In this document: one piece after another, positions 1 through 64,000 of the stretch | Position numbering within the stretch: the first letter of the stretch is position 1 | How the letters are laid out: each line of letters begins with the position of its first letter | The notes under the pieces: generated by a model | Databases searched by the model: none | What the model was told of the DNA's origin: nothing | The model's input: the letters and a program-made list of their open reading frames with translations, nothing else | Translations under genes and position numbers: made by a program | Virus record (IMG/VR): IMGVR_UViG_3300025138_000016 | Reading direction: 5' to 3' (one strand) | DNA length: 64,000 bases | Source of the DNA: a virus

Positions 1-151
1 ATCCCAAAAGGTAATTGTCCACTAAAGCACAAAGGCCGAAAACAATTATGGCATATAATGTAAACCACCAGTATTCTGGTCTGTCACTTCTGCCGTTAAA
101 ATCTGTTGCTTTTTCCCACAACACCGTCTTCATAACATTAATAAAATGCAT
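1..151 (-). CDS. DUF805 (YhaH/YhaI-like) inner-membrane protein, 3' end outside window
   Basis: Not in the ORF track. Translated by hand: MHFINVMKTVLWEKATDFNGRSDRPEYWWFTLYAIIVFGLCALVDNYLLG, with the F-x-GR-x-x-R-x-E-Y-W signature followed by a TM helix. Confidence 0.8.
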   Translation of the reverse strand, partial: MHFINVMKTVLWEKATDFNGRSDRPEYWWFTLYAIIVFGLCALVDNYLLG

Positions 152-161
152 AATATATATC

Positions 162-380
162 CTATAATTTAGCCGCTAAGGAATCATAGCCGCCGATTGC
201 TTCACCGTCGATTCGTATCTGTGGGAATGTTCTTGCTGTAGGAAACTCTTCGAAGAGCTCCTCACGAGTAAAGTCTGTATCAAGTTGCTTGTATACATAC
301 TCAAGTCCTTTCTGCTCGCAAAGTGCTTTTGCTTTATCACAAAAAGGACAGTTAGTTTTACCAAATATTTCTATCATCAT
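162..380 (-). CDS. Glutaredoxin (NrdC/Grx-like)
   Basis: CPFC active site, ARTFPQI and IGGY motifs. GGAG RBS supports a start at 380 or 377 rather than 401. Confidence 0.93.
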   Translation of the reverse strand: MMIEIFGKTNCPFCDKAKALCEQKGLEYVYKQLDTDFTREELFEEFPTARTFPQIRIDGEAIGGYDSLAAKL

Positions 381-386
381 AACTCC

Positions 387-415
387 ATTATATAAGGCCA
401 TAGGCCGGGATTCAA
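387..415 (-). promoter_or_regulatory. Sigma70-type promoter upstream of glutaredoxin
   Basis: Minus strand TTGAAT-17 nt-TATAAT; the spacer contains GGCC-N3-GGCC. Confidence 0.7.
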
Positions 416-416
416 A

Positions 417-770
417 TTAAGTGTCTATTGACTCACCATCGAAAAAGAAATCAGCTCCAATTAGATAGTCTCTCCATTGGATCATGTCTGCTCCATATTC
501 ATGACTATTCATAATGAACTGCTCTCTTGATATTGCACTATCAAATTCATATAGTGCTGTGCAAACAGGTCTAGTATCATCTGCGCCTGTTCCATTTACT
601 GTTACTTCTAAAGCAGGATAGGCGACTATTTTACCTGATTGATATAAATTTTTAACTGCTGGGCTTCCTAAGCTGCCTGTATAATCACTAAACCATATTC
701 TGAAGTCGTTAGGCTCATTTGCTACTGCATTCTTAGGGCCTGTGATTGTTACTTTGTATTGTAATGCCAT
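417..770 (-). CDS. Hypothetical protein
   Basis: 117-aa ORF tiling with its neighbours; no recognised motif. Confidence 0.7.
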   Translation of the reverse strand: MALQYKVTITGPKNAVANEPNDFRIWFSDYTGSLGSPAVKNLYQSGKIVAYPALEVTVNGTGADDTRPVCTALYEFDSAISREQFIMNSHEYGADMIQWRDYLIGADFFFDGESIDT

Positions 771-773
771 TTA

Positions 774-1016
774 TTAATCCTCCAGATCAACTATATCGCT
801 TAACTTATCTATTCTTTTTTCCATGCTATCTATCTTAGCAGATAGGAGAGGGAATTTATTACGCCAGGTAGTTTCCTGCTTAATAAGATCAATACCAATC
901 TTGTCTTCACACCATTTATCCATTCTTAACATTGGTCCGTGTAACCATTTAAGTATCTTAGTTTTAAGAATACCAACAACTATTGCTTTAATAACTGCTA
1001 CGAGTAACATCCACAT
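774..1016 (-). CDS. Hypothetical protein with N-terminal hydrophobic segment
   Basis: 80-aa ORF coupled to the upstream stop (TAATG). Confidence 0.7.
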   Translation of the reverse strand: MWMLLVAVIKAIVVGILKTKILKWLHGPMLRMDKWCEDKIGIDLIKQETTWRNKFPLLSAKIDSMEKRIDKLSDIVDLED

Positions 1017-1534
1017 TATCTTTTCTCCCAGACTGCATAGATTCTATCGTTGTCCCATCTCATCTCACGAACTCTACAGTTAACTTCGTCAGCTAACGTA
1101 CAGTTATAGTTGAAACTCCACGGGAAGAAATCTATATTTTCTATACCATTGAATGGTCGATCTCTTTGACCTGGATTCTGTCTCCAGTAGATCTTACCAT
1201 CATCATTGATACATTGTACTATCTTATTTATCTGACTTCGAATGGTAAACACATCACCAAAGTTAATAGATCCTAGGCATAATGCAACATCGTATCGCCC
1301 TTCTGGTTTAAACTCTTCTATAGATACAACTTCATCAGCATGCTCATTAGCTGGATCGATACCATGTAGGAGATCACCGAAGTGAGGTTTAAGAGTGTTA
1401 TAGCCACATCCTACATCTAATATTGATGCGCCTGCACTTATCTCTTTTATTAAAAAATCATCTCCTGACCAATGGAAGTCTGTATTAGCTGTCCAGTTAT
1501 CAGGGTGGAAATACTTATTTAGTTTTTCTTGCAT
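1016..1534 (-). CDS. Class I SAM-dependent methyltransferase
   Basis: ILDVGCG motif I, acidic GID motif and YDVALCLGS. Likely start MQEKL at 1534 (ORF track start 1606). Confidence 0.8.
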   Translation of the reverse strand: MQEKLNKYFHPDNWTANTDFHWSGDDFLIKEISAGASILDVGCGYNTLKPHFGDLLHGIDPANEHADEVVSIEEFKPEGRYDVALCLGSINFGDVFTIRSQINKIVQCINDDGKIYWRQNPGQRDRPFNGIENIDFFPWSFNYNCTLADEVNCRVREMRWDNDRIYAVWEKR

Positions 1535-2438
1535 TCTTCGCTGCTTTATCCTTCGCGCGTTTATTTTTAGCACGAGTCGCTGCAGCTTTTTTAGCTCTAA
1601 CGGCATTCTTTTCCTTCTTAAGAACAGCTGCTTCTTCTTCAGCTACTCTTGCAAGTCTAGCTTCTCTTCTCTTATCAGCTTCTTGACGTGCTTTAGTTGG
1701 TTTAGGCTTTTCGGCTTCGTGTAATTTTTTAAGCTCTTTCTTGCTAGGTCCTTTTGACTCTACTAATGTAGGAGTACTAGGTGCAGTCTCGACTTCATAT
1801 AACTTAGTAAAGTCTATCTTAGATTCAGCAATAGCTAATTTTACTAATCTATCTGTATCAGTAACTTCATCATGTGATACGATATACTTGGCATTTGTAT
1901 CTTCTTGTATATGCTCAATAGCTTTACCAATATCAATAGGGAAGTCTAAATTATATGCAACAGTTTCAATATACTTAGCACCATACAATTGTAATAGCTC
2001 ATAGGACAAGAAGAAATCAGCTTCTGGAAATGACTCAAGATCTAATGTTATCTTCTTTCTTAATCTAGTTTGCTGATGCTGTAAGATATTACCATCTCTA
2101 CCTATTTGTAGTACTGAGTATTCAACACCTCTTGCATCTAATGCTTTAAACACTTGATCATACTTAGGGACCCTGTGTCTGCCCTTAGCTACATAGGGAT
2201 TACTTATACTAGTAACGTTATACTGCTTATAGTCATATGTCTTAAATAGCGCAGGCTTATTCCAGCATTCAGCGAAAGGCTCTCTATGATGCCCTTGCCA
2301 ATACTTGCCTTTCATATCCCATCCGTTAACAGATGTATGTGAGTTAAAGATCTTAGACCATAAATGGTTACCGGCCCCTTGGGGGCCAGTAAGTATAATT
2401 AATCTAGGCGATTCTATTTGATAGTTTTGAGCTGCCAT
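1515..2438 (-). CDS. P-loop/sulfotransferase-like protein with Lys/Ala-rich C-terminal tail
   Basis: IILTGPQGAGNHL resembles a PAPS-binding or P-loop; the last ~90 aa are low-complexity and basic. Confidence 0.55.
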   Translation of the reverse strand: MAAQNYQIESPRLIILTGPQGAGNHLWSKIFNSHTSVNGWDMKGKYWQGHHREPFAECWNKPALFKTYDYKQYNVTSISNPYVAKGRHRVPKYDQVFKALDARGVEYSVLQIGRDGNILQHQQTRLRKKITLDLESFPEADFFLSYELLQLYGAKYIETVAYNLDFPIDIGKAIEHIQEDTNAKYIVSHDEVTDTDRLVKLAIAESKIDFTKLYEVETAPSTPTLVESKGPSKKELKKLHEAEKPKPTKARQEADKRREARLARVAEEEAAVLKKEKNAVRAKKAAATRAKNKRAKDKAAKNARKTK

Positions 2439-3825
2439 ATGCTAATGCCGGTGTTGCGAATACTGCGGTTAATGTCGCGTAGAATGTAAAGCCTGTGAAG
2501 TATAAACTCATGGCTCCTATAAAACATGCTACAAATGAATAGAAGAGCGCATTGCCTTCTAGTAAATCAGGTTTAAGTACAATCATCATACTTGGTATGA
2601 ATAACGTAGCACCCATGATACTAAAGAAGATAAACAAGTTACCTAATGTTATACCTGGTATATTAGCTACACATACACCAACGATTGCTAATACTATCAT
2701 AGCTCTTCTTGACCAGGAGATTGCATTCTCTGGTTTAGCTAAGTCATTACCAACTAGGTTAGTTAATGAAGCCATTTGACTATCTAAGATAGCTATCAGT
2801 CCAGCGAATACCATAAAGGTAAAGAACGCTGCTGCCATAGGTCCAAGTAATGAGGCAATAGTAATAATGTTAGTATTAAAGATCTTATCACCAGGAATAT
2901 CATATCCTAGTCCTGCAGCTGTAAATCCTAGTATACCCATTCCAATAGGAATAACAATAAACAAGAATGATGCTAATGTAAATGCAGGTATAATAGATGC
3001 AGGTTTAATCGCGAATGCTCTTTGATAGAAAGAATTATCTCTCCAAGTACCACCCATGTGACCTAAAAAGGCAGCGATTCCAAAGCTAGTAAAAACACCC
3101 CAAGCGAAAGAAGTACCAACGATAGAGCCACCAAGACCTTTAGTACCCACCAGGCCGGCTTTAACAACATCAAGACCACCAGCAGCACTAACAGCCATGG
3201 GAACGAGAACCAGAACACCAATCCAAACAACAGATATTTTGATAATCTCGGTAACGACAGTAGCTTTGAGTCCATTTCTGAATGCATATAATAGGGCGAC
3301 CATGCTCATTAATATTGTACTTAAAGTATAGTCCATTCCAGTTAGTAGTGCAACTGTAGTACCACCAGCAATAAGGTTAATAGCAAAGGCACATACAGCT
3401 AAGACTATCATCTCTACTCTATAGAACCAATAAGCATTACCGCTAAATCTATTCTTAACATACTCAGTAAAGGTAAAGCCATCAGGCTCTTGATCTCTAA
3501 TCTTTTTAGCAAAGAATCCAAAGAATGTAAGAGTAATAAAGTTACCTAAGCAGAACCAGAATAGTCCTACTAAACCGTTAACATAAGCTTGTTGAGCTGA
3601 TATGAATAGACCTGGAGCCCATAACCATGCAGCTGAGATAGACATAGCACCTTGCCATGTATTAAGTTCTCTACGAGCTAATAAGAAGCTCTCTTTACTA
3701 TCAGTATAACCTGAAGCGAATTTAGTTGTTAGAGTATAAGCTATTAAAGCATATGTACCTAACAGTGCGAAACCTACCCAAGGATCAAGGATAGGGAATA
3801 TTAAATGACCGTGCTCACTAAACAT
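2404..3825 (-). CDS. Sodium:solute symporter (SSS family; PutP/DUR3-like)
   Basis: 473 aa with ~13 hydrophobic segments; ESFLLARR, SISAAWLW, GLKATVVTE and FYQRAFA match SSS motifs. Confidence 0.85.
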   Translation of the reverse strand: MFSEHGHLIFPILDPWVGFALLGTYALIAYTLTTKFASGYTDSKESFLLARRELNTWQGAMSISAAWLWAPGLFISAQQAYVNGLVGLFWFCLGNFITLTFFGFFAKKIRDQEPDGFTFTEYVKNRFSGNAYWFYRVEMIVLAVCAFAINLIAGGTTVALLTGMDYTLSTILMSMVALLYAFRNGLKATVVTEIIKISVVWIGVLVLVPMAVSAAGGLDVVKAGLVGTKGLGGSIVGTSFAWGVFTSFGIAAFLGHMGGTWRDNSFYQRAFAIKPASIIPAFTLASFLFIVIPIGMGILGFTAAGLGYDIPGDKIFNTNIITIASLLGPMAAAFFTFMVFAGLIAILDSQMASLTNLVGNDLAKPENAISWSRRAMIVLAIVGVCVANIPGITLGNLFIFFSIMGATLFIPSMMIVLKPDLLEGNALFYSFVACFIGAMSLYFTGFTFYATLTAVFATPALAYGSSKLSNRIA

Positions 3826-3834
3826 AATATATTC

Positions 3835-4461
3835 CTAAAATTTAAATGTATACATTACTACATACTCAGTCTTAGCATCAAACTTAGACGTAGCATTACC
3901 ATATGTTAGCATTCCAACATGCAGTGTAGTTTTACCAATATCTTTATCAAGAGTCATTCTGCTCTTACTACCTAAAAAGCCGAACCCATCAGATAGCTGC
4001 TGCCATCTTGGCTCTACAAATGTAGTTAGTCTTAGACCATCAGCAATAACAATCTGATTCCAAAATCGATTATGAAAGCCAAAGCCTTCTTGATTCTCAG
4101 CACCATGACCCATAACGGTATCACTAGGTACGTAATTTAGTTTAGCGGTAATCCAGAATTTAACTCTGTTATCAGCATATGTAAGTTTAGGAGACTTCCA
4201 GTTAATCTGATGCCAGGTTAAGTTTTGTACTGCTCTATCTTGATAGATTATTCCATACTCTACTGTTCCACCGCCTACATCAAATAGATCGGTATAGAAC
4301 TCACCATGCCAATCATGGGGACCCATGCCTGCGCGTAAGTGTAGTAAAGAGTTGGAGTTCTTGAAGTTTATATCATACTCTGTATCGTAAGATTCAGCAG
4401 CTAGCGGATTAGTTAGACTTATTGCTAAGATAAGAGTCAATAATAGACTGATTCTTTTCAT
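3835..4461 (-). CDS. Putative outer-membrane beta-barrel (porin-like) protein
   Basis: Sec signal peptide (MKRISLLLTLILAISLTNPLAA), amphipathic beta-strand pattern and C-terminal YTFKF (BAM beta-signal). Confidence 0.65.
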   Translation of the reverse strand: MKRISLLLTLILAISLTNPLAAESYDTEYDINFKNSNSLLHLRAGMGPHDWHGEFYTDLFDVGGGTVEYGIIYQDRAVQNLTWHQINWKSPKLTYADNRVKFWITAKLNYVPSDTVMGHGAENQEGFGFHNRFWNQIVIADGLRLTTFVEPRWQQLSDGFGFLGSKSRMTLDKDIGKTTLHVGMLTYGNATSKFDAKTEYVVMYTFKF

Positions 4462-5092
4462 AATATTTCCTTATTAGTTCATAATGGGTTTCATCAATTT
4501 CCACATTACAAAAGTTACTTATTAACGTTTTCGTTTCCTCAAACGTACTATTATATAGGCACTCATATGTTACAGTTGTAACGTTAAATGCCTGCTTTGC
4601 ATAGGTATATAAACCTTCTCGCTCTGAGTGATCAGACATCTTATCATATAGATAAGCATCCCAATCTTTCTCAGTCATATCACTAGTTACACCAACTAAG
4701 GTACCTAGCTTTGCTTTAGCGAGATGCTTACATCTCCCATCCTCGTCTTCGATAACTAATACATTATCGAAATTCCTGTATTGCATCTCCGCTAATATAT
4801 TTAGCGACCATTGATGCAATGTTATTCTGTCATAGTGTTTGAATATATTATCTTTCTCGATAAAACTATTCTTACCAGCACTATCTTCAACTAAAGCTGA
4901 ATAGTCTGGTCTATCTGTTAGGTGAACTTGTTTAAAGAACTTAGCTAGTCCTTGATGTCCACATCCATATTCAGTAGCATGGTAGTGGTTAGCCTCATTA
5001 AGTTCAAAAGGCTTATTATCTATTATAGACGATATCAGGCTGAGAATAAACTCTCCGCCGCATCCTGGTAAATATTTAACTGCTAATTTCAT
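4409..5092 (-). CDS. Hypothetical protein, weakly sulfotransferase-fold-like
   Basis: N-terminal YLPGCGGEF loop and C-terminal VTYECL, reminiscent of the sulfotransferase xYEDL motif. Confidence 0.5.
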   Translation of the reverse strand: MKLAVKYLPGCGGEFILSLISSIIDNKPFELNEANHYHATEYGCGHQGLAKFFKQVHLTDRPDYSALVEDSAGKNSFIEKDNIFKHYDRITLHQWSLNILAEMQYRNFDNVLVIEDEDGRCKHLAKAKLGTLVGVTSDMTEKDWDAYLYDKMSDHSEREGLYTYAKQAFNVTTVTYECLYNSTFEETKTLISNFCNVEIDETHYELIRKYYEKNQSIIDSYLSNKSN

Positions 5093-5519
5093 CTATAATT
5101 CTCAATGCTTCTTGTAGATTATCTGATTGTCCAATACGTACATTAATGATACCGTTATAGTATTCATCTGATGATAGTACATTCCTATCAAATTGCTCAC
5201 GTGCCTCAAGATAGCCAGCGCTACCTTTACTAGGGCAATAATATAGTATCTCTCTTTTAAATTTATCTTCACCAAATTCAGCTACATCGTTCTTAAGATG
5301 CTCTGATGATCCCCAATAGGTACGCCAATCACTTTCTTTAGTTGATTTTCGTTTTCTTTTTTTACCTTTGAGAGGGGGTCTAGTTACTTTAAATTTAGCA
5401 AGCTTTTTTCCAACATACTTTTTATCGTTAACTGTATTAGTGATAAGATATACAAATGCTTCACAATCTTCAGGAAGCTCTTCTACATCCTTACTATTGT
5501 AGGTCCATGCTGTCATCAT
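5076..5519 (-). CDS. Short GIY-YIG endonuclease
   Basis: FVYLITN-x5-KYVGKK, YWGSS, a conserved E and YYNG; catalytic domain only. Confidence 0.85.
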   Translation of the reverse strand: MMTAWTYNSKDVEELPEDCEAFVYLITNTVNDKKYVGKKLAKFKVTRPPLKGKKRKRKSTKESDWRTYWGSSEHLKNDVAEFGEDKFKREILYYCPSKGSAGYLEAREQFDRNVLSSDEYYNGIINVRIGQSDNLQEALRIIDEISS

Positions 5520-5655
5520 TAAATTCCTCACCATCATCATACTCTAGCTCATCACCACATGCAGGGCAATGAGTTATATTAAATATAGGATCATGAAAGG
5601 TTACCTTACCTTCGAAGTCACACACCATACAAAGTATCTTCTTACCATTACTCAT
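5494..5655 (-). CDS. Small zinc-ribbon protein (53 aa)
   Basis: Not in the ORF track. MSNGKKILCMVCDFEGKVTFHDPIFNITHCPACGDELEYDD...; CxxC...CPxCG plus an acidic tail; ATGA overlap with the nrdB stop. Confidence 0.8.
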   Translation of the reverse strand: MSNGKKILCMVCDFEGKVTFHDPIFNITHCPACGDELEYDDGEEFNDDSMDLQ

Positions 5656-6728
5656 AGTTTAAATCCTGTAAATGTATCTGCTGATACATCTTTTTTCACT
5701 CCACCTGTTATATAAGAGGAGATTTCTGTTTCTTGGGGTGCAACTTGAACACTACTACCAACGATCCATTTCTGCGTCCATGGTAGTGGATTAGTTCCAC
5801 CAGTAAAATTATGTTCAATGCCTAATGCTGAAGCTCTCTTAGCTGCAATCCATTCGACATAACTCTTTAATACATTAGCATTTAAGCCTATCATAGAGCC
5901 GTCTTTAAATAAGTAATCGGCCCATTCTTTCTCTTGCTCAACTACCTCAGTAAATATATTTAGTACATCTTCTTTACACTCTTCTTGAATCTTAAGGAAG
6001 TCTTTATCGTCTTTAGGTAGTAGTTTAATTAGATGCATAGTAGAAGCAAGATGAACGTTCTCATCTCTTGCTATAAACTTAATAATCTTAGCATTGCCTT
6101 CCATCTTTTTAAGTTCAGCGAATGCCCAGCTACATGCAAATGATACATAGAATCTAACTCCCTCTAAAGCATTAACAGCATTCAATGCTAACCATAGAGC
6201 TTTCTTATGTCCATATGATCCATAGCCAGCTGATATCTGATTACGATTAACTAGATCATCATAGTAAGTAGATATTGAATTAGCACATTCAACTATCTCT
6301 TTTATATCTAGCATAGTATCAAATACTTCAGAAGGCTGAGTGTATATATTTCTAATGATATGAGTATAAGATCTTGAATGAATAGTCTCACTAAAGCTCC
6401 ATGTCTCTATCCAAGTCTCTAATTCTGGTAATGATGATATAGGAAGGAAAGCTAGGTTAGGAGCTCTTCCTTGAATACTATCTAATAGTATCTGTCTTTT
6501 AAGATTAGAAGTAAATATATGCTTCTCTGAATCAGTAAGATCTTTAAAGTCTTTTGAATCCTTTAAGATATCTACTTCCTCTGGTCGCCAGAAGAATCCT
6601 AACTGCTTATCAGTAAGCTTATCTATTTGCGGGTATTTAATTTCATCATAACGAGCAATATCCACTCCTCCATCGAAGAATAGATTTCTAGATTTTGAAC
6701 TTTTTTTATTCACTTTAAATACTGACAT
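5652..6728 (-). CDS. nrdB: Ribonucleotide reductase class Ia beta subunit
   Basis: FFWRPEE, DSIQ, ETIHSRSY (radical Tyr), LEGVRFYVSF, RDENVH and APQETEISSY motifs. Confidence 0.97.
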   Translation of the reverse strand: MSVFKVNKKSSKSRNLFFDGGVDIARYDEIKYPQIDKLTDKQLGFFWRPEEVDILKDSKDFKDLTDSEKHIFTSNLKRQILLDSIQGRAPNLAFLPISSLPELETWIETWSFSETIHSRSYTHIIRNIYTQPSEVFDTMLDIKEIVECANSISTYYDDLVNRNQISAGYGSYGHKKALWLALNAVNALEGVRFYVSFACSWAFAELKKMEGNAKIIKFIARDENVHLASTMHLIKLLPKDDKDFLKIQEECKEDVLNIFTEVVEQEKEWADYLFKDGSMIGLNANVLKSYVEWIAAKRASALGIEHNFTGGTNPLPWTQKWIVGSSVQVAPQETEISSYITGGVKKDVSADTFTGFKL

Positions 6729-7641
6729 GTGGGTTAATGTTATCTCCAAATCGAATTGATTCAATAAATCGTTTATGGCTTCCGCCTGGTCCTGGCATAT
6801 AGCCCCAGTTACATAGTTGACGGCCGCCGCCTCTATAATGCTCTTGTTCTGTGTCGTCGAAGTAACATTTCCAACTAAAGAAATAGCCCTTATTAGTGTA
6901 GTCCTGATTAGATTTAATCTCTTCTAAACTTTTAGGTACATATCTCATGAGATCCATATTATCTAATCTCGTTCTACCTAAATTAAGCCATTCTGCACTT
7001 TCATGATCACCTTCTAAGCAAGGCATCGTATTATGAATAACGTCAATACTTTCTATACGCTTACTATGTAGCTCATGGAAGTCTGCTACGACGTCAGGGT
7101 AGTTACTTTTAAAATACTTAACAGCTTTTTTAGATGCTGGCTTCGTTGAATCGTTAACTCTATACCAATCTATTAGCTTAGGATACAACTTATCTAGGAG
7201 ACCAAATCTTAATAGGTTCATGCTTATTTTAGTAATATATTCATCATGTACGTTATGTCCAAATATCTCATGTACAACTATATCAGCATCTTGTATAAAC
7301 TCTAATGAATCATTTATAGCATTAACATGATGAACTTCAACTCTACCATCATCGATATATTCTTGGAGATTAGTTTTAACAACTTGAGTATAAGCTTTAT
7401 TATAATCTATACAATAAACTTTTTTAGCTCCATACTGTAAGGCTATGTAAGCCATTACACCATTACCAGAGCCAAGATCAACTATTACTTTATCTTTTGA
7501 TACTCTCTTTAAGAAATCGTGATAAGCTTTCATCTTCTCAGGATCAAGACAGCATCTGAACTCCCAGTTCTTAGCCGTATTCATAAGATCAGTAATATCT
7601 CTGATTCTATCTTTATCGCTTAGCTCTATTTTAACTTTCAT
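6715..7641 (-). CDS. SAM-dependent methyltransferase, PRMT-like
   Basis: KDKVIVDLGSGNG, GAKKVYCID, and DIVVHEIFGHNVHDE (E-x8-E double-E loop). Confidence 0.8.
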   Translation of the reverse strand: MKVKIELSDKDRIRDITDLMNTAKNWEFRCCLDPEKMKAYHDFLKRVSKDKVIVDLGSGNGVMAYIALQYGAKKVYCIDYNKAYTQVVKTNLQEYIDDGRVEVHHVNAINDSLEFIQDADIVVHEIFGHNVHDEYITKISMNLLRFGLLDKLYPKLIDWYRVNDSTKPASKKAVKYFKSNYPDVVADFHELHSKRIESIDVIHNTMPCLEGDHESAEWLNLGRTRLDNMDLMRYVPKSLEEIKSNQDYTNKGYFFSWKCYFDDTEQEHYRGGGRQLCNWGYMPGPGGSHKRFIESIRFGDNINPHVSI

Positions 7642-7792
7642 CTTTATCTATTTTATTACCATAATAATCATGTGTACCATCTCTATAAGCTTTCTTTCTA
7701 GCTGATAGTATAAGCGTTGATACCCAGATACCATACCCCATAAAGGTTAGTATAATTATACCTGCTATTATATTTAATATTTCTAAGATCAT
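7631..7792 (-). CDS. Small membrane protein (53 aa)
   Basis: Not in the ORF track. MILEILNIIAGIIILTFMGYGIWVSTLILSARKKAYRDGTHDYYGNKIDKDES; ATGA overlap with the nrdA stop. Confidence 0.7.
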   Translation of the reverse strand: MILEILNIIAGIIILTFMGYGIWVSTLILSARKKAYRDGTHDYYGNKIDKDES

Positions 7793-10029
7793 ATCTTACA
7801 GCTCTCGCAATCGTCTTCTTCGTCAGTAGCGCCATCATTCGTATTTAAATAATACAATTGTTTACCGCCATACTTATAAAACATTAATAGGTCTTGTAAC
7901 ATAGTACTTAATGGTATCTTATCATCCTCATAGTTCTTAGGATTATATGATGTATTAACACTTATACCTTGATCGATATATTTCTGTAGCACTGCACATA
8001 TTTTAAGATATCCTTCGGGCGATGGCAAGTCCCAAAGCAACTCATATTTATTTCTCATATGAAACATGCTAGGAACTACTTGCTTAAGTATACCGTCTTT
8101 TGATTGTTTAACAGATACTAACGCTCTAGGAGGTTCTATACCATTAGTAGCATTACTGATCTGTGATGATGTCTCAGATGGCATAAGAGCCATAAGAGTA
8201 CTATTTCTTATACCAGTTAATTTTAATTGAGCCTTAAGATCATCCCATGGCATTTTATAATTAGGTTTAACTAATTCATCTACGTCTTTTTTATATGTAT
8301 CAATAGGTAATATACCTTGACAATAAAGAGACTCTTCATGTAGATTTATCATGCCTTTTTCTTCAGCTAAATCAGCTGATGCTTTAATAAGATGATATGA
8401 CCAGGCTTCAGTCCATTCATCTATCATTTCTAAATTAGGATTAGAATAGTTTGAATTATTTTTAGCTAACCAATAAGCAAAGTTAACAATACCTATACCT
8501 AAAGGCCTTCTATTCTTAGTACTATTCTCAGCTGCTTTTACAGGATACATTTGATAAGATAGCAGCTCATCAAGAGCTCTTACTAATAGGTTAGCTGGAC
8601 GTTTAAAGTCTTTAGGAGACTTCATATTACCCCAGTTAATAGCACCTAATGTACATAGAGATATCTCTCCATTCTCATCGTTTATATCGTTAAGTGGTTT
8701 AGTTGGTAAGTCAATCTCACAGCAGAGATTACTCATTCTGATTGGTGCTTTGTCTGTTACGAAAGGACTATGATCATTAGCATGATCAACATTCATTAAA
8801 TATATACGTCCAGTATCTTTCCTTTCTTGCATAAAGGATGAGAATATTTCGATCGCAGGTACCTTTCTCTTCCTGATTGATGTCTTCCGTTCGGCAGCTT
8901 CGTAGAGCTCACGGAATCTTTCGATGTCCGAGAAGAAAGGTTCGTATAGTTCTGGTACGTCCGATGGACTGAAAAGGGTAATATCGTCACCATTTAGGAG
9001 ACGCTCATAAAACACCTTATTAAACTGTACGCCATAGTCTAAGTGTCTGATTCTATTATCTTCCGTACCCTTATTATTTTTAAGTACAAGAAGATCTTCA
9101 ACCTCAGCATGCCATATAGGATAGTAAAGAGTAGCAGCGCCACCCCGTACCCCACCTTGGCTACAAGACCTAACAGCGGATTGGAAGTGTTTAAAGAAAG
9201 GAATAGTGCCCGTGTGAGTAGCGTGGCCACCGTTAATAGGACTTCCGAGCGCTCTAATGCGTCCTGCACCGATTCCGATGCCTGCTCTTTTTGAAACATA
9301 TCTTACTATCGCCGCCGATGTTGCTGAAATTGAGTCAAGTGAGTCATCTGTCTCTATAAGGACACATGAACTAAATTGGCGTACTGATGTTCTGACGCCA
9401 GCCATCACAGGTGTTGGTAAAGAGATATCGAAACGACTTAAAGCGTCATAGAAATCTTTCACCATCATCATTCTTTTATCTGTATATTTATGAAAAAGTG
9501 TAGCGGCAATTAACATGAAAGCTATCTGAGGTGTTTCATATATCTTCTTATCGAATCTATTCTTAACTAGATACTTGCCTCTCATTTGCTCCATAGCAGC
9601 ATAGGTCATAGTCTCATCTCTACCATGATCTATCCATGAGTCCATAGTATCAAACTCATCTTCTGTATACCAGTTTAGCAACTCCTCTTCATAAAAGCCT
9701 TTCTTAATTATTCTTTTAACATGCTTATATAAACGAGGAGGCTCAAACTTATTAAATACTTCCTTTCTAAGGTCGTAACAAATAAGACGTCCAGCTACGA
9801 ATTGATAATTAGGAGATTCTTCTGATATAAGATCAGCAGCTGCTTTAATAACCGTTTCTTGAATCTCCTTAGTCGTCATTTTATCGTAAAACTGGATATG
9901 AGACTTAAGCTCTACTTCCGACACAGAAACACCTGCAAGGTTATCGCAGGCGTACTCTACTACTTTATGTAACTTCTCGATATCGAGACCCTCACGGGTC
10001 CCATCTCGTTTCACGATTGAAAAACTCAT
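7789..10029 (-). CDS. nrdA: Ribonucleotide reductase class Ia alpha subunit
   Basis: N-terminal ATP-cone (VKRDG), QFSSCVL, SQGGVRGG, SNLCCEI, LMPSETSSQ and C-terminal CESC. Confidence 0.98.
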   Translation of the reverse strand: MSFSIVKRDGTREGLDIEKLHKVVEYACDNLAGVSVSEVELKSHIQFYDKMTTKEIQETVIKAAADLISEESPNYQFVAGRLICYDLRKEVFNKFEPPRLYKHVKRIIKKGFYEEELLNWYTEDEFDTMDSWIDHGRDETMTYAAMEQMRGKYLVKNRFDKKIYETPQIAFMLIAATLFHKYTDKRMMMVKDFYDALSRFDISLPTPVMAGVRTSVRQFSSCVLIETDDSLDSISATSAAIVRYVSKRAGIGIGAGRIRALGSPINGGHATHTGTIPFFKHFQSAVRSCSQGGVRGGAATLYYPIWHAEVEDLLVLKNNKGTEDNRIRHLDYGVQFNKVFYERLLNGDDITLFSPSDVPELYEPFFSDIERFRELYEAAERKTSIRKRKVPAIEIFSSFMQERKDTGRIYLMNVDHANDHSPFVTDKAPIRMSNLCCEIDLPTKPLNDINDENGEISLCTLGAINWGNMKSPKDFKRPANLLVRALDELLSYQMYPVKAAENSTKNRRPLGIGIVNFAYWLAKNNSNYSNPNLEMIDEWTEAWSYHLIKASADLAEEKGMINLHEESLYCQGILPIDTYKKDVDELVKPNYKMPWDDLKAQLKLTGIRNSTLMALMPSETSSQISNATNGIEPPRALVSVKQSKDGILKQVVPSMFHMRNKYELLWDLPSPEGYLKICAVLQKYIDQGISVNTSYNPKNYEDDKIPLSTMLQDLLMFYKYGGKQLYYLNTNDGATDEEDDCESCKI

Positions 10030-10030
10030 A

Positions 10031-10429
10031 CTATACTTCTATAAATGTTCTGTTAATTAAATGCTCTTCAGCAATATCTTCTTTTGACTGACCCATGTAA
10101 GCAACTGCGTGATGATCAGTAATCATTTGTTGATTAACTGAACTCCATTCATCGTTTAACTCCATGAATAATTCACCTAAAATTCTACCAAACTTACCTT
10201 TATCATGGCAGACCATTCTGACCTTACCAGCTAATAAGCCTTTTAAATGAGCTTTAGCAGCTTTACCATATTTCTTCTCTACTAAATCTCTTGTTCTAGA
10301 TTCTGGTGTATCGATACCATGAAGCCTTACTCTCTGCTTCTTATATATCATTCCAAAACCTAAATCGATGTCTACATCCACTGTATCACCGTCTACTACT
10401 CTTGTGACCTTTACGTTATACTCGTACAT
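10031..10429 (-). CDS. Staphylococcal-nuclease-like (thermonuclease) protein
   Basis: RVVDGDTVD, RVRLHGIDTPE and GKFGRILG motifs. Confidence 0.9.
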   Translation of the reverse strand: MYEYNVKVTRVVDGDTVDVDIDLGFGMIYKKQRVRLHGIDTPESRTRDLVEKKYGKAAKAHLKGLLAGKVRMVCHDKGKFGRILGELFMELNDEWSSVNQQMITDHHAVAYMGQSKEDIAEEHLINRTFIEV

Positions 10430-10433
10430 TTTA

Positions 10434-11447
10434 CTATTTCCTATATGCTGTTAATGCTAATTTTGCATTTAATCCTTTATAGGTATTGACGTCGAGCATA
10501 AGCTTCAAGTTCGCTTCAGTCATGCCGTTCGTTATCATATCGTTAACGTCTTTCTGTACTACATTGCCAGGCCATATTACAACATTATAACCGCTATCAA
10601 TAGCAGTATCAATCTTTTTGTTTATTATGGATGATCTGGGCTCGTTATCATATACAATCACTATATTTTCTTTGATTAAATTATTTACACTTGATAAAGC
10701 CTGTATTATGTCTGAGCCACAAACAGCGAGTGAGTTGTCTACAAACATAGAATCGAACGGGCCTTCAAAGACGTAAATCTTCTTAGACTTATCTACGTTG
10801 TTTAAACCGAATACTTTCGGCCGACTTTCATCAAGTAGTATAGTTATATAGCGTAACTGACTATCGTAAAGTGCTCTTCCTTGGTAGCCAAATAAGTTAT
10901 TTTTCTCATCCATAAGTGGTATAACTATTCTCTTATCATTCTTAATATAAGCTAATTTATCTGGTATTAAATTGTTAGTAAACTTACTAAAATTATCAGT
11001 ATAAAACAACTGAGCATGATACTTATTAGGTATCTTTCTATCTACAATCCAGTTCTTAGCTAAGTGAGAATGATATAGCGAACTAACCTTAGTAATAACC
11101 TTCAGCTGCTTAGATCCATAAAGCGTTGACTTAGGAGTTACGGTCTTAGAATATAGTTCTCCCTTTGTCTCCCCTTCTCTAACAGTATCAACTAGGTACT
11201 CTTTATATTGTTGTGGGGTATGCTTTTTCATGAACGTAATGAGGGTAGCTGAGTAGCCACAATTATGACATTTATAGAACCATTTACCTTGTCTCTCGAA
11301 GAAGTATCCTCTTGCTTTCAGCTTGTTCTTCTGCGAATCACCACAATCGGGACAACGCACATTATAAAGCTTATCAGTTTTGCGTTTAAACACAGAGAAC
11401 TGATTCGATATAAGGTTTATATATTTAGTTTCTAACCATAGAGCCAT
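10434..11447 (-). CDS. 61: DNA primase (T4 gp61-like)
   Basis: CPDCGDS...YKCHNCG zinc finger, YQGR, VFEGPFDSMF and YDNEPR TOPRIM motifs. Confidence 0.96.
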   Translation of the reverse strand: MALWLETKYINLISNQFSVFKRKTDKLYNVRCPDCGDSQKNKLKARGYFFERQGKWFYKCHNCGYSATLITFMKKHTPQQYKEYLVDTVREGETKGELYSKTVTPKSTLYGSKQLKVITKVSSLYHSHLAKNWIVDRKIPNKYHAQLFYTDNFSKFTNNLIPDKLAYIKNDKRIVIPLMDEKNNLFGYQGRALYDSQLRYITILLDESRPKVFGLNNVDKSKKIYVFEGPFDSMFVDNSLAVCGSDIIQALSSVNNLIKENIVIVYDNEPRSSIINKKIDTAIDSGYNVVIWPGNVVQKDVNDMITNGMTEANLKLMLDVNTYKGLNAKLALTAYRK

Positions 11448-11452
11448 ACTTG

Positions 11453-11481
11453 ATTATAGTACGGAATAGGCTGTGGTTCAA
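11453..11481 (-). promoter_or_regulatory. Sigma70-type promoter upstream of primase
   Basis: Minus strand TTGAAC-17 nt-TATAAT. Confidence 0.7.
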
Positions 11482-11484
11482 GTT

Positions 11485-11853
11485 TTATTTGAAGAAGTTA
11501 AAGAGATCGATTTGATGAGACATAACAGATAGTACGGTTACAGCACCTACTAAATACCATTTCCATTTATCAAAAGATCGTATCTGTACTTGTAATTGTG
11601 TGAATTGTTTGATATTTTCTCTACGAAGAGATTCAATATCTTCATGATTATGCTTAAGATTCTCTAACATTTGCGTTATACGCTCGTCTTGGACTGCCTG
11701 TCTTGATTTCAATTCGTTGCTTAATCCTGCGACATCTGAGATAATTATCTCTGTCCTTGCCAATAGTGTCTCTTGAAAACGTACTTCACTCTCAAGTTGT
11801 CCAACTTTAGTATAAATTTCATTTATTCGAGCATCTGTTTGTTTCAGAGTCAT
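11485..11853 (-). CDS. Coiled-coil protein with C-terminal TM segment (possible lysis or membrane function)
   Basis: Heptad-rich body followed by KWKWYLVGAVTVLSV; lies just downstream of the spanin pair. Confidence 0.6.
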   Translation of the reverse strand: MTLKQTDARINEIYTKVGQLESEVRFQETLLARTEIIISDVAGLSNELKSRQAVQDERITQMLENLKHNHEDIESLRRENIKQFTQLQVQIRSFDKWKWYLVGAVTVLSVMSHQIDLFNFFK

Positions 11854-11905
11854 CAGGTATATGCCAAAAGGTTAGTGAATTAATAGGTATGTTAGTAATA
11901 TTTAT

Positions 11906-12421
11906 CTATTTTGTTGGCTCAGATTCAGGTTTTTTAACAGTTACTTCACGATAATATATCACAACTTCACCAAGCTGCTTAATATATCTCTTTAGTTCCT
12001 GCATATCTTCTGCCATAACCTTATAGTCTCCTACAGATGTAGCTACAAAAAGTACTTCACCGTTGTTTTGTGCTTTCATATCATCAAGGAATTGATCAAG
12101 ATATGTATATCCATCAGGCCACTCAGGGTTCTCTTTTTCAGACTTATCACATGCTCTAGGACGTTTAAGCTGTTCTACACCTTCACCATTATACTTCTTA
12201 GGCTCAAATGATAGAGATTTTTTGCATGGATTAACTATACGAGCTTCAGAAACAACAAACCATTTAGGTGCTGTTAGTTCAACTGGTCTAGGAAGATCAG
12301 GTTGCATGATCTCTATTTCAATAGGCTTAGAAACTATTTCAATAGTCTTAGTTGGTATTAATGAACAACCACTAGTTACTAGTAGCAGGCACAGTAAGCT
12401 TATAAAGTTCTTCTGTATCAT
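11906..12421 (-). CDS. Lipoprotein, putative o-spanin (Rz1-like)
   Basis: Lipobox LLLVTSG-C, Pro-rich segment and C-terminal coiled helix; overlaps the upstream i-spanin-like gene. Confidence 0.7.
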   Translation of the reverse strand: MIQKNFISLLCLLLVTSGCSLIPTKTIEIVSKPIEIEIMQPDLPRPVELTAPKWFVVSEARIVNPCKKSLSFEPKKYNGEGVEQLKRPRACDKSEKENPEWPDGYTYLDQFLDDMKAQNNGEVLFVATSVGDYKVMAEDMQELKRYIKQLGEVVIYYREVTVKKPESEPTK

Positions 12422-12755
12422 TTTCTAATCCCTCCATCACTTTCTCACTAGCATTATTCATTCTGGTAGTTATCATTCCAGGTTTCTTTAATGCAAGAAG
12501 ATCTAAATTATGTCTTGAGAATATTGATAAATATTCTGCTTTCTCGGCTTCTATCTCTGAGTTCTTACGAGACATATTTAACAAGGCTTTACCTTGCTTC
12601 TCGTATTGCTCTTTGATAGCTTCCATTGCTTGTTTTTGCTCTTCGACGGCTAATTCTAACTTAGAGTTATTAGCAGCGAGCGTTTGATTTTCTGTATACA
12701 GATAGTAGGAACCTAATCCTAATAGTATCAGCATACCGATTAATAATTGATTCAT
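12372..12755 (-). CDS. Putative i-spanin (Rz-like)
   Basis: N-terminal TM helix, long coiled coil and LALKKPGMI; paired with a lipoprotein. Confidence 0.7.
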   Translation of the reverse strand: MNQLLIGMLILLGLGSYYLYTENQTLAANNSKLELAVEEQKQAMEAIKEQYEKQGKALLNMSRKNSEIEAEKAEYLSIFSRHNLDLLALKKPGMITTRMNNASEKVMEGLENDTEELYKLTVPATSN

Positions 12756-13015
12756 CGGAGCTCCTTAATAATATAATTTAATCCAGCAGATGATCTATAC
12801 TCTACTATCTCTTTGTCTTCAGTTCTGAACTTAAGATGTTTTTCCTTTTGGACTATAATTTTTTTGGCTATATAGGTCGTATCATCTGCATCACCCCATT
12901 CTTTATTGAATGATACAGTTACCTTATACCTAGTTAAGAAAGAATAATACAGCCAATTAAAGATAGTCTTTAATGCGCATTTAATCCAGTTCCAAATTAG
13001 GTGTAAGTATTTCAT
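12752..13015 (-). CDS. Hypothetical protein
   Basis: 87-aa ORF tiling between its neighbours. Confidence 0.7.
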   Translation of the reverse strand: MKYLHLIWNWIKCALKTIFNWLYYSFLTRYKVTVSFNKEWGDADDTTYIAKKIIVQKEKHLKFRTEDKEIVEYRSSAGLNYIIKELR

Positions 13016-13270
13016 CTACTCGCCTATATTCTGAGTAGTGATTTTAACTTTAGGTGGTCTACCTCTTCGCTTGGGCGAGGAGTTCTTTGAAGGTGAGGAG
13101 GAGCTTGCGGCCGCCTTTTTCTTTGCTGCCGGCTTTGTATTTTTGCGCGGCTTTTTTGCTGACTTTGATGTCGTCTTCACCGTTGTATCCGCCGCCTGCG
13201 ATGGCTCCGGAGCCAACCACGTTAACATCTTCGTTAACCATGTTTTCAATTGGTTCATTATTTTCTCCAT
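13016..13270 (-). CDS. Basic low-complexity protein with AT-hook-like RRGRPPK
   Basis: Amphipathic N-terminal helix, K/A/S-rich body; stop abuts the next ATG. Confidence 0.5.
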   Translation of the reverse strand: MEKIMNQLKTWLTKMLTWLAPEPSQAADTTVKTTSKSAKKPRKNTKPAAKKKAAASSSSPSKNSSPKRRGRPPKVKITTQNIGE

Positions 13271-13283
13271 TATTTTTATTCAT
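13059..13283 (-). CDS. Small protein with VNEDVNVVGSGAIAG motif (possible head-associated peptide)
   Basis: Start overlaps the end of the upstream gene with an AGGAAAGG RBS; motif resembles small T4-like phage proteins. Confidence 0.55.
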   Translation of the reverse strand: MNKNNGENNEPIENMVNEDVNVVGSGAIAGGGYNGEDDIKVSKKAAQKYKAGSKEKGGRKLLLTFKELLAQAKR

Positions 13284-13686
13284 TTGCCTTTCCTATTTCG
13301 TTCATAAGAACCTCAGCGATTCTCTGATCTACCTTTATATTATCAGTGATAATAGTCTCTGTAGGAAGACCTATCTGCTCTACCCTTTCTGGACACCTAT
13401 TCAATATTGTTAGAAATGGTATCAGCTGCGGATAGTAACCATGCAGCTTTAAAAACAGTAATCTAGTTCCGCCTTCTTGACCGAACTGATTGTAGATAAC
13501 TATTATATGATTGAGTATCAATCTATACTTTAAGTTACCTGACTCTTTATATTTATTAAACAGACGCTTTATATACTTAAATCGTTTTAAATCATCGTAA
13601 AATTCTAACGTGTCTGTACAGCCTGGATTATCATAGTTCTTAGCTGCATATAAGGACGCGTTACCACTGTGTAGTATATCAATCAT
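13276..13686 (-). CDS. Conserved T4-like phage hypothetical protein
   Basis: YAAKNYDNP...EFYDDLKRFKYIKRLF...LILNHIIVIYN, a pattern recalled from marine T4-like phages. Confidence 0.8.
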   Translation of the reverse strand: MIDILHSGNASLYAAKNYDNPGCTDTLEFYDDLKRFKYIKRLFNKYKESGNLKYRLILNHIIVIYNQFGQEGGTRLLFLKLHGYYPQLIPFLTILNRCPERVEQIGLPTETIITDNIKVDQRIAEVLMNEIGKANE

Positions 13687-13718
13687 ATAGTTCCTAGTTT
13701 ATAGATATATTTATCTTG

Positions 13719-14333
13719 CTAGAAAGCACTGATTGCGATTCTTTTAATCTCGGTATTTGATACTGCAACATAGATAAAGTTATTGTCATAGAACTGATCA
13801 CCAGCTACGACTTCAAAAGTAGAATTGACGTAAGAGTTATTCGCCGGAGTGGCTTGGCCTGTTATATTAAGCTTTGTGGCTCTTACGGTGTTGTAAAGAG
13901 GATTCTGTAAAATATCCTCCGATGAGGTAATAGTAACAGTTGGTACACCGTCACTATCGTTTGCTATTGAACCTTGAATAGATCCACCAAATACAAACTT
14001 CATGTTGTGAGCATTAGCAGTCGTAGCTACATTAGATGCAACTGTCGATAGCGTGTTTGAATAAGGAGCTGAATTTGATTGAGATGTTACTCTCGCGTCA
14101 GTAAATATATAGTTATTAACTATCATTCCTGAAGTACCAATTGATAGAGTATTACCGCTATGCGTGACTGTAGCACTTTGCGTAGCGGAAATACCCAAAC
14201 TATCAAAAAAGTTATTTACTGTAACTTTCTTTGTTTCAATTGATGCACTATTAGCGACCTCATCTACGACTACAAGCAAATCGCCGCCTGCAACCGTGAC
14301 AAGATTGGTTAGATCACTGATCTTTGTCGCCAT
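13719..14333 (-). CDS. Putative virion structural protein
   Basis: MATKISDLTNL...DLLVVVD...TKKVTV N-terminus typical of fibre/baseplate proteins; S/T/N-rich. Confidence 0.65.
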   Translation of the reverse strand: MATKISDLTNLVTVAGGDLLVVVDEVANSASIETKKVTVNNFFDSLGISATQSATVTHSGNTLSIGTSGMIVNNYIFTDARVTSQSNSAPYSNTLSTVASNVATTANAHNMKFVFGGSIQGSIANDSDGVPTVTITSSEDILQNPLYNTVRATKLNITGQATPANNSYVNSTFEVVAGDQFYDNNFIYVAVSNTEIKRIAISAF

Positions 14334-14352
14334 ATTATAGTCCTTTTATTAC

Positions 14353-14970
14353 TTAAGTAGTAATAGTCAATGCTGCATTACTAGATACAACTGCTGCGCC
14401 GCCAGTGACACTTACTGTACACTTGTATGAAGCATTAGATGTCTGCTGAGCAGATTTAATTACTAATGAAGCTGCTGTTGTAACACCTGTATTGGTACCA
14501 GCTGTAATCGCTGATCCATCTGCAAATGTCCAAGCAAATGTCTGACTTCCACCTGCTGGTGTAGTACTTGCTGCAACTGTAAATGTTGCTGACTCAGATG
14601 CTGTAGTATTAGCTGATGCTGCTGCAGGCTGTGATGTAATTAACGTTACAAAGTCTGGCATTACTGCGTCATCAGATCCATCAGAACTGATTCCTCCAGC
14701 AACTAAAACTTCGCTAGTAATTCTACCAGCTCTTCCGCCTGAACCAGTTGTTTGTAATACCCAACCAGTATGTGCTTGCTTTCCGCCTGAAGCTGCTATC
14801 TCATTAGTATCAACTGCGAATTGACCAATTGTAGCGCCTGTTACGAAAGCGTCAGCTGTAGTATTACCATACAGAGCTTGTCTATTAGCTGTGTTTGCTT
14901 CTACTTTAAATTGTTGTGGTGCGTATGATACTGAATTAGCATGATCGTCACCTGTTCCCCATTGTGCCAT
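14353..14970 (-). CDS. Putative virion protein with C-terminal Ig-like domain
   Basis: MAQWG, HTGWV and EVLVA motifs; ITSQP...ATFTV...YKCTVS...SNAALTI Ig-like pattern; AGGAG RBS. Confidence 0.75.
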   Translation of the reverse strand: MAQWGTGDDHANSVSYAPQQFKVEANTANRQALYGNTTADAFVTGATIGQFAVDTNEIAASGGKQAHTGWVLQTTGSGGRAGRITSEVLVAGGISSDGSDDAVMPDFVTLITSQPAAASANTTASESATFTVAASTTPAGGSQTFAWTFADGSAITAGTNTGVTTAASLVIKSAQQTSNASYKCTVSVTGGAAVVSSNAALTITT

Positions 14971-14987
14971 TTTTATCTCCTAAATAT

Positions 14988-16088
14988 TTATTTATCTAAG
15001 CTAGCTACTAGGTGTTTAAGTAACTGCTCTTTAGCTAATGACTTGGTTAAACCGCCATTATTTTCTTTTAATTTACCTGACTTCTCATCTTTACGACGAG
15101 AATCATAGTTTGTATCATGAAGCCTGTAATCACTTGCACCATGGTATCCTTTTCTTCTCAAAGCTCTATTTGCTGTTGACATACCTTTAGATGCTTTATC
15201 TTGCACCTTACGTTGTTGCTTTTGTAAGCCTCTAGCATTTTTCTCTGCAGCTTTAGATGTAGAATTCTGTGCGTCACTACCGTAACTATCAGCTTTATAG
15301 CTGCTATCGAATTCTTGCTTCTTCCTCTTAGTATGAGCAGATTTGATAGTATCTGTATCTAGCTCATGGAGTTTAGCTTGCATAATTTTATTAATTGTTT
15401 CTTGAACCTTCTTAGGTTCAGGCTTCTTAGGATTAGCTGCTGAATGGTCATCAGCTGCTTTATTAAGACCGGCGTGAGGTTTTAAACCACTCTTACCTGT
15501 TTCTTTATCTTTAGAATAATTGTGGAAGAATAAATGACTCTTAATAGGCTTCTTATGCTCATCTTTAGGATATATTCCTTTCTTGATTAAGTCATGCCTT
15601 TGCTTAATACCCATTTGGCCTTCTTCTGATACAGCAGGAACTTTACTTCTTTGCTTATCTAATGGATCTGATCTAAGCATTTTACCGCCGTCACCATCTT
15701 GTCCTGCATCACCTTTCTTTAATTTACCTGATCTAGTAAAATGATGTCCGTCAGGAGCTTCTTTAGTTTCTTTCTTAGGACCGTATCCTAAGTCAGATGT
15801 TACTTTATTAAACTTACTAAAGCCAGATGTTTTTTTCTTATCACCTGATGGTGGGGCTTTTTTGAATGTCTTATCTTCTTGCTTTTTAAGCATATCATCT
15901 TTAAGTCTGCCTTCAAGAATATATCCCTGAGGCTCAAAAGACTCTTCAGTAGTTGAAATACTACCGTGTCCTCTTTTTCTTAGGATTTGTATCTTCTTCT
16001 GAGCATCTTGCATATCAGCTGCATAGCGATATGTCTTCCTGCCTGAAGGAGTTACTGCACCTATTTTTATTCTCTCAATAAGTTCCAT
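14988..16088 (-). CDS. Lys-rich modular protein, putative internal head protein
   Basis: Basic modules separated by (L/I/V)-x-E sites; LHELDTDTIKS module. Confidence 0.6.
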   Translation of the reverse strand: MELIERIKIGAVTPSGRKTYRYAADMQDAQKKIQILRKRGHGSISTTEESFEPQGYILEGRLKDDMLKKQEDKTFKKAPPSGDKKKTSGFSKFNKVTSDLGYGPKKETKEAPDGHHFTRSGKLKKGDAGQDGDGGKMLRSDPLDKQRSKVPAVSEEGQMGIKQRHDLIKKGIYPKDEHKKPIKSHLFFHNYSKDKETGKSGLKPHAGLNKAADDHSAANPKKPEPKKVQETINKIMQAKLHELDTDTIKSAHTKRKKQEFDSSYKADSYGSDAQNSTSKAAEKNARGLQKQQRKVQDKASKGMSTANRALRRKGYHGASDYRLHDTNYDSRRKDEKSGKLKENNGGLTKSLAKEQLLKHLVASLDK

Positions 16089-16091
16089 AAG

Positions 16092-17303
16092 TTACTTCTT
16101 TTTCTTTTTCTTATGACCGTGATGCATCTCTTTAACGATTTTTAACTCTTCAACTCTCATCATTTCTTTAACAACGTGTTGATCGTCGATTTTAAACATA
16201 ACATCGTAATGAGTTACAACGCCTTCGCCTTCAGAAGTTTCTTCTAAAGTATGCATTCCTGGAATACATTCTCCGGATCCAAACACTGCATGCTCTACGT
16301 GAGTAGCGCAGTTATGGCCGATTGTTTTTTCTGGATCAGTTGATGATTGATCAATAGCTTCTTCCATGTCTTTTTGATCTTTCTTCTTCTTACCCATGGA
16401 CATTTTAATAGCTTTATCTTTATTGTCCATATATTCTTTATCATCGGATTCATGTTTGCCATCGCCGTCCATGTCTCCTTTGTCTTTTTTGCCTTTGCCA
16501 GCCATCATATCTTTGAATTCTGCTTTAGACATTTTCTTTTCTTGAATGTCTTTTTTAACACCCATCATTGATGTACCATCAGCTGATTGTACTTTAGTTT
16601 GTGCGCTGATAAAACCAGCTAATCTTTCCATATTTGTCATTGGGGTCTCCACTTGCGTTTCTATTTCATTGTCTGTATCGTCGACGTTTTCTTTTTGTAA
16701 ATCTTGGTTCTTCTTGAGCGATTTAGCAACAGTACTTGCTACTGCTACTTTAACTGCTTTCTTAGCAGCTGCTTCTTGACCTTGTCTTCTTGAAGCTGCA
16801 TTTCTCTCTGGTCTGGAAGGATGTAATTTAGACTTGATAGCATCTACCATTCCTTCTTTTACTTCAGGCTTATCATGTCCCCAGCCCTTTTTCTTCATAT
16901 CTAAATGGTCTTGCTTTACTTTTGCCATTTTGCCTTCACCTGTATCAGGATCATACATCATGTGAGGCTTAAACTTTTCAGTCTGCTCTTTTATATCTTT
17001 TTCCATTTTAGGTTTGCCGCATGATTCGCATATTGCTTTACCACAATCACATGAGCACTCACACATTTCAGGATCTTCTTTCTCTTCCCAAACGAAGCCT
17101 TCAGCATTTAATTTTGAATAATTCTGGGCTAGGAAAACCTCAGCTGATTTTCTATATTTCTCACCTAAGTCTTTTTGTTTAAAAGATCTTACGCAATTTC
17201 CACCTTTGTCAAGGACATCACAACCATCATTATTAAAAGATAAGCGAGGCTTAGCTTCTAGTAATTGATTGATTTTTCCTTTCAAGTCATCTGACATGTT
17301 CAT
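16092..17303 (-). CDS. Charged modular protein, putative internal head protein
   Basis: Cys-rich module, FKPHMMYDP module, DxDxDG motif and HNCATHVEH module; preceded by TATAAATA. Confidence 0.65.
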   Translation of the reverse strand: MNMSDDLKGKINQLLEAKPRLSFNNDGCDVLDKGGNCVRSFKQKDLGEKYRKSAEVFLAQNYSKLNAEGFVWEEKEDPEMCECSCDCGKAICESCGKPKMEKDIKEQTEKFKPHMMYDPDTGEGKMAKVKQDHLDMKKKGWGHDKPEVKEGMVDAIKSKLHPSRPERNAASRRQGQEAAAKKAVKVAVASTVAKSLKKNQDLQKENVDDTDNEIETQVETPMTNMERLAGFISAQTKVQSADGTSMMGVKKDIQEKKMSKAEFKDMMAGKGKKDKGDMDGDGKHESDDKEYMDNKDKAIKMSMGKKKKDQKDMEEAIDQSSTDPEKTIGHNCATHVEHAVFGSGECIPGMHTLEETSEGEGVVTHYDVMFKIDDQHVVKEMMRVEELKIVKEMHHGHKKKKKK

Positions 17304-17322
17304 AGTTAGTTCCCTACCAATT

Positions 17323-17330
17323 TATTTATA
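17323..17330 (-). promoter_or_regulatory. T4-type late promoter
   Basis: TATAAATA on the minus strand 20 nt upstream of ORF 16092-17303; gp55 is encoded in the window. Confidence 0.7.
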
Positions 17331-17331
17331 T

Positions 17332-18069
17332 CTATTTATCATAACGAATGCTTTCAAGGTCTTGTTGTCCGCCAAGAGACCCAATGAGATAACGTCTATC
17401 TTGAGTTCCTTTGTGATAAACAGCATGAGTATATCCTATATTTAGGAAGTATACTTTACCGTGCTCTAGATTAAAGGTATTTTCTTCTTTCTTTAACCAA
17501 AATTTATTCTCAACTCCCTCGTTTCCGTCGATAGGAATAATGAATCTAATAGCATATGTTGTATTATAATCTATATGAGGTGTTATTTGTGCACCAGGTT
17601 TCATCTTAGAATATCTTATTCTTATTACTGGTGCTTCAAATAATTCTGTTATATGTTTATGTAGCTCTGAGTCTTTATAGAACTCAGCTGGCTCACCCCA
17701 GTTATATTCATTTAATAAATGCCCAGCTTTACCTGATAACTTATCTTTTGTTCTTATTTTATTACCTAAACTAGCTGTTAGTTTAGCTCTGCCTTCAGCA
17801 TCTTCTGGTACGTCACTAATAATATCTAATTGTGAGTTAATTATTTGTGGTTCACTTGGTCCTGTTAATGCTATATGATCTATTAGATGAAATGTATCAA
17901 CAGCTACTTGTGCATTAGATAATGTAATACCTGGATGAGCTGTAAAGTTATCAAGCCACTGATCATTATTCTCATTCATAAAACGAGTTATAAGTTCCAT
18001 ATCTGGTTTAAGCTGAGGTATCTCAGCACAGAGAGGATAATCAAACTTTTTGTATTTAAGCTTTTCCAT
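17332..18069 (-). CDS. Asp/Asn beta-hydroxylase-like 2OG-Fe(II) oxygenase
   Basis: RIRYSKMKPGAQITPHID (HxD), R-x-x-IP and THAVYH...RRYL. Confidence 0.8.
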   Translation of the reverse strand: MEKLKYKKFDYPLCAEIPQLKPDMELITRFMNENNDQWLDNFTAHPGITLSNAQVAVDTFHLIDHIALTGPSEPQIINSQLDIISDVPEDAEGRAKLTASLGNKIRTKDKLSGKAGHLLNEYNWGEPAEFYKDSELHKHITELFEAPVIRIRYSKMKPGAQITPHIDYNTTYAIRFIIPIDGNEGVENKFWLKKEENTFNLEHGKVYFLNIGYTHAVYHKGTQDRRYLIGSLGGQQDLESIRYDK

Positions 18070-18817
18070 TAAATGCCCTTTCTATAAAGAGGCCTCCGAT
18101 ATCATATTTATGCCACCTATATGATCTTTTATTTGCATCATGATGAGGTTCATGAAAGCCTTCTCCGCCTGATACTAACCCGACCCATACATCAGAATGA
18201 GGCTTGCCTCCTCTATGTGAATAAGAGTATACTAGCGATCCGAATATTTTAGATATACCTGCTGGAGCTAGCCATAGATATATAACTGCAAATGGATCAA
18301 TGGCTAATAATAATAGCATCCATACTATATTAATTTCCCAGAAATACTTATGCTGTAATTTAAATTTGTTATCTCTCAGGAGATCAGTCATAAACTTAAT
18401 CTTAGGAGATGTGAATACTTGTAAGAAGTGAGCATAAAAATATCCTTTATGCGATGGTGAATGTGGGTCTTTATCTGTATCAGTATACTTATGATGCTCT
18501 CTATGATTAGCTACCCATAATGTTGCTGGTCCAACCATCATTATATTAGCAAAGAATAGCATTACATATTCAAACCAAATAGGGCATTTAAACATTCTAT
18601 GTGAGAAATACCTATGATAGCCCACGCTGATACCTATTGTAACAATAAGTTGGTACATTAGTATACATAAACCCCACTGCCATAAGTTGGCATACAGAGC
18701 CATAGGTATAATAGATAGCATAGCTACTACTTGCCCTATGAATAGGGTAACAGGCATTACTGTTTTACCTAACTGCACATTTCCTCTTCTATTTGTTTTA
18801 ATATTGGACATGGCCAT
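18056..18817 (-). CDS. Membrane fatty-acid (delta-9-type) desaturase
   Basis: Three His boxes (HRYFSH, HREHH, GEGFHEPHH), TDKDPHSP and TM helices. Confidence 0.93.
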   Translation of the reverse strand: MAMSNIKTNRRGNVQLGKTVMPVTLFIGQVVAMLSIIPMALYANLWQWGLCILMYQLIVTIGISVGYHRYFSHRMFKCPIWFEYVMLFFANIMMVGPATLWVANHREHHKYTDTDKDPHSPSHKGYFYAHFLQVFTSPKIKFMTDLLRDNKFKLQHKYFWEINIVWMLLLLAIDPFAVIYLWLAPAGISKIFGSLVYSYSHRGGKPHSDVWVGLVSGGEGFHEPHHDANKRSYRWHKYDIGGLFIERAFNGKA

Positions 18818-19641
18818 TCATATTGACCAAATGAATCACATTCAATTACACCTGGCTGCTTATAAGTATGCAACCATTCATCTATATATTTATGTACCGC
18901 GTCATGGGCTTGAGGCGGATTATGATTAAAATGTTTATGAAAAAGTCTTCGAAAATGATCATTATTAGGAGACCATTCTTTACCAGGATGTCGTTCTTTA
19001 AATCCTTTTAAATACTCTTGTCTCTCTTTACCCATTGTACCAGTTTTCATCTTCCATTCAATCATATACATTTTTGGCTTAAGTATTTCAGTTTGCCAAT
19101 GGCTTTCTAAAAATAGATAATTATTTCTTATGAGAAGTCTATCCTGCTCTGATGGTATAACTAATACTGCATGCTTATCATAAGTCCAATTGAAATGATA
19201 TGTTTTCCACATATCTATTCTTTGCTCTTGTGAGGTATATTGTAAGTATAAGTCTTTAAAGTATATAGAAGGATGAGGAGTATCTTTATAATTACTAAAT
19301 GCAGGTCCAAGGTCATTCCATAAGTCACTATGCCATTGATTAAATTTTTCATCTGGAACATTATAAGGTATAGCGTCTACAGGTGCTGGTCTTATTATAA
19401 ACCTATCATATTTGTCTTTACCCTGTGCTTCGTTCTGGCGATATAGTTTTTGCCATACTTTATTAATCCAGCCATTATCACATGACATTCTTGAATATAC
19501 ATCCACAGTATGCCCGTCTTGTCTTAATTTATTAATCCAAGTCTTTTGTTTATCTTGTTCAGTGTATGATGGGTTATACTTAAGAGTTAAGTCCCATTGT
19601 TCTTCATTCACTTTGCTATCACCAAAAACAGCAATTCTCAT
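18769..19641 (-). CDS. Hypothetical protein, SGNH/GDSL-like
   Basis: N-terminal IAVFGDS and C-terminal NHNPPQAH. Confidence 0.55.
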   Translation of the reverse strand: MRIAVFGDSKVNEEQWDLTLKYNPSYTEQDKQKTWINKLRQDGHTVDVYSRMSCDNGWINKVWQKLYRQNEAQGKDKYDRFIIRPAPVDAIPYNVPDEKFNQWHSDLWNDLGPAFSNYKDTPHPSIYFKDLYLQYTSQEQRIDMWKTYHFNWTYDKHAVLVIPSEQDRLLIRNNYLFLESHWQTEILKPKMYMIEWKMKTGTMGKERQEYLKGFKERHPGKEWSPNNDHFRRLFHKHFNHNPPQAHDAVHKYIDEWLHTYKQPGVIECDSFGQYEWPCPILKQIEEEMCS

Positions 19642-19653
19642 AATTTTCCTTTG

Positions 19654-19959
19654 TTAGCAGTTCCACCTTGCTCGTGCTGCTTTACCTCTTTCACCGTTCC
19701 ATCCTTTACTACGTGCGCAAAATGATTTACGTCTTCCAGCTGCCTTACTGCCTTTCTTCAGTTTACTAGGAGCTGTTGTTACAGCTGTCTTAAGATTACC
19801 GCCTGTACGTCTATTATACTTAGCGACACCTTTAGCTGTCATTCCTGCACCGCTCTTGGTACTTCTTTTATCACCTGATTTTTGAGACATGCCTGACATG
19901 TCCTCAATGTTAAGGGACACCCTTGCTTGCTCAGAAAGATATCCCTTAAACGTAAGCAT
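19654..19959 (-). CDS. Basic conserved phage protein with capsid-targeting-like N-terminus
   Basis: Likely start MLTFKGYLSE, coupled to the upstream stop; GMTAKGVAKY...RRKSFCAR...RWNC domain. Confidence 0.75.
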   Translation of the reverse strand: MLTFKGYLSEQARVSLNIEDMSGMSQKSGDKRSTKSGAGMTAKGVAKYNRRTGGNLKTAVTTAPSKLKKGSKAAGRRKSFCARSKGWNGERGKAARARWNC

Positions 19960-20150
19960 TACTTCTTCCAGCTCTCTTCTTTCCAGAAAGTGAAAATACC
20001 ATATGCTAATGCGACCCAAGCCATCCAGTCAATCATCCCGCCGAATATAATCCATGCAAGTGACATCCCGATAATAACTCCACCGTCCCAAGTAGTCCTT
20101 TCAGACCATCTAGCCATAATCCAGCTCTTTGCGATATTTAATAAATCCAT
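19959..20150 (-). CDS. Small two-TM membrane protein
   Basis: ERTTWDG followed by two hydrophobic helices; GGAGGA RBS. Confidence 0.75.
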   Translation of the reverse strand: MDLLNIAKSWIMARWSERTTWDGGVIIGMSLAWIIFGGMIDWMAWVALAYGIFTFWKEESWKK

Positions 20151-20178
20151 ATCGTCCTCCGTTTTATTTATTTAGCTG

Positions 20179-21126
20179 TTAATCCTCATAGATATATTCA
20201 GCATTGGGCATAATAGTCATATTAATAAGGAGAAACCTAAGATCCTCTTCTACCCAATGAGTTGTTCTCGTCAACGCTCCGCCTTTTAATTCATCCACCC
20301 ATGCCTGTAAGTCATAGAAGAATTCTTTATTAACGGGTTTGACGTCTTCATCAATCCAATAAGATAGATCTTTATTTCTATCCTTATAAAAATCATGAAC
20401 TTGTTGACCAAATCTTAGTCTAGCCTCATCGCCTAAGTGCTTCATATCTTCTGCTATAGGAAGACCGAAACCTTTACACCATGATATAGGTAAACTTGTA
20501 CAACCCCAAGTAAGTAATGCATCAGCTCTATCATTTAACTCTTTTGGAAAGTTCTGTAGCTTTCTTAAAGGCCAATTAAATATATCACGACTGTTTATTT
20601 TATCTAAATCGTTACTGTACTTAGCGTCATTATGTTTTCTACCCAGCTCAAATATTTCAGGATGTTCAGTTGTTATTGCAACATATTCGAGTCCATGCTC
20701 TTTACATTTCTCTTGTACATCAAGCATAAATGGTACTGTTCTAGCTAGTCCTTTCCACCATTCTTTTATTACTTCGTCAAAATTTGCACAATCACGAGTA
20801 ATAAAGGCTTGGTTCTTTTCTTTTGCTTTTCTTTCTGAATGTGACCAATGTATAAAAACTTTTACATTATTGGCTTTAATTAAATTAGGTAGAGTGTCTA
20901 TGAAATCTTGATATATCTCTTCATTGCTCTTAGCAACAGTTGCCATATTATAGAAAGGATATTTGCGTGCATCTAAGCAACCATTGAAAGGTTCGTTCTT
21001 ATCTATGTTACCGTCTTTACCGACGTATGGATTAATAGTATTAACCCACATAGTTTTTCGGGATAGATGACAATGACCTGCCATGTAGGAGCAACCATCG
21101 AAATAATATAGCTCGTCATACATCAT
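20179..21126 (-). CDS. Hypothetical protein, SGNH-like
   Basis: FDGCSY N-terminal block, SNEEI, IHWS-x-x-ER and D-x-x-H (DMKHLG). Confidence 0.55.
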   Translation of the reverse strand: MMYDELYYFDGCSYMAGHCHLSRKTMWVNTINPYVGKDGNIDKNEPFNGCLDARKYPFYNMATVAKSNEEIYQDFIDTLPNLIKANNVKVFIHWSHSERKAKEKNQAFITRDCANFDEVIKEWWKGLARTVPFMLDVQEKCKEHGLEYVAITTEHPEIFELGRKHNDAKYSNDLDKINSRDIFNWPLRKLQNFPKELNDRADALLTWGCTSLPISWCKGFGLPIAEDMKHLGDEARLRFGQQVHDFYKDRNKDLSYWIDEDVKPVNKEFFYDLQAWVDELKGGALTRTTHWVEEDLRFLLINMTIMPNAEYIYED

Positions 21127-21135
21127 AAAGATATA

Positions 21136-23997
21136 TTAGTGCTTTGTTATCGGGTGATTGTCGCCGCCATACTTATCTGATCTTTCACCATCTGATTTGT
21201 AAGCGTTTTTCTTAGTAGGTTGACGTGTAGGAGTACCGTCAGTAGTTTTTTTAGTTTTAGACTTTTTATAAACCCATTCTGGATAACGTCTATCACCTTC
21301 TGATTTCTTTTCTTTAGAAGCTTGATCGTCGTCTTTCTTATAGAGGTCTTGTTTCTGTCTTAGTCTATAAACTTTAGGCTTACTTGATTTGAAGCTTAAG
21401 TGTTGTCTAGTTTTTTGAATACCTTTTCTTGGAGTTTCAGCATCAAATACAGCTTCTTTAAAAGTAGATATATTTGGTTTATGAATGCCGTCTTTATATG
21501 GAGTACCATCAACAGCTACTTCATACTTGCCGCCTTGACCTGGTGTACCCATTTCGTATCTTTTTCTTAATGCATCAGTACCCATAAGACCAGCTGTCTC
21601 ACTCATTTCTTTTTTACGTGACTTAACTAGCTTTGCTATCTCAGCTTTAGACATATTACCGCCTTTAACTTCAATATAGTCTTTAACATCTCCGCCTTCT
21701 TTAATAGACATGTTTGGGTTAGGTCTTACGTTAGGATTAAGAGGTGCTTTTTTCTTATCTTTCATACCTTTTAATCTTTTGCTTCTATCGTCTTCTTGAT
21801 CTCTTTTAGCTTGCTGAATAATATGCTCTGGCTCGCCTGAATAAGACTCTTTCTCAAATTTTGGATTTTGCTTGCCTTTATATTTTGGATTACCTGGTAT
21901 TGGTTTAACTGCATACTTCTTAGAAGCGTTGTTAATATCTGCTGCAGATACATGAGATGGTCCTTTGACTCTCATTCTACCTGTAATCTCATCTTTCTTT
22001 AATTCTTCTGAAACTTTGGCTTTTTGGTCACGCTTTGCATTCAGTTTATCAGTAGCTTGATTCATACTCTTAACACGCTTCTTAGAGGCTTGTAATTTTG
22101 AATCAGCTCTATTGTAATTGCCACCATCATATGCTCGCTGAGCATCTCTATGTTTGGTGCTAGCATCTTTTAATGCTTTATCTCTATATGAGTTTAATGT
22201 ATCACTAGATAGCTCATCTAACTGATCTTGAAGATCAGGAGAGGAGACTTTTAATTCTTCGTTATGATGCATGTTTAGTTTCCAATGGGCTAGTTTCTTA
22301 GCTCCTGGAGAACCTGTAGAACGAATCTTTTTAAGTTCTGCTTTTGTTGCATCTTTTGGAACACCATGTCTATTTAATTCAAATAGAGCGTCAGCGTCAG
22401 TTTTACCTTTAGCAATAGCTTCATTTACTCTTTTAAAGCCTGCTTGCTCAGCTGAGCCTTCACCGTCATAACTAATATGACCGTCTGTATAGTATTCAAT
22501 AATTGATTTAATTGATAGGTTAGACTTCTCAGCTTTCTCTATTAAAGAGTTTAAAGCTTTATCACTTAACTGATATGACTCATGAGTGATTATTTCACCG
22601 TGCTCTAATTGATCGCCATGAGATTGAGCAGTTGAGTTATCTTTCTTAGCTTTTTTAGCTGCTAATTCTGCTTTTTTCTTTTTAGCATAAGCCATGTATT
22701 CTTTGTAACCTTGCTGACCATGGACTATTTTATCACCAGTATAGCCTCCAGAAGGTCTTCCATATGCAGGTCCACTTAAACCATCATTATTATTCTTTAT
22801 TACTGACTCTGCTGCATCTTTAAAATCTTGCTTAGTTGGTGCACCTTTAGAACCAGGCTTACGCATTGGTCTGCCTTCTTTTCTTTTCTTATGGATATTA
22901 TGCCAAAGACCAGCACCTTCAGATAGCATTGTTTCAAAATTTGAATTAATATTCTCTGCAGCTTCTCTAAATGATTTAAATCTTGAAAATTCTTTTCTTC
23001 TTGTTTGTGGAAGTAATCTTGATGATAGCTTAGAGATAATGTTCTTACGAGCTCTTACTCTGCGATCAATACTTGACTTCTCTTGAGCTGATAATTTAGA
23101 GTATGATTTTCCTCTACCACCAGCCAAACGATTTCTCATGATTCTAATTGAAGCACGAGCCGTTCTTTTCTTTAACCTAGGATTAAGAGCTATACGTCTT
23201 TGTACTCTCTTTCTTGCGATCTTCAGCCTGGATTTATATTTCCTGGCTGCTACGGCCTTTTTTCTTCGGCCCGCCACGGACAATACGCCCGCTTCATCTA
23301 GGTAAGTTTCGAATATTTTGTTTAGTTCTTCTGACAAGTTCATTCCCTCTCTTATCATATTTATAATAACTTCAGCTGAGGCATGAAGTTGCGAAGGAAG
23401 ACCTTCTCTAAATTCTGTTAAATTGCCTTCTACAGCCAGCTCACGCATCTTAGATGCTGACATACCTTCTATGCCATCTGAGTCTGGATCACGTAGACCA
23501 GCATTGACTACTTGCATACTTTCGTAATGAAAGTCTTTACCATTATAGGTAGATGTTATTCGTTCTAGGTCTTTAATTCTATCTTCGCCTACAACAACAA
23601 TAACGTTTTTAAAATTCTTATTAACTTCGATAAGCATATCGAACATATTCTTAGCATTCGATTCAGCTACAAATTCTTCACCAAAGGCTTTCTTAACTAG
23701 CGATAGTTTTTCTTCGTAAGCGAGTGGATTCTTTTTAGGATCGTAAGAGTGAGACAGGAAGATTAACGGCTGCGCCCTTTCATCTAGGGATATGGAGAGC
23801 ATTTTTTCAACTAAGGCTAAATGTCCCACGGTGGGTGGATTCATTCGCCCGAAGGTTACGACTGCGGTATCGGTAATTGCTTCAGAAAAATTCATGCCAG
23901 ACTTTTTTTCACGTGTATGTGCAGGGTTGAGAACAATTTCGTCTTTTGGCTTGCCTGATGCAGTAGTTGAAACTTTACTTTTTAATGCTTTTTTCAT
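21136..23997 (-). CDS. HxGH-type nucleotidyltransferase (cytidylyltransferase/NadD-like) fused to a long basic modular tail
   Basis: TFGRMNPPTVGH, KKNPL, VVGEDR and MSASKMRE in the first ~220 aa, then ~730 aa of basic modules. Confidence 0.85.
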   Translation of the reverse strand: MKKALKSKVSTTASGKPKDEIVLNPAHTREKKSGMNFSEAITDTAVVTFGRMNPPTVGHLALVEKMLSISLDERAQPLIFLSHSYDPKKNPLAYEEKLSLVKKAFGEEFVAESNAKNMFDMLIEVNKNFKNVIVVVGEDRIKDLERITSTYNGKDFHYESMQVVNAGLRDPDSDGIEGMSASKMRELAVEGNLTEFREGLPSQLHASAEVIINMIREGMNLSEELNKIFETYLDEAGVLSVAGRRKKAVAARKYKSRLKIARKRVQRRIALNPRLKKRTARASIRIMRNRLAGGRGKSYSKLSAQEKSSIDRRVRARKNIISKLSSRLLPQTRRKEFSRFKSFREAAENINSNFETMLSEGAGLWHNIHKKRKEGRPMRKPGSKGAPTKQDFKDAAESVIKNNNDGLSGPAYGRPSGGYTGDKIVHGQQGYKEYMAYAKKKKAELAAKKAKKDNSTAQSHGDQLEHGEIITHESYQLSDKALNSLIEKAEKSNLSIKSIIEYYTDGHISYDGEGSAEQAGFKRVNEAIAKGKTDADALFELNRHGVPKDATKAELKKIRSTGSPGAKKLAHWKLNMHHNEELKVSSPDLQDQLDELSSDTLNSYRDKALKDASTKHRDAQRAYDGGNYNRADSKLQASKKRVKSMNQATDKLNAKRDQKAKVSEELKKDEITGRMRVKGPSHVSAADINNASKKYAVKPIPGNPKYKGKQNPKFEKESYSGEPEHIIQQAKRDQEDDRSKRLKGMKDKKKAPLNPNVRPNPNMSIKEGGDVKDYIEVKGGNMSKAEIAKLVKSRKKEMSETAGLMGTDALRKRYEMGTPGQGGKYEVAVDGTPYKDGIHKPNISTFKEAVFDAETPRKGIQKTRQHLSFKSSKPKVYRLRQKQDLYKKDDDQASKEKKSEGDRRYPEWVYKKSKTKKTTDGTPTRQPTKKNAYKSDGERSDKYGGDNHPITKH

Positions 23998-24072
23998 AAT
24001 TTTGTTTCCAGGGTTTGTATTTAACCTTACCTGTCTCGAGTATATTTAGCTTTATTATAGCGTCAAACACAG

Positions 24073-24432
24073 TTAAAGTCCAGTTATTTGTTCCCAATCT
24101 TCTGACTCTTCTTTTGCTTCTTCTATCTGCTTGAGCTGCAGTTTAGTTAGTTTAAGTCCATTACTAATCATCTCGTCAGCACTGCTTATACCACAGTCTA
24201 ACATCTTCTCTAAGTTGATACGTATACCTCTATGACTAATAGACCTATTAACACCTCTTTTAAACACAAGCTCTGAGTCTATAGAGTAATCGAATACCAT
24301 TTCTTCAGCATCGCTATACCCAAGTTTCTTAACCCATTTCTCTACAACAGACCAATTTATAGTAGTAGCCATGATAGCTTTCTTAACGAAGTCTACCGAT
24401 GATTGGTCATTAAAGTTAATTTCTTGTGTCAT
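24073..24432 (-). CDS. Hypothetical protein
   Basis: 119-aa ORF overlapping the end of the upstream gene. Confidence 0.65.
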   Translation of the reverse strand: MTQEINFNDQSSVDFVKKAIMATTINWSVVEKWVKKLGYSDAEEMVFDYSIDSELVFKRGVNRSISHRGIRINLEKMLDCGISSADEMISNGLKLTKLQLKQIEEAKEESEDWEQITGL

Positions 24433-25618
24433 TATTCCATCCTTTAATAATAGTATCAGAGAAGTTAGCGTAACTAAACTCTAATCTATCTACTAATTTA
24501 ACAGCGTTACCATTACTAATAGCAACGTATCCTTCTTCTCCAGTTAGTTTATATCCTTTAGAAGTCTTAAGAAACGTTTTAAGCTTAGCAGCATTATTCA
24601 GCTTCTTAATAATAAGTAACTTAGCATCAACTAAGAGTTTTTGCAACTCGAAGATAGGCTGTAACTTCATAGGAGAACAAGAAGCAAGAAACAGAACGTT
24701 CGCTAAGGTATCTTCTTTCTTCTCTTTACCCTTATCGGTTTTAAGAGCATCGATTTCTTTCGCAGCTCTATCTTTTAAAAACCTTTGCAAGGAGTTAACA
24801 TGCTTACGACTATCGGTTACAATATTACCATCACGTACCATTAAGTTATAATGTATCTTTATCATACTTACGCAATGCTTATCTAAAGCTATATTATTAA
24901 GTAACCTAGAGTCTATCTTTTTAAACACTTTACCAGCATTAGAGAGTATCTCAGTTACTTCTTTATTTTCATTCTTAGTGAATGTAGCCGTACCTGATAC
25001 ATCATGATAGTTAGCATCTATCATAAAGACGTTTTTAAGTTTATTAACCATGTTAATATTGAAATCGTAATCAGCATTATTATCATCGTATACAGTATGC
25101 CAAACTATACCTAGAGCACTCTTTAATATACTTTGACCTAGAGCAGATTTTTTAGGTACTGCGTACACAATAGTATTAGGGTGAAATAATATCATCTCTT
25201 CACCATCGATAGTAGTAATATGCAAGTCCTTATTAGTAAATAATAGATCACCTTGAATTACTTTATCGCATTTAAGATCTTTAAGATAGTATAAGCATGC
25301 ATTAAGTTTATATTTTAAGTCCTCAGGAATATCAGCTTTATTAATATCTGATACAGATTGATAATACTTAGAATCTTTACTAAAGTATGATTTAGTAGCT
25401 ACAAAGAGCTTACCTTCTTTTCTACCTACAATAACAGCTGGTGCACCATCCCACTTAACAGTAGTATTGACTGCTTGAGTAGAATCACCGCTTAGCATAT
25501 TACGTAATGATTGCAGAAACTTAATAGAGTCACGAGCGCCGACTACGCCATTATTAATAACGTTATCTTCTAAATGCTCCATATGTTTATTCGGACTTGA
25601 AATCATATTTAAATTCAC
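24416..25618 (-). CDS. Conserved phage protein with ligase-type KxDG motif
   Basis: HMEHLED, TVKWDGAPA, IQGDLLF, FHPNTIVY, EEGYV and VKLVDRLEFS line up with covalent nucleotidyltransferase motifs I, III, IV and V. Confidence 0.7.
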   Translation of the reverse strand: MNLNMISSPNKHMEHLEDNVINNGVVGARDSIKFLQSLRNMLSGDSTQAVNTTVKWDGAPAVIVGRKEGKLFVATKSYFSKDSKYYQSVSDINKADIPEDLKYKLNACLYYLKDLKCDKVIQGDLLFTNKDLHITTIDGEEMILFHPNTIVYAVPKKSALGQSILKSALGIVWHTVYDDNNADYDFNINMVNKLKNVFMIDANYHDVSGTATFTKNENKEVTEILSNAGKVFKKIDSRLLNNIALDKHCVSMIKIHYNLMVRDGNIVTDSRKHVNSLQRFLKDRAAKEIDALKTDKGKEKKEDTLANVLFLASCSPMKLQPIFELQKLLVDAKLLIIKKLNNAAKLKTFLKTSKGYKLTGEEGYVAISNGNAVKLVDRLEFSYANFSDTIIKGWNNDTRN

Positions 25619-26198
25619 TCCATGTTGGCCACTTAATTGACCTGCTTCTATTTACAACCGTAGTAGATGAGCACTTATGCTTCTTTGCTGCTTCATGCTT
25701 ATCTGAATACATTATAGTATCTATTTCATAATAGTACAACTTATGCCCGAACATACCTGGATCTTCTACCAGCTCAATACCAGCATTAGCATACTCAATT
25801 TCCCATTCCTCAATTGACTCGTCTTGCTGATAAGGTCTTAATATAATATTCTCATATTCTTCTACGTAATGTACTTTACGACCTTCTTCGATAATATCAT
25901 TTAAAGCTTCTTGAGTTAATTCATCTCTTAAATATACACCAACGATCTCTCTACAGGTTTTAGTTCTAGTTTTAAAATGCTCATGCGTTACTTTAGACTT
26001 TCTATATGTACGTCCAGTCGGCTCATGAGTCCATAATAACTTCTTTGATACTAATCCAGAAGGAATAGACGCAAGATCACCAAAAGCAAGCATTGCAGCT
26101 CTAGCCCATTCTTTATCACCTATATGCCCATCTTTGACGGCTGGTAATAGATAATTACAAAAGGCAATAAAACCTTTTTTAGTTACCGTCTTTGACAT
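25587..26198 (-). CDS. Hypothetical protein with C-terminal NUMOD1-like HTH
   Basis: C-terminal IDTIMYSDKHEAAKKHKCSSTTVVNR resembles homing-endonuclease DNA-binding modules; THEH motif upstream. Confidence 0.55.
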   Translation of the reverse strand: MSKTVTKKGFIAFCNYLLPAVKDGHIGDKEWARAAMLAFGDLASIPSGLVSKKLLWTHEPTGRTYRKSKVTHEHFKTRTKTCREIVGVYLRDELTQEALNDIIEEGRKVHYVEEYENIILRPYQQDESIEEWEIEYANAGIELVEDPGMFGHKLYYYEIDTIMYSDKHEAAKKHKCSSTTVVNRSRSIKWPTWSEFKYDFKSE

Positions 26199-26349
26199 TT
26201 AAAATATCCTTGACTTGATCTAGAGTATACCATAAGGAATTAAATACTCTAGTACTAGATTGATCTTCAATAACATACCTTTTTATCCCATCGGGAGATC
26301 TATCCAGTAATATTATTCCATTTTCATTCGAAAACTCAACTAAGCGCAT
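26179..26349 (-). CDS. Small hypothetical protein (56 aa)
   Basis: Not in the ORF track. MRLVEFSNENGIILLDRSPDGIKRYVIEDQSSTRVFNSLWYTLDQVKDILNVKDGN fills the gap and overlaps both neighbours. Confidence 0.6.
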   Translation of the reverse strand: MRLVEFSNENGIILLDRSPDGIKRYVIEDQSSTRVFNSLWYTLDQVKDILNVKDGN

Positions 26350-26539
26350 TTTCCCAAAGCTCTATCTCTTCTTCGCCGATACCTTGGATAATAGTATCCC
26401 TATCGTCATCAGCATGAAGGTTATGCTCTATACCGTATTCATTTATTCTTTGATCCAGCTTTAGATCACCAGCATTATCGAGATCATATAGTTCATCTAT
26501 AATACCTTCTTCCATTACGTCTTTCATTAGTACGCTCAT
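26336..26539 (-). CDS. Small acidic hypothetical protein
   Basis: 67 aa, strongly D/E-rich; GGAG RBS. Confidence 0.7.
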   Translation of the reverse strand: MSVLMKDVMEEGIIDELYDLDNAGDLKLDQRINEYGIEHNLHADDDRDTIIQGIGEEEIELWENALS

Positions 26540-26540
26540 A

Positions 26541-28151
26541 TTATTCTCCGTAAAAATTAGTTATAAACTCTCTACAATTATTGTAAGCGTTCGTAGTCCC
26601 TGAGTCAACAGTAGTCCAGGCTGACCCATCATATGTTCTATGTATGCATTGTGTATAAGTAGGATATACAAAGTATAGCTTCTCAGTAATATTACTACCG
26701 TCTACTAATGTACGTGCTACAGACATATACTCATTAGGTTGTAGTAAAGTCTGATAACCATCTATTTCATCGTACGTAAGTACTATGCCTTGTATTGTAC
26801 CAAGTGTACCGTTATAGTCTATATCCGAATAAACAACGGGTACGTTAGGGAGAATCTGGGAGACCCCAGGGTCTACACTAAAAGTATAACTATAGTGATC
26901 ATTTCTATTATCTTTTTTCTGAGTGAACTCTACATTAACGTTAGTAGGAAGATCAGCTACATTACAATAAGCTTCATAACTTAAGCCGTTATGATGAGAT
27001 ATATTATACTCAGTTACATACGTAGCATCTTCTTTAAAATATTTAAGAGTATAATCATTAGCACAAATACCATCTTTTATTTCCTCTCTTATAACATAGC
27101 TAGTTATATAGTCAACTACACTAGTAGTACTTACACCACCAATATCAGCTCTATAAGAAGCAGCATGCTGCTTTAAATTATTATATGTGGGAGTATATCC
27201 AGATCCTAAAGTACCATCACTTCTATTCAAAGTAGTTTCAGAAGTATTAAGAAGAAAATAGTTAGACCATCCACCTATATCTGCTCCTGTGAAGTGAGCG
27301 CGCATATTAAAGGCCAGCGCGTTTAGCTCCGCGTTATCTATAACCTGACCTATTGCAGTATCTGAGATATATAATGAACTTGGCATAGCTTCACCGACCA
27401 TATTTTCTAATACAGTATCAAGGTCAGTTCGTAAGGGTTCTAAGAGTTGGAGGAAGTCAACGATAGTTTCAGCGCGGCTAATCCATTCAGCATTATCACT
27501 AGCAATGAAATCAGAATAAAGGTCATCGAAAGTAATACCATAATTGTTATAGAGGTCAGACTCGAAAGCAGCCGTTTTAGAAAATACATAACTTGCGATG
27601 TTGTCGGCATCAGACCCACAACCTTCTGCCACACTGACTGAAACGTTATTGTAGGCACTTTTAGCTTCATTTATATACTCCAGAAATATTCCAGTGAATG
27701 GTGATATATTACCACGTGAGGGTATGTTAGTTAGAACATCACTTCCTCTTTCAGTAGGTATAAGATACATATCAAAAGCAGTATCGATATATCCTCGTGT
27801 CGTATCAACAGCACCAACAGGAACATTTACAACAACAGGTCTTGATCTAGCACAAGCGACTGTTATATTATTTATACCACCGAATTGATTACTATCATTC
27901 GTGAAGTAATATGTACCTTCAGCATCAGTTAATGCAGTTGGCTCTCCAGCATCTTGAACTAGGTTCCAATTAAAGTCAATAAAGACATTAGCACCGTCAA
28001 TATAACCATCAATAGCTTTACCATAAAGCCAATAGCTAGTAGAAGGAGGACTAGTTTGAGGGGCAACTTCTAATACTGCTAAAGATGCACCGCCTCCACC
28101 TCCGCAAGCCGTAATTAAAAGGCAGAGTAGTATCGTATATAATTTGTTCAT
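26541..28151 (-). CDS. Large lipoprotein
   Basis: Lipobox LITA-C followed by GGGGG; GKAIDGYIDGANVFIDFNWN...EP motif seen in proteobacterial surface lipoproteins. Confidence 0.8.
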   Translation of the reverse strand: MNKLYTILLCLLITACGGGGGASLAVLEVAPQTSPPSTSYWLYGKAIDGYIDGANVFIDFNWNLVQDAGEPTALTDAEGTYYFTNDSNQFGGINNITVACARSRPVVVNVPVGAVDTTRGYIDTAFDMYLIPTERGSDVLTNIPSRGNISPFTGIFLEYINEAKSAYNNVSVSVAEGCGSDADNIASYVFSKTAAFESDLYNNYGITFDDLYSDFIASDNAEWISRAETIVDFLQLLEPLRTDLDTVLENMVGEAMPSSLYISDTAIGQVIDNAELNALAFNMRAHFTGADIGGWSNYFLLNTSETTLNRSDGTLGSGYTPTYNNLKQHAASYRADIGGVSTTSVVDYITSYVIREEIKDGICANDYTLKYFKEDATYVTEYNISHHNGLSYEAYCNVADLPTNVNVEFTQKKDNRNDHYSYTFSVDPGVSQILPNVPVVYSDIDYNGTLGTIQGIVLTYDEIDGYQTLLQPNEYMSVARTLVDGSNITEKLYFVYPTYTQCIHRTYDGSAWTTVDSGTTNAYNNCREFITNFYGE

Positions 28152-28190
28152 AATATCACCGTAAAATTAATATACATTATTATATCTTAC

Positions 28191-28799
28191 TTAATCTCCA
28201 GATTGCAACTCTTTTCCAAAATGAAAGATCCTAGAATCAGAGCTATAACTAAACCATCCTGTAGCGATATACTTAACACTCTTTAAGTCAGGTGTACTAG
28301 CATGGTAGTGTGTATAGGCTGCTGGCCAATAAATTAATGAGCCGGCTTCAGGCTTAAATTCTATATCATGCTGAGGGAATATTGTCCTACCACCTTCAGG
28401 TACATCATTTAAATATATCATCCATACCATAAATCTTGAACTGGATAATTCTGAATTACCTTGCTCAGTATGTAAGCCTGTAAAACCTCCACCTGGGTTT
28501 GCTTTTTGAAACTTAATATGTTCTAAGTGATGCCAATGCTCATTATTACCTTCCCAGTCATCAGGCTTATTAGCCTTAATAGCATCACATATTAAATCGG
28601 TTGCAGGCTCTAATGATTGAAAGTTAACAGGAAAGATACTTATATCATTTCTGTGATCATTATTATCAACAAATATTCCTTTTGGTCTTTCGACATCAGG
28701 TGCGAAGTATTCTGATTTTGTTTCAATCGCTGCTATAATATCCTTACAATCTTGTCTTGAGATTGCTTCAGGTATTATTTGTATAAAGTTCTTAGACAT
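28191..28799 (-). CDS. 2OG-Fe(II) oxygenase (prolyl-4-hydroxylase-like)
   Basis: HTE, WMIYLNDV..GG.T.F, WPAAYTHYH and KYIATGW motifs. Confidence 0.9.
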   Translation of the reverse strand: MSKNFIQIIPEAISRQDCKDIIAAIETKSEYFAPDVERPKGIFVDNNDHRNDISIFPVNFQSLEPATDLICDAIKANKPDDWEGNNEHWHHLEHIKFQKANPGGGFTGLHTEQGNSELSSSRFMVWMIYLNDVPEGGRTIFPQHDIEFKPEAGSLIYWPAAYTHYHASTPDLKSVKYIATGWFSYSSDSRIFHFGKELQSGD

Positions 28800-29436
28800 A
28801 ATATTGTAATTGTTCCTCAGTACATATTGCTTTTAGTTCATTACACTTTGAGCATTTCATACAATGCTTCTTATTACCTTCAAAGCATACGTAAATAAGC
28901 TTCTTTAATTGATCAGGTAACATTTGATATTGTTCTTGTTTACTAAGATGGGCAAGAGGTGCTTGAAAAGAGAGAGATAAATCAACTGTTGCAGCTGCTT
29001 TAACATAACCCTCGTACTGTGCTTCACCAAACTCATGGAAGCTATCTCCTGCTGTATCATTAGGTGTTAGTTTACCACCATTATGACCAAAGTAAACAGC
29101 TTGAACTATATTAGTAATAGCTAAGTTAAAAGCTATTGTTGCCCATTGCTGATGCATTGGAGGAAAGCCATTATAATTAAATGTCTTTTTATAATGCTCG
29201 TGTGACGCTTCCCTATTAAACAAATAGCCTGAAGCAGGATTATAATCAGTATGTATAGTTGTTACTTCAACTCCAAGCAGTTTAGCTTTTTGTTGTATAG
29301 TATTTATTTCTCCAGGATTAGATTTAATATGAAAGCAATAAGGTTCATATCCATTCTTCTTTAAATGATATACTAATGCTGTTGATTCAACTCCACCTGA
29401 AAATGGTACTATTATACTATAGTTACGCAGCATCAT
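28792..29436 (-). CDS. QueC-like PP-loop ATPase (second, divergent copy)
   Basis: FSGGVEST PP-loop, APLAHLSK and C-x6-HC-x2-C-x2-C zinc site. Confidence 0.75.
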   Translation of the reverse strand: MMLRNYSIIVPFSGGVESTALVYHLKKNGYEPYCFHIKSNPGEINTIQQKAKLLGVEVTTIHTDYNPASGYLFNREASHEHYKKTFNYNGFPPMHQQWATIAFNLAITNIVQAVYFGHNGGKLTPNDTAGDSFHEFGEAQYEGYVKAAATVDLSLSFQAPLAHLSKQEQYQMLPDQLKKLIYVCFEGNKKHCMKCSKCNELKAICTEEQLQYYV

Positions 29437-29593
29437 TTGATGTATCAGGATGTGAGACATTCATTTCGATATATGCTTTCATAAATCTTCTCACTTCGCG
29501 AGACACAGACGTATCGTTTGCTTTACATGCATGCTTGAAGTCTTTCTTAACTTCTGGGCATACTTTGATAAGCATCTGTACTTTCTCATCCAT
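29423..29593 (-). CDS. Ribbon-helix-helix (Arc/CopG-like) DNA-binding protein (56 aa)
   Basis: Not in the ORF track. MDEKVQMLIKVCPEVKKDFKHACKANDTSVSREVRRFMKAYIE...; beta-alpha-alpha pattern and GAGG RBS. Confidence 0.75.
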   Translation of the reverse strand: MDEKVQMLIKVCPEVKKDFKHACKANDTSVSREVRRFMKAYIEMNVSHPDTSNDAA

Positions 29594-29628
29594 CTTTAAT
29601 TCCTCGGTCTTATATATATTATATATAG

Positions 29629-29636
29629 TATTTATA
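29629..29636 (-). promoter_or_regulatory. T4-type late promoter
   Basis: TATAAATA on the minus strand upstream of the RHH gene. Confidence 0.6.
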
Positions 29637-29650
29637 TACTAGGAGCTACT

Positions 29651-29728
29651 ATGATACAGATTTGGAATTCATTTCACAAATTAATGAAGTCTGGTCGCTT
29701 AGATAAAGTCGTTAAACTTACTCACTAA
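29651..29728 (+). CDS. Putative 25-aa peptide on the + strand
   Basis: AGGAG-ctact-ATG, then MIQIWNSFHKLMKSGRLDKVVKLTH*; overlaps the gp41 3' end in antisense. Confidence 0.5.
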   Translation: MIQIWNSFHKLMKSGRLDKVVKLTH

Positions 29729-31063
29729 GCCCTTACCAGCGTCCGTCTTATCAAAGACGGGCGTATCTTCAACCAAATCATCCTGAGCAGTCTGCTCTAC
29801 ATCATAAAGCTTCATCTTCGCTCTATCCACCCCAACTACAAATCGTCTATTATAATTAGGATCTGAATATCTATTCTTTAACTGCTTAAATAATATCTGA
29901 GCTAAGTCTTCTAGTTCTTCAGTACTTATCATAGCAAACATAAAGTCAGCAGTAGCAGGTAGTCCAAACGATTCAGAAGTATCTTCTAGTCCAACATCAG
30001 ACGATGTATAACCAGATCTAGTTACCTGCGTAGCAGATACAATAGGTACATTAAACTCAACAGCTAAGCCTCTAAGCTCTTCAGCAATAGACTTAACAAT
30101 AGTATATGAGTTAGCACTTGCACCTTTAACTCTAGCACTCATACATATATTAAGATAATCAATATAGATTATATCAGGTATGAATTGCTTCTTAATTTTA
30201 AGCTCTTGAAGTAAATGTCTAAAGTGACCAGCATGAGCGCCTGCAGTAGGATACTCTTTAACAATAAGTTTACCGCTAGTCTTAGAAGATACTCTACCCA
30301 TCTTCTTCTGATAGGCTTCTCTAGGTAGCATTTTTAATTCATCAATAGTAGTATTAAGTAAGTTAGCATCTATACGCTCAGCTATTCGCTCTTCAGCCAT
30401 TTCCATAGTAATGTATAATACATTAAGGCCTTGCATTAGATTAGCAGCAGCACAGTGACACATAAAGAGAGACTTACCTACACCAGTACCAGCCATAGCT
30501 ATATTTAAAGTCTTTCTATTTAAACCGCCTTGAGTGATACGATTAAGATAATCTATATCAAAAGGTACCTTAACTTCTTTCTTCTGATAGAAGTCAAATC
30601 GCTCTTCAGCATCATCAATAAAGTCATGCCCGATATGATTATCAAACGATACAGATAAAGCATCGGATAGCATCTGAGGTAGAGCACCTTTATCTTCATT
30701 AGTAGTACCATCTAAAATTTGTATACCATCCATGATAGCATTATAGACTGCTTTCTCTTGACAGAACTTCTCAGTACTATCTACTACCCACTCAGTATCT
30801 TTCTCTTCAGAGGGTTTAAGTTCTTTAATATAGGTATCAGCTTCTAGAGCTATATCATCAGACATTCCGCCTGTATTAGACATCTCAATAGCTAAAGCGT
30901 CCTGACTAGGACATAGGTTATATTTTTCATGATACTCAGCAATACAATTAAAGAGTTTCTTCTCTACTATGTTACTAAAGTATTCAGCTTTAAGGAAAGG
31001 TATACACTTACGAGTATACTCATCGTTAAATACTAGGTTACTTATTATAGTTTTTTCTATCAT
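29699..31063 (-). CDS. 41: Replicative DNA helicase (T4 gp41-like)
   Basis: AGTGVGKS, YITMEMAEE, IDYLNI, ATQ, SESFGLPATAD and KQLKNRY motifs. Confidence 0.97.
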   Translation of the reverse strand: MIEKTIISNLVFNDEYTRKCIPFLKAEYFSNIVEKKLFNCIAEYHEKYNLCPSQDALAIEMSNTGGMSDDIALEADTYIKELKPSEEKDTEWVVDSTEKFCQEKAVYNAIMDGIQILDGTTNEDKGALPQMLSDALSVSFDNHIGHDFIDDAEERFDFYQKKEVKVPFDIDYLNRITQGGLNRKTLNIAMAGTGVGKSLFMCHCAAANLMQGLNVLYITMEMAEERIAERIDANLLNTTIDELKMLPREAYQKKMGRVSSKTSGKLIVKEYPTAGAHAGHFRHLLQELKIKKQFIPDIIYIDYLNICMSARVKGASANSYTIVKSIAEELRGLAVEFNVPIVSATQVTRSGYTSSDVGLEDTSESFGLPATADFMFAMISTEELEDLAQILFKQLKNRYSDPNYNRRFVVGVDRAKMKLYDVEQTAQDDLVEDTPVFDKTDAGKGLVSKFNDFI

Positions 31064-31653
31064 CGTTTAAAAGACGCATTAAATGAGATTGATATTCTCG
31101 GTTCATCGGTAGCTTTTTGCTCAGGAACACTATGCTCCAACCATCCAGGCCATATAAACAAGTCGCCGCTTTTAGGGTTAAACTTTTGCTCTTGCTCCCA
31201 TCTATTAAGGAAGCCTTCACCGCCTGCCCACCCTTTGATTATAGCGTAGAACGGGCTTCGGATCAAGAAAGGACTAGAATCACTATCAGTGTAGATATAA
31301 ACAGTACCCGAAAGTAAACTTCTACCGTGGTCGTGCCAACAGTGGTGAATACCTTCACTGTAGACATTATACCATGCCTGAATGCCATCAGCATCAAGTT
31401 TAGCAGCGAGGTCCGGGTTAGTATCGAGACAAGTCCCAACATACCCTTTCGCGAATTTGAGGATTTCATTTATTATATCTTCCTTATGTTTAACACCCAC
31501 TAATCCATCTTCATCATAGAATGAAGTATAGTTAGTCTTGTCAGGGGATTTACTATTACGTAATGATAAGATGCTTTGTCGAATTTCTTCTAAGTTAAGA
31601 CTCGACTGCTCCGTCAACATTGGTATCGGAAATAAGTCCTTCATCTTCTTCAC
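31060..31653 (-). CDS. 2OG-Fe(II) oxygenase (TIGR02466-like)
   Basis: WYNVY...HDH..S.LSGTVY, WPGWLEHSV and RISISFN motifs. Confidence 0.88.
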   Translation of the reverse strand: MKKMKDLFPIPMLTEQSSLNLEEIRQSILSLRNSKSPDKTNYTSFYDEDGLVGVKHKEDIINEILKFAKGYVGTCLDTNPDLAAKLDADGIQAWYNVYSEGIHHCWHDHGRSLLSGTVYIYTDSDSSPFLIRSPFYAIIKGWAGGEGFLNRWEQEQKFNPKSGDLFIWPGWLEHSVPEQKATDEPRISISFNASFKR

Positions 31654-32665
31654 TCCCGTATTGATATTCTTTTTTAGCTGCTAAGTCGAGCTGAGCTAAG
31701 AACTCTTCGGTAAAATATTTATCAGGGTTACTATATACTGCTTTAGCATATACTTTTGACCCATCAGGCATCTCAATTCTAGTAGATACCTTCTTAACTA
31801 ATCCATACTTCTCAGCAAGGTCTAATAGTCCATAGTATCTATCTAAGCCAGTTTCATATGAAAGCTTAACTTCTACTTTCTTATTCTCTTTTGATAGTCT
31901 TGACTTAAATGTAGTACACTTAATAATGTTACCAACTATGTCAGTACCTTCTTTATCTTTCTTCTTACCTAACATACAAATAGTAGAAGCAGCATACTTA
32001 AGACCACTACCACCGCCAATTGCTTTCATAGGTACATATGCTCCTACGACATCATAAACATGATTAGTAACTAGCATAGGAACTTTAACTTTAGCAAGCT
32101 TAAGAGTAAGTACTCTAAATGTAGCTTTAATAATCTGAGCCTTAGTCATATCCCTTGTCTCTTTACCCTCAGCAGTATCTTCCATCTCTTTAGTAGTAGA
32201 TAGTAAGCCTAATGAATCAAGTACGAACATCATAGGAGGTCGTTTATCAATAGGTTGTGAGCTATAAGCATCGATCATTTTAAGAGCATGATGTCTAAAT
32301 GATTGAATAGTATCTGGTTCGGCTAAGATTACTCTACTAGTATCTATACCTCTTGACTCCATCATATCTTTAGTAACAGCAGCCTCAGTATCATAAAATA
32401 CAACACCAGCATCCTGATTATCTTTTAAAAACTTTTGAATAATACCTAGTACAAAGAAAGTCTTACCAGTAGCTGACTCACCAGCAAAGGCACTAATTTT
32501 ATTATTAGGCACGCCGCCATATATAGATCCAGATAGGACAGCATTTAACATATAAGAACCGGTATCGATTGACCCAGTATACTCAGCACTTCCTAGACCG
32601 TCTGCTGCTATTACGGTATCTTCATCTTTAATATCTTCAACTAGGCCACGAAAAAAATCGCTCAT
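31595..32665 (-). CDS. uvsX: RecA-like recombinase
   Basis: AGESATGKT, YDTE, VLDSLG, DMTKAQ, TNHVY and GGGSGLKYAAS motifs. Confidence 0.96.
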   Translation of the reverse strand: MSDFFRGLVEDIKDEDTVIAADGLGSAEYTGSIDTGSYMLNAVLSGSIYGGVPNNKISAFAGESATGKTFFVLGIIQKFLKDNQDAGVVFYDTEAAVTKDMMESRGIDTSRVILAEPDTIQSFRHHALKMIDAYSSQPIDKRPPMMFVLDSLGLLSTTKEMEDTAEGKETRDMTKAQIIKATFRVLTLKLAKVKVPMLVTNHVYDVVGAYVPMKAIGGGSGLKYAASTICMLGKKKDKEGTDIVGNIIKCTTFKSRLSKENKKVEVKLSYETGLDRYYGLLDLAEKYGLVKKVSTRIEMPDGSKVYAKAVYSNPDKYFTEEFLAQLDLAAKKEYQYGSEEDEGLISDTNVDGAVES

Positions 32666-32697
32666 TATAAACTCCGAATGGTTTTCTATTATACTTT

Positions 32698-32726
32698 ATT
32701 ATAACTTATATTAGGATAAGAATCAA
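32698..32726 (-). promoter_or_regulatory. Sigma70-type promoter upstream of uvsX
   Basis: Minus strand TTGATT-17 nt-TATAAT. Confidence 0.7.
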
Positions 32727-32998
32727 CCCTTATATATTTTATCTAATGCATCAGAGAACTCTTCAATCTTACCTAACCTATCAGGCCAGTAAATATAATC
32801 CTTTGATGGGTTCTTTTTAAGGTTGTTTAGCAATGGTTGAACCATACCATATAATGCTTCTACTCTTTCTTCTAATTCAGATGATGAAGCTGTTGCTGTC
32901 TCTGCGCTTTGTTTAGCGGCTTGTACAACTTCTAATTCATCAGCATCCATAGCTGAAAAGCCGAAGTCAAAGCTGTATACGTTTGATGTGTTAGCCAA
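32723..32998 (-). CDS. Conserved phage hypothetical protein
   Basis: FDFGFSA...PLLNNLKKNP.KDYIYWPDR; lies between gp43 and uvsX. Confidence 0.8.
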   Translation of the reverse strand: MANTSNVYSFDFGFSAMDADELEVVQAAKQSAETATASSSELEERVEALYGMVQPLLNNLKKNPSKDYIYWPDRLGKIEEFSDALDKIYKG

Positions 32999-35489
32999 AA
33001 TAATCCTCCAATGTCGCTCTATGTTCTATTTCCCAACCAATAGCATCAAGAATAGTTTTCATAGGATCAACAAACGATTTCGTATATTGCATATCGTAGT
33101 CTATATATTGATTAAGACCTAACGCTGTCGGAAGCTGATTAGGACAAGCTATGACGTTCTCTCTCGATGGATTAGGTACCTTAAGGTAACAGAACTTAAC
33201 TTTATCGCCGTTCTGTACTGGCTGGAATCTATCTATCTTATTTTTATTTAGCATATGGTTATACATTAACGCACCACGAACATGAATAGGAGTACCTTTT
33301 CTATAGATCTGCGATGCATCAAAATACTTCTCAAGACCTTTACACCCTCTAGGGAACGCTACATCTTCAAAAGATAACTTTCTAAACTCTTCTCTATGCT
33401 TAGCAATGAAGTCAATAATAGCTGCTTCGTCTTTAGTTATAATAACATCAAGAGCATCTTTAATATACTTACGTACAACAGCAGGAGTAGAAGATCTAAC
33501 AGCTTCGATACCCATCATCTTCATCTTAGGCTTCTCGTAACGTACACCCTCTGAGTCAAAGACGTTCATGATATATCTTTTCTTAGCAGTCCATATAGCT
33601 TTATTACCTATATTTTCTCTAGCCATGACCATCTTATTTTCCATAGCATTTACATAGGTCGCAAGCTCTCCATAACTTTTTTCAATTTTCGGTTCAATAA
33701 TTTCAGCGCAGGACTTATCAAGAAAATCGATGATCTTTCCAGTTTCAGCGCCGTCTGGAAAGACTTTATGTACAAGCGGTGCCATATTAATGTATAGAGA
33801 GTCCGTGTCGATTGCGATGACGTAGTCTTCATTTTCACTTCCTAGAGTTTTATTTAAAAATTTATTGATAGCGTTCTCGGCCCAACGAATAGATAACTGA
33901 CCACCTTTAGTAATCGATTCAGTATTATCCATATCATGCCATCTAAAGTATTCATTACCTAACGCACCATAAGCTGAGTTAAGTTGAATCTTCTTAGCCA
34001 TCTGCATATTATAAGCTTGAGATATTTTATTAGAGAGTTCGTTAGAAGGATTCTTCTCATAATCTTTCTGATGCTGAATCATCTTCTTCTTCCATACAAC
34101 TCTATCGTCATACATCTTACGCATTAACTTAGGTAAGAAGCCTTCGAAGTCTCTAGTATACATATCACCATTAGCTGATATAGTACAGTTATTATCTTTA
34201 GCTTTTTGTATTACTTTACTATAAGCACCGTCTAGTATATCTTCCATACTAGGAGCATAACCAATCTTACCTTCATACGTTTCAGGAGATATATTATACT
34301 GCATAATTAAATGAGGGTATAGAGAGTTAAGATCGAATGATACAACCCAGTCATGCATACCTACTTGAGGGTCTTTAACATAAGCACCTTCAGCAGCTCT
34401 CTCTTTATCTTTATGCTTAAACTGAGGTACAACTATATTACGATTAAGTAGATAGTTATGTATAATAAGATCCCACATCCTTACAGACGTAAATGTATCT
34501 TGATAGTTAACTTTAGCATCATAAGCGATCGCTAATACTTGATCTATTAGTTTAAGTTTCTCATCTAGTCTTTTTACTAGTACAGTATCTTGAATATTGT
34601 AGTCAATAAACTTTTCCCAATCATGCTTATAAAGATCGAATAGACTATCATGCTCAGCATAATCCAGTTTACGTTCACCTAACTCAACGTGAGCAATATG
34701 ATCTAGTCTATATGACTCTTGCATTACAAAAGTAAACTTACGATACAATTGCATATAGTCTAAGATAGAAACGCCTAACGGATCAAATACTTGATTAGGA
34801 CGTCCTGCTATATGTACAGTCCTTTCCCTTAGAGCATTAAAGGGAGACAGCTTCTTAGCAAAGTCTTCACCTATGACATTAGTAACTCTATTAACAATAT
34901 AAGGTATATCAAAGAACTCAACATTCCATCCTGATACAACATCAGGGTCAATAGCACGCCAGCAATCTAAAAACTTCATCAGTAGATGAGCTTCATCGTT
35001 ACATTGAATATACTTAATGTTATCTTCTTTAGGTGTATAAGGTTGACATCCAATAGCAACAATATTGTTATTGAACTCTAAAGTAATAGCAGTAATCTCT
35101 TTATCTGCTTTCATTATATCAGGGAAGCCTTCATCAGCAGCAACCTCGATATCAATATAAACAGTCCTTACTTGCGTAGCATCATACTCAATAGTTTCTT
35201 CAGTATAGTTATCATTAATATAAGTATAAGCAAACATAGGTAAACCATAAACAGCTTTACCAGCTATGTCTTTATTTTCTTGAATATATTTTTGAGCGTA
35301 GTGAGGGTTATCGAACTCTTTCTTCATGACAGACTTACCGTCAAGAGTAGTATAACCAGTTTCTTGTCTTACCGGGCCGGTAAAAAGATAAGGACGGCAA
35401 GGTTCCTCGTAGCTGAATCGCTCGCCGTTCTCGTAGCCTCTATGAAGGATCTTCGATCCTCTAAGCTGAACATTAGTATAAAACTTCAC
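32991..35489 (-). CDS. 43: Family B DNA polymerase (T4 gp43-like)
   Basis: DIEV exonuclease, GWNVEFFD, DYNIQD, SFDLNSLYP, KIQLNSAYG, DTDS and KKRY motifs; GTG start; no interruption. Confidence 0.98.
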   Translation of the reverse strand: MKFYTNVQLRGSKILHRGYENGERFSYEEPCRPYLFTGPVRQETGYTTLDGKSVMKKEFDNPHYAQKYIQENKDIAGKAVYGLPMFAYTYINDNYTEETIEYDATQVRTVYIDIEVAADEGFPDIMKADKEITAITLEFNNNIVAIGCQPYTPKEDNIKYIQCNDEAHLLMKFLDCWRAIDPDVVSGWNVEFFDIPYIVNRVTNVIGEDFAKKLSPFNALRERTVHIAGRPNQVFDPLGVSILDYMQLYRKFTFVMQESYRLDHIAHVELGERKLDYAEHDSLFDLYKHDWEKFIDYNIQDTVLVKRLDEKLKLIDQVLAIAYDAKVNYQDTFTSVRMWDLIIHNYLLNRNIVVPQFKHKDKERAAEGAYVKDPQVGMHDWVVSFDLNSLYPHLIMQYNISPETYEGKIGYAPSMEDILDGAYSKVIQKAKDNNCTISANGDMYTRDFEGFLPKLMRKMYDDRVVWKKKMIQHQKDYEKNPSNELSNKISQAYNMQMAKKIQLNSAYGALGNEYFRWHDMDNTESITKGGQLSIRWAENAINKFLNKTLGSENEDYVIAIDTDSLYINMAPLVHKVFPDGAETGKIIDFLDKSCAEIIEPKIEKSYGELATYVNAMENKMVMARENIGNKAIWTAKKRYIMNVFDSEGVRYEKPKMKMMGIEAVRSSTPAVVRKYIKDALDVIITKDEAAIIDFIAKHREEFRKLSFEDVAFPRGCKGLEKYFDASQIYRKGTPIHVRGALMYNHMLNKNKIDRFQPVQNGDKVKFCYLKVPNPSRENVIACPNQLPTALGLNQYIDYDMQYTKSFVDPMKTILDAIGWEIEHRATLEDYFG

Positions 35490-35522
35490 AATAAGTTAAC
35501 CATAATAAATTAATACAATCGT

Positions 35523-35551
35523 ATTATACGCGATCCTAGGACCGCGTTCAA
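35523..35551 (-). promoter_or_regulatory. Sigma70-type promoter of gp43 with palindromic spacer
   Basis: Minus strand TTGAAC-GCGGTCCTAGGATCGCG-TATAAT. Confidence 0.7.
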
Positions 35552-35554
35552 GGT

Positions 35555-35890
35555 TTAACTATGTGAAATGTTATCTGCGAATTCGATTAATTCTAATCTG
35601 CCTTTAAGCTCTGCTTTCTGAGCGTCAGTAATTCCTGCGCCATGAGCTTCGATTGCTGAATACATTGCTGCATGATCGCTATCTACTGCTGCTGCAATTT
35701 CAGCTGCTGTTAAAGTATCAAAATGGGCTACACAACTAAGTGCATGCTGCCAGATTGATGGGACTGAAGCCCAATTAGATATTGCTGCGTCTGCTTCTGC
35801 GATAGCTGAATTTCTATCAGCTTCAGAGACAGCCACGTTGTCGTTAAGAGCCATAAGCTCTTGGTCTAAAATGTCGTTTATTATAGCCAT
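35555..35890 (-). CDS. Ala/acidic-rich hypothetical protein (probably late)
   Basis: AGGAG RBS; TATAAATA at 35922-35929. Confidence 0.75.
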   Translation of the reverse strand: MAIINDILDQELMALNDNVAVSEADRNSAIAEADAAISNWASVPSIWQHALSCVAHFDTLTAAEIAAAVDSDHAAMYSAIEAHGAGITDAQKAELKGRLELIEFADNISHS

Positions 35891-35947
35891 TAATTTCTCC
35901 TAATAGAAATATTTATGTGTGTATTTATATGTTTTGATATCGTGGGC

Positions 35948-36118
35948 CTATGTTAAAAAGCTAATTACTTTAAAAGATACTAACATAAAACCAAATACAA
36001 CTAACTGAATTATACTTGCCCAGAATATCTGTCTCATTGGATGGACTTCAACTAACTTCTCAACCCAGCTTTCACTGGGTGAGAGGTTAACAACTTGTAA
36101 TATTTTTTCTTGTTTCAT
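35948..36118 (-). CDS. Small membrane protein (56 aa)
   Basis: Not in the ORF track. MKQEKILQVVNLSPSESWVEKLVEVHPMRQIFWASIIQLVVFGFMLVSFKVISFLT. Confidence 0.7.
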   Translation of the reverse strand: MKQEKILQVVNLSPSESWVEKLVEVHPMRQIFWASIIQLVVFGFMLVSFKVISFLT

Positions 36119-36228
36119 AAAACAATAATTATTTTTGAGGTTTCGATTTGTCTAAGAGCTCTCAAAGCTCCATTGACATCGGCTATAACAGCCATCAAAA
36201 GCATAAATGATATTATTACATTTTTCAT
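36115..36228 (-). CDS. Small hydrophobic peptide (37 aa)
   Basis: Not in the ORF track. GAGGAG RBS, MKNVIISFMLLMAVIADVNGALRALRQIETSKIIIVL; ATGA-coupled to the next gene. Confidence 0.6.
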   Translation of the reverse strand: MKNVIISFMLLMAVIADVNGALRALRQIETSKIIIVL

Positions 36229-36239
36229 ACTATACTCCT

Positions 36240-36401
36240 CTATCTTGCAGAGGCAATTATAGTGAATACAGGCAAAGCGAACGGAAGAGCAAGCAGTAAA
36301 CTAATTTTTACGACTTCACAGACATGACATATGACATCATTATCTTTTAGGTTTTCAATTTTATTTACCATGCTCTTCGTAACTAATGTTACTGTGGTCA
36401 T
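36240..36401 (-). CDS. Small membrane protein with CxxC (53 aa)
   Basis: GGAG RBS before MTTVTLV; CHVC followed by the hydrophobic LLLALPFALPVF. Confidence 0.7.
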   Translation of the reverse strand: MTTVTLVTKSMVNKIENLKDNDVICHVCEVVKISLLLALPFALPVFTIIASAR

Positions 36402-36454
36402 GGTATCTCCAGTTTTTATATTAATAAACAAATGATATAATTAAATATCATGTA

Positions 36455-36462
36455 TATTTATA
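36455..36462 (-). promoter_or_regulatory. T4-type late promoter
   Basis: TATAAATA on the minus strand, directly after the hsp20 terminator. Confidence 0.65.
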
Positions 36463-36464
36463 AT

Positions 36465-36491
36465 AAAAAGGTGCACGTAAGCACACCTTTT
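36465..36491 (-). terminator. Intrinsic terminator after hsp20
   Basis: Minus strand GGTGTGC-TTAC-GTGCACC-TTTTT hairpin and U-tract. Confidence 0.8.
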
Positions 36492-36511
36492 CGCAAATGA
36501 TTTAAGTTATT

Positions 36512-36958
36512 TTACTCAGCTAAGAAGGTTTTTACAGAAACATCTTTACCAATTTCAATCGTACGAGGTTTAAGCTCTTCCGGTATCATATGAGTAAGTT
36601 GTATTTGTAAAACACCATTAATAATATCAGCTCTTTGCACAACTACATCTGTATTAAGAATAAAATCTTTATAGAATTCTCTACTAGATAATCCTTTATG
36701 TAAATATTCAGATGTTGATTTATCTTTAGTTTCAGCTGATACTGTTAGCTTATTTTCAGTGAGTGTAAGTGCTATATCTTCTTCTTTGAATCCAGCTACT
36801 GCTAGTTCAATAATATAGTTCTCATCATCAACCTTTATAATATTATAAGGTGGGTAATTAGAATTACTTACATGTTTTGCTCTTTCGAGCTCTGTGAATA
36901 GTTGATCGAAACCAACTGAGAAAGTCCCGAAACGGGACAATAGGTCTATGCTTGTCAT
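36512..36958 (-). CDS. Small heat-shock protein (Hsp20/IbpA-like)
   Basis: VGFDQLF, NYPPYNI, IELAVAGF, YLHKGLSSREF, NGVLQI and PRTIEI motifs. Confidence 0.96.
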   Translation of the reverse strand: MTSIDLLSRFGTFSVGFDQLFTELERAKHVSNSNYPPYNIIKVDDENYIIELAVAGFKEEDIALTLTENKLTVSAETKDKSTSEYLHKGLSSREFYKDFILNTDVVVQRADIINGVLQIQLTHMIPEELKPRTIEIGKDVSVKTFLAE

Positions 36959-37017
36959 TGTTATCTCCTTTAATTAAAGCAAGTTAAATACGAGCCCAGT
37001 ATTCTGGCACTCGTATT
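36959..37017 (-). promoter_or_regulatory. ROSE-like RNA thermometer in the hsp20 5' UTR
   Basis: Two hairpins; the 3' one pairs CUUGCUUU with AAAGGAG (SD) with a bulged G. Confidence 0.7.
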
Positions 37018-37042
37018 ATATATAGGCATCCTTTCGGAAAAG

Positions 37043-37507
37043 TCAAGCAGCTAATTCAGTCTTTAGCTGCTCTGATCTATGATCGAACCAACCATTGTCA
37101 ATCTTATATTGACATTCATAGTTGCATCTTTCACTCTGAGGTTGTAAGTCCCATTGCTCAGACTTAGCATGAATCTTAGAGTTCATCCATCCATCTGGAC
37201 CATTGAAAGTAAACTTAAGAGCTGACCATTTCTTATCAGAGTACTTAAGCATGATAGGTGTATCCCAGTCATCGCAGACCTTTTCAGAATTCTCACCAAC
37301 GTGATAGTCTGTAATATACTCTTCTGAGCCTGTACCATAATACTCTAACATACTAATTAGAGTTGGTATACCATCTCTCTCAATTCTGAGAGCTTGAGGA
37401 CCAGTGATATCTTCTACTACATAAGTAGAACCACCTTTGAATTTCCAATGAGGGTTCTGCTCATCGCCGTAGTTTTCTTTGTACTGGGTTTGAATAATAA
37501 GTTTCAT
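37043..37507 (-). CDS. Hypothetical protein (probably early)
   Basis: TQYKENYG...HWKFKGGSTY; AGGAG RBS and an upstream sigma70-like promoter. Confidence 0.8.
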   Translation of the reverse strand: MKLIIQTQYKENYGDEQNPHWKFKGGSTYVVEDITGPQALRIERDGIPTLISMLEYYGTGSEEYITDYHVGENSEKVCDDWDTPIMLKYSDKKWSALKFTFNGPDGWMNSKIHAKSEQWDLQPQSERCNYECQYKIDNGWFDHRSEQLKTELAA

Positions 37508-37537
37508 AATCTACTCCTTTTTTTAAATTATACAATT

Positions 37538-37565
37538 ATTATAACCTAACGAGAGAGAAAGTCAA
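37538..37565 (-). promoter_or_regulatory. Sigma70-type promoter
   Basis: Minus strand TTGACT-16 nt-TATAAT. Confidence 0.6.
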
Positions 37566-38401
37566 CTATTATTTTGATTTTTATTTCTTAAAGGTCTTAC
37601 CTTCTTTCCGTATGAACCATTATAGTCTAAGCATATTCTATAAAGCAATCGATCTCCTTTTACTTCATTACGTTTATGTAAACTATTCCATTGGTCCATA
37701 AAGACTAAGTCACCTGCTTCCCATTCATGATGATAAACATATCTATCTTGAAAGCACCACTCCATTAAGAAGTTATATGTGTCTTTATCTAAGCCGCCTT
37801 GTATGTAATGGTAAGAGAAGAATAGAGCTCTATCACCATTATAGGGATGAGTATGTACTAAAGGTTTCCATACTCCTTCTGGATATAACTTTTTAGTATC
37901 AAACATAACGAGTTCTTTATCGTCAGGATCTAAGTTATAAAATGTATTGTTTTTGAATTGATAATTACAGACTGTATTATCGAGACGATATTTAACCTCA
38001 GTAGGTAAATCGTCATAGGCTTGTCTCATGTCAACAAAACTAGTAATAGAATCATCACCAGGCTTAACACAATAGAGAGCTACACATGCCTCATCTCCGA
38101 TGAGCTTCCTGCCGTTACCGTTGGAATGCCACCCCAGCTCTTTATCAGCAAAGATGCCAATCTTTTCGCCTTCAACTCTCTTATTGGTAACTCTGAATAG
38201 ACCAGGATACTCTGGATGCATATAAAACCTTTTAGGGTTCATAACATTACCGATCGTATTTGTTATACGTACGATATCTGATTCGTGTAAGTCTTGATCA
38301 CGGAGTATAGTGATATTATAGTTAGGTAATTTCTTACCAAACTTTTTAATCATCTCACTATCATACTCCTTGATGTTTATATCAGGAGTGTATACTTGCA
38401 T
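37562..38401 (-). CDS. TauD/TfdA-family dioxygenase-like protein
   Basis: TSFVDMRQAYDDLP, KPLVHTHP, YHHEWEAGDLVFMD, LHKR and RLLYR; the first metal motif reads WHSN. Confidence 0.85.
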   Translation of the reverse strand: MQVYTPDINIKEYDSEMIKKFGKKLPNYNITILRDQDLHESDIVRITNTIGNVMNPKRFYMHPEYPGLFRVTNKRVEGEKIGIFADKELGWHSNGNGRKLIGDEACVALYCVKPGDDSITSFVDMRQAYDDLPTEVKYRLDNTVCNYQFKNNTFYNLDPDDKELVMFDTKKLYPEGVWKPLVHTHPYNGDRALFFSYHYIQGGLDKDTYNFLMEWCFQDRYVYHHEWEAGDLVFMDQWNSLHKRNEVKGDRLLYRICLDYNGSYGKKVRPLRNKNQNNS

Positions 38402-38404
38402 AAT

Positions 38405-38806
38405 TTAATTTATCTTTTTACCAATATTGTACTTAGCAACTAATTCCCATGAAGTCTTTTCTTTATGAGGAATGATTTTAATTTTAGAAACAGGTACCAT
38501 TGGCTCAACTATCTTAGCTGGATCGACTAGAGTTAATAGTCCCCATTCAGTTAATAGTTTAGCAATGCAGTTCCTTCTGCCTTCATCTTCCTTTGTAAAG
38601 TCATGTGGTTTATTGTCTAGTCCAAACAGCTCTTTAAAGTGCACAATATAGTATTTACCTTGCTTGTGCAATATATGGCATGATTGGTATAGTGTGTTTG
38701 TTTTTTTAGACGCCACACCTATGCGCGTCAATGTCTCTTTGATTTTAAGAAAATCATCATCTTTCTTAAGAAGGATTTCTACCATCTTCTCTACTTGATT
38801 GTTCAT
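38405..38806 (-). CDS. regA: Translational repressor RegA
   Basis: DFLKIKETLTRIG, LYQSCHILHKQG.YYIVHFKELF and KYNIG motifs. Confidence 0.97.
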   Translation of the reverse strand: MNNQVEKMVEILLKKDDDFLKIKETLTRIGVASKKTNTLYQSCHILHKQGKYYIVHFKELFGLDNKPHDFTKEDEGRRNCIAKLLTEWGLLTLVDPAKIVEPMVPVSKIKIIPHKEKTSWELVAKYNIGKKIN

Positions 38807-39176
38807 TCTGTCCCTTTGATACTGAATTACATATTATATCAAGCTGTGATTGCGATAGAATTTTTAGATACTCTTCAGCTTTGCTCTCACTGCAATTATA
38901 ATATTGTGTAATTAAACTCACCTCATTATTATTAGCGGCCTTGTGCCACTTGCTAAACCTCTTTCGAGGTCTGACAATATTTATGAGATAGTCATATGCG
39001 AGCTTGTTATCTATAGATGTTCTCATGTTCATCTCGTTCGCATGCAACACAGTATCAGGGTAGTATGATAATCCTCTGTTAGTTAAAAATGGTATATACT
39101 CTTTCTCTTCTACTTCAGAATGCATAATATAATTTTTCTTATAAGATATAGAATTTAAGAAGTCAAAAGGTTTCAT
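38766..39176 (-). CDS. 62: Clamp loader small subunit (gp62-like)
   Basis: PFDFLNSI, Y.PFLTNRGLSY, ANEMN and RKRFSKW motifs; position between gp44 and regA. Confidence 0.92.
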   Translation of the reverse strand: MKPFDFLNSISYKKNYIMHSEVEEKEYIPFLTNRGLSYYPDTVLHANEMNMRTSIDNKLAYDYLINIVRPRKRFSKWHKAANNNEVSLITQYYNCSESKAEEYLKILSQSQLDIICNSVSKGQNEQSSREDGRNPS

Positions 39177-39397
39177 AGGTTTAATTCTTCGCCGTCAATA
39201 GTTACTTCACATACAACACAAAACTCATCATCATCATGATAACATATGTCAGGAGAAGTAGCACGATCTAATTTGCGCTCAAGTAATGTTTTTTCTCTAA
39301 TGAGTGCTTCTATTCTTATATAAGCAGCACTTAACTGGCTTTGCAGCTCAGCTATATTTCTTTTAAGGAGTTCTTCGTTAGTTAGTTTCGGTGCCAT
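39173..39397 (-). CDS. Hypothetical coiled-coil protein with C-terminal Cys/His cluster
   Basis: 74 aa; CYH...CVVC. Confidence 0.65.
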   Translation of the reverse strand: MAPKLTNEELLKRNIAELQSQLSAAYIRIEALIREKTLLERKLDRATSPDICYHDDDEFCVVCEVTIDGEELNL

Positions 39398-39548
39398 GTT
39401 TCTTTATATACTCTAAAAATTGTCCTAACGTTGTATCAGGTGGACAGTTATGACCGAGTGACCTAGCTCTAAGCATTGCTTCTCTCCATGTACGGAAGTG
39501 CGATGAAACATACTTAACGCTATGTGTTGATGTACTTACTATACTCAT
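39378..39548 (-). CDS. Hypothetical protein
   Basis: Likely start MSIVSTS with AGGAG RBS (the ORF-track start overlaps the previous gene). Confidence 0.6.
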   Translation of the reverse strand: MSIVSTSTHSVKYVSSHFRTWREAMLRARSLGHNCPPDTTLGQFLEYIKKHGTETN

Positions 39549-39775
39549 TTCGGCTCCTTTAATAATCCAAGAAGCTGACGATGACCTAGTTCTGTTTTTA
39601 GCTTCTCTATATAAACAGTTGCGTCCATTAACTCTTCTTGTAAGTGTGTTAGCCACTCATCAAGAGTAAGATCAGTACGATCTAAGTTAGTATTATACTT
39701 CTTAAACCCTACCTCTTCTCTATGTAAATATTTATCGACTACAGCAGCCACTTGTGTATCTTTATTTGAGCTCAC
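39545..39775 (-). CDS. Small MazG-like all-alpha protein (putative nucleotide pyrophosphohydrolase)
   Basis: REEVGFKKY...LDR.DL...WL.HLQEELMDATVY contains an EExxD acidic cluster. Confidence 0.6.
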   Translation of the reverse strand: MSSNKDTQVAAVVDKYLHREEVGFKKYNTNLDRTDLTLDEWLTHLQEELMDATVYIEKLKTELGHRQLLGLLKEPK

Positions 39776-40706
39776 AGTTCACCATAATTTCAGCTAAGCA
39801 TGCTGACATATTTAATTCATGATCGGCTACGAAGGCAGCTTTATATTGATAGTCAGCTAGTATAAGAACTAATTGAGGTACACTACCCTTAGCAAATATA
39901 TCATTAGCTACATTATAAAACTTACGAAAGATTCTAGATGAGTCATTATTAATATTCTCAGCTACCCACTTACGTACACCAGTAAAGTTTTTATTCTTCA
40001 TATACTCAGTAAGCTCTTTAATAGATACTTCTTGTAAGTCAGCTAAGATACCAGAGTCTATTCTACCAGTAGCAGAGTACCTCTGAAGTTCATTCAGTAC
40101 ACGTCTCCAATCTGGGAAATGCTTTTGTATAAAAGCAGCAACTACTTTATCATCATAGATAATATTCTCAGTAGTAAGTATAAGTTTAACTCGTTCAAAG
40201 AACTCCATAGCTAAAGCAGGCTTCTCTTGTGACTTAATATCAAAGTCAATAACAGAACATCTACTATGCAAGGGAGCTATAATTCTATTCTTATAGTTAC
40301 AAGTTAAAATAAAGCCACAGTTCTTAGAGAACTCTTCCATAAAGTTTCTAAGAGCAGGCTGAGTAGAGTTAGCGTTTAAGTAATCAGCTTCATCTAGTAT
40401 AACATATTTACGACCACCAGAGAAACTAACACTAGATGCAAATTGCATTATATCGTTTCTTAATGTATCAATATTACCAGAAAGAGATCCGTTAATAACT
40501 ATAAAGTCTGAGTCTAATTGATTCAGCATAGCTTTAGCGATAGTAGTTTTACCTACGCCAGGACCACCTGAAAGGATTAGATTAGGAACATTATTTTGAT
40601 CTACAAACTGCTGGAACACAGTCTTTAGTTCGTAAGGGAGTACCGTATCAGCTACTTTCGCAGGACGGTACTTTTCAACCCAGAGAAAATTCTCACCATT
40701 TAACAT
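39762..40706 (-). CDS. 44: Clamp loader large subunit (gp44-like)
   Basis: LWVEKYRP, GGPGVGKTT, ILDEAD and LHSRC motifs. Confidence 0.97.
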   Translation of the reverse strand: MLNGENFLWVEKYRPAKVADTVLPYELKTVFQQFVDQNNVPNLILSGGPGVGKTTIAKAMLNQLDSDFIVINGSLSGNIDTLRNDIMQFASSVSFSGGRKYVILDEADYLNANSTQPALRNFMEEFSKNCGFILTCNYKNRIIAPLHSRCSVIDFDIKSQEKPALAMEFFERVKLILTTENIIYDDKVVAAFIQKHFPDWRRVLNELQRYSATGRIDSGILADLQEVSIKELTEYMKNKNFTGVRKWVAENINNDSSRIFRKFYNVANDIFAKGSVPQLVLILADYQYKAAFVADHELNMSACLAEIMVNCELK

Positions 40707-40722
40707 AATATAATATCTCCGA

Positions 40723-41229
40723 TTAGGAGTTAGTGCGTAAGTATTCTAAAACACTCTCAGCAGACGACACTTCAAATGGATCAGCAGGATGATCATCCTC
40801 TTGACCTTCTTCTTCTAGCATCTTTTCAAGCAAGCCGTTTTCAATAACAGCAGCATATCTCCAGCTTCTAATTCCGAAGCCGAGATTATCTTTAGCAACA
40901 GCCATACCCATTGAGTATGTAAAGTCACATGAACCGTCAGGTAACATCTTAACATTCTTAATACCAAGATGAGTAGCCCATGCTTTCATAACAAATGGAT
41001 CATTAACAGATAGGCAATACACCTCATCTACATAGTCCATCATATCTTCATACAGCTCATCAAAGCCTGGTAGCTGAAGATTAGAACAAGTAGGAGTAAA
41101 TGCGCCAGGTAGTGCAAATAATACTACTCTTTTATTAGCAAAGAGATCATAAGATGTCTTACTGACAAACTCACCCTCTTCTCTAAATTTGAAACTTACA
41201 GCTGGTACAGCATCACCTTCATATAACAT
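40723..41229 (-). CDS. Peroxiredoxin (Prx5/redoxin family)
   Basis: LPGAFTPTCS, SVNDPFVM.AW and GFGIRSWRYA motifs. Confidence 0.95.
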   Translation of the reverse strand: MLYEGDAVPAVSFKFREEGEFVSKTSYDLFANKRVVLFALPGAFTPTCSNLQLPGFDELYEDMMDYVDEVYCLSVNDPFVMKAWATHLGIKNVKMLPDGSCDFTYSMGMAVAKDNLGFGIRSWRYAAVIENGLLEKMLEEEGQEDDHPADPFEVSSAESVLEYLRTNS

Positions 41230-41911
41230 CTTCATCACCTTTATTAAAATTAGAATTCGTTTCAGTAGCTACGAAATATTCTAGCTTACATCCTTCAGTA
41301 TTAATAGACGTAAACTTAGCAATACCTTTAGCTGATACTTCAATAAGATAGCTTAGGTTTAATAGCTTTAAGTTCTCTACTTTAAATATAAAAGTAAACT
41401 CATCATCAGTCTCACCTATCTCAGATGAATAAACATCTGCAGTAGGGTTCTTAGAATCAATAGCACTTATATATACTTCACCTGAACTACCTATAAGAGC
41501 AATCTCAGGTAGCTGCATTACAGCAGCTGCTTTTAGTACTTGTGATATCTCAGACCACGATGCGGTTACAGATACTTCTGGATCAGGAAAAGATATATCC
41601 TTTTCAGGAGGAGTAACTATCATCTGCGGATCAGCGAATGTATAATTAATCTTTCTCTTCTCTTTCTCTACAGTTACTTTACTGTTATGGAATACTAGAT
41701 TAGGAGCTTCGAATAGAGATAGCACACCCATAAACCTATTCAGATCATAGATAGCACCATCACTAGGAATAGCTTCATCAATAGTAGCTTTCGCCATTAC
41801 AGTCTTTTGAGGACTTACCGTTCTTAATTCATGACCAGCTTTAAACTGAATCGATGGATTAATCTGCGAGAAGTTTTTTAATACGTTAGCCGTCGCTTCA
41901 CTTAATTGCAT
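41219..41911 (-). CDS. 45: Sliding clamp (gp45-like)
   Basis: LKNFSQINPSI, IYDLNRFMG, FKVENLK and YFVATE motifs. Confidence 0.96.
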   Translation of the reverse strand: MQLSEATANVLKNFSQINPSIQFKAGHELRTVSPQKTVMAKATIDEAIPSDGAIYDLNRFMGVLSLFEAPNLVFHNSKVTVEKEKRKINYTFADPQMIVTPPEKDISFPDPEVSVTASWSEISQVLKAAAVMQLPEIALIGSSGEVYISAIDSKNPTADVYSSEIGETDDEFTFIFKVENLKLLNLSYLIEVSAKGIAKFTSINTEGCKLEYFVATETNSNFNKGDEDVI

Positions 41912-41926
41912 AATATAATTATAACC

Positions 41927-42931
41927 TTACTTAGGATTCGTTGCAACTTTCTTTTTCTTTAACTTCTTTTCATCAGCGGTTGCACTAGCGCCAATAGAAG
42001 CCAGATCAGCTAGTGATCCACCGAATACATATGAACCTACATGCTGTAATTGCATCCAAGGACATAGCCATATATTCATATCTAAATTATTAACCCATTG
42101 ACAGAACATATAATCTTCTGAAAGGTATCTATTAGTATAGGTCTCTCTTGCGATACCAGTACGTTTTTGATCAGCAGATAAGAATGACTTAACTTCGTCA
42201 GGAGTAGCTTCTGGATTAGCTTCAAAGAAAGCTTCCATCTCTTGTTCTAAGTTTTGATACTTATCATCAATAAGAGCATCAAAGTAGGCCATGATCTCTC
42301 TACTGCCATCGAACTCAGCTGTTCTTACATGGTCAGGCTTATACATAAGGTTAGGATAAGCTTCGTTATATCTCTCAAATGTCTCTCTACGAATCATCAT
42401 GAAGCCAGTTCCACCTTCTAATACCTTAGCAGGCATATCTAGTTTAATCTGGTTACCACCCTCTTTAGGATTGAATACATAGTCACCTACATACTTACCT
42501 AACACTTCTGGGTCTTCATCAGCTACACCTTTATCAACAGCATGCTTAATTTTTTCCCATGAAATACATTTCTTAGGATATGGTCCGCACATTACATCAT
42601 GAGGGTTACCATCATTCAGTTCATCATGTCCGTCTATCATTGCTAGCATAGCAATAACATCATTAGCGTTAAAGCCAATATCACTATCAATAAACATCAA
42701 GTGAGTACAATCAGATCTCATAAACTCATCTGCACAATAGTTACGTGCTCTTGTGATAAGAGATTCATTAAAAAGATAGTAGAATTTTATCTCAATGCCG
42801 TAAGCTTTAGCTAGCGCTGATAAGTCGTTAGTCGACTTACAGAACATTCCTGCACATTGACCACCGTACATCGGTGCTGCAACGAAGAGCTTTTTAGTTC
42901 TAAGTTCTTCTATTTGAATTTGTATATTCAT
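41927..42931 (-). CDS. GT-A-fold (GT2-like) glycosyltransferase
   Basis: PMYGG, ESLITRARN, HLMFIDSDI (DxD), GTGFMMI and YLSEDYMFC motifs. Confidence 0.85.
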   Translation of the reverse strand: MNIQIQIEELRTKKLFVAAPMYGGQCAGMFCKSTNDLSALAKAYGIEIKFYYLFNESLITRARNYCADEFMRSDCTHLMFIDSDIGFNANDVIAMLAMIDGHDELNDGNPHDVMCGPYPKKCISWEKIKHAVDKGVADEDPEVLGKYVGDYVFNPKEGGNQIKLDMPAKVLEGGTGFMMIRRETFERYNEAYPNLMYKPDHVRTAEFDGSREIMAYFDALIDDKYQNLEQEMEAFFEANPEATPDEVKSFLSADQKRTGIARETYTNRYLSEDYMFCQWVNNLDMNIWLCPWMQLQHVGSYVFGGSLADLASIGASATADEKKLKKKKVATNPK

Positions 42932-42933
42932 TC

Positions 42934-43374
42934 TTAGCTTTCTACCTTCATTACGATTAAGTCAGCAACGTTAGTTCCAGGTTGGAAGAAACACTCACCG
43001 CCGTTAGCAATTAACTGACCGGAAATAAGACCTTTAAAGCCGGGCTCTAACATGGTAGTAGGTATACTACAACCACCAGCTTGTAATTGCTTATTAACAA
43101 TCATCATTCCGACATGACCTTCTGGTATATTAGCATATACATCAGATGTAAACTCGTACGTTCCTGGGAACATATGATAGATCTCTCTTTCTTTATCAGG
43201 GTCACCTGGGTCAATCATAGTTTGAAGCTCATAAGTCTCTCTAGCGAGCTCTTGATCGTCATTAATAACAAATGGGTTACCTTGATAACCTTTAATTGTC
43301 TTTGCGCTAATTGGTACTGAGTAACTTGTACCTTCGTCTGCACCATTTACTAGTGCTGTTGGATCTACTAACAT
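42934..43374 (-). CDS. Degenerate dCTP deaminase/dUTPase-fold paralogue
   Basis: PGTYEFT, EPGFKG and VADLIV align with the neighbouring dcd-like gene, but the RS and D motifs are lost. Confidence 0.65.
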   Translation of the reverse strand: MLVDPTALVNGADEGTSYSVPISAKTIKGYQGNPFVINDDQELARETYELQTMIDPGDPDKEREIYHMFPGTYEFTSDVYANIPEGHVGMMIVNKQLQAGGCSIPTTMLEPGFKGLISGQLIANGGECFFQPGTNVADLIVMKVES

Positions 43375-43875
43375 TTATTTCTCCTGTTTATATTTTTTAT
43401 CATGCTCTTTGCCTAAACCATAATCACCATCATACATTGAGAGTGATTCAGCCTCGAATAATAAGAACTGACCGAGTCGAGTTCCTTCTTTAGTTTTAAA
43501 TGGTCCAGAAGTGACATGTAGAGCCCCTGCCATTATACCCTGATAACCAGAGTCGTAAAGTCCTGAAGTTAAATAGACACCATTTCTATTCAACGTTGAT
43601 CTAGTAATAACAAAGCCCGCTTCACCTTCAGCTATGCTGACGATATTCTTAAACGTAACTTCGTAAGTACCAATCGGTAAATTGTAGTATCCATCTGCGC
43701 CTGACGCGACTTCAACTGAACCTCTATGCTGCTTCTTATCTTCATCAATAAGAAACTCAGAGTCATTTATAGAAAATATTTTATCTAATCTTAGATCTAC
43801 TGCATTAGGTTGAATGTCTTTAGGTTCGACATTAGTAAGGGAGGATGTATTTTTTTCACTTGCGATATTAATCAT
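43375..43875 (-). CDS. dCTP deaminase/dUTPase family protein
   Basis: IQPNAVDLRL, TRSTLNRNG, YDSGYQG, RLGQF and YDGDYG motifs. Confidence 0.88.
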   Translation of the reverse strand: MINIASEKNTSSLTNVEPKDIQPNAVDLRLDKIFSINDSEFLIDEDKKQHRGSVEVASGADGYYNLPIGTYEVTFKNIVSIAEGEAGFVITRSTLNRNGVYLTSGLYDSGYQGIMAGALHVTSGPFKTKEGTRLGQFLLFEAESLSMYDGDYGLGKEHDKKYKQEK

Positions 43876-44510
43876 TATATACTACCAAAATAATAAGGGT
43901 TTTCTTTAGTACTAAAACTACTTATATGATATAGTTCATTCCTCTCAAAGTCAATCCTGAAAGCCTTATTAGGTTCAGTAGGACTACTTCCTGGGAACTT
44001 AGTACTGGATATATTTAGCTGATCATCTATGAACATAGGTGATATTTCATTACGAAAAATAAATATTTCACCTTCGTCATATTGAAGACAACTATAAGTA
44101 CCATCAACATTATCCAATTGTCGATAGCCATGAGAAATAGCTTCATGTATTAAAGCTGTATCCCATTCAAGGTCAGATTCATATGTCTTCTTTAGAGACT
44201 TAATACAATCTTCCTTTATAATACCGTTGTGCCATAGAAGATCTGCTCCTTCCCTTCGTACGCTAGGGTGGATACTTTCTATGGCCGAAGCTGCGGTAGT
44301 AGGTGCCTGGATGTGTGCTACATAATACATCCCTCGTTCGGTCTCCAGACCGTCTAATGAGAATGGCCCCATACATTTTCGCTTCGTAACCAATTCTTTC
44401 GTTTTCAGACTATATTCCGATAACGAATGTGAGTGCTGACCTCTGTAAGCATTAAGTTCAGCTAACTCTAATAGTTTATCTAATTCTCTACTGCCAAATA
44501 TTGCGCACAT
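43875..44510 (-). CDS. Stand-alone class II (Ntn) glutamine amidotransferase
   Basis: MCAIFG (N-terminal Cys nucleophile), YRG, AHIQAPT, HP, WHNGII and DT motifs; directly downstream of queC. Confidence 0.88.
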   Translation of the reverse strand: MCAIFGSRELDKLLELAELNAYRGQHSHSLSEYSLKTKELVTKRKCMGPFSLDGLETERGMYYVAHIQAPTTAASAIESIHPSVRREGADLLWHNGIIKEDCIKSLKKTYESDLEWDTALIHEAISHGYRQLDNVDGTYSCLQYDEGEIFIFRNEISPMFIDDQLNISSTKFPGSSPTEPNKAFRIDFERNELYHISSFSTKENPYYFGSI

Positions 44511-44513
44511 AAT

Positions 44514-45272
44514 TTAAATATATTGTTGAGTTATTTTAATCCAATCAAAGCCTTCTACATATTCAATAGGATCGGCTCGATCAGCTTTTACAAAGTTCAT
44601 GATTCTTTCGGCACAAGTTGGACAGGTACCGCACGATTTACCATCTACTGGATTATAACATGAAATCGTATTAGAAAGCAACTCGAATTGTTCCATTTCA
44701 ATCGCAAGATCAATCTCTTGCTTTTTACTTAACTGGCTAAATGGAGCTACTATCTCAACACTATGCGTTCTATTTTGTTCAGCAACGTTATTTAGGCTAT
44801 CTACAAAGCGCTGAGACGTATCCCAATACCCATACTCGTCATGAACTTGAAGTCCAGTAAACACATGAGAGGCTTTCTTTACTTCAGCTAAAGACATAGT
44901 CATCGATAACATAATTAAATTCCTAAAAGGTACGTAAGTAGGTGGTTGCGGATCACCTAATACATCTTGTATAGTAGGCATAGTGATATCAGTACCACCA
45001 ATATTAGCTGACATCGGTCTAGCTATATCACCTAGTACATTTAAGTCTAATATCCTATGACGTATACCTAACTTATTACATAAAGCAAAAGCTCTTTCTA
45101 ACTCTACTCTCTGCTTCTGACCATAGTCATAGCTTACAGCAGACACTCGCTCTGCACCGTACTTGGCGACCAGTAACATAGTTACTACAGATGAATCTAA
45201 ACCACCTGAGAGCACAGCTAATACATTCTTATCTGTATTCGGTAGACTATCTAATGCTTCTTGTAATGTCAT
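44514..45272 (-). CDS. queC: 7-cyano-7-deazaguanine (preQ0) synthase
   Basis: LSGGLDSS, YDYGQKQ, TYVPFRN, YWD and SCY...CGTCPTCAER motifs. Confidence 0.96.
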   Translation of the reverse strand: MTLQEALDSLPNTDKNVLAVLSGGLDSSVVTMLLVAKYGAERVSAVSYDYGQKQRVELERAFALCNKLGIRHRILDLNVLGDIARPMSANIGGTDITMPTIQDVLGDPQPPTYVPFRNLIMLSMTMSLAEVKKASHVFTGLQVHDEYGYWDTSQRFVDSLNNVAEQNRTHSVEIVAPFSQLSKKQEIDLAIEMEQFELLSNTISCYNPVDGKSCGTCPTCAERIMNFVKADRADPIEYVEGFDWIKITQQYI

Positions 45273-45463
45273 GTTAGTAATTGTTTCACTCCGAGTACGT
45301 AATTCTCTGCCGCATCTTCTGCCCATGCTTCTGATTTGCCAGGATACATTTCTTGTTTAACTTCAGCACCATCTACAAAGAAGGTACACCCATATACTCC
45401 GCCTTCAAAGATAACTCTCGCCATCTTATTAGCATCAACGTATTCGCTTAAAAATTGAGCCAT
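45269..45463 (-). CDS. Small conserved phage protein
   Basis: KSEAWAEDAAENYVLG motif; coupled to its neighbours on both sides. Confidence 0.75.
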   Translation of the reverse strand: MAQFLSEYVDANKMARVIFEGGVYGCTFFVDGAEVKQEMYPGKSEAWAEDAAENYVLGVKQLLT

Positions 45464-46395
45464 TATTGCCTCGCTGTTTTTCTATGAGGCTCATCGCTAT
45501 CAACTAAACCTAATGCATAAGCATCTATAAGGTCTTGCGACGTCGCTCTAATAGGGTTAATATCAATACCACCACGTCTAGTATATAGACATGCTACTAA
45601 AATTTCTGTATCGTCAGCAAGCATATCTTTTAATCTCTTAAATACACACTCACAAATCTCTTCATGGAAGTGATTCTCTTTTCTCATACTAACAATATAA
45701 CGCATTAACGATTCAGGCGTTACACAATCTTCACCACTAATGTGGATATAGATATCACCCCAATCAGGCTGGTTAGTAATCCTACAGTTAGATCTTAGAG
45801 CACTAGAGGTAACTTGGAAAGGCATAAAGCCTAACATAGGAGCTCTATCTAAAGTATCAGGGCTCTCTTCGTACTCAATGAACTCAATATCTTCTACTTC
45901 AATAAGAGATTCTAATCTTACAAAGTGACCAGTAATAGGAGCTACAGGTAGCTCGTTCTGCTCATCATAATGAAACGATACATCTATCTCACATTCCAAA
46001 GCTTCAGTTAAGTCTGTAGTAATCTTTCTCTCTACATTTCGTATAGCATTAGTAATGGTACTACCCATCTTATGCATATTGTATGAGTTCATATATAACT
46101 TAAGTGACTTAGACTCAACAATACATTCACTATCAGAAGGGTATACTAATTTAACTACACCGCTAACAGGAAAGCCATTCTCTAATAGGAATGATACTTC
46201 ATAACAATTCCAAGAGTCAAAGCCTACGAATGGTAAGTCATCGTCATCTATCTTATATTCTGTTCTATTAAGTACTCTAGGTACAGGTACAAGTAAACTA
46301 CTATCAGCTCTATCAGGAGTAACATAAGGGTTAACTATGCTCCCGTCACCAGCTTTACCTAAGTGCTTACTTACAATTCTATCTAATTCTTTCAT
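45463..46395 (-). CDS. queF: NADPH-dependent preQ0 reductase, bimodular YqcD type
   Basis: WNCYEVS, VESKSLKLY QueF motif, LRSNCRITNQPDWG (catalytic Cys/Asp), HFHEE and YTRRGGIDINP. Confidence 0.95.
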   Translation of the reverse strand: MKELDRIVSKHLGKAGDGSIVNPYVTPDRADSSLLVPVPRVLNRTEYKIDDDDLPFVGFDSWNCYEVSFLLENGFPVSGVVKLVYPSDSECIVESKSLKLYMNSYNMHKMGSTITNAIRNVERKITTDLTEALECEIDVSFHYDEQNELPVAPITGHFVRLESLIEVEDIEFIEYEESPDTLDRAPMLGFMPFQVTSSALRSNCRITNQPDWGDIYIHISGEDCVTPESLMRYIVSMRKENHFHEEICECVFKRLKDMLADDTEILVACLYTRRGGIDINPIRATSQDLIDAYALGLVDSDEPHRKTARQ

Positions 46396-46923
46396 TTAAC
46401 TAATTACCTTTAAAACTTGATCTACTCTTTCTCTTACTGAGCCTGATACCGTAATATGTTCTCTAGGTAACTCAGTAATAAAGCCTTCAAATAGATCGCT
46501 TATTTCATCTCTGAAGTCAAGACTTATAGATCTTACTCCGTCATCAACTATATCAAACTCAGGTCTAATATAAAAAATATAATCATAACTACTAACTAAT
46601 CTATCATAGATAGCTTTAACCTTATCTAAAGTCTTCTTACTTACTTTATTATGATTATGTAAGTATGCAGTATAAACTAATCCATCTAAAGCAGTACGAT
46701 CAGTTAACATATGATCATACATAAACACATTAGCGATATGCTTCTGCATAATAAGTATCTGAGTTAGATCAGAACCAGCTTCATTTATATCAAAGCCCAT
46801 CTCTTTAATCTCTCTCGTCACTTCGTCACAAACAGTATACTGACTTAGCATCCTCTCAGATCTAAGAGCATTAAGTAAAGTAGTCTTACCTACTGATTGC
46901 GCTCCAGTAATACCTATTCTCAT
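46396..46923 (-). CDS. P-loop nucleotide-kinase-like protein (AAA_28/NadR-like)
   Basis: ITGAQSVGKTT, TDRTALD, DDGVRS and SGSVRER motifs. Confidence 0.85.
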   Translation of the reverse strand: MRIGITGAQSVGKTTLLNALRSERMLSQYTVCDEVTREIKEMGFDINEAGSDLTQILIMQKHIANVFMYDHMLTDRTALDGLVYTAYLHNHNKVSKKTLDKVKAIYDRLVSSYDYIFYIRPEFDIVDDGVRSISLDFRDEISDLFEGFITELPREHITVSGSVRERVDQVLKVIS

Positions 46924-47429
46924 AATTTACCTACAAAAAATATTTGCCATAACTTAACAGCCTCATGCCTTAAGTCTTCAGTTAATTCATCTACAGTAGT
47001 ACCTTTATGAATAATATAATCACTAAACAGTTCAGGAGTACCACCGTCAACAGTATCATCTACTCTATGAATAAGTACACCAGTACTTTCTAATCCAAGC
47101 TCAATAGCTTTCTTCTGAGGATGAATACCTTTTAATTCAGGATACTTAAATATGTCACCAGGATGCACATTATAAATCTTAGCTTTAATCTCAGAAGCTT
47201 TAAGAAGTCTCCAATACCCATGTAAGGTAACTAGAGTATCTTCATGAAGGTTCTTTAATAAGCATTCTATTTCTTTAGCAGGAGATATCTGAACAGAGCT
47301 CAGTCTTTTATCCCAATCAGTACGTACTTCATCACAAAGAACGAGATCAGGCTCAATGCCTATTTTATCTATAACCTCAGCTAACTCTTTACCCGAGTTG
47401 CTGAACAACGCTACCCATTTCTTCATCAA
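46920..47429 (-). CDS. PurN-like formyltransferase (DpdN-like)
   Basis: ALFSNSG, LHGYWRL, YNVHPG, YPELKG and STGVLIHRVDDTVDGG motifs. Confidence 0.88.
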   Translation of the reverse strand: MMKKWVALFSNSGKELAEVIDKIGIEPDLVLCDEVRTDWDKRLSSVQISPAKEIECLLKNLHEDTLVTLHGYWRLLKASEIKAKIYNVHPGDIFKYPELKGIHPQKKAIELGLESTGVLIHRVDDTVDGGTPELFSDYIIHKGTTVDELTEDLRHEAVKLWQIFFVGKL

Positions 47430-48216
47430 TATTTGCCCTGAATTTCATTATATTATAGAAGACTTTCGCTGCATTTTCAACAGGTTCTTCCATTAGTTCA
47501 AATAGCTTAACAGACTCTTTATCTTCTAGTCCGAATACACCATCAGTTTCAACATAATCTATACCCATCATACCATGTATAACAGGATTAGACGTATCAA
47601 TAGTATCGATGAAGTCATAGTCTTTACCTTTATAGAGAGCAAACTCCTGAGGTAAACCACAACCTAATAAATGATGAGGCTTATTATAATTAATAGCCTT
47701 CTCTTTAATAAGTAGATCAATTAAATGCTTTCTACCTTTCATCCAGCTATGATACTTAGTCGGCTCATCAGGATATATTTCCTCGAACCAACTATAATCA
47801 AATGAGATAGCAATAATGTCTGCCTCACTAGCCATAAACTTATAACAGTCAACAATCTCTTGCTCTGTCTTACCTTGAACAACTCCAATCTTAGACCCTT
47901 TTAAGTCTTCGTACTTAGACATCCAGCTGTTCCAATTAGCGATAGTACCATCAATGTCTTCTAATACATCTGGTACTATATAAGCAGAAGGTTTGAGCTG
48001 CTTACACCATGCCGCAAAGTCATCAGCATCGAATGCTGTACCTAGTTCAAAGATACTATTATCTAATATAATATATCTACCAGCTTTCTTCGCATCAATA
48101 AAATGATTATAGTAAGTTCTATTCTCTTCAAACAGATGAACTAAAGCATAATCGTAATCAGTTACTTTTGATACTTGCTTTATAATCTCTAAAGGTGCTT
48201 CGTGGGCTACTCTCAT
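47389..48216 (-). CDS. TGT-fold 7-deazaguanine transglycosylase-like protein (divergent DpdA-like)
   Basis: ILDNSIFE, VPDVL, GVVQG, HHLLG and IDTSNP map onto TGT catalytic motifs; no CxCxxC zinc site; embedded among que genes. Confidence 0.75.
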   Translation of the reverse strand: MRVAHEAPLEIIKQVSKVTDYDYALVHLFEENRTYYNHFIDAKKAGRYIILDNSIFELGTAFDADDFAAWCKQLKPSAYIVPDVLEDIDGTIANWNSWMSKYEDLKGSKIGVVQGKTEQEIVDCYKFMASEADIIAISFDYSWFEEIYPDEPTKYHSWMKGRKHLIDLLIKEKAINYNKPHHLLGCGLPQEFALYKGKDYDFIDTIDTSNPVIHGMMGIDYVETDGVFGLEDKESVKLFELMEEPVENAAKVFYNIMKFRANIDEEMGSVVQQLG

Positions 48217-48428
48217 TCAAAATATCCTTCTAATACCTCGATCTTATCATGCAGCTCTGCAATCTTACCGAGTTCGCCGTCTATTGTTTCTAGTAAGTCA
48301 GGATGCTCAGCAACACCGACTCCTTTCTGCATTAAATTTTCAACATTAATAATATGTTGACCGATAACAGAAGTATAATATTGCTTCTGTACACTAATAA
48401 TTTTATCTCTCATGTCCTTATCTAACAT
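48213..48428 (-). CDS. Conserved phage hypothetical protein
   Basis: H..NVE.L....VGVAEHPD...TI..EL pattern. Confidence 0.8.
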   Translation of the reverse strand: MLDKDMRDKIISVQKQYYTSVIGQHIINVENLMQKGVGVAEHPDLLETIDGELGKIAELHDKIEVLEGYFE

Positions 48429-49183
48429 TATTTACTCGCAAATTGTTGCTGTATCATAATGTCGTCAAAGAACTCTTTCTTAACATCAGGCTCGTTAAAT
48501 CTACCTTTAAGTACAGTAGTCTGCGTTAAAGATGAATGAGCCATAATGCCTCTGTTCTCACAACAACCATGCGTAGCGTGAATATATACAGCTAGGTCTT
48601 CAGTACCAGTAGCTGCATGCAGCTCTTTAACGATAGCATTACATAGTTCTTCTTGTAATGTACCTCTACGAGCTACCCATTGAGCGATTCTTGTATACTT
48701 AGATAAACCAATAACTTTACCATTAGGTATAATACCAATATAGGCAGTTCCTACAACAGGTTGATGATGATGAGAGCAAACAGATCTTAGTTCAGATCTT
48801 ACTACTAACATACCTTCATACTTGTCAGGTCCATCATTAGGGAATGCAGTCGCAGCAGGCTTATCAGTATACCTACCAGCCATAAGCTCATTGATATACA
48901 TCTTAGCTAGACGTCTAGGAGTACCCATCGCGTTAGGATCGTTCCTCCAATCAATTAAAAGTCTATGCAGTACTTCTTCGAAAGCTTCTGCTACTTCATC
49001 AATAAGATTCTCTCTTCCAGCGTCAGTCATTATCTGAGCTATATTATCATTAGACCAGGCACGTAGACCGTCTTTATGTATTAGGTTCCAATACAATTCA
49101 TGCACTTTATTCTCGCTTGAATCATGTTGATGATAAGTATCGTTTTTTATTACAGGAGCAGTTCTTGCTTTAATATTTTCCAT
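48428..49183 (-). CDS. folE: GTP cyclohydrolase I
   Basis: TPRRLAKMY, SVCSHHHQP, VIGLSKYTR, LQEEL and HGCCENRG motifs. Confidence 0.96.
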   Translation of the reverse strand: MENIKARTAPVIKNDTYHQHDSSENKVHELYWNLIHKDGLRAWSNDNIAQIMTDAGRENLIDEVAEAFEEVLHRLLIDWRNDPNAMGTPRRLAKMYINELMAGRYTDKPAATAFPNDGPDKYEGMLVVRSELRSVCSHHHQPVVGTAYIGIIPNGKVIGLSKYTRIAQWVARRGTLQEELCNAIVKELHAATGTEDLAVYIHATHGCCENRGIMAHSSLTQTTVLKGRFNEPDVKKEFFDDIMIQQQFASK

Positions 49184-49206
49184 ATGTATATTATATCCTA
49201 TTTTAC

Positions 49207-49662
49207 TTATGAATTCAAGTCTCTTTGATAGATAGCGCTATTAGCTCCGTGCTCAGCTACCTCGCAGGATTCAACCCAGCATCTACCATCTGACTTATCG
49301 TTAATTAATTTCTGAGCAAAGTTAAAAGCATGCTCAGCAAACTTCTCGGCACCTACGCCATCGAATATTCTAATCTCAGCTAGACCTATCTCTTCTAGAT
49401 GCTCTAACTCGCTTCGCATAGGGTCAGCTTTATCGACAACAGTCTTATGATCAAAGCTATCTTCGAGCCATCTCTTTAGGTCTTTTAGACCGCCAAAGTC
49501 AACTGCCCAGTTCTTATTATCAAGCTCATGACAACCGAATTTAAAAGTAAAGGCAAGGCTATAACCGTGCAGTAAATGACAATGCGAATGATCAGCATTA
49601 GGTTGACGGAACACTGCGCTTAAGCCAATGTTATGTCCGTAGTGTTTAGTACTATAGTACAT
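49207..49662 (-). CDS. queD: 6-carboxy-5,6,7,8-tetrahydropterin synthase
   Basis: SHCHLLHGY, VDFGGLK, FDH, AE and VAEHGANSAIY motifs. Confidence 0.93.
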   Translation of the reverse strand: MYYSTKHYGHNIGLSAVFRQPNADHSHCHLLHGYSLAFTFKFGCHELDNKNWAVDFGGLKDLKRWLEDSFDHKTVVDKADPMRSELEHLEEIGLAEIRIFDGVGAEKFAEHAFNFAQKLINDKSDGRCWVESCEVAEHGANSAIYQRDLNS

Positions 49663-50125
49663 CTTTATCCTCCCACCAGAAGTTTATCCATCTCTCGTCT
49701 TCATTACGAGAAATAGTTTTATGAAAAAAATCAGGCATAATATCCTGATCCGTATTTAAATATAGACAAGCAATGGATAAGTTCTCTTTAGGAAAGTCTC
49801 CAAACGTTTCTATAACTTGCGACAGAGTAGTCCCTGTATCAATTAGGTCATCAACTAATAATATATTTTGCCCTGCATTCATATCAGCAGGTATAGTTTC
49901 ATTGATCTCTTTATCCTCAAAGTCTCTTGTTGACCAAGTTAATGGTACAAGAGGTATCTCAAGAATGTATGATAGTCTAACCGCGAGTGGAAGTCCACCT
50001 CTTGCTAATCCAACTATCTTATCGTAATTAGTTCCTACAGCATTTATATTATTTACTAACGAAGTTATACCTTCATCGAAATCCTTTTTACTGTACTCTA
50101 TTTCTTTATTATCTTTTCCAAACAT
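49652..50125 (-). CDS. Type I phosphoribosyltransferase (xanthine/guanine PRTase-like)
   Basis: VGLARGGL, LLVDDLIDTGTT (PRPP motif), PDF and WINFWWE. Confidence 0.92.
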   Translation of the reverse strand: MFGKDNKEIEYSKKDFDEGITSLVNNINAVGTNYDKIVGLARGGLPLAVRLSYILEIPLVPLTWSTRDFEDKEINETIPADMNAGQNILLVDDLIDTGTTLSQVIETFGDFPKENLSIACLYLNTDQDIMPDFFHKTISRNEDERWINFWWEDKDVL

Positions 50126-50649
50126 TATTCATACCAAGTTACTAGCACGACTCTATTACCCTTTAGAACCTTACTGACTGAATGCTGAACATTCGGTCCG
50201 TATGCTATAGTTTCACCAACCTTCTGCTTAACGATGACGGGTATAATCTCATCGCCTGGCTTATAATCTTTCTCGTTATATCTGTTTAAGACAGAGCCAT
50301 CTTCGGGGACTTGCATATCAGATTTATAGTGAGGTTCATATACTATAATATCTCCACCATCAAGATCATTTGCCTCGACGAGTGTTATTGCAGTCTTCTT
50401 AACTACATCGTTATTATCAGAATGCTTACGAGTAAACGCTCCTTCGATATAGTCTAAGAAATATTGAGAATGAATCTTAAGTTCATCAGTCTCTAATTCC
50501 ATTATAAATTTATCACTTGGTACAATACGTTGAGTAAGATAGTGCAAGTTATAAAATCTCTTTATAGTAACTATTGGTAGAGAGTAATACAACTCTTTCA
50601 TCTTATTATGTACGCTCTCTTCAAGCATACCTTCGCTTTTATACACCAA
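50125..50649 (-). CDS. 2OG-Fe(II) oxygenase-like protein
   Basis: FTRKHSD (HxD), LDGG and QHSVSKV.KGNRVVLVTW. Confidence 0.8.
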   Translation of the reverse strand: MVYKSEGMLEESVHNKMKELYYSLPIVTIKRFYNLHYLTQRIVPSDKFIMELETDELKIHSQYFLDYIEGAFTRKHSDNNDVVKKTAITLVEANDLDGGDIIVYEPHYKSDMQVPEDGSVLNRYNEKDYKPGDEIIPVIVKQKVGETIAYGPNVQHSVSKVLKGNRVVLVTWYE

Positions 50650-51526
50650 TTAAATTACCCCATAAGTAAGTATGAACTCTAGCAGCTACATTATAGCCTC
50701 TCTTAAAGGCTTCAGCAGCAACGTCTCCATCTACTAGCTTCTGACCTTCTACAGTAGCACCAACAGGCATTATCCAAATAGGCCAATGCACGTGATGGTC
50801 TCTGAAAGCTTCAATAGTATCTTCGAGCTCTTTCCATGTCTCAGGCTTACCATCTACAACAAACTTAAGTTGCCCTGTGTTAGTAAACATCTGATACTTC
50901 TCTACAACTTCAGGACGAATAGCTCTCTTAGTCGTTTCTCCTGATACGTTAAATAATTTAGGGCTACATGATATAAATAATTCACTGCCCCATACATCTC
51001 TATACTCTTGCCAGAACTCTACTACCTCTGGTCTTATTGTTTGAGTACCATTAGTTTCATACGTTACAAACCTAGGATAGTCTCTTTCGTTTATCCAATG
51101 CTTCATCATATTCATACTACATATCTGAGCATGCTTCATAAAAGGCTCACCGCCAGTAAAGCACATATGTCTATCATTCCATTTACCATTATTCCATTTA
51201 TTAGTAAATCTTTCTCTTACCTTATCAGCTATCTCTACAGCTGTACCATTACGTTGTAAGTGCTTAAACTTCTTAGACCATGAATAAGAACTATCACATC
51301 CGAATTCAAATACAGGAAGCTCTTCCATATTCTTAATACCTATAAGATCAATATCTTTATAAGGTAGTTGATAGGTGTCTGGGTTAGTAGGATCTTCTTG
51401 ACCGAATCCATTACATTGTAAGTTACATAGAAAGAATCTCATCCATGCAGTCGGTCGTCCAGTATATTGACCTTCACCTTGAATAGAGTCGAATATCTCT
51501 GAGTAGTTATAAGTCTGCTCTGTCAT
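50639..51526 (-). CDS. queE: 7-carboxy-7-deazaguanine synthase (radical SAM)
   Basis: SEIFDSIQGEG, CNLQC...CDS (expanded Cys motif), FTGGEP, ETNG, SPKL and RVHTYLWG. Confidence 0.95.
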   Translation of the reverse strand: MTEQTYNYSEIFDSIQGEGQYTGRPTAWMRFFLCNLQCNGFGQEDPTNPDTYQLPYKDIDLIGIKNMEELPVFEFGCDSSYSWSKKFKHLQRNGTAVEIADKVRERFTNKWNNGKWNDRHMCFTGGEPFMKHAQICSMNMMKHWINERDYPRFVTYETNGTQTIRPEVVEFWQEYRDVWGSELFISCSPKLFNVSGETTKRAIRPEVVEKYQMFTNTGQLKFVVDGKPETWKELEDTIEAFRDHHVHWPIWIMPVGATVEGQKLVDGDVAAEAFKRGYNVAARVHTYLWGNLIGV

Positions 51527-52053
51527 AATTCGTCCATTACTTGCTGAACCCATTTTATTACTCTAGGGTAAGTTAATGTAGGTTCATTATCTTCATCAAT
51601 AGGTAGACCGAAGAAGGTTGATTCATCAGCTAAGCCGTTAGATTGCTCCCAACGATAGCCATCCGTAGATGTTAGTCCTATTAGCCTTCCACCATTCTGT
51701 ACAACAACACCAGCTAACATACCAAGACCATCTACAAAGTTATTAGCATAGCCAACTTGATCACCTAGCCCATATAGCGCTACAGTCTGACCAGTAAAGT
51801 CAATTGCTTCAAATTTAGATATAGAGTTGTTCCAGTCGTCTGAGTATTCACCATAGGTATCTAATCTAGGTTCACACCAAGTAGGTATTCCGAGTATAAG
51901 GAGATCTGCTTTCCAGTCTTCTGGCTTAGCATCTTCGACGTTTATTATGTCTTTTGAATGAAAGGCGTTTAGGATCACATCACCAACTAGTTTAGTGAAA
52001 CCAGTTTCGGTACCATAAATTAGCTTTACGCCTATCTCTGAGTTGAGACTCAT
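51523..52053 (-). CDS. Long-chain flavodoxin
   Basis: YGTETGFT, LGIPTW, YGLGDQVGY..NFVDG and F.GLPIDEDNE..LT..RV..W motifs. Confidence 0.93.
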   Translation of the reverse strand: MSLNSEIGVKLIYGTETGFTKLVGDVILNAFHSKDIINVEDAKPEDWKADLLILGIPTWCEPRLDTYGEYSDDWNNSISKFEAIDFTGQTVALYGLGDQVGYANNFVDGLGMLAGVVVQNGGRLIGLTSTDGYRWEQSNGLADESTFFGLPIDEDNEPTLTYPRVIKWVQQVMDEL

Positions 52054-52098
52054 ATTAACTCCTAGTTATATTAAAGATGTGGAAGGGCACATCTTATA

Positions 52099-52620
52099 TT
52101 ATTTAGCTTGCTTACTAACCTTTCTGAGAACTCTCTTCATCTTTTCCCATTTACGTTTGAACCTAGCCAAGTTAACAGCATGAGCTCTAGTAAAGTACTC
52201 AATGCCATCTAAGTGATCTATTTCATGTAAGCAAACTCTTGCAGCGTTACCACTATACTTTCTTGTCTGCATTTCACCGTGCAGGTTAAAATATCTTACT
52301 CTAATATCTTTTGCTCGTTTGACCTTAACAAAGACACCAGGATAAGATAAACACCCTTCATCCATATTCACCTGCTCTTCTGACTCATAAGTCACAACAG
52401 GATTAAATATTACTTCAGTAGGCTCGGTAGCAATAGCAAATACTCTTGCGGGTATGCCAATCTGATTAGCAGCAAGACCTATACCATTTCCCTTTTCCAT
52501 AGTATCTATTAATTCTTTAGATAGATCAGATGGGTCTTTAATAGGGTTACTAAAATCGAACTCAGGCATTACTTGTCTGAGCATATCGTTAAGATCGCCG
52601 ATCGGTATTATTCTTGCCAT
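52099..52620 (-). CDS. def: Peptide deformylase
   Basis: GIGLAANQ, EGCLS and HEIDHLDG motifs. Confidence 0.96.
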   Translation of the reverse strand: MARIIPIGDLNDMLRQVMPEFDFSNPIKDPSDLSKELIDTMEKGNGIGLAANQIGIPARVFAIATEPTEVIFNPVVTYESEEQVNMDEGCLSYPGVFVKVKRAKDIRVRYFNLHGEMQTRKYSGNAARVCLHEIDHLDGIEYFTRAHAVNLARFKRKWEKMKRVLRKVSKQAK

Positions 52621-52622
52621 TA

Positions 52623-54338
52623 CTAACTTGCCATTCTTGAGAAAGATTTAACTTTCTCGAATTTAATTATATGATGAAACTTATCTAATAAGGTATCACC
52701 CTTATGACTTATTATAAAGACGTTAGTGTCTGAAGTCAACTCATTTATTATTTTTAAGAATTCGTCTGTACCAGTTGAGTCAAGAGATGAATCGAACACT
52801 TCATCCATTACTAATAGGTTAGTAGAAGCTGAGTTTCTTATCTTAGAAATACTTCTCCATGTAAATAGTAATGCGAGATCTATTCTCATCTTCTCACCTT
52901 CAGAGAACGAAGCGTAACTAAAATCGTCTCTAAATCTAGACTTAATAGTCTCGTTAAAGCTCTCATCTAATTCAAACTGTACAAAGAAGTCCATAGCAGC
53001 GAGATACTTATTAATAAGTTTATTCATTATAGGAACATACTGCTTAATAATTTTAGTTTTAATACCTGTATCTTTTAATATAGTTGATACAACACTCAGT
53101 ACAGCTCTATTCATAACTGCTTCATTCTTAGATTGCTCTGATGTAACTAATTTAGTCTCAAAGCTAGTAAGTCTTTCTTGTTCTTTTGCTTTAGATCCTT
53201 TAGCGTCAGATAGCTGAGAGTTTTCTTCTTTAAGTTGTATATTAGTATCTACTAGAGTAGAGCTCTTCCATTGTACTTCACTTAACTCATTCTGCTTAAC
53301 TATTATATCTTCTTGTATTTGAGCTATCTCTTCTAGTCTAACTTCTATCTCTTGTAACTGAGTCTGTAATTGAACTGTACCTGACTCTACTTCAGTTATC
53401 TTAGCTGTATGATTGCATTTAGCATTCTCAACGAAGTCACCTTCTAGTGATTGATCGCATGTAGGACACTGATCGTTTGACTCATAGAAGTCTAATTGTG
53501 TCTGTAGATCGTTAATTTTACTATTAAGCTGCGTTCTTAATTCCTTAAGTTTCTCATAGCGAGCTTTAATAGTTTGTTTATCTTTAACTAACCCTTTAAG
53601 GCTTTCCAGTTCTTCTGTTAAAACACTAGTTGTCCCTTTCAGACCCTCGATCTGCGCGGTGTTATCTGCAACCTTTATCATATTACTACTGATGCGCTTT
53701 CTGTTGTCAGCCTCAAGCTCTGCTATATGCTCTTGGGTTAATGATATCTTCTCTTCTAGTAGATTAATACTATGATCTATCTCTAATATATCTTTATTAT
53801 TACTACTTACTCTATCCTTTAATAGGTTATTCATCACTGAGAATATTTGTAAGTCTAAGAGGTCTTCAATAACCTCTCTTCTATTCATACTACTTAATTG
53901 CATGAACGGAACGAATGAAGTAGATCCTAATACTACGACTTGAGAGAAAGCTTTATGAGATAACTTTAGTACTTGCTTCTCAAGATACTCTTGATAGTCT
54001 CTAGCAGCAGCATCCTGATTAATCATCTTACCGTTCTGCCATATCTCAAATACATTAGGTTTAGAACCTCTAATTATTTTATATGTATTCTGACCTACAG
54101 TAAATACTATTTCTACTTTTAGATCTTTCTTATTAATAGAGTTAATTAACTGAGGCTTAGATACTTTTCTGAAAGGCTTAGAGTAAAGAGCGTATGATAA
54201 AGCGTCTAAGAATGTAGACTTACCAGCTCCGTTATCACCAATAACTAAAGTAGATGGATTTCTATCTAAGTCTAGTTCAGTATAGACATTACCAGTACTT
54301 AAAAAGTTCTTCCATTTAAGAGTCTTAAATTTAATCAA
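52623..54338 (-). CDS. 46: Rad50/SbcC-like recombination endonuclease subunit (gp46)
   Basis: GDNGAGKST, CPTC zinc hook, FSEGE, MDEVFD and ISH motifs. Confidence 0.97.
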   Translation of the reverse strand: MIKFKTLKWKNFLSTGNVYTELDLDRNPSTLVIGDNGAGKSTFLDALSYALYSKPFRKVSKPQLINSINKKDLKVEIVFTVGQNTYKIIRGSKPNVFEIWQNGKMINQDAAARDYQEYLEKQVLKLSHKAFSQVVVLGSTSFVPFMQLSSMNRREVIEDLLDLQIFSVMNNLLKDRVSSNNKDILEIDHSINLLEEKISLTQEHIAELEADNRKRISSNMIKVADNTAQIEGLKGTTSVLTEELESLKGLVKDKQTIKARYEKLKELRTQLNSKINDLQTQLDFYESNDQCPTCDQSLEGDFVENAKCNHTAKITEVESGTVQLQTQLQEIEVRLEEIAQIQEDIIVKQNELSEVQWKSSTLVDTNIQLKEENSQLSDAKGSKAKEQERLTSFETKLVTSEQSKNEAVMNRAVLSVVSTILKDTGIKTKIIKQYVPIMNKLINKYLAAMDFFVQFELDESFNETIKSRFRDDFSYASFSEGEKMRIDLALLFTWRSISKIRNSASTNLLVMDEVFDSSLDSTGTDEFLKIINELTSDTNVFIISHKGDTLLDKFHHIIKFEKVKSFSRMAS

Positions 54339-55386
54339 TTGACATTGCCTCAGAGTGTAGATCGAGTACTATCTTTTTAACTGCTTCTTGATCAGCAATA
54401 TCATCTAGCGCATCGACATATTTAAATAATATAGATAATGTATCTTCTGCTTCTTGTATTATATCATCTTCATCTTCTAAGTCCAAGTTAAGATGATCTT
54501 CTACTATCTGAACATGTATTGGCTCTTGACGCTCAAGTCGCTCAATAAACATATCAAACCAATAAGGGTTAGTTTTATTTTTAACGATGAGTTTAATATA
54601 GCAGTCTTTATATATGGTCATATCTTGATCAATGATATCAGTTACTACTGCATCTTCATCGTTGTACCATATCTTTTTAAACTGAGTAAAAGGATTATGT
54701 ATAAACTCTATCTCTCTTTTATCAGTATCGTATACATGAAAGCCTTTCTGGTCGTCAGCATCTGCCCAAGTCATCTCAAAAGGACATCCTAAGTAGTTAA
54801 CATTACCTTGAGTAGATTTAGTATGATAGTGACCAGTACAAACTAGGTCAAATTTATCTAAGAAGTTATCTTTCATTCCATGGAACATGGATTGACCTTT
54901 ATACATTTGATATCCTGAGAGTTCAAGATGACCAAATAGTACTTGAGAGGTAGTGTCGTTAATGAGCTCCATACACTCATCATAGTTATCATCACATATC
55001 CAAGGTAGCATTACTATATCATTCCATACTGAGGGTTTACTGTATGGTATTATATTACTATATTCCTTAGTAAGTAAATCAACTGAGTTAACTTCAATAG
55101 TATTCTTAAAATATGCATCGTGATTACCAACCAATACATGACACTCTATATTCCTATCAAGCATAGGCTGAAGAAACATTTTCTTAGCTCTATCTAATGT
55201 ATTAAAGTTAACGAACTTTCTACGATCGAAAGTATCACCTAAGTCAACAACAGTATCGATTTTATGCTCATCGATATAAGGAAAGAATACTTCACTAAAA
55301 AATCTCTCTTGAAAGTCTGCTACTCTAGCATTATCATTACGAGCTCCGAAATGTATATCGGTCACTAAAGCAATCTTACTCATCAA
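54331..55386 (-). CDS. 47: Mre11/SbcD-like nuclease subunit (gp47)
   Basis: TDIHFG, LGDTFD, VGNHD, GHLE and GHYH motifs. Confidence 0.97.
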   Translation of the reverse strand: MMSKIALVTDIHFGARNDNARVADFQERFFSEVFFPYIDEHKIDTVVDLGDTFDRRKFVNFNTLDRAKKMFLQPMLDRNIECHVLVGNHDAYFKNTIEVNSVDLLTKEYSNIIPYSKPSVWNDIVMLPWICDDNYDECMELINDTTSQVLFGHLELSGYQMYKGQSMFHGMKDNFLDKFDLVCTGHYHTKSTQGNVNYLGCPFEMTWADADDQKGFHVYDTDKREIEFIHNPFTQFKKIWYNDEDAVVTDIIDQDMTIYKDCYIKLIVKNKTNPYWFDMFIERLERQEPIHVQIVEDHLNLDLEDEDDIIQEAEDTLSILFKYVDALDDIADQEAVKKIVLDLHSEAMSID

Positions 55387-55939
55387 TAAAGTTATCCAAA
55401 TTCTGAGTCTTCTTTTTCTCCTCTCGTCTTTCTTTTCTCTTCTCTATCTTTTCTTCGAAGTTAGATACAAAGTCTTTCATATAATCAGTCTCGAGGTTTA
55501 TTTTAACTGAACCAGTTTCAGAGGCATCATCAGCATGAGTAGCCATATCATCCATTATCATATGGTTCTCTAAAGTCTTATGCTTAATATATAATTGTCT
55601 CTTCTCTCTATCAATACGTCTTAAGAAAGCGTAGTATATTATTTGAGTGAAGTAAGCAAAAGGATTTTTACTCTTCTCTGGATCAAAGTTATTAAGATAG
55701 TTGATGCAGTTCTCTATACCATCACCTACCATCTCTTCTCTAAACATATAGTTAGAAAAATTAGGCTTATAAGATAGCCTGTTAGCTATCTGTAATAGAC
55801 ATTCGCCGACATAGTTAGGTATAGGTGGATATCCTTTATCCTTTTTCTTTAGTCCTTTCTCTTCAGCTTTAAGTCTTAAATGTTTATAATCAAGTAAGGT
55901 CTGATATAGTACCTTATTATCTACGTAGTGCTTTCCCAT
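55376..55939 (-). CDS. 55: Late transcription sigma factor (gp55)
   Basis: HYVDN, YKPNFSNY, DGIENC and NPFAYFTQIIYYAFLRRI motifs. Confidence 0.97.
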   Translation of the reverse strand: MGKHYVDNKVLYQTLLDYKHLRLKAEEKGLKKKDKGYPPIPNYVGECLLQIANRLSYKPNFSNYMFREEMVGDGIENCINYLNNFDPEKSKNPFAYFTQIIYYAFLRRIDREKRQLYIKHKTLENHMIMDDMATHADDASETGSVKINLETDYMKDFVSNFEEKIEKRKERREEKKKTQNLDNFIDE

Positions 55940-56379
55940 TAGTGTATCTCGTTGTTAGCGAGGCCTTGTCTTGTTAATATGGCCTCTAACATATCTAAAG
56001 AGTTATCTTCTGACAGCGGTTCTTCTGTAGTAAGGTTATCAATTTCTTGAGTACCTTTTTTGAGTGCACGTTCGTTTACTCGATTTCTTGTTGTGAACCA
56101 GTCTTCTACAAATCTCATGTATGCGGCTTCTAGTCCTGTATCTAAATCACTATGAATAGTGACGATCAGTTCCTTAGGTAGCTCTGTTAATATTTCAGCA
56201 GATATAGAGAAAGGTGAATACATTCCTCTAAAATAATATTGCTGCTCCATTCCGGCTAGATTGGATAAAGGTCTTGTGCCCATTTCAACTGCGTTGGTAA
56301 TCGTTAGGTAGTACTCATCATCGTTAGAGATACGACCACAAAGAATAGTCCTATCGGAAAGACGAATGAATACAAACAT
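55939..56379 (-). CDS. Hypothetical protein (Sm-like N-terminus possible)
   Basis: IRLSDRTILCGRI beta-rich start; lies between uvsW and gp55. Confidence 0.7.
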   Translation of the reverse strand: MFVFIRLSDRTILCGRISNDDEYYLTITNAVEMGTRPLSNLAGMEQQYYFRGMYSPFSISAEILTELPKELIVTIHSDLDTGLEAAYMRFVEDWFTTRNRVNERALKKGTQEIDNLTTEEPLSEDNSLDMLEAILTRQGLANNEIH

Positions 56380-56388
56380 AATTGTCCC

Positions 56389-57861
56389 TTATAGCTTTAC
56401 TTGATAGATCTTATAATCGAACTTCTCGTCGTTATAATATTTAACTCTTTCAGTAAAATGTTGAAGTGTATAATTCCTTTTCGAGCCCCATGAAAGGTCA
56501 TCAGCAATATCAAAAAGAGTACAAGCCTCTTTAGTATCTGATTTCCTTAAACCTCTGCCTATTGATTGTAAAACTCTAATCTTAGACTTAGAAGGTGAAG
56601 CAAATATAATATTATTTAGATTACGAATATTAATACCAGTAGAGAAGGTACCGTAAGAAGCTACAATAATAGCATCCTTTTCAGTCTCAACTACCGTTCT
56701 AATATTCTCTCTTATCTGAGCATCTATTTCACCAGAAACAAAAAAGACTTTACGGTCTGGATATAGACCATCTTTTATTTCTGATACTATACTATTATAT
56801 AATACTTTCCCATGCTTTTCAACTAATTGGTATAGTATTAACGTATTACCTTTAAGTGAATGAGCGAGGTTCTCAATGAATTTATTACGCTTCTCGTTAA
56901 GTATGATATGGTCTATTTCAGTTCTATAGTCTGCTTTCTTAAGTAGTTTACAATCCTCTTGTGGATGAGCTAGCTGTATACATTTTATCTTTAACTCAGC
57001 TAACGTACCTTCATCCATTAGTTCTTTAGATGTAGTAACCTTCTTAACAGTTCCGAATAGTCCTTCAAGGACAAGCTTATGTGTTTGTGTACCATCTAAG
57101 GTACCTGTGAATCCAAATCTATAAGGACAGTTTTCTAATTTAGTCATTATAGATGTGAGTGATTTAGATTTAAAGTTATGTGCCTCATCTCCCAGCACAC
57201 ACTTGAATTGATTGAACCATGGCTTAGGCATCTTATATATAGACTGCCATGTAGATATAACTATGTTCTCAGGTATGTCTACTCTCCAGCTCTTATCTTG
57301 AGTACCATCAATTACTCTTATATTATTCTCATAACCATATGACTCAAAATCAGTCTTCATTTGATATACCAACGAAGTTGTTGGAACGATAGTGAGAATT
57401 TTGATACCATCTTCTAGCATCTTTCTAGCTATGAAGTAAATAATTAATGACTTACCAGAAGCAGTAGGAGATAGTAATAAAGATCTTCTTGATCTCATTG
57501 CATGAGCGAAAGCTTCTATCTGATAGTCTCTTGGTTCTAGGTTAGATGCACCCTTACACCATTCAGTAGCTTCTTTAATAGAGTATTGTTCGTCCATGAG
57601 TTCATCATCAACGTCAACCTCATAGCCTCTTTCGTAAGCAAACTTTCTTATGTACGGTATTAATCCACCATATAGTAGCATAGTGGCCGGATTATATAAA
57701 CGTATCTTACCGTCCCAGAATTTATTTCTAACCTGAGGCATGAACTTAGCACCTGGAACTGTGAATGTAAAGAACTCAGAAAGCTCATAAGCTACACCAG
57801 GTTCACAGAATGCTTTGACGTAAGCGTCGTTATACTTTTCTACGTATAATTTCTCTGTCAT
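56389..57861 (-). CDS. uvsW: SF2 DNA helicase UvsW
   Basis: WDGKIRL, PRDYQ, SPTASGKS, DEAH, GFTGT and QSIGRGLR motifs. Confidence 0.97.
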   Translation of the reverse strand: MTEKLYVEKYNDAYVKAFCEPGVAYELSEFFTFTVPGAKFMPQVRNKFWDGKIRLYNPATMLLYGGLIPYIRKFAYERGYEVDVDDELMDEQYSIKEATEWCKGASNLEPRDYQIEAFAHAMRSRRSLLLSPTASGKSLIIYFIARKMLEDGIKILTIVPTTSLVYQMKTDFESYGYENNIRVIDGTQDKSWRVDIPENIVISTWQSIYKMPKPWFNQFKCVLGDEAHNFKSKSLTSIMTKLENCPYRFGFTGTLDGTQTHKLVLEGLFGTVKKVTTSKELMDEGTLAELKIKCIQLAHPQEDCKLLKKADYRTEIDHIILNEKRNKFIENLAHSLKGNTLILYQLVEKHGKVLYNSIVSEIKDGLYPDRKVFFVSGEIDAQIRENIRTVVETEKDAIIVASYGTFSTGINIRNLNNIIFASPSKSKIRVLQSIGRGLRKSDTKEACTLFDIADDLSWGSKRNYTLQHFTERVKYYNDEKFDYKIYQVKL

Positions 57862-58258
57862 ATACTTTGTGTCTAAGATTTGTTGTACTAAAGTTATGGT
57901 CTCTATTATTAAAGAATAACTCTATACCTCTTCTCTGGCAAATCTCTTTACCTGTAAAATCTTTTTGTCTATATTCCTCTCCGAGGATACGAACGTTGAT
58001 AGGAAGCATCATTAATATATCTAATAGATCAGATTCAGTCGCATAAGGAATAATCTCATCTACGTATTTAATAGCTTGTAGTTGTGTATATCGTTCAACG
58101 ATAGTTTGTGTTGGAGAGTTCTTTTCTGCTCTGTCGATAGTTGGATCTACCTGCAGTCCACATATAAGATAATCACAATGCGCTTTTGAGTCACGTAACA
58201 TACTCACATGACCAGCATGTAATAAATCAAATGACGAGCATGTAAAACCAATCTTCAT
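57830..58258 (-). CDS. Glycerol-3-phosphate cytidylyltransferase-like (TagD family)
   Basis: SFDLLHAGH (HxGH), ERY.QL, KYVDEI and RDHNFSTTNLR motifs. Confidence 0.9.
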   Translation of the reverse strand: MKIGFTCSSFDLLHAGHVSMLRDSKAHCDYLICGLQVDPTIDRAEKNSPTQTIVERYTQLQAIKYVDEIIPYATESDLLDILMMLPINVRILGEEYRQKDFTGKEICQRRGIELFFNNRDHNFSTTNLRHKVYDREIIRRKV

Positions 58259-58259
58259 A

Positions 58260-58985
58260 TTAATCTTCTCTATGACTAGTATTTAGCATCAGTATAATAC
58301 TGCTTAATACATCTTGACTTAACGTAGCATAGTGAGTAGTATCTTTAGGTAGACATTTACCACCAAAGCCAAACTTACCATCTGGACCAGGTACATCCCA
58401 ATGCGTAGCAGGGTCTAACGAAGGTTGTAGTAATGATTTAACAGCATCATAGTCTATATCTAACAGTAAACATTTCTTTCTTAATTCGTTAGCAAATGTA
58501 ACCTTAGTAGCTAAGAATGCATTCCTTGACATCTTAAACATAGCTGCTTCTTTAGGTGTTACAGCATCAACTGCTCTATGTTTACGTATAAGGTCATAGA
58601 ACATATTGCCTTCTATTTCTTTTATACCTATTACATCTCTAACTTGTGGTTGAGTAGCGTCTATATTAAACGTTACCTCTCTTAAGAACTCAGGCCATAT
58701 AGTAGCTTCTGGATACAAGCATACACTTTCAGGTGGTAGAGTAGAACGAATGATCTGATGACCTTTAAACTTATTATATACTTCATCTACTATATCTGTT
58801 TCAAGTTTACCATCTCTAAGATTAGTAGGAACGCATATGAATACGCAATCGAAATCCCATTTAACTTGAGCACTAAACCCAGCTTGTGGATCGTGAATAG
58901 TTACAGGATCGACGCCCATAGATCTAAGAGTAAGTTCAGTCGCTTTACCTACAAAGCCGTAACCAATTATAAGTGCTTGCATCAA
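58260..58985 (-). CDS. UDP-glucose/GDP-mannose dehydrogenase-family protein (compact)
   Basis: IGYGFVG, ICVPT, IRST, PEFLRE, NAFLATKV and GFGGKCLPKD motifs. Confidence 0.9.
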   Translation of the reverse strand: MMQALIIGYGFVGKATELTLRSMGVDPVTIHDPQAGFSAQVKWDFDCVFICVPTNLRDGKLETDIVDEVYNKFKGHQIIRSTLPPESVCLYPEATIWPEFLREVTFNIDATQPQVRDVIGIKEIEGNMFYDLIRKHRAVDAVTPKEAAMFKMSRNAFLATKVTFANELRKKCLLLDIDYDAVKSLLQPSLDPATHWDVPGPDGKFGFGGKCLPKDTTHYATLSQDVLSSIILMLNTSHRED

Positions 58986-59266
58986 TCGTCTAGTCCTGGG
59001 TAAAAGTTATCATGTTTAGCTTTATATCCATAGAACGATCCTTCTTTAACTTCTTCTTTAGGTTCGTTCTCTTCCACCCAATCATCTAATCCATAATAAG
59101 GTGGTACGTTCTCGAGAGCTTTTTCAGCTGCCCATTTGACTTGCATTATTTTTTTGAAGCATGCAAAGCCATTAAAGCCATCTATATTAGGATCGTGCAT
59201 AACACCTTCCCATAAACTAATTGCTTCTTTAACACTATTGACCGGTGTCTTATCTATATACGGCAT
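58982..59266 (-). CDS. Hypothetical protein
   Basis: Likely start MPYID, coupled to the uvsY stop. Confidence 0.7.
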   Translation of the reverse strand: MPYIDKTPVNSVKEAISLWEGVMHDPNIDGFNGFACFKKIMQVKWAAEKALENVPPYYGLDDWVEENEPKEEVKEGSFYGYKAKHDNFYPGLDD

Positions 59267-59700
59267 TATAAACCTACCTTGAATTTTTCCCACTCAACAG
59301 CTGCTTTAATATTAAAACCTCTACTATTAAGGGAACGGATTGCTGACTCTAAAAAGTCAACCTTCTCTTGTTGATATGCAATCTTAAGCGTTAGTTCAAT
59401 ATAGTCTTTATCACTATCGACATATTGAGGTATATCTGTCCTTAAGATTTTTAACGGATTAGGTTCCCAACCGAGTTCAGTTAACTCAGTATAGTCCAAA
59501 GAACCATTGTAGTATTCATATTTTTGTTTTTTCAGAACTTTAAGTTCAGCCTCGAGCTTACGACACTGTAATCTCTCACTGCTAAATATATTAAAGTATT
59601 TGGAATGAAGCCTTGAGATCTTCAAAGCTTCCTCACCCAGCTCAGTACGATCGATATCACTATCGACGGACCACTTATTCATAATATCTTCTAATGTCAT
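59266..59700 (-). CDS. uvsY: Recombination mediator UvsY
   Basis: W..DS.ID, LHSKY, YEYYNG and RGFNIK.A.EW.KF motifs. Confidence 0.93.
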   Translation of the reverse strand: MTLEDIMNKWSVDSDIDRTELGEEALKISRLHSKYFNIFSSERLQCRKLEAELKVLKKQKYEYYNGSLDYTELTELGWEPNPLKILRTDIPQYVDSDKDYIELTLKIAYQQEKVDFLESAIRSLNSRGFNIKAAVEWEKFKVGL

Positions 59701-59748
59701 AATATATAGTTATCTCCAATCTACTACATAGATTATTATAACGGCTTC

Positions 59749-60288
59749 TTACTTCGAAATCAACTCTATATCGAATCTTTCATACCTAAATGACGCAATG
59801 CACTCTATGTATGATATATCACCGCCTCTAAGGTCAAACATTAATTCTGATAACGTCGACGGAAACAATCCAATGAACTTAACTTTAAGGTTAGGCTGTG
59901 CAGCGCTATTGTGAATGATAAGAGTTGCATCACTCATTATATCACCAGAGCCTAATGGATTTTTTCTTCTATCGTCATCAGATAATAACTTGTACTCATC
60001 AAAGCTTTCAGGGAAACCTAATGCTCTTGTCCAGTTATATAACTCTAAATAACTTTGCATCTGCTCATCAACTCTAAACGAGATCTGAAATTCAGTAAAG
60101 TCAATATGTGTGCCTGGGTTAGGCATCTTAACGAATGGAGTAGGTACTTCAGCTGTACCTAAAGTAACAGCAGGAAGCAGGACCGATTGACAAAAGAAGT
60201 TGACATGAGGTAACTTATTAATCACAAAGTCAAACTTTAGTGGTGACAGGAAGTTAAGATTGTCAGGTTGTTGGGTCAATGCGGCCAT
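59749..60288 (-). CDS. 3: Tail tube terminator/completion protein (gp3-like)
   Basis: NFLSP.KF, FFCQSV.LP, F.VDE, Y.ELYNW, SDATL and FP..LS motifs. Likely start MAALTQQ after a CTAAATA late-promoter variant. Confidence 0.9.
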   Translation of the reverse strand: MAALTQQPDNLNFLSPLKFDFVINKLPHVNFFCQSVLLPAVTLGTAEVPTPFVKMPNPGTHIDFTEFQISFRVDEQMQSYLELYNWTRALGFPESFDEYKLLSDDDRRKNPLGSGDIMSDATLIIHNSAAQPNLKVKFIGLFPSTLSELMFDLRGGDISYIECIASFRYERFDIELISK

Positions 60289-60319
60289 ATAAGTATTTAG
60301 GCTAACTATCAGATAGGTG

Positions 60320-60502
60320 CTAAGACCCCTTCTGCATTGGTTTCCACAGTTCGTGGAACATACAATGACGTTGATAGCCTTCTGGCGTCTCATATACAAA
60401 CTGAGCGGCTAAGAGCTCTATAACCTTACCAGAGTGTTCTCTCTTAAAGTAAGGTTCCGTATGAGTAATCATATCACCTAATTGTGGTTTACGTCTTTTC
60501 AA
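60320..60502 (-). CDS. Small hypothetical protein
   Basis: 60-aa ORF; GKVIELLAAQFVY. Confidence 0.65.
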   Translation of the reverse strand: MKRRKPQLGDMITHTEPYFKREHSGKVIELLAAQFVYETPEGYQRHCMFHELWKPMQKGS

Positions 60503-60707
60503 TTACATCTCCATTCATTCTGTCTAATGATTCTAAGGCACGAGCAACTACTATAACAGGACCACGAGGATCGTCAGCATATAGTCTTGGTTTATAATGA
60601 CTACGCTCACGCATACCTTGCTTAGTCCAAGCTGCGTCTTCACGCACCTTGAACCTACTGCATAGCTCTCTACGTACTTCTTCAAAGAAGTCTAACTCAC
60701 TATTCAT
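60489..60707 (-). CDS. Hypothetical protein
   Basis: 72-aa ORF, ATGA-coupled to the upstream gene. Confidence 0.65.
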   Translation of the reverse strand: MNSELDFFEEVRRELCSRFKVREDAAWTKQGMRERSHYKPRLYADDPRGPVIVVARALESLDRMNGDVIEKT

Positions 60708-60919
60708 TTAACTGCCATTCCTTCTCCTGATAGAGCGAAGTTGTATGCATATTGCAATACTTTAGTTGGGTGCGATAACGTCTCAGCAATATATAATGCT
60801 TTACGTTTCGTCTCTGCTTTAGCATGCGATGCATTAATCATCTCTACTAAGGCTTCTTTCTTTGCATCTAGACTTGTAGCAGCGTCGATGTCTTTAAGAT
60901 ATTTATCAAGTTGTAACAT
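60704..60919 (-). CDS. Hypothetical protein (probably early)
   Basis: GAGG RBS; downstream of a sigma70-like promoter. Confidence 0.7.
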   Translation of the reverse strand: MLQLDKYLKDIDAATSLDAKKEALVEMINASHAKAETKRKALYIAETLSHPTKVLQYAYNFALSGEGMAVK

Positions 60920-60951
60920 AATTTCTATTCCTCTTTTTTGTTTATAACTAT

Positions 60952-60979
60952 ATTATATGAACTTATTCAAATAAATCAA
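60952..60979 (-). promoter_or_regulatory. Sigma70-type promoter
   Basis: Minus strand TTGATT-16 nt-TATAAT, just after the gp23 terminator. Confidence 0.55.
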
Positions 60980-60993
60980 CTGTTATTTTAAAC

Positions 60994-61020
60994 AAAAAAA
61001 GAGCGCCGAAGCGCTCTTTT
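60994..61020 (-). terminator. Intrinsic terminator after the major capsid gene
   Basis: Minus strand GAGCGC-TTCG-GCGCTC-TTTTTTT (cUUCGg tetraloop). Confidence 0.92.
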
Positions 61021-61039
61021 AATAGAATATAATCTGAGA

Positions 61040-62365
61040 TTACATAATGTTGTTAACAAGTACTCTTCTGTAGTATACGTTAGAATCTTTGTTCATCGCT
61101 CCAAGTCCTACGCCTGTTCCTTCTGCAAAAGGATTCGCAACTACGCCGTAACGAGTTTTAAAACCGATTTTAGGTTGGAAAGTCTGCTCACCAACGGCTC
61201 TCACCATTTGTAGCGGTACGTAAGGGCAGTAGAATATACCAGCATCAAATGCTGAAGATCCTTTATATCCTAATGTGTAATAGTTACCAGTAGTATATGG
61301 ATCGATATAAACTCTATATCTGCCGTTTAGAACACCAGCAAAAGTATTGCCAGTATCATCAACTTGTAGGTTGTTTGAGTTCAACGCAGGAGTGTAGTCC
61401 AATACGCCAGCCATTTGTAAAGCAGAAGCTACGTCTGAAGAAGTAATAAGAACATTACCTTTCCCTCTACGAGTATCTTTTGCAATTTGGTTAGCATCTC
61501 TTTCGATTTGGAACATTAATCCTTTGAACTTCTCAACTGACCATCTACCGTTTGAATCGGTATCAAGATCAAATGTACCAGCAGTAGTAGTGTCAGTCGT
61601 GGCACCTTGCTTAGCAACAATATTGATTGTTCTGATGATTTCTCTGTTAATTTCAGCTAAAATTTCTGTTGAAAGAATATTAGCTAATTCTGTTTCAGCG
61701 TCTAGACCATGGATAGCTCTTAAATCTTGAGCAAGTTCCATAGTATATTCAGCTTTCAGCGCTCTTGAACCAGCAGTAACTGATACTTTCTCAATTGAGA
61801 AAGCCATTTCTGGGAATGCAACGTTAGATGCATTACCTAAAGCTTCAGCTTGGTTAGTTGGCATACCGTCAGCAAAGTTATAAACACCCGCTTCAGCATT
61901 GTTTGCGCTTCCAGGAACACTACCAACGTTTTTGTCACCAAGTGTATTAGCATTGGCAGCAACAGTCGAGAATGCAGTATCAGCTTCGTTATAGAAAGCT
62001 TCAGTTGCAGAGTTAGACTGGTTAGTATACTTAGATCTCATCGCGAAGATAAGTCCAGTTGGTCCTGACATAGGCTGAACACCACACATGTCATAAGCTA
62101 CTAGGTTAGGCATTGCTCTTCTTACGAGGCTGATTAATACAGGATCGTAATTATCAATGTCTGCGCCAGTTGCGTTAGTCGGTGTATGAGTCGCCTCACT
62201 GAGAAGTGATTGACTAGAATATGTGCTTCCTTCTCTCAAAGCAATTTCTGTATTTTCTAAAAGTTGAGCTGTAACTGCACGCTTATGAGTATCTGTGATC
62301 GCTGTAAGATCGTCGTGCTCAAGAATTGGCTGCCACTTCTCAACTAAATTAGTTCTAAGGTCCAT
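61040..62365 (-). CDS. 23: Major capsid protein (gp23)
   Basis: LVEKWQPIL, DPVLISLVRR, GVQPMSGPTGLIFAMR, SRALKAEY, YCPYVPL and FQPKIGFKTRYG motifs. Confidence 0.99.
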   Translation of the reverse strand: MDLRTNLVEKWQPILEHDDLTAITDTHKRAVTAQLLENTEIALREGSTYSSQSLLSEATHTPTNATGADIDNYDPVLISLVRRAMPNLVAYDMCGVQPMSGPTGLIFAMRSKYTNQSNSATEAFYNEADTAFSTVAANANTLGDKNVGSVPGSANNAEAGVYNFADGMPTNQAEALGNASNVAFPEMAFSIEKVSVTAGSRALKAEYTMELAQDLRAIHGLDAETELANILSTEILAEINREIIRTINIVAKQGATTDTTTAGTFDLDTDSNGRWSVEKFKGLMFQIERDANQIAKDTRRGKGNVLITSSDVASALQMAGVLDYTPALNSNNLQVDDTGNTFAGVLNGRYRVYIDPYTTGNYYTLGYKGSSAFDAGIFYCPYVPLQMVRAVGEQTFQPKIGFKTRYGVVANPFAEGTGVGLGAMNKDSNVYYRRVLVNNIM

Positions 62366-62398
62366 AATAGTTCTCCTTTAAATTACCCTAAACATTAT

Positions 62399-63427
62399 TT
62401 ATTTATTTATAGTGCGTGAAATTGCACTTGCATAACGACTCATTAATGGGTCGATTGCAGCCTTTTCCTCTGCTACGTCGATAGGTGTATCTTCCGATAC
62501 CTCTTCCGCAATTACGCTCTTAGTAGCAAAGTACTGGTTTTTGATTACGCTTAGCTTAGCACCAAACTCGTCAACATCATTATATTCAATACCTTCAACT
62601 AGTGAAGATAGTTTCTCTTTCTGTGATACGCTAAGTCCATCTGATTGCTCAGATACTAAGTTCTTAACTCTCAAAGAATCAATCTCTTTTTGCAATTCGA
62701 TTTTTTCGTTTATAGAATCATCGAGTTTGCCTTCAAGCTCTTCCGACATAGCAATTGCATCAGCTGCTAAGTCTAGTTTGTCTTGTGGAACTTCAACATA
62801 GTTGTTTTCGAATAATTCTCTTAAACCAACCATGAAGTTTTCAGCTATATCAACCTTTAGGCTAGATTCAATAGCTACTTCGTTCTCTTCCATCCACTGT
62901 TCTGCGACATAAGAAAGATATCCATCGACTTTATCAGCCATCTCTTCCTTTAGTCCTAATGAAGCTTCGTCAAACTTAGCGTCAAACTCTTCTTGAATTC
63001 TAGCTGTTTCAGCAATAACTCTCGCTGATACAGATGCTTCAAAAATGATTGCTGCTTTGTCTAAAAACTCTTCTGCAAGATCCTGCCCGTCAAAGATTTC
63101 TTCTACGTCCTCTTTAAACTTGCTCTTACCTGCGATTGATGCCATGTTTTTGCCAGATGTGTTCTTTGCATCTTTACCAAAAATAGTACTATATGCATCG
63201 TTAACTCCACCTTTGCTAAATCCAGTTAATTTCTGGACCACAGCTCCGATCATGCCAGCTTTAGATAGAGTAGGCATAGCCTTCTCTCCACCTTCTTTGT
63301 CTGCTGGTCTTTTATTGCTCTTTGTAGAAACCGGGTCGGCCACCATAGAAGCATCGCCAGTAGCCTTGAATTCATCAAGCTGTGCTGCTTCGGTATCGAC
63401 TACCTGCTCTAATTCTTTATCAGCCAT
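62399..63427 (-). CDS. 22: Prohead core scaffold protein (gp22)
   Basis: Acidic coiled coil with IFEA, VDGYLSYV...WMEEN and MSRY; position between gp21 and gp23. Confidence 0.93.
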   Translation of the reverse strand: MADKELEQVVDTEAAQLDEFKATGDASMVADPVSTKSNKRPADKEGGEKAMPTLSKAGMIGAVVQKLTGFSKGGVNDAYSTIFGKDAKNTSGKNMASIAGKSKFKEDVEEIFDGQDLAEEFLDKAAIIFEASVSARVIAETARIQEEFDAKFDEASLGLKEEMADKVDGYLSYVAEQWMEENEVAIESSLKVDIAENFMVGLRELFENNYVEVPQDKLDLAADAIAMSEELEGKLDDSINEKIELQKEIDSLRVKNLVSEQSDGLSVSQKEKLSSLVEGIEYNDVDEFGAKLSVIKNQYFATKSVIAEEVSEDTPIDVAEEKAAIDPLMSRYASAISRTINK

Positions 63428-63467
63428 TTTAGCTCCTCTTAAATAAATAAAAAGTATTTCGTAGTAT

Positions 63468-63475
63468 TATTTATA
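63468..63475 (-). promoter_or_regulatory. T4-type late promoter upstream of gp22
   Basis: TATAAATA on the minus strand. Confidence 0.8.
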
Positions 63476-63481
63476 AGGACC

Positions 63482-64000
63482 CTATACTAGCGAGTTCAAG
63501 AACTTTTCGAATAGCTCTATCTTACGCTCGTGCAAGACCTTACTTGATTTAATACCTGTGTTTTTAATCTCATTTACAACTTGCTGAGTTCTCCATTGAG
63601 CCTCTGCTGCATCATAAACCCATTCACAACCTTCCATAACACCCTTAACAAACGCGTCGGGCGCGGACGGATCAGCTACAATATCAGCTGCAGTTGCTAG
63701 CATAAAATCACCTTGAACTTCCATAACACCGTTATTTGGTTTAAGTGATCCCATACCTCTTGAAGACACTCCTAATTGAGCACCCTCATCCATAAGATTC
63801 TTAACTATATTTCCCATCGGTGTATCCATTATTTTGGCTTTACCAATAAAATTATTGCCGTCCTCTTTAAGACTTGTTATCATATGAGAGACTCTATCTA
63901 AGTTGATAGTAGGTCCACTTGGGTGTCCTAGTTCTCCATATGCTCTTTTGTTCTCGACATTATCTTTCATATATCGATTAACCTCGTTTACCATAGTCTC
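63482..64000 (-). CDS. 21: Prohead protease (gp21), 5' end outside window
   Basis: GELGHP, NLDRVSH, GVSSRGMGS and DIVADPSAPDAFV motifs. Confidence 0.97.
   Translation of the reverse strand, partial: ETMVNEVNRYMKDNVENKRAYGELGHPSGPTINLDRVSHMITSLKEDGNNFIGKAKIMDTPMGNIVKNLMDEGAQLGVSSRGMGSLKPNNGVMEVQGDFMLATAADIVADPSAPDAFVKGVMEGCEWVYDAAEAQWRTQQVVNEIKNTGIKSSKVLHERKIELFEKFLNSLV

Follow-up and report, generated by a model that had tools for sequence, protein, structure and literature searches.

Locus and gene arrangement

The gene under study originates from an uncultured marine T4-like phage and lies in a stretch of 64,000 nucleotides (IMG/VR virus record IMGVR_UViG_3300025138_000016), which was analysed as a whole and is referred to as the window. 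The gene and its neighbours are arranged as follows:

7789..10029, minus strand: nrdA, large subunit of a class Ia ribonucleotide reductase (Pfam), directly upstream of the methyltransferase gene
7631..7792, minus strand: 53-aa hydrophobic ORF (ORF list), bridging nrdA and the methyltransferase gene
[quoted passage not shown]
5652..6728, minus strand: nrdB, small subunit of the ribonucleotide reductase (Pfam Ribonuc_red_sm, E 8.8e-50)

The methyltransferase frame is open, begins with ATG and encodes a 308-aa product, whose motif letters were checked against the DNA. NrdA matches the Pfam models ATP-cone, Ribonuc_red_lgN and Ribonuc_red_lgC (E 2.5e-124) and is 57–59% identical to annotated phage NrdA; the insertion between nrdA and nrdB, as given in the preliminary description, is therefore confirmed with both flanking genes being real by Pfam. 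The genes are tightly packed: the 53-aa ORF, for which the Pfam search gave no match, shares 4 nt with nrdA and 11 nt with the methyltransferase gene, and the likely nrdB start, the ATG at 6728, results in a 14-nt overlap with the methyltransferase stop. The methyltransferase would be co-transcribed and co-translated with the reductase genes as part of a replication/nucleotide-metabolism module of the phage. A scan for promoters and terminators yielded what is expected from shuffled sequence, and no tRNA genes were found in the window. The GC content of the methyltransferase gene (~33–35%) equals that of the neighbouring genes, giving no sign of recent acquisition. As metabolic cargo, an SSF transporter (Pfam) is encoded nearby on the phage.

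Conserved motifs

All motif strings quoted in the preliminary description were found in the translation of the 308-aa ORF, checked against the DNA: LDPEKMKAY (residues 32–40), KDKVIVDLGSGNG (49–61), GAKKVYCID (71–79), HEIFGHNVHDE (124–134) and CNW (277–279). The features to which they belong, and the C-terminal domain, are:

7522..7566, minus strand: N-terminal helix motif, residues 26–40 (WEFRCCLDPEKMKAY), counterpart of the PRMT helix H..ML.D..R...Y (hhalign, conservation, model)
7459..7497, minus strand: motif I, SAM-binding glycine loop, residues 49–61 (D55, G57 and G61 invariant)
7405..7431, minus strand: post-I strand, residues 71–79, ending in the acidic D79 (alignments; strand 74–79 in the model)
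7240..7272, minus strand: double-E loop, residues 124–134, right after strand beta4 at 121–124 (HMM/profile alignments, invariance, DNA)
6718..7221, minus strand: divergent C-terminal domain, residues 141–308 (secondary structure of the model)
6805..6822, minus strand: THW-like loop, residues 274–279, RQLCNW (hhalign, conservation)

In the N-terminal helix hhalign pairs RCCLDPEKMKAY of the phage family with RMLEDQVRMNAY, thereby setting D33, K36 and Y40 opposite D, the SAM-carboxylate-binding R and Y of the PRMT helix ML.D..R...Y. D33 is invariant, A39 and Y40 are nearly so, and position 36 carries K in closely related members but R in distant ones; the AF2 model contains helices at 26–32 and 34–47. 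The motif I pattern xxDxGxGxG is present as VIVDLGSGNG at residues 52–61. Position 79, which in class I methyltransferases binds the ribose, holds D or E in each of the 18 aligned members, and the strand-helix alternation of the model is typical of a class I Rossmann domain.

In the double-E loop eight residues separate E125 from E134, and across the wider family H124, E125, G128 and E134 do not vary. The loop aligns with SEWMGY....E of Hmt1/PRMT1 and, by hhalign, with HEAIGAFVFDE of PRMT_C-bearing proteins. The late loop reads xNW instead of THW, the PRMT His being replaced by Asn (N278); W279 never varies, N278 and R274 hardly do, and hhalign sets N278-W279 opposite the HW of THW in full-length as well as in C-terminal-only comparisons. 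Taken over members down to 23–30% identity, the invariant residues are D33, D55, G57, G61, H124, E125, G128, E134, W257 and W279. Since the columns are homologous to those of PRMTs and the residues persist across a family whose members are down to about 25–30% identity, the motif likeness is more than chance.

Sequence relationships

The PDB profile search with 14 family members returned yeast Hmt1 first (E 1.6e-12), followed by PRMT1, PRMT8, PRMT3 and CARM1, and the alignments with PRMTs ran on as far as profile position 187, the double-E loop included. A single-sequence search of the PDB already returned TbPRMT7, PRMT3, PRMT8 and CARM1. Furthermore, hhalign of the phage family against seven proteins, six of them with Pfam PRMT_C, resulted in a probability of 99.8% and E 7.7e-28 over 230 columns, in which the N-terminal helix, motif I, the double-E loop and NW/THW are paired. 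Among the 118 top full-length matches outside the family, obtained from 1.84 billion representatives searched, 105 carry E-x8-E after beta4 and 77 a late [HN]W. The protein is very probably a true homologue of the PRMTs, its active site being of the double-E kind.

Annotation models gave a less specific picture. Pfam matched the phage protein with generic methyltransferase models and PrmA (best, E 1.7e-7), and FtsJ, MTS and Cons_hypoth95 passed the cut-offs, while PHROGs gave weak matches to DNA and tRNA methyltransferases. These labels are indecisive, since genuine carriers of PRMT_C produce these generic matches too. In the profile search the putative RNA methyltransferase PH1948 (E 4.7e-12) scored as well as the PRMTs over the Rossmann half (motifs I–III). 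All of these matches would fit a class I methyltransferase with another acceptor, either a lysine or N-terminal amine (PrmA-like) or a base of rRNA, tRNA or DNA, in which the PRMT motifs are inherited scaffolding. The Asn in place of the THW His, the C-terminal domain, which alone has no PRMT match (see below), and the location of the gene among nucleotide-metabolism genes point in the same direction. However, the PrmA match is partial (profile positions 159–237 of 296) and true PRMT_C-bearing proteins match the PrmA model likewise, both glutamates are invariant over deep divergence, and on reading the protein sequence no (D/N)PP(Y/F)-type motif of nucleic-acid amino-methyltransferases was found. 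We consider such an acceptor improbable.

Predicted structure

The AF2 model of the 308-aa protein reached a pLDDT of 90.2 and a pTM of 0.90. The best 50 Foldseek matches of this model were all PRMT entries, and so were the best 14 of a wide VIA-align search (Z 11.2–14.8, 196–218 residues aligned, model residues 15–300). PRMT9, PRMT7, PRMT3, PRMT10, PRMT2, PRMT6, CARM1 and PRMT5 are among the best structural matches. PrmA structures ranked below all 14 PRMT entries, with 136 residues aligned at Z 10.1–10.6 versus 14–15 for PRMTs, which also argues against the PrmA-like acceptor, and small-molecule methyltransferases ranked below the PRMTs as well. The PRMT-like reading put forward in the preliminary description is thus borne out by a PRMT-led profile search, by hhalign and by a fold search whose best matches are PRMTs rather than PrmA-like or small-molecule enzymes.

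The C-terminal domain comprises five beta strands and a helical insert at 183–203 (helices 183–195 and 199–203), which lies between barrel strands at what we take to be the place of the PRMT1 dimerisation arm. None of 18 family members matched Pfam PF22528 PRMT_C at E <= 1. Folded alone, the domain reached a pLDDT of 80; a structural search with this model peaked at Z 3.6, PRMT7 and PRMT9 lying at Z 2.8–3.0 amid noise, and Foldseek gave no match at E <= 0.001. Consequently, a canonical PRMT barrel was dropped for this domain. In the whole-model alignments to PRMTs the match nevertheless reaches residues 294–300, with ~70 more residues aligned than for Rossmann-only methyltransferases, and the C-terminal halves alone align (W.AYLDD..F.N.PR..NNW versus F..FD..FST.P...THW, P about 6e-5 to 1e-4). 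Relative to PRMTs, this domain has diverged strongly.

This divergence bears on the substrate, because in PRMTs that part of the protein contributes to the binding of protein substrates. With a reduced, fast-diverging domain that finds no PRMT barrel match, a PRMT-type pocket might instead act on a free guanidino compound, L-arginine or another guanidino metabolite. There is a precedent in a free-arginine guanidino methyltransferase (PMC11705231), other metabolic cargo including the SSF transporter lies nearby on the phage, and no Arg/Gly-rich candidate substrate protein was found in the window. Against this, only nrdA and nrdB are conserved alongside the gene, with no companion biosynthetic genes, and the nearest solved relatives in sequence and fold are all protein-modifying PRMTs. 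A free guanidino substrate is accordingly unlikely in our estimate, and a protein substrate is preferred in the following.

Possible assignment to type I

The preliminary description had the protein follow the features of eukaryotic type I PRMTs in order. The order of the elements stands; the YFxxY motif and the Met positions of type I enzymes are missing. Type I PRMTs, which form ADMA, carry YFxxY and Met residues that direct asymmetric dimethylation. In the phage protein YFxxY is absent before the N-terminal helix, where the sequence reads WEFRCC. The position that probably matches Met48 of PRMT1, by hhalign mapped to the PRMT1 numbering, is Cys30, and the residue after E134 is Tyr, at a place where type I enzymes carry Met. 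Given these three deviations, no product type (MMA, ADMA or SDMA) is assigned here. Sequence favours Hmt1/PRMT1 and structure ties PRMT7/9 with type I, so that no type I assignment is made.

Distribution and evolution of the family

With the phage methyltransferase as query, tblastn against 50,697 deposited phage genomes returned nothing at E <= 1e-3, and the same held for a canonical PRMT-like relative and two 'ML.D..RN..Y' relatives; looser limits yielded only short generic pieces of methyltransferase domains. No family member was found in 185,579 prokaryote species genomes (one per species). Members were located only in uncultured marine phage contigs, and several viral clusters of 50–160 members represent the family in the ESM Atlas.

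The order nrdA-methyltransferase-nrdB was observed in all 23 informative loci, three more distant relatives on 2–3 kb contigs being uninformative for gene context. Relatives show the same overlap of methyltransferase stop and nrdB start, with a length of 14 or 19 nt. The methyltransferase is inherited together with nrdA (Mantel r 0.83, p 0.0005); its mean identity is 39% versus 78% for nrd, and its sequence changes sixfold faster. The kept position, the overlap with nrdB and the co-inheritance indicate a maintained, functional gene.

The tight linkage to both reductase genes and the fast overall sequence change would also suit an inactive, prozyme-like PRMT subunit that just binds a partner such as the reductase, and an inactive PRMT paralogue is known from the TbPRMT1 enzyme-prozyme complex (6dnz). 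Yet the family keeps motif I, the acidic post-I residue, the two glutamates and the NW loop invariant, with the remainder at 25–40% identity. Catalytic motifs that stay invariant while the rest diverges are the pattern expected of an active enzyme, and an inactive subunit appears very improbable.

Proposed function

For an active enzyme we propose the following course of the reaction. SAM would be held in the Rossmann domain by motif I (D55, G57, G61), by D79 and by K36 of the N-terminal helix. From the loop that follows beta4, E125 and E134 would grip the guanidinium group of an arginine, and the pair D33 / N278-W279 would shut the pocket in the manner of the Asp / His-Trp (THW) pair of PRMT1. 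The methyl group would then be handed to an omega nitrogen of the arginine. The analysis shows homology, conserved catalytic positions, the predicted fold and the synteny; catalytic activity, a peptidyl-arginine acceptor in a host or phage protein, and the timing of expression are what we infer. On balance we lean, by a small measure, towards an enzyme that methylates protein arginine.

As substrates, the preliminary description had suggested very basic head proteins encoded nearby. This suggestion could not be upheld: the basic proteins are Lys-rich (K 14–19%, R about 5–7%), show no sign of being head proteins, and one of them contains a cytidylyltransferase domain, so that their role as substrates was set aside as unsupported. 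In T4, Alt, ModA and ModB ADP-ribosylate arginine during host takeover. The phage enzyme might either modify arginines of NrdA, NrdB or a partner, or be a counterpart of these arginine-directed enzymes that acts by methylation; both are offered here as rather speculative. Methylation of NrdA, NrdB or a partner would explain the translational coupling within the nrdA-nrdB operon, seen in all informative relatives, despite the sixfold faster change. If either proposal proved true, this would be the first phage-encoded protein arginine methylation system.

PRMTs have mainly been studied in eukaryotes and are treated as hallmark eukaryotic regulators; to our knowledge, bacterial PRMT homologues are almost unstudied. 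A phage-encoded arginine methyltransferase was not found in our searches of the literature and of phage databases. According to a 2026 proteomics study, there had been no earlier report of methylated phage proteins; the study describes methyl-Lys and methyl-Arg on proteins of both phage and host in infected marine bacteria, and a keyword search of it turned up no named enzyme responsible (PMC13288928). The family described here, phage-specific, ~300 aa in length and testable, is a candidate writer of methyl-arginine marks and is conserved among uncultured marine T4-like phages of an abundant group. It would furthermore represent a minimal PRMT scaffold, suited for narrowing down the essential parts of the C-terminal domain.

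Comparison with known enzymes

Among solved structures, the type I PRMTs Hmt1, PRMT1, PRMT3, PRMT8 and CARM1 match the phage protein best in sequence. They share with the phage protein, in the same order, the N-terminal D..R/K...Y helix, motif I, the acidic post-I residue, E-x8-E after beta4 and the late xxW loop, and superimpose on the model at Z 13–14 over about 210 residues. Differing from them, the phage protein is 308 aa long without extra N-terminal domains, carries xNW for THW, lacks YFxxY, is phage-encoded and has a reduced C-terminal domain that is undetected as PRMT_C. In the fold searches PRMT7 (Trypanosoma brucei, C. elegans, mouse) and PRMT9 came out on top (Foldseek E 5.5e-10 for 5eku; VIA Z 14.2–14.8), and since type I enzymes reach equal Z scores, no product type follows from the fold. 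The single-sequence alignment with TbPRMT7 spans the N-terminal helix to EIFG of the double-E loop, whereas identity to PRMT7/PRMT9 is just 13–17%.

PrmA, the ribosomal protein L11 Lys / N-terminal methyltransferase, has the class I Rossmann half in common with the phage protein, the Pfam match not being a full-length one with the L11-binding domain; PrmA is not known to have a double-E or THW loop. SznE, a presumably PRMT-like enzyme, offers a chemical parallel. SznE/StzE, the arginine-guanidino methyltransferase of streptozotocin biosynthesis, performs the same guanidino-nitrogen chemistry as proposed here, but acts on free L-arginine and belongs to a biosynthetic cluster (PMC11705231).

Uncharacterised prokaryotic proteins with PRMT_C, to which automatic annotation often gives the name '50S ribosomal protein L11 methyltransferase', share HE....G....E with the phage family, and some of them likewise carry TNW or NNW for THW. 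The structure neighbours of the phage protein in the ESM Atlas include bacterial clusters in which 47–70% of the members carry PRMT_C. These proteins are cellular and possess a Pfam-detectable PRMT_C barrel, whereas in the phage family no such barrel was detected and no member turned up in the 185,579 prokaryote species genomes.

Gene organization at the nrdA-nrdB junction

The reading frame of the methyltransferase P0001 and its immediate neighbours are arranged as follows:

6715..7641, minus strand: methyltransferase P0001, 308 aa (reading frame and translation)
7789..10029, minus strand: nrdA, upstream (Pfam ATP-cone, Ribonuc_red_lgN and lgC)
minus strand, downstream of the methyltransferase: nrdB (Pfam Ribonuc_red_sm)
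7631..7792, minus strand: 53-aa reading frame with one hydrophobic helix, overlapping the nrdA stop by 4 nt and the methyltransferase start by 11 nt

The location between nrdA and nrdB, as proposed in the preliminary description, was borne out by the reading frame and by the Pfam domains of both flanking genes, and all motifs quoted there were found in P0001 (residues 32-40, 49-61, 71-79, 124-134 and 277-279). The DNA places the beginning of the conserved NrdB region at the ATG at 6728, and nrdB thus begins 14 nt before the methyltransferase gene ends (stop codon at 6715-6717). Annotated phage NrdA proteins are 57-59% identical to the NrdA of the window. In more distant relatives nrdA and the methyltransferase overlap directly, and no counterpart of the 53-aa frame was called there.

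Two genes that are conserved in relatives follow nrdB directly on its downstream side, both on the minus strand: 5076..5540, for a SegE-like GIY-YIG protein (PHROG 447/7363; the relatives match PF19835), and 5494..5655, for a 53-aa protein containing two CxxC pairs. The related loci L001-L003, which carry P0016, have a cytochrome c gene (PF00034; 7964..8413) after nrdB and glutaredoxin and glycosyltransferase genes further on, none of which is found at the position after nrdB in the window. Furthermore, the window encodes a 473-aa sodium:solute symporter family protein (2404..3825, minus strand; Pfam SSF, E 1e-18; PHROG 20720), which L004-L007 carry at the corresponding position. T4-like phages do not usually carry membrane transporters.

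Sequence relationship to PRMTs

The best Pfam match of P0001 was PrmA (E 1.7e-7), covering only profile positions 159-237 of 296; the other matches were generic domains, PHROGs matches were weak and library models labelled the protein no further than 'methyltransferase'. The Pfam and PHROGs labels do not discriminate, since proteins with Pfam PRMT_C receive identical generic matches. Against the sequences of solved structures, P0001 as single sequence matched TbPRMT7, with an alignment that begins at the N-terminal helix and extends to EIFG in the double-E loop, as well as PRMT3, PRMT8 and CARM1. The profile alignment of 14 homologues retrieved yeast Hmt1 (E 1.6e-12) followed by PRMT1, PRMT8, PRMT3 and CARM1, and in these alignments 'HEIFGH..DE' was set on 'SEWMGY...YE'. 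A single non-PRMT, PH1948 (a putative RNA methyltransferase), scored equal to the PRMTs, but over motifs I-III only.

Searched exhaustively with the profile, a set of 1.84 billion representatives yielded 3839 matches; among the full-length non-family top matches, beta4-E-x8-E was present in 105 of 118 and a late [HN]W in 77 of 118. Seven proteins whose alignment extended far into the C-terminal half, six of them with Pfam PRMT_C, served as comparison set. Profile-profile alignment of the phage family (P0001 and its relatives) with these seven (probability 99.8%, E 7.7e-28, 230 columns) paired RCCLDPEKMKAY with RMLEDQVRMNAY, motif I with motif I, HEIFGHNVHDE with HEAIGAFVFDE and the NW (N278-W279) with the HW of THW. 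After removal of the Rossmann halves, the C-terminal halves still aligned at the NW/THW strand-loop (P about 6e-5 to 1e-4).

Predicted structure

In the AF2 model based on the 14-homologue alignment (pLDDT 90.2, pTM 0.90) the double-E segment forms the loop following strand 121-124. Foldseek against the PDB returned PRMT entries only among the matches listed, with TbPRMT7 as the best (E 5.5e-10). A Foldseek-independent search of 48,161 chains placed 14 PRMT entries on top (Z 11.2-14.8; 196-218 residues aligned across model residues 15-300), followed by Rossmann-only methyltransferases (PrmA: Z 10.1-10.6, 136 aligned). Since these 14 entries outrank PrmA and the other Rossmann-only enzymes, the closest structural matches are PRMTs and not the PrmA-like or small-molecule methyltransferases named as the opposing outcome in the preliminary description. 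By alignment, not by geometry, E125 and E134 would line a pocket.

For residues 141-308 folded alone (pLDDT 80), the best matches were unrelated beta-sandwiches (highest Z 3.6), and PRMT7 and PRMT9 reached Z 2.8-3.0; Foldseek with this model gave no match at E <= 0.001, PRMT3 entries recurring at E about 1.3-2. Pfam PRMT_C was detected in 0 of 18 family members. Consequently, the C-terminal domain appears to retain the NW strand-loop and to be otherwise reduced and diverged.

Distribution and evolution

Close homologues (39-99% identity) were found in marine metagenomes only, several on contigs of about 158-161 kb. The DNA polymerase of the window is 50-51% identical to Synechococcus myophage polymerases, and genes nearby encode a T4-type primase, an SNase-like endonuclease and the SegE-like protein; together with the marine homologues this identifies the source as an uncultured marine T4-like phage. 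Searches of 50,697 deposited phage genomes and of 185,579 prokaryote species (one genome per species) gave no relatives, and IMG/VR contained 16 loci. The ESM Atlas held about nine viral look-alike clusters of 50-160 members each, and its bacterial structure neighbours carry PRMT_C on 47-70% of members; BFVD contributed two phage look-alikes, unnamed or generically named.

In each of the 23 loci whose flanks were long enough, the order is nrdA-methyltransferase-nrdB; among those with called genes, the end of the methyltransferase and the beginning of nrdB share 14 or 19 nt. Mean pairwise identity is 39% for the methyltransferase versus 78% for both NrdA and NrdB, and the divergences correlate (Mantel r 0.83, p 0.0005), indicating that the gene has long resided in the operon by vertical inheritance. 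Where two NrdA proteins are 91-94% identical, the corresponding methyltransferases share only 63-72%; the gene thus evolves at several times the rate of the genes around it, with catalytic positions invariant across the family. The nrdA-nrdB junction is a known insertion site of T4-type phages (mobE in T4), and this could account for the location without a functional reason. Furthermore, linkage to the reductase is not universal, since in a second group of T4-like contigs in IMG/VR (L024-L028) a relative of 258-261 aa, which has HEIFGH....SE and NQW, lies away from nrd, flanked by a clamp-loader-like and a PhoH-like gene (e.g. L025, 3471..4256).

Putative activity and substrate

On the most likely reading, P0001 would be an active SAM-dependent methyltransferase acting on the omega nitrogen of arginine: the guanidinium would be positioned between E125 and E134, the omega nitrogen would be methylated from SAM, and the enzyme would be co-expressed with the reductase genes. 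A rival reading takes P0001 as an inactive binding subunit. Basic proteins had been suggested as substrates, an idea which the lysine-rich composition of those in the window leaves unsupported:

13016..13270: basic protein, 19% K, 5% R
14988..16088: basic protein, 17% K
21136..23997, minus strand: basic protein, 953 aa, 14% K, pI 9.8, with N-terminal cytidylyltransferase-like domain (PHROG 3041, E 1.7e-52) and long C-terminal part

No Arg/Gly-rich protein was seen in the window. A variable partner, e.g. host proteins, might match the rapid change of the non-catalytic surface better than would the reductase, which is highly conserved. Rival acceptors to protein arginine are an acceptor other than arginine and, with SznE/StzE as precedent (PMC11705231), a free guanidino compound.

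Comparison with known arginine methyltransferases

The features claimed initially, namely the N-terminal helix, motif I, the double-E loop and the NW, align to PRMT positions. Departures from a canonical PRMT, besides the diverged C-terminal domain, are the missing YFxxY motif of type I enzymes and the asparagine that replaces the THW histidine in P0001; TNW and NNW are likewise seen among relatives that carry PRMT_C. No phage-encoded PRMT was found in the literature searched, and a review lists only predicted Legionella PRMTs and one mycobacterial enzyme (PMC10117894). A 2026 study states that phage-protein methylation was previously unreported and describes methyl-Arg on phage and host proteins; a keyword look-up in that study returned no named enzyme behind it (PMC13288928). 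Homology to PRMTs is well supported, function as a PRMT is putative, and the P0001 family represents a phage-specific form of a known kind of enzyme.

Follow-up and report, generated by a model that had tools for sequence, protein, structure and literature searches.

A DpdA3/DpdN-type gene cluster predicted to replace guanine with a formylated 7-deazaguanine in a marine T4-like phage

A compact gene cluster in an uncultured marine T4-like phage is very probably a module of the DpdA3/DpdN type, by which the guanine of the phage genome would be replaced with 7-(formylamino)methyl-7-deazaguanine (fdPreQ1). This assignment draws on homology and synteny with phage immuto_2-6A, a TGT fold, intact QueF and DpdN motifs, DpdA3-QueF fusions, and the coupling of a glutaminase to QueC. 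In its full form, to which we give a probability of about 0.5, our reading adds that the base would be exchanged at the level of the nucleotide pool. DpdA3 would then not be a DNA transglycosylase, and the complete guanine replacement in DpdA3 phages would be pre-replicative, a proposal we rate at even odds. We slightly favor pool-level exchange over the published post-replicative model because nearly every DpdA3 locus contains an NTP pyrophosphatase, with several unrelated families represented, and most also have a kinase. If correct, base exchange by DpdA3 on a free deoxyguanosine nucleotide would be without precedent among TGT-fold enzymes.

The window, a 64,000-nucleotide stretch of viral DNA (IMG/VR record IMGVR_UViG_3300025138_000016), derives from a myovirus with a family-B polymerase. 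It holds the originally described run of 17 abutting ORFs, all of them on the minus strand; between the flavodoxin and the glycosyltransferase gene, neighbors are spaced by -58 to +23 nt (Table 1). The run is flanked by gp47/gp46 (Mre11/Rad50-like) and def on one side and by gp45 and gp44 on the other. Its core genes encode FolE, QueD, QueE, QueC, QueF, a TGT-fold protein and a PurN-like formyltransferase, and Pfam scores were above or near cut-off for PF00258, PF00156, PTPS/QueD, GTP_cyclohydroI, Formyl_trans_N, AAA_28, QueF_N with QueF, QueC and DCD/dUTPase. The cluster had been viewed as an insertion, together with def, between gp46 and gp45; the location stands, but def and the glycosyltransferase gene are residents of that interval and were not imported with the cluster.

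Table 1. Features of the cluster in minus-strand order, with window coordinates
Feature	Coordinates	Strand	Supporting evidence
Flavodoxin	51523..52053	-	PF00258, E 1e-7
QueE (7-carboxy-7-deazaguanine synthase)	50639..51553	-	phrog_2076, E 2e-56
2OG-Fe(II) oxygenase	50125..50649	-	PF13640, 20.9 bits, below cut-off
Gpt-type 6-oxopurine phosphoribosyltransferase (PRTase)	49652..50125	-	PF00156, E 1e-17
QueD	49207..49662	-	PF01242, E 9e-13
FolE (GTP cyclohydrolase I)	48428..49183	-	PF01227, E 3e-38
71-aa ORF	48213..48428	-	phrog_1811, E 8e-19
DpdA3, zinc-less TGT-fold base-exchange enzyme, 275 aa	47389..48216	-	Homology to immuto DpdA and CP220 gp056
DpdN, PurN-like formyltransferase	46920..47429	-	PF00551, E 1e-10
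P-loop kinase, AAA_28 / NadR-RNK / dNK type	46396..46923	-	PF13521, E 4e-19
QueF, bimodular nitrile reductase	45463..46395	-	QueF_N, E 6e-30; QueF, E 2e-19
64-aa ORF	45269..45463	-	In 4 related loci
QueC	44514..45326	-	PF06508, E 2e-50
Class-II (Ntn) glutaminase, stand-alone, 211 aa	43875..44510	-	Profile to GlmS (5e-5) and to PurF
dUTPase-fold dNTP pyrophosphatase ('dcd')	43375..43875	-	PF22769, PF00692; PRK02253, 1e-27
Degenerate pyrophosphatase paralogue	42934..43374	-	Alignment; weak PRK02253 match
GT-A fold glycosyltransferase, 334 aa	41927..42931	-	DSD motif; Foldseek to STIV A197 and many GT-A enzymes

The synthesis genes would supply the incoming base. FolE, QueD and QueE, the last served by its own flavodoxin, are predicted to convert GTP to CDG. 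QueE was found through PHROG 2076; a Pfam search gave no match, and its N-terminus has weak NCBIfam QueE matches. The flavodoxin gene, present in only the two closest related loci, overlaps queE by 31 nt, and its product is likely the reductant of this radical-SAM enzyme. QueC would then form preQ0 with ammonia from the adjacent Ntn glutaminase, and QueF would reduce preQ0 to the free base preQ1. The Pfam match of QueC begins at residue 35, and judging from the sequence its true start is probably an internal Met at about 45275. QueF is intact, with ESKSLKLY at residue 94 and the catalytic Cys204 in SNCR; the bimodular architecture, the motif E(S/L)K(S/A)hK(L/Y)(Y/F/W) and the catalytic Cys mark it as a nitrile reductase rather than a QueF-L amidinotransferase. 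FolE and QueF each occur in 69 of 82 related loci. Because the loci were selected for their similarity to a single DpdA3 and share phylogenetic ancestry, these and the following locus counts do not represent independent events. Of the two small ORFs, the 71-aa one is present in five related loci, and the 64-aa one gave no match in Pfam and PHROG searches.

The stand-alone glutaminase retains the invariant residues M1-C2, R23-G24, N95-G96 and D117, is paired with one QueC subtype in 19/19 loci, and is the partner of QueC. One could view the two proteins as a split Gat-QueC that converts preQ0 to the archaeosine base, leaving dG+ in the DNA alone or beside fdPreQ1. The glutaminase is of the same class II, shares the catalytic Cys with Gat-QueC of phage 9g, whose fused form leads to dG+, and is strictly QueC-paired. 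In Gat-QueC, however, the class-II glutaminase is fused N-terminally to QueC, whereas here the genes are separate and QueC comes first. Moreover, the KVP40-like Vibrio phages nt-1, phi-Grn1 and phi-ST2 encode an unannotated Ntn glutaminase (36-37% identical) that adjoins QueC, and the DNA of phi-Grn1 and phi-ST2, with this same unfused pair, contains dPreQ1/mdPreQ1 and 0 dG+ (Cui 2023, PMC10516641). These Vibrio phages differ from the present one in using DpdA2 and modifying under 1% of G. The QueC-glutaminase pair is invariably found together with a true bimodular QueF and with DpdN, and we consider a dG+ product highly improbable.

DpdA3 is predicted to swap guanine for preQ1, and DpdN to formylate the aminomethyl group. 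By tblastn over 95% of its length, DpdA3 is 55% identical to immuto DpdA (YP_010114477, E 1e-81) and 42% identical to CP220 gp056 (E 1e-46), and a profile recovers both members. Sequence searches against the PDB and Pfam TGT gave no match, but an AF2 model (pLDDT 92.4) displays a minimal TGT-like TIM barrel whose top 50 Foldseek matches are all TGT/arcTGT (E about 1e-8, from 3e-8 to 2e-6; TM 0.52-0.63). The residues D52, D83 and D207 are invariant at barrel-strand ends, and no Cys cluster was found. DpdA3 is encoded alongside 7-deazaguanine synthesis genes, and DpdA3-QueF fusion proteins exist, implying free preQ1 as the incoming base. DpdN, which follows DpdA3 in the same slot as its immuto counterpart (38% identity), is present in 75 of the 82 DpdA3 loci and fits Cui's group 1, co-encoded with DpdA and the FolE-to-QueF set. 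Its triad N87, H89 and D128, the Asn-His-Asp of PurN, is invariant in 22 sequences, and a profile match to GAR transformylases (E about 1e-13) spans the entire protein, including the N-terminal SxxGS loop.

The closest characterized system is that of the Flavobacterium phage immuto_2-6A, in which fdPreQ1 replaces 100% of G (Cui 2023, PMC10516641). In addition to DpdA3 and DpdN, the two clusters share the kinase (36%), QueF (42%), FolE, QueD and the PRTase, in the same order FolE..DpdA3-DpdN-kinase-QueF, and both include an NTP pyrophosphatase, of the dUTPase fold here and of the PRA-PH type in immuto. This homology and gene order, with the intact catalytic residues of QueF and DpdN, bear out the original prediction of a 7-deazaguanine DNA module with formyl-dPreQ1 as its minimum product. 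They do not make it a new system: the gene set for a formylated 7-deazaguanine swap is already described, one member of the family has been characterized, and the family is widespread (4351 DpdA3 homologues; at least 549 IMG/VR stretches). Immuto carries PolA beside its cluster, unlike the present T4-like myovirus, in which the cluster further encodes a flavodoxin, a 2OG oxygenase, the glutaminase linked to QueC and a degenerate paralogue of the pyrophosphatase.

The original prediction had also treated the accessory genes as tailors of an undescribed guanine analogue, with the 2OG oxygenase, glutaminase, GT-A enzyme, PRTase and kinase decorating fdPreQ1 to a hydroxylated, amidated or glycosylated base. 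The 2OG oxygenase does lie inside the operon with an invariant facial triad and arginine (H76-x-D78...H156...R166), the GT-A gene abuts the cluster, and three related loci (L007-L009) carry, between queF and queC, an additional dioxygenase of the TauD family. Nevertheless, the PRTase, kinase and pyrophosphatase are also found in immuto, where plain fdPreQ1 is the product, and the glutaminase in phages that make dPreQ1. A co-occurrence search, as had been proposed, found the glutaminase, kinase and NTP pyrophosphatase accompanying que/DpdA3 loci, but not the glycosyltransferase (model pLDDT 69). Since homologues of the latter (49-58% identity) adjoin gp45 in phiM7 and DLP_6, both of which lack DpdA3 and QueC, it is probably a resident gp45 neighbor rather than a module member. 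The 2OG oxygenase, for which no PDB relative was found, is thus the only candidate tailoring enzyme left and the sole accessory without an explanation. It is limited to the eight closest loci, and the window holds at least five 2OG-type oxygenases, at least four of them outside the cluster, as expected of mobile auxiliary genes. A further decorated base is therefore unlikely, and the extra genes appear to serve precursor supply and the nucleotide pool instead of building a new base.

Under the pool-level exchange that we slightly favor, the dUTPase-fold pyrophosphatase would hydrolyze dGTP to dGMP, DpdA3 would swap the base of this mononucleotide, and the PurN-like DpdN would formylate the resulting 5'-phospho-deoxyribosyl amine. 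The kinase would re-phosphorylate the product for incorporation by the polymerase, and the Gpt-type PRTase would return released guanine to GMP and thence to GTP for FolE. The gene order DpdA3-DpdN-kinase matches this proposed reaction order, and the GAR transformylases that DpdN resembles over its full length act on GAR, a ribose-5-phosphate amine.

The pyrophosphatase had been annotated as a dCTP deaminase ('dcd'), which we rejected: in the family alignment, the site after motif III that holds the catalytic Glu in deaminases reads L-H-V, the Glu being replaced by H. The dUTPase motifs are kept, the archaeal-type dUTPase PRK02253 scores best among NCBIfam models, and the motifs identify a dNTP pyrophosphatase. 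Its full-length subtype occurs in only four cultured phages, of which 4/4 carry a DpdA3-like gene, adjacent in three. The neighboring paralogue has lost the catalytic motifs and is also present in L007 and L009, both without a dcd gene. An NTP pyrophosphatase is found in 66 of the 82 DpdA3 loci, most of the remaining loci being truncated, and comes from unrelated families: two PRA-PH subtypes, the dUTPase fold, MazG with canonical Dut, and HD (CP220). The kinase, whose PDB profile matches are a NadR kinase domain (1.5e-5) and a deoxynucleoside kinase (1e-3), fills the dpdN-queF slot in 53 of 69 loci, whereas the other 16 have a DUF3310 ORF there and no kinase, which counts against a pool route. 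In Vibrio phage D479 and Aeromonas phage Ahp1, a T4 gp1-type dNMP kinase occupies the slot after DpdA3/DpdN.

The published route (proposed in Cui 2023, PMC10516641) places the exchange after replication: DNA is made with dGTP, DpdA3 swaps G for preQ1 in the finished DNA, and DpdN formylates dPreQ1 there. The accessories would sustain flux, with the PRTase and kinase recycling guanine to GTP for FolE, the glutaminase feeding QueC, and the dUTPase-fold enzyme serving as a housekeeping dUTPase. We consider this route possible but somewhat short of even odds. It has the precedent of the TGT fold and family; to our knowledge, every TGT/DpdA enzyme tested acts on a polynucleotide and none on a mononucleotide, which weighs against pool-level exchange. 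Recycling is stoichiometrically sensible, because each exchange consumes one GTP and releases one guanine. The PRTase belongs to the guanine/xanthine family, matching the 1vdm purine PRTase (8e-27) and E. coli XGPRT (1e-13), and keeps the motifs DD..D.G.T and W..W(E). It also retains the invariant Asp of the DDxxD(S/T)G motif; in HGPRTs this residue acts on N7, which is missing from 7-deazapurines.

Post-replicative exchange leaves without a role both the near-universal NTP pyrophosphatase, repeatedly swapped for unrelated families, and the gp1-type dNMP kinase beside DpdA3-like genes, and for the cluster kinase the similarity is to nucleoside/dNMP kinases rather than to guanylate kinase. Replacement is complete in all three DpdA3 phages tested. 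Other base-exchange DpdAs modify no more than 30% of G, and an activity of DpdA3 on DNA could not be demonstrated (Cui 2023, PMC10516641). On the other side, large phages commonly encode NTP pyrophosphatases and kinases for housekeeping, a dUTPase or MazG is present in phiM7 and DLP_6, which have no que genes, and substrate specificity is not readable from sequence.

Two more distant DpdA3 phages bear on both models. The Campylobacter phage CP220 (Firehammervirus) has DpdA3 followed directly by the same AAA_28 kinase (35%), with a phosphohydrolase gene upstream; the hydrolase of CP220 combines an HD domain with an AAA_33 kinase in one fusion protein. The phage lacks DpdN, QueF and the present PRTase, and its product, the amide dADG, replaces all G. 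The Cellulophaga phage phiST has a DpdA3 (per Cui 2023, PMC10516641) too divergent for tblastn detection with the present one, together with the same Gpt-type PRTase (31.5%) and dUTPase/MazG beside the cluster. It is without the present kinase, QueC, QueF and DpdN, uses the decarboxylase DpdL, and replaces all G with dDG. Neither the kinase nor the PRTase is thus obligatory, which favors the published route, while the phiST dUTPase/MazG agrees with pool-level exchange.

The T4 hydroxymethylcytosine route employs gp56 dCTPase, gp42 dCMP hydroxymethylase and gp1 dNMP kinase, and the S-2L/Z-genome route MazZ, DatZ and PurZ. Their enzymes are unrelated to those of the present cluster, where the modifier would be a TGT-fold base exchanger acting at a putative pool-level step. 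The shared element is the logic: the canonical dNTP is eliminated by a dNTPase that also provides the dNMP, this dNMP is modified by a further enzyme, a kinase restores the triphosphate, and replacement is complete.

The cluster comprises 17 ORFs, all on the minus strand, which abut or overlap with intergenic gaps of -58 to +23 nt. The gene run of the original prediction exists as described, and family searches confirmed its identities, recovering flavodoxin, a phosphoribosyltransferase (PRTase), QueD, FolE, a PurN-type formyltransferase (DpdN), an AAA_28 P-loop kinase, a bimodular QueF, QueC and a DCD/dUTPase-fold protein; QueE was recognised by PHROG 2076 only. Flanking the cluster are gp47, gp46 and def at one end and gp45, gp44, gp62 and regA at the other, and gp43 is ~50% identical to cyanomyovirus polymerases, which points to an uncultured marine T4-like myovirus as the host phage. 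A megablast search of 50,697 phage records with the 10-kb region gave no match.

Coordinates of features in the window and in compared DpdA3-type loci (L-numbers)
Location	Strand	Feature
2404-3825		Sodium:solute symporter family protein
17332-18069		2OG/Fe(II)-type oxygenase
18056-18817	-	Fatty-acid desaturase family protein
21136-23997	-	953-aa ORF
28191-28799	-	2OG-Fe(II) oxygenase (PF13640, 35.7 bits)
28792-29460	-	Second QueC-family PP-loop gene (PF06508, 40 bits)
31060-31653		2OG/Fe(II)-type oxygenase
37562-38401		2OG/Fe(II)-type oxygenase
41927-52053	-	Cluster
43375-43875	-	ORF first named "dcd"
46396-46923	-	AAA_28 kinase
46920-47429	-	DpdN
47389-48216	-	DpdA3
50125-50649	-	2OG/Fe(II)-type oxygenase, cluster copy
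L016:11298-11561		DUF3310 small ORF (example)
L032:12876-13223		DUF1599 gene
L085:8001-9707		DpdA3-QueF fusion
L086:3308-4576		DpdA3-like-DUF3310 fusion (RHph_I1_18 EVB91_073)

Compared with the two founding members of DpdA3 (Cui 2023, PMC10516641), the 275-aa TGT-fold ORF shows 55% identity to the protein annotated as DpdA in Flavobacterium phage immuto_2-6A and 42% to CP220 gp056. In a fold search with its AlphaFold model (pLDDT 92), the top 50 hits were all TGT/arcTGT barrels; invariant D52, D83 and D207 lie at barrel-strand ends, and the zinc motif is absent. For both DpdA3 and the 334-aa glycosyltransferase (GT), sequence and profile searches against the PDB found no match and fold search alone succeeded. 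The immuto_2-6A locus has the same gene order as the window (FolE, DpdA3, DpdN, kinase, QueF, with the PRTase upstream), and immuto_2-6A DNA contains 345,000 formyl-dPreQ1 (fdPreQ1) per 10^6 nt and zero dG (Cui 2023). Window DpdN keeps the Asn-His-Asp triad of PurN, and QueF its NADPH motif and catalytic Cys. On this homology and synteny, together with the intact DpdN and QueF motifs, fdPreQ1 is the predicted product, in agreement with the original proposal. Our literature search on DpdA3 returned Cui 2023 only, and broader searches on 7-deazaguanine in phages gave no DpdA3 follow-up study among the papers listed.

An undescribed, further modified guanine analogue had also been proposed from the accessory enzymes, yet none of the glutaminase, GT, PRTase, kinase and "dcd", examined singly, supports it. 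The 211-aa ORF encodes a glutaminase of the class-II Ntn type (invariant M1-C2, R23-G24, N95-G96 and D117; profile matches to GlmS and PurF) that follows QueC in 19/19 loci with a QueC at least 55% identical to that of the window, and in none of the compared loci does it come after the other QueC subtype. Its homologues also adjoin QueC in KVP40-like Vibrio phages, and the DNA of two such phages, phi-Grn1 and phi-ST2, carries dPreQ1/mdPreQ1 and zero dG+ (Cui 2023). Given the strict QueC pairing and the zero dG+, the glutaminase is best read as the ammonia donor of QueC, not as a G+ synthase like fused Gat-QueC. The 334-aa ORF combines a GT-A fold with a DSD motif; its homologues directly adjoin gp45 in two phages that have neither DpdA3 nor QueC, phiM7 of Sinorhizobium and DLP_6 of Stenotrophomonas. 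Judged by this synteny, the GT is a resident gene of the gp45 neighbourhood, as is def, previously counted as part of the insertion, and the GT is probably not a tailoring enzyme of the cluster.

The "dcd" ORF carries dUTPase motifs and lacks the deaminase Glu, contrary to its naming as a deaminase, and is followed by a degenerate paralogue. Profile matches place the PRTase in the guanine/xanthine (Gpt) family (1vdm, 8e-27; E. coli XGPRT, 1e-13), and its nearest cultured relatives are those of the DpdA3 phages phiST and immuto; PRTase counts by tblastn are lower bounds, the divergent PRTase of one locus (L074) having been missed. The kinase is similar to the ribosylnicotinamide-kinase domain of NadR and to deoxynucleoside kinases, and occurs in cultured Campylobacter phages and immuto and, more distantly, in Streptomyces phages. 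A further-decorated base is thus largely not supported by the accessory genes, and the oxygenase alone is left as a candidate. This cluster 2OG oxygenase is weak in Pfam, keeps HxD...H...R, is confined to the eight closest loci, and has no relative in the PDB by profile search. At least five such oxygenase genes lie in the 64-kb window, of Asp/Arg hydroxylase, Oxy_3, Oxy_5 and TauD kinds plus the cluster copy, and three related loci (L007-L009) have a TauD gene in the queF-queC interval.

At E<=1e-3 the DpdA3 family counts 4351 homologues, and it occurs in at least 549 confirmed IMG/VR stretches. Across 80 fetched and two reference loci (82 total), DpdA3 is accompanied by DpdN in 75, QueF in 69 and FolE in 69; about 20 T4-like loci share the def...gp45 placement of the window. 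DpdA3/DpdN clusters are common across aquatic viromes, so full guanine replacement is probably a widespread anti-restriction strategy and also a blind spot for sequencing chemistry.

A pyrophosphatase gene of interchangeable type recurs in these loci: immuto-type PRA-PH immediately upstream of DpdA3 in 35, T4-type PRA-PH in 11 and a dUTPase-fold gene in 18, with no DpdA3 locus carrying two of the three. In L032 and L033, the apparent exceptions, the interval from FolE to DpdA3 holds MazG and a canonical dUTPase. CP220 has an HD domain and phiST a dUTPase/MazG (Cui 2023), and most loci with no detected pyrophosphatase are on truncated contigs. The window's dUTPase-fold subtype finds full-length matches in only four cultured phages, all four with a DpdA3-like gene. 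The two genes adjoin in RHph_I1_18 and are separated only by a T4 gp1-type dNMP kinase (DNMK) in Vibrio phage D479 and Aeromonas phage Ahp1. RHph_I1_18 had been considered as a que-free control and was rejected when a profile search uncovered a DpdA3-like domain fused to DUF3310 beside the dUTPase-fold gene; it is counted instead as linkage evidence.

The slot after DpdA3/DpdN is similarly swapped, holding the AAA_28 kinase in 53/69 loci and a small DUF3310 ORF, between dpdN and queF, in the 16 kinase-less ones. Two loci that end before queF bring the DUF3310 total to 18, never together with the kinase among the compared loci. In D479 and Ahp1, DNMK occupies the slot after the DpdA3-like gene. 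A search of five kinase-less contigs, which are fragments, did not reveal the AAA_28 kinase at another position, nor was gp1-type DNMK detected on kinase-less or kinase-bearing T4-like contigs (7-85% complete). From its slot and the RHph_I1_18 fusion to the C-terminus of the DpdA3-like domain, DUF3310 looks like a DpdA3 partner.

Taken as a set, the recurrent pyrophosphatase, DpdA3, DpdN and kinase resemble the logic of T4 hmC synthesis, and by that analogy we assign a probability of about 0.5 to base exchange on the nucleotide pool. DpdN aligns full-length to GAR transformylase, an enzyme that acts on a ribose-5-phosphate amine. The incoming base is likely free preQ1, as the existence of DpdA3-QueF fusion proteins suggests. 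In the published view, inferred from fold and without success in reconstituting the activity, DpdA3 acts on finished DNA (Cui 2023). The PRTase and kinase would then form a guanine-recycling loop and the pyrophosphatase would be housekeeping, a reading we place somewhat short of even odds. Kinase-less DpdA3 clusters occur, phiST and CP220 each lack one accessory enzyme, housekeeping versions of these pyrophosphatases and kinases are common, and the compared loci are non-independent samples, all of which argue against the pool route. All cluster proteins are acidic, so that net charge and pI give no indication of DNA binding. The pattern of a recurrently swapped pyrophosphatase, a kinase slot of two or three families and a QueC-subtype-tied glutaminase narrows how phages reach 100% 7-deazaguanine to a few direct enzyme assays. 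Exchange on nucleotides would amount to a new enzyme activity and would open a way of making 7-deaza-dNTPs enzymatically.

Four cultured phages, D479 (L087), Ahp1_CNU-2021 (L088), Vibrio phage Bakedbeans (L089) and RHph_I1_18 (L086), carry DpdA3-like genes that are divergent and lack annotation (profile E 1e-12 to 4e-4), each with the dUTPase-fold hydrolase. The DNMK match is above the Pfam cut-off in D479 and Ahp1 and below it in Bakedbeans. FolE was seen in the fetched regions of all except Bakedbeans, and RHph_I1_18 has no QueC. An uncharacterised guanine modification may be present in the DNA of these four phages. Natural DpdA3-QueF fusions of 531-586 aa (proteins P0121-P0124) occur in metagenomic phages, in clusters without DpdN or kinase whose predicted product is dPreQ1. 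In L032, a DpdN-less DpdA3 cluster, QueC is directly followed by a gene with DUF1599 ('nucleotide modification associated domain 1') and by ThyX.

Elsewhere in the window, a second, very divergent QueC-like gene adjoins an oxygenase gene, with a gp41-like helicase beside it; this QueC-like gene is unrelated to the cluster QueC, absent from the 80 related loci, and not the alternative QueC subtype of other clusters. The sole Pfam match of the 953-aa ORF is an N-terminal cytidylyltransferase-like domain, and the symporter and desaturase genes look like auxiliary metabolic genes.

Follow-up and report, generated by a model that had tools for sequence, protein, structure and literature searches.

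The gene context of a marine T4-like phage, represented by a 64,000-nt stretch of DNA (the window), favours a nucleotide-pool (pre-replicative) route to its modified guanine, in which a phosphoribosyltransferase (PRTase) and a kinase would be parts of a full-replacement 7-deazaguanine system. We give this reading an even chance of being right. The conserved company of the two genes in many phages suggests that the modified base, predicted to be fdPreQ1, enters DNA as a free nucleotide and is not swapped in after replication. What favours the pool route over post-replicative exchange with salvage is the company that the kinase keeps with DpdA3 and the PRTase with FolE, QueD and QueE, the case of phage CP220 and the recurrence of dNTP pyrophosphatase-type genes.

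A 7-deazaguanine operon with a PRTase and a kinase

The 7-deazaguanine operon of the window contains both genes, and a sequence check confirmed both ORFs as intact, on the minus strand and translationally coupled to their operon neighbours. As the original prediction had it, the PRTase-like gene (49652-50125; PF00156, 64 bits) overlaps queD, by 11 nt at its 3' end, and its ATG overlaps the stop of an oxygenase-like gene (TAATG). The P-loop kinase-like gene (46396-46923) does lie between the formyltransferase gene and queF: its start overlaps the stop of the former (ATGA), and its TAA is followed directly by the ATG of the latter. The phage gp43 and NrdAB, which the prediction had also invoked, are present (32991-35489; 7789-10029 and 5652-6764). 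Another ORF adjoining NrdA (10434-11447) was considered as NrdB and rejected, being a DnaG-type primase. The features are as follows.

5652..6764, minus strand: NrdB (E. coli R2 structures, 2e-121)
7789..10029, minus strand: NrdA, class Ia ribonucleotide reductase large subunit (PF02867, 2.5e-124)
32991..35489, minus strand: gp43 family-B DNA polymerase (~50% identity with cyanomyophage gp43)
42934..43374, minus strand: degenerate paralogue of the dUTPase-like gene (groups with the DCD family; NF002598, 4e-6)
43375..43875, minus strand: DCD-family dUTPase-like dNTP pyrophosphatase (NF002598, 1e-27; PF22769)
43875..44510, minus strand: stand-alone amidotransferase-like protein (phrog_12378; comes after QueC in window-type clusters)
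44514..45326, minus strand: QueC (PF06508, 2e-50; TIGR00364, 165 bits, over the cut-off)
45463..46395, minus strand: QueF, bimodular preQ0 reductase (PF14819 and PF14489; TIGR03138, 1.6e-65)
46396..46923, minus strand: AAA_28 P-loop nucleoside/nucleotide kinase, 175 aa (PF13521, 3.7e-19; AF2 pLDDT 90; Foldseek)
46920..47429, minus strand: DpdN-like PurN-type formyltransferase, 169 aa (PF00551; 37% identity with immuto DpdN)
47389..48216, minus strand: DpdA3, zinc-less TGT-fold transglycosylase, 275 aa (immuto/CP220 homology; AF2 pLDDT 93)
48428..49183, minus strand: FolE, GTP cyclohydrolase I (PF01227, 3e-38)
49207..49662, minus strand: QueD (PF01242; phrog_2389)
49652..50125, minus strand: XGPRT-like type I purine phosphoribosyltransferase, 157 aa (PF00156, 1.3e-17; PDB 1VDM, 7e-14; motifs ARGG and VDDLIDTGTT)
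50125..50649, minus strand: 2OG-Fe(II) oxygenase-like gene, flanked by queE and the PRTase gene (weak PF13640 match)
50639..51553, minus strand: QueE, divergent radical-SAM CDG synthase (clusters with immuto QueE; family HMM, 1e-112)
51523..52053, minus strand: flavodoxin, the likely QueE reductant (PF00258)

A Pfam search with QueE returned no match. Conservation of the oxygenase-like gene is limited to window-type loci.

The kinase and its association with DpdA3

The kinase carries the Walker A motif GAQSVGKT and scores 70 bits against Pfam AAA_28 (cut-off 27). Foldseek matched its AF2 model to dAK, dCK, NadR RNK and TMPK with E-values of 1e-8 to 1e-5, and its DDGVRS lid aligns with DDGLRS of NadR, a VDDGxRS lid being common to the kinase and NadR RNK. 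These features place it among AAA_28/NadR-RNK-like kinases, and as judged from the model it is a small-molecule kinase of the dNK/NadR-RNK/TMPK fold. Its scores fall below every curated cut-off for NadR, dNK and TMPK. Fold and P-loop are like those of NadR RNK, dNK and TMPK, but unlike NadR it is a stand-alone protein of 175 residues that has no NMNAT domain. The idea of a nucleotide kinase thus stands as far as a small-molecule nucleoside/nucleotide kinase fold goes, but the NadR RNK and dNK relatives are as close as NMP kinases. The PHROG/GenBank label of thymidylate kinase was rejected: PF02223 gave no match at E<=0.01, the family profile reached PDB TMPK at E=0.12, and the likeness to TMPK is structural only. 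Public automatic annotation names the protein 'nicotinamide riboside kinase'.

The kinase is present together with DpdA3 in 60 of 81 scorable loci, which argues for the pool route. It directly adjoins DpdA3 in CP220, in L094 (a DnaE-type phage) and in L095 (a phage with a DpdA3::QueF fusion). Among 50,697 phage records, its close homologues are confined to DpdA3 phages and one group of Streptomyces phages, in which the partner is an FkbM methyltransferase instead of DpdA3. Counting against the pool route, the kinase state switches at least four times on the DpdA3 tree, and at least three clades retain DpdA3-DpdN-QueF without it. In favour of the route, the kinase is absent from a complete CDG-type genome that has DpdA3 and the PRTase, which fits a requirement for it only where the base is substituted at position 7.

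The PRTase and its association with FolE, QueD and QueE

The Pfam score of the PRTase (cut-off 26.3) makes it a type I phosphoribosyltransferase. Its PPi loop is ARGG, its PRPP motif, an acidic pair followed by xxDTGxT, reads LLVDDLIDTGTT, and D92, D93, D96, G98 and T100 are invariant in an alignment of 23 phage homologues. Among proteins of solved structure, the best matches are archaeal 6-oxopurine PRTases of small size (1VDM, 7e-14; Sulfolobus GpT-2, 7e-10). With these and E. coli Gpt it shares its size, the DTG-Asp PRPP motif and a C-terminal aromatic W..F.WE element, but unlike them it sits within a deazaguanine operon. It was rejected as a Gpt (XGPRT) orthologue, scoring 39.8 bits against NF006613 (equivalog cut-off 138), and is still XGPRT-like.

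The family has at least 408 viral relatives, most of which adjoin FolE, QueD or QueE genes. At least one of the three lies within 7 kb of the PRTase in 66 of 80 viral loci, and at least two in 56 of 80. Many phage loci combine FolE-QueD-QueE-PRTase with a QueD paralogue, the DpdL-like gene. This company parallels TubE/ToyH of Streptomyces tubercidin/toyocamycin biosynthesis, in which a purine-PRTase homologue also sits beside FolE, QueD and QueE. TubE couples CDG to PRPP (PMC6112128), a precedent in favour of the pool route. The two are likened by gene company and published activity; TubE has 194 residues and the phage PRTase 157, and the end product of TubE/ToyH is a free nucleoside antibiotic whereas in the phage it is DNA.

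One complete phage genome of 328 kb has the PRTase in FolE/QueD/QueE company, and a local HMM search of it found no DpdA3-like gene; with no detectable DpdA3 there would be no guanine release for its PRTase to salvage, and this genome counts for the pool route. Counting against it, the PRTase is also encoded by a 91%-complete phage in which no deazaguanine genes were found, so that the family can do ordinary purine salvage. A TubE-like role on a deazapurine and guanine recycling, which the original prediction had named as its alternative, may be about equally likely.

DpdA3, DpdN and the dNTP pyrophosphatase-type genes

DpdA3 belongs to the DpdA3 subfamily by homology, with 55% identity to immuto DpdA3 and 42% to CP220 gp056. 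Every top Foldseek match of its AF2 model is a TGT or ArcTGT, and the Asp residues are conserved. A search against Pfam TGT gave no match. The protein has three isolated Cys and no CxCxxC motif, and the chain ends at residue 275, so the zinc subdomain is lacking. The family is acidic (median pI 5.2). By itself, DpdA3 failed to modify DNA in an E. coli assay (PMC10516641), which counts for the pool route; that tRNA and DNA are the only known substrates of its superfamily counts against it. Fusions of DpdA3 to QueF point to DpdA3, rather than the PRTase, as the enzyme that uses up free preQ1. For DpdN, all 16 of 16 PDB sequence matches are GAR transformylases, and these solved relatives act on the ribonucleotide GAR, again in favour of the pool route.

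The same direction is indicated by MazG-like and dUTPase-like (dNTP pyrophosphatase-type) genes, which recur near DpdA3. MazG/PRA-PH-like or dUTPase-like genes adjoin DpdA3 or lie elsewhere in its cluster in immuto, phiST, L094, L095, a kinase-less clade and CDG-type loci; in the last, the DCD family of 43375..43875 is placed one gene past DpdA3. In the window no MazG-like gene was found, which counts against the pool route, and the only genes of this type are the ordinary-looking dUTPase and its degenerate copy. MazG and dUTPase genes are widespread in phages regardless, which also weakens the argument.

Relatives with measured DNA modification

In DNA of Flavobacterium phage immuto_2-6A, dG is undetectable and fdPreQ1 amounts to 345,000 per 10^6 nt (PMC10516641). 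The window operon is homologous to its cluster, with the same order DpdA3-DpdN-kinase-QueF (in favour of the pool route) and the same gene set, including a PRTase adjoining FolE. Besides DpdA3, identities are 36% for the kinase (gp203), 37% for DpdN and 30% for the PRTase. The immuto PRTase has no loop separating the PPi loop from the PRPP motif. The phage backbones differ (T4-like gp43 in the window, PolA in immuto_2-6A), as do the pyrophosphatase-type genes: in immuto_2-6A a PRA-PH/MazG-like gene lies immediately upstream of DpdA3, whereas in the window a dUTPase-like pair follows QueC. The immuto_2-6A paper mentions neither the PRTase nor the kinase.

Campylobacter phage CP220 (Firehammervirus) is reported to have 100% of G replaced by dADG (PMC10516641). 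Like the window it has DpdA3 and an AAA_28 kinase (gp057, ~36% identity), and in CP220 the two directly adjoin. Unlike the window, CP220 has neither QueF nor DpdN, and it encodes another AAA_28 kinase as well as an HD+AAA_33 fusion. No PRTase was found anywhere in its complete genome, which counts against the pool route and means that insertion cannot depend on the PRTase in every phage. The HD-domain neighbour was considered as a dGTPase and disfavoured, as it resembles an RNA-repair enzyme of the Pnkp/CCA type; this too counts against the pool route. In its favour, the free ADG nucleoside was detected in CP220-infected cells (PMC10516641), and a modified-dGTP route was formerly proposed for Campylobacter phages (PMC6884629).

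The original prediction had joined the PRTase and the kinase in one pre-replicative pathway. Both do recur in 7-deazaguanine modules of unrelated lineages, among them the three phages in which G replacement was measured at 100% (of the two genes, CP220 has the kinase alone), and gene order is constant across phages with differing replication modules (gp43, PolA, DnaE). But they do not form a single unit: the kinase follows DpdA3 in its distribution, the PRTase follows FolE, QueD and QueE. A base-to-nucleotide step by the PRTase, likewise predicted, has its precedent in TubE but is not general, as CP220 shows.

Proposed pathway and alternatives

From the observed gene identities, folds and conserved associations we infer the substrates and the order of steps. 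The base would be joined to sugar phosphate outside DNA, either by DpdA3, which would take guanine off free deoxyguanosine or dGMP in exchange, or in the manner of TubE by the PRTase, with PRPP as the second substrate. The PurN-like DpdN would formylate the aminomethyl group, and the dNK/RNK/TMPK-fold kinase would phosphorylate the modified nucleoside or nucleotide, a substrate that host kinases may reject. NrdAB (on the ribo route) and NDP kinase would complete the dNTP, gp43 would insert it, and a dNTP pyrophosphatase-type enzyme may reduce dGTP. Should the deazapurine not be a substrate of the PRTase, this enzyme would convert displaced guanine to GMP, which would return as GTP to FolE. In a more specific and tentative form, DpdA3 would not be a DNA enzyme at all but a guanine:7-deazaguanine transglycosylase for free deoxyguanosine or dGMP; together with the AAA_28 kinase and a pyrophosphatase that cleaves dGTP it would make up a T4-hmC-like pre-replicative pathway, the XGPRT-like PRTase being a second, TubE-like entry via PRPP and ribonucleotide reductase. 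If true, complete replacement of guanine in phages by fdPreQ1, dADG and dDG would be made in the nucleotide pool, contradicting the published post-replicative model.

That model, in which all such modifications are inserted post-replicatively, as its authors proposed (PMC10516641), can be combined with salvage. After replication, DpdA3 would put preQ1 in place of every G of the DNA, where DpdN would formylate it; the PRTase would turn freed guanine into GMP, removing a competing product and refilling GTP for FolE, and the kinase would convert GMP to GDP or be unrelated. The TGT fold and conserved Asp of DpdA3 agree with this, as do its QueF fusions, the invariant DTG-motif Asp typical of 6-oxopurine PRTases, the usual adjacency of PRTase and FolE, the occurrence of the PRTase family outside deazaguanine clusters and the clades that dispense with kinase and PRTase. 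Yet it leaves without a role both the recurrent dNTP pyrophosphatase genes and a dNK/RNK-like kinase that is locked to DpdA3 even in CP220, where PRTase and QueF are both absent. It also sits poorly with the PRTase and CDG genes of the 328-kb genome, with an acidic DpdA3 devoid of the zinc subdomain and with the negative E. coli assay. GMP kinase is of a different family and already present in hosts. To our knowledge, every other complete base replacement in phages is pre-replicative. We consider exchange with salvage a possible explanation, less probable than the pool route.

The P-loop protein could instead be an ATPase partner that drives DNA transglycosylation by DpdA3. Bacterial DpdA inserts preQ0 into DNA only with ATP hydrolysis by DpdB (PMC10164549), so both systems would pair a TGT-family enzyme with an NTP-hydrolysing partner; several lineages have the P-loop gene next to DpdA3 or close by, and DpdA3 by itself was inactive in E. 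coli. However, DpdB has a ParB fold and a DNA-binding tunnel, whereas the phage protein is a single 175-residue domain of dNK/TMPK/RNK fold that carries a substrate lid but lacks a DNA-binding domain, and its gene is missing from some DpdA3 clades, which makes such a partnership very unlikely. Hardly more probable is that the PRTase and kinase genes serve as ordinary auxiliary metabolic genes, for purine salvage (PRTase) and nicotinamide-riboside or deoxynucleoside salvage (kinase), with no link to the modified base. The automatic name of the kinase, PRTase homologues in phages devoid of deazaguanine genes and the FkbM pairing in Streptomyces phages would agree with it; the translational coupling inside the operon, the gene order kept across gp43, PolA and DnaE phages, the PRTase loci with FolE/QueD/QueE and a CP220 kinase adjoining DpdA3 with no NAD gene or QueF nearby all speak against it.

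Comparison with other systems

The proposed pool route follows a logic common to T4 hmC (gp56 dCTPase, gp42 and gp1 dNMP kinase) and the Z-genome (MazZ, DatZ, PurZ), in which complete replacement of one base is achieved by a dNTP hydrolase, an enzyme that produces the modified mononucleotide, and a kinase dedicated to it. Of such pre-replicative parts, the window has the candidate kinase and gp43, and on the side of a dNTP hydrolase only the dUTPase-like gene and its degenerate copy. The enzyme families differ, and here the base is proposed to be changed through exchange by a TGT-fold enzyme or by way of a PRTase. Bacterial DpdA, which differs from DpdA3 in having the zinc subdomain, modifies less than 0.1% of G, at specific sites (PMC10516641).

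Gene cluster and host phage

The genes considered here belong to one minus-strand operon that spans 43.4–52.1 kb of the window. Three of its products are central to the analysis:

46396–46923 (−), P-loop kinase of the AAA_28 family
47389–48216 (−), DpdA3, a TGT-fold protein of 275 residues
49652–50125 (−), purine phosphoribosyltransferase (PRTase)

The PRTase and kinase genes of the original prediction are both present at these positions, as judged from their ORFs, Pfam matches and overlaps with neighboring genes. The host is an uncultured marine T4-like myovirus, the gp43 of which is ~50% identical to that of cyanomyophages; gp43, NrdA and NrdB are all encoded in the window. A megablast search with the cluster as query gave no match among 50,697 phage records, and no cultured phage is closely related to this one.

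Window DpdA3 has no Pfam match and the CxCxxC zinc motif was not found in it. Its AF2 model (pLDDT 93) displays a TGT fold, and its sequence is 55% identical to DpdA3 of Flavobacterium phage immuto_2-6A (immuto), the DNA of which carries fdPreQ1, and 42% identical to gp056 of the Campylobacter phage CP220 (a Firehammervirus with dADG in its DNA). The acidic pI of DpdA3 is weak evidence, because every protein of the cluster is acidic. The order DpdA3–DpdN–kinase–QueF, where DpdN is a PurN-like formyltransferase, is the same in immuto (identities of 36% for the kinase, 37% for DpdN and 30% for the PRTase), and there the PRTase gene adjoins FolE. The window gene set is a new member of the already known fdPreQ1/DpdA3 systems.

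The kinase and its association with DpdA3

A Walker A motif is present in the kinase, whose AAA_28 match exceeds the threshold. Its location between the formyltransferase and queF, as given in the original prediction, is borne out: its start codon shares an ATGA with the formyltransferase stop codon, and its end abuts the ATG of queF. The AF2 model of the kinase (pLDDT 90) is similar to deoxynucleoside kinases, to the ribosylnicotinamide-kinase domain of NadR (TMq of 0.74, rmsd of 3.0 Å) and to thymidylate kinases. The NadR domain is also found with the kinase family profile, and a VDDGxRS lid is common to both. From the fold matches and this lid, the protein is a small-molecule kinase, predicted to act on nucleosides or nucleotides. 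The label 'thymidylate kinase' is unsupported.

IMG/VR contains more than 554 relatives of DpdA3. The kinase is present in 60 of the 81 scorable DpdA3 loci examined, and its gene there almost invariably separates those for DpdN and QueF. CP220 lacks QueF, DpdN and the PRTase, and in this phage the kinase is found directly beside DpdA3; it is also located 3' of DpdA3 in a DnaE-type phage (locus L094) and in one whose DpdA3 is fused to QueF (locus L095). Among the 50,697 phage records, close kinase homologues occur only in Firehammerviruses, immutoviruses and one group of Streptomyces phages, where the partner is an FkbM methyltransferase. This methyltransferase was rejected as a DpdA3-like protein (hhalign probability 0.3%, FkbM-type). 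In Streptomyces phage Karimac (L093:6210–7621), the AAA_28 kinase gene overlaps that of the FkbM-type methyltransferase, with genes for a SLOG-domain protein and MazG nearby; the locus is possibly a further module for modification at the nucleotide level.

Mapped onto the DpdA3 tree, presence of the kinase switches at least four times, and at least three clades are without it. Co-variation of the kinase and the PRTase on this tree is not significant (only 2–3 independent pairs). No such kinase is encoded in a complete 283-kb genome of the CDG type (CDG is a 7-deazaguanine base) that carries both DpdA3 and the PRTase. In phiST, a phage with dDG (L002:8428–9036, CGPG_00044), and in Brevundimonas phage MaInes (L096:4635–5300), the PRTase neighbor is a dNMP kinase resembling T4 gp1, itself adjacent to RNR; the same neighborhood is occupied here by another kinase family.

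DpdA3 itself occurs in several forms. Natural DpdA3::QueF fusion proteins of 531–568 residues are found in metagenomic phages (P0125, P0127, P0128; L095:10001–11701), which implies that free preQ1 is handed to DpdA3. In the DnaE-type phage, DpdA3 is the C-terminal part of a 586-residue protein with a 318-residue unassigned N-terminal part (P0126, L094:10001–11761). A kinase-less clade has tandem DpdA3-like ORFs, the second of which is ~290 residues long (L018:6572–8231, L021:8765–10424).

The PRTase and CDG synthesis

The PRTase matches PF00156 above threshold and has a PPi loop, ARGG, and a PRPP motif, LLVDDLIDTGTT. The Asp of its DTG motif, a residue typical of 6-oxopurine PRTases, is invariant. 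Among proteins of solved structure, the best matches are the small 6-oxopurine PRTases of archaea (1VDM at 7e-14, GpT-2 at 7e-10), and its score falls far under the Gpt equivalog cut-off. At its start, the gene overlaps the stop codon of the oxygenase-like gene upstream. At its end it shares 11 nt with queD, the overlap described in the original prediction.

Cultured phages with a homologue have it within or next to their deazaguanine genes; these are phiST, immuto, MaInes (RNR, dNMP kinase, FolE, PRTase) and cyanophage BUCT-ZZ01 (QueE, PRTase, QueD, FolE). A PRTase-centered scan yielded 408+ viral relatives, and gene context was counted in the best 80 loci of these. FolE, QueD or QueE is found within 7 kb of the PRTase in 66 of the 80 (QueE in 63, FolE in 49, QueD in 35), DpdA3 in 12, QueC or QueF in two and the kinase in one. 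The PRTase therefore tracks CDG synthesis, which involves FolE, QueD and QueE, and not DpdA3 or the kinase. In many PRTase loci, a family of 365-residue proteins takes the place of DpdA3 beside a DpdL-like gene; it is not TGT-like and resembles GT1 glycosyltransferases.

One complete 328-kb jumbo genome with terminal repeats (L134/G009) encodes FolE, QueD, QueE, a DpdL-like QueD paralogue, the PRTase and a MazG-like protein. No DpdA3-like gene was found in it by local HMMs that do recover DpdA3 in a control genome, and QueC, QueF and the AAA_28 kinase were not detectable either. Statements on the absence of DpdA3 rest on these local HMM scans; a genome profile search missed the DpdA3 of the control genome, so its negative results for DpdA3 are discounted, and a negative result for PF01702 is subject to the same reservation. 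The FolE/QueD/QueE/PRTase set mirrors the core of the tubercidin pathway, in which the purine-PRTase homologue TubE couples CDG to PRPP (PMC6112128), and this genome may encode a tubercidin-like route to 7-deazaguanine nucleotides.

Four observations count against a dedicated role of the PRTase: CP220 has none, a 91%-complete phage has the PRTase and no deazaguanine genes, the DpdA3::QueF fusions suggest that free preQ1 is consumed by DpdA3, and the DTG Asp typical of 6-oxopurine PRTases is invariant. A TubE-like role and guanine recycling appear about equally likely.

Pyrophosphatase-type genes near DpdA3

The immuto 'hydrolase' encoded directly upstream of DpdA3 is a PRA-PH/MazG-like protein, the gene for which occurs in 36 loci. 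A MazG-like gene is found within the QueD–QueE–FolE–…–DpdA3 block of phiST and after QueC in the kinase-less clade. Upstream of DpdA3 there are dUTPase and MazG genes in the DnaE-type phage (in close proximity, with the AAA_28 kinase downstream) and a PRA-PH gene in the L095 fusion phage. CDG-type loci carry, one gene after DpdA3, a dUTPase-like gene of the DCD family; in the window, such a gene (43375–43875) and a degenerate copy follow QueC-Gat. There is no MazG-like gene anywhere in the 64-kb window. A PDB sequence search with the MazG-like proteins gave no informative match (MazZ only at E=0.76). Such genes are common in phages, so these neighbors are suggestive only. CP220 gp055 (HD + kinase) was rejected as a dGTPase: NCBIfam points to HDIG/CCA-enzyme and Pnkp-like RNA-end enzymes, and because of this resemblance the fusion is not counted as evidence.

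Route of base insertion

No purine modification known in phage DNA is more extreme than the complete replacement of guanine by 7-deazaguanines. Immuto DNA contains no detectable dG, and its fdPreQ1 content is 345,000 per 10^6 nt; phiST and CP220 are likewise fully replaced (PMC10516641). The literature credits this to a putative, exceptionally efficient DNA transglycosylase, DpdA3: the same study assigns insertion to DpdA3, declares all such modifications post-replicative and makes no mention of a PRTase or kinase (PMC10516641). It also reports that DpdA3 failed to work in E. coli and that free ADG nucleoside is present in infected cells (PMC10516641). A modified-dGTP route had been allowed earlier, 'as proposed for Campylobacter phages' (PMC6884629).

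We regard it as an even call that the modified base passes through the nucleotide pool. It would take the form of a free nucleoside or nucleotide and then enter DNA, instead of DpdA3 acting on finished DNA, and the PRTase would provide a second entry into nucleotides or recycle guanine. Such a route explains more easily why a dedicated kinase for small molecules is tied so firmly to DpdA3, why the only solved relatives of the formyltransferase act on a ribonucleotide and why pyrophosphatase-type genes recur beside DpdA3. It is also in keeping with the complete replacement, with the inactivity of DpdA3 on its own in E. coli and with the free ADG nucleoside. The substrates known for the TGT superfamily argue against it, as does the patchy presence of kinase and PRTase. 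Post-replicative exchange by DpdA3, accompanied by salvage, agrees with those substrates and is the less probable route. That the kinase-like protein is a DNA-linked ATPase partner, for which bacterial DpdB is the precedent, is very unlikely, as its fold is of the small-molecule type; hardly more credible is that kinase and PRTase are unrelated housekeeping genes.

Passage through the nucleotide pool is a variation on the logic of pre-replicative replacement as already known. It is at odds with the current model in the literature and was foreshadowed in 2019. If true, it would give the TGT superfamily a new substrate class, would explain the E. coli failure by the missing kinase and pyrophosphatase partners, and would offer a compact enzyme set for 7-substituted 7-deaza-dGTPs as well as for restriction-resistant DNA in which modification is complete. 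Coordinates are now available for the conserved partners, namely kinase, PRTase and pyrophosphatase, and immuto_2-6A and CP220 are cultured carriers of the system.

Other genes of the window

Several further genes were assigned:

5076–5540 (−), SegE-type GIY-YIG homing endonuclease (PF19835 at 6e-35), just downstream of nrdB
5652–6764, NrdB
6715–7641, methyltransferase-like ORF separating NrdB from NrdA
10434–11447 (−), DnaG-type primase (TIGR01391 at 1e-10) beside NrdA, rejected as NrdB
28191–28799, 2OG-Fe(II) oxygenase adjoining the next gene
28792–29460 (−), second, divergent QueC-like protein (222 residues, PF06508 at 4e-10), 15 kb from the cluster
50125–50649 (−), 2OG-Fe(II) oxygenase-like gene between queE and the PRTase gene

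The last of these is kept only in window-type clusters (9 loci). Oxygenase-type genes are unusually dense in the window (17332–19641, 31060–31653 and 37562–38401 (−)), and their types include Asp/Asn beta-hydroxylase-like, fatty-acid desaturase-like, 2OG-Fe(II)_Oxy_5 and TauD-like proteins.
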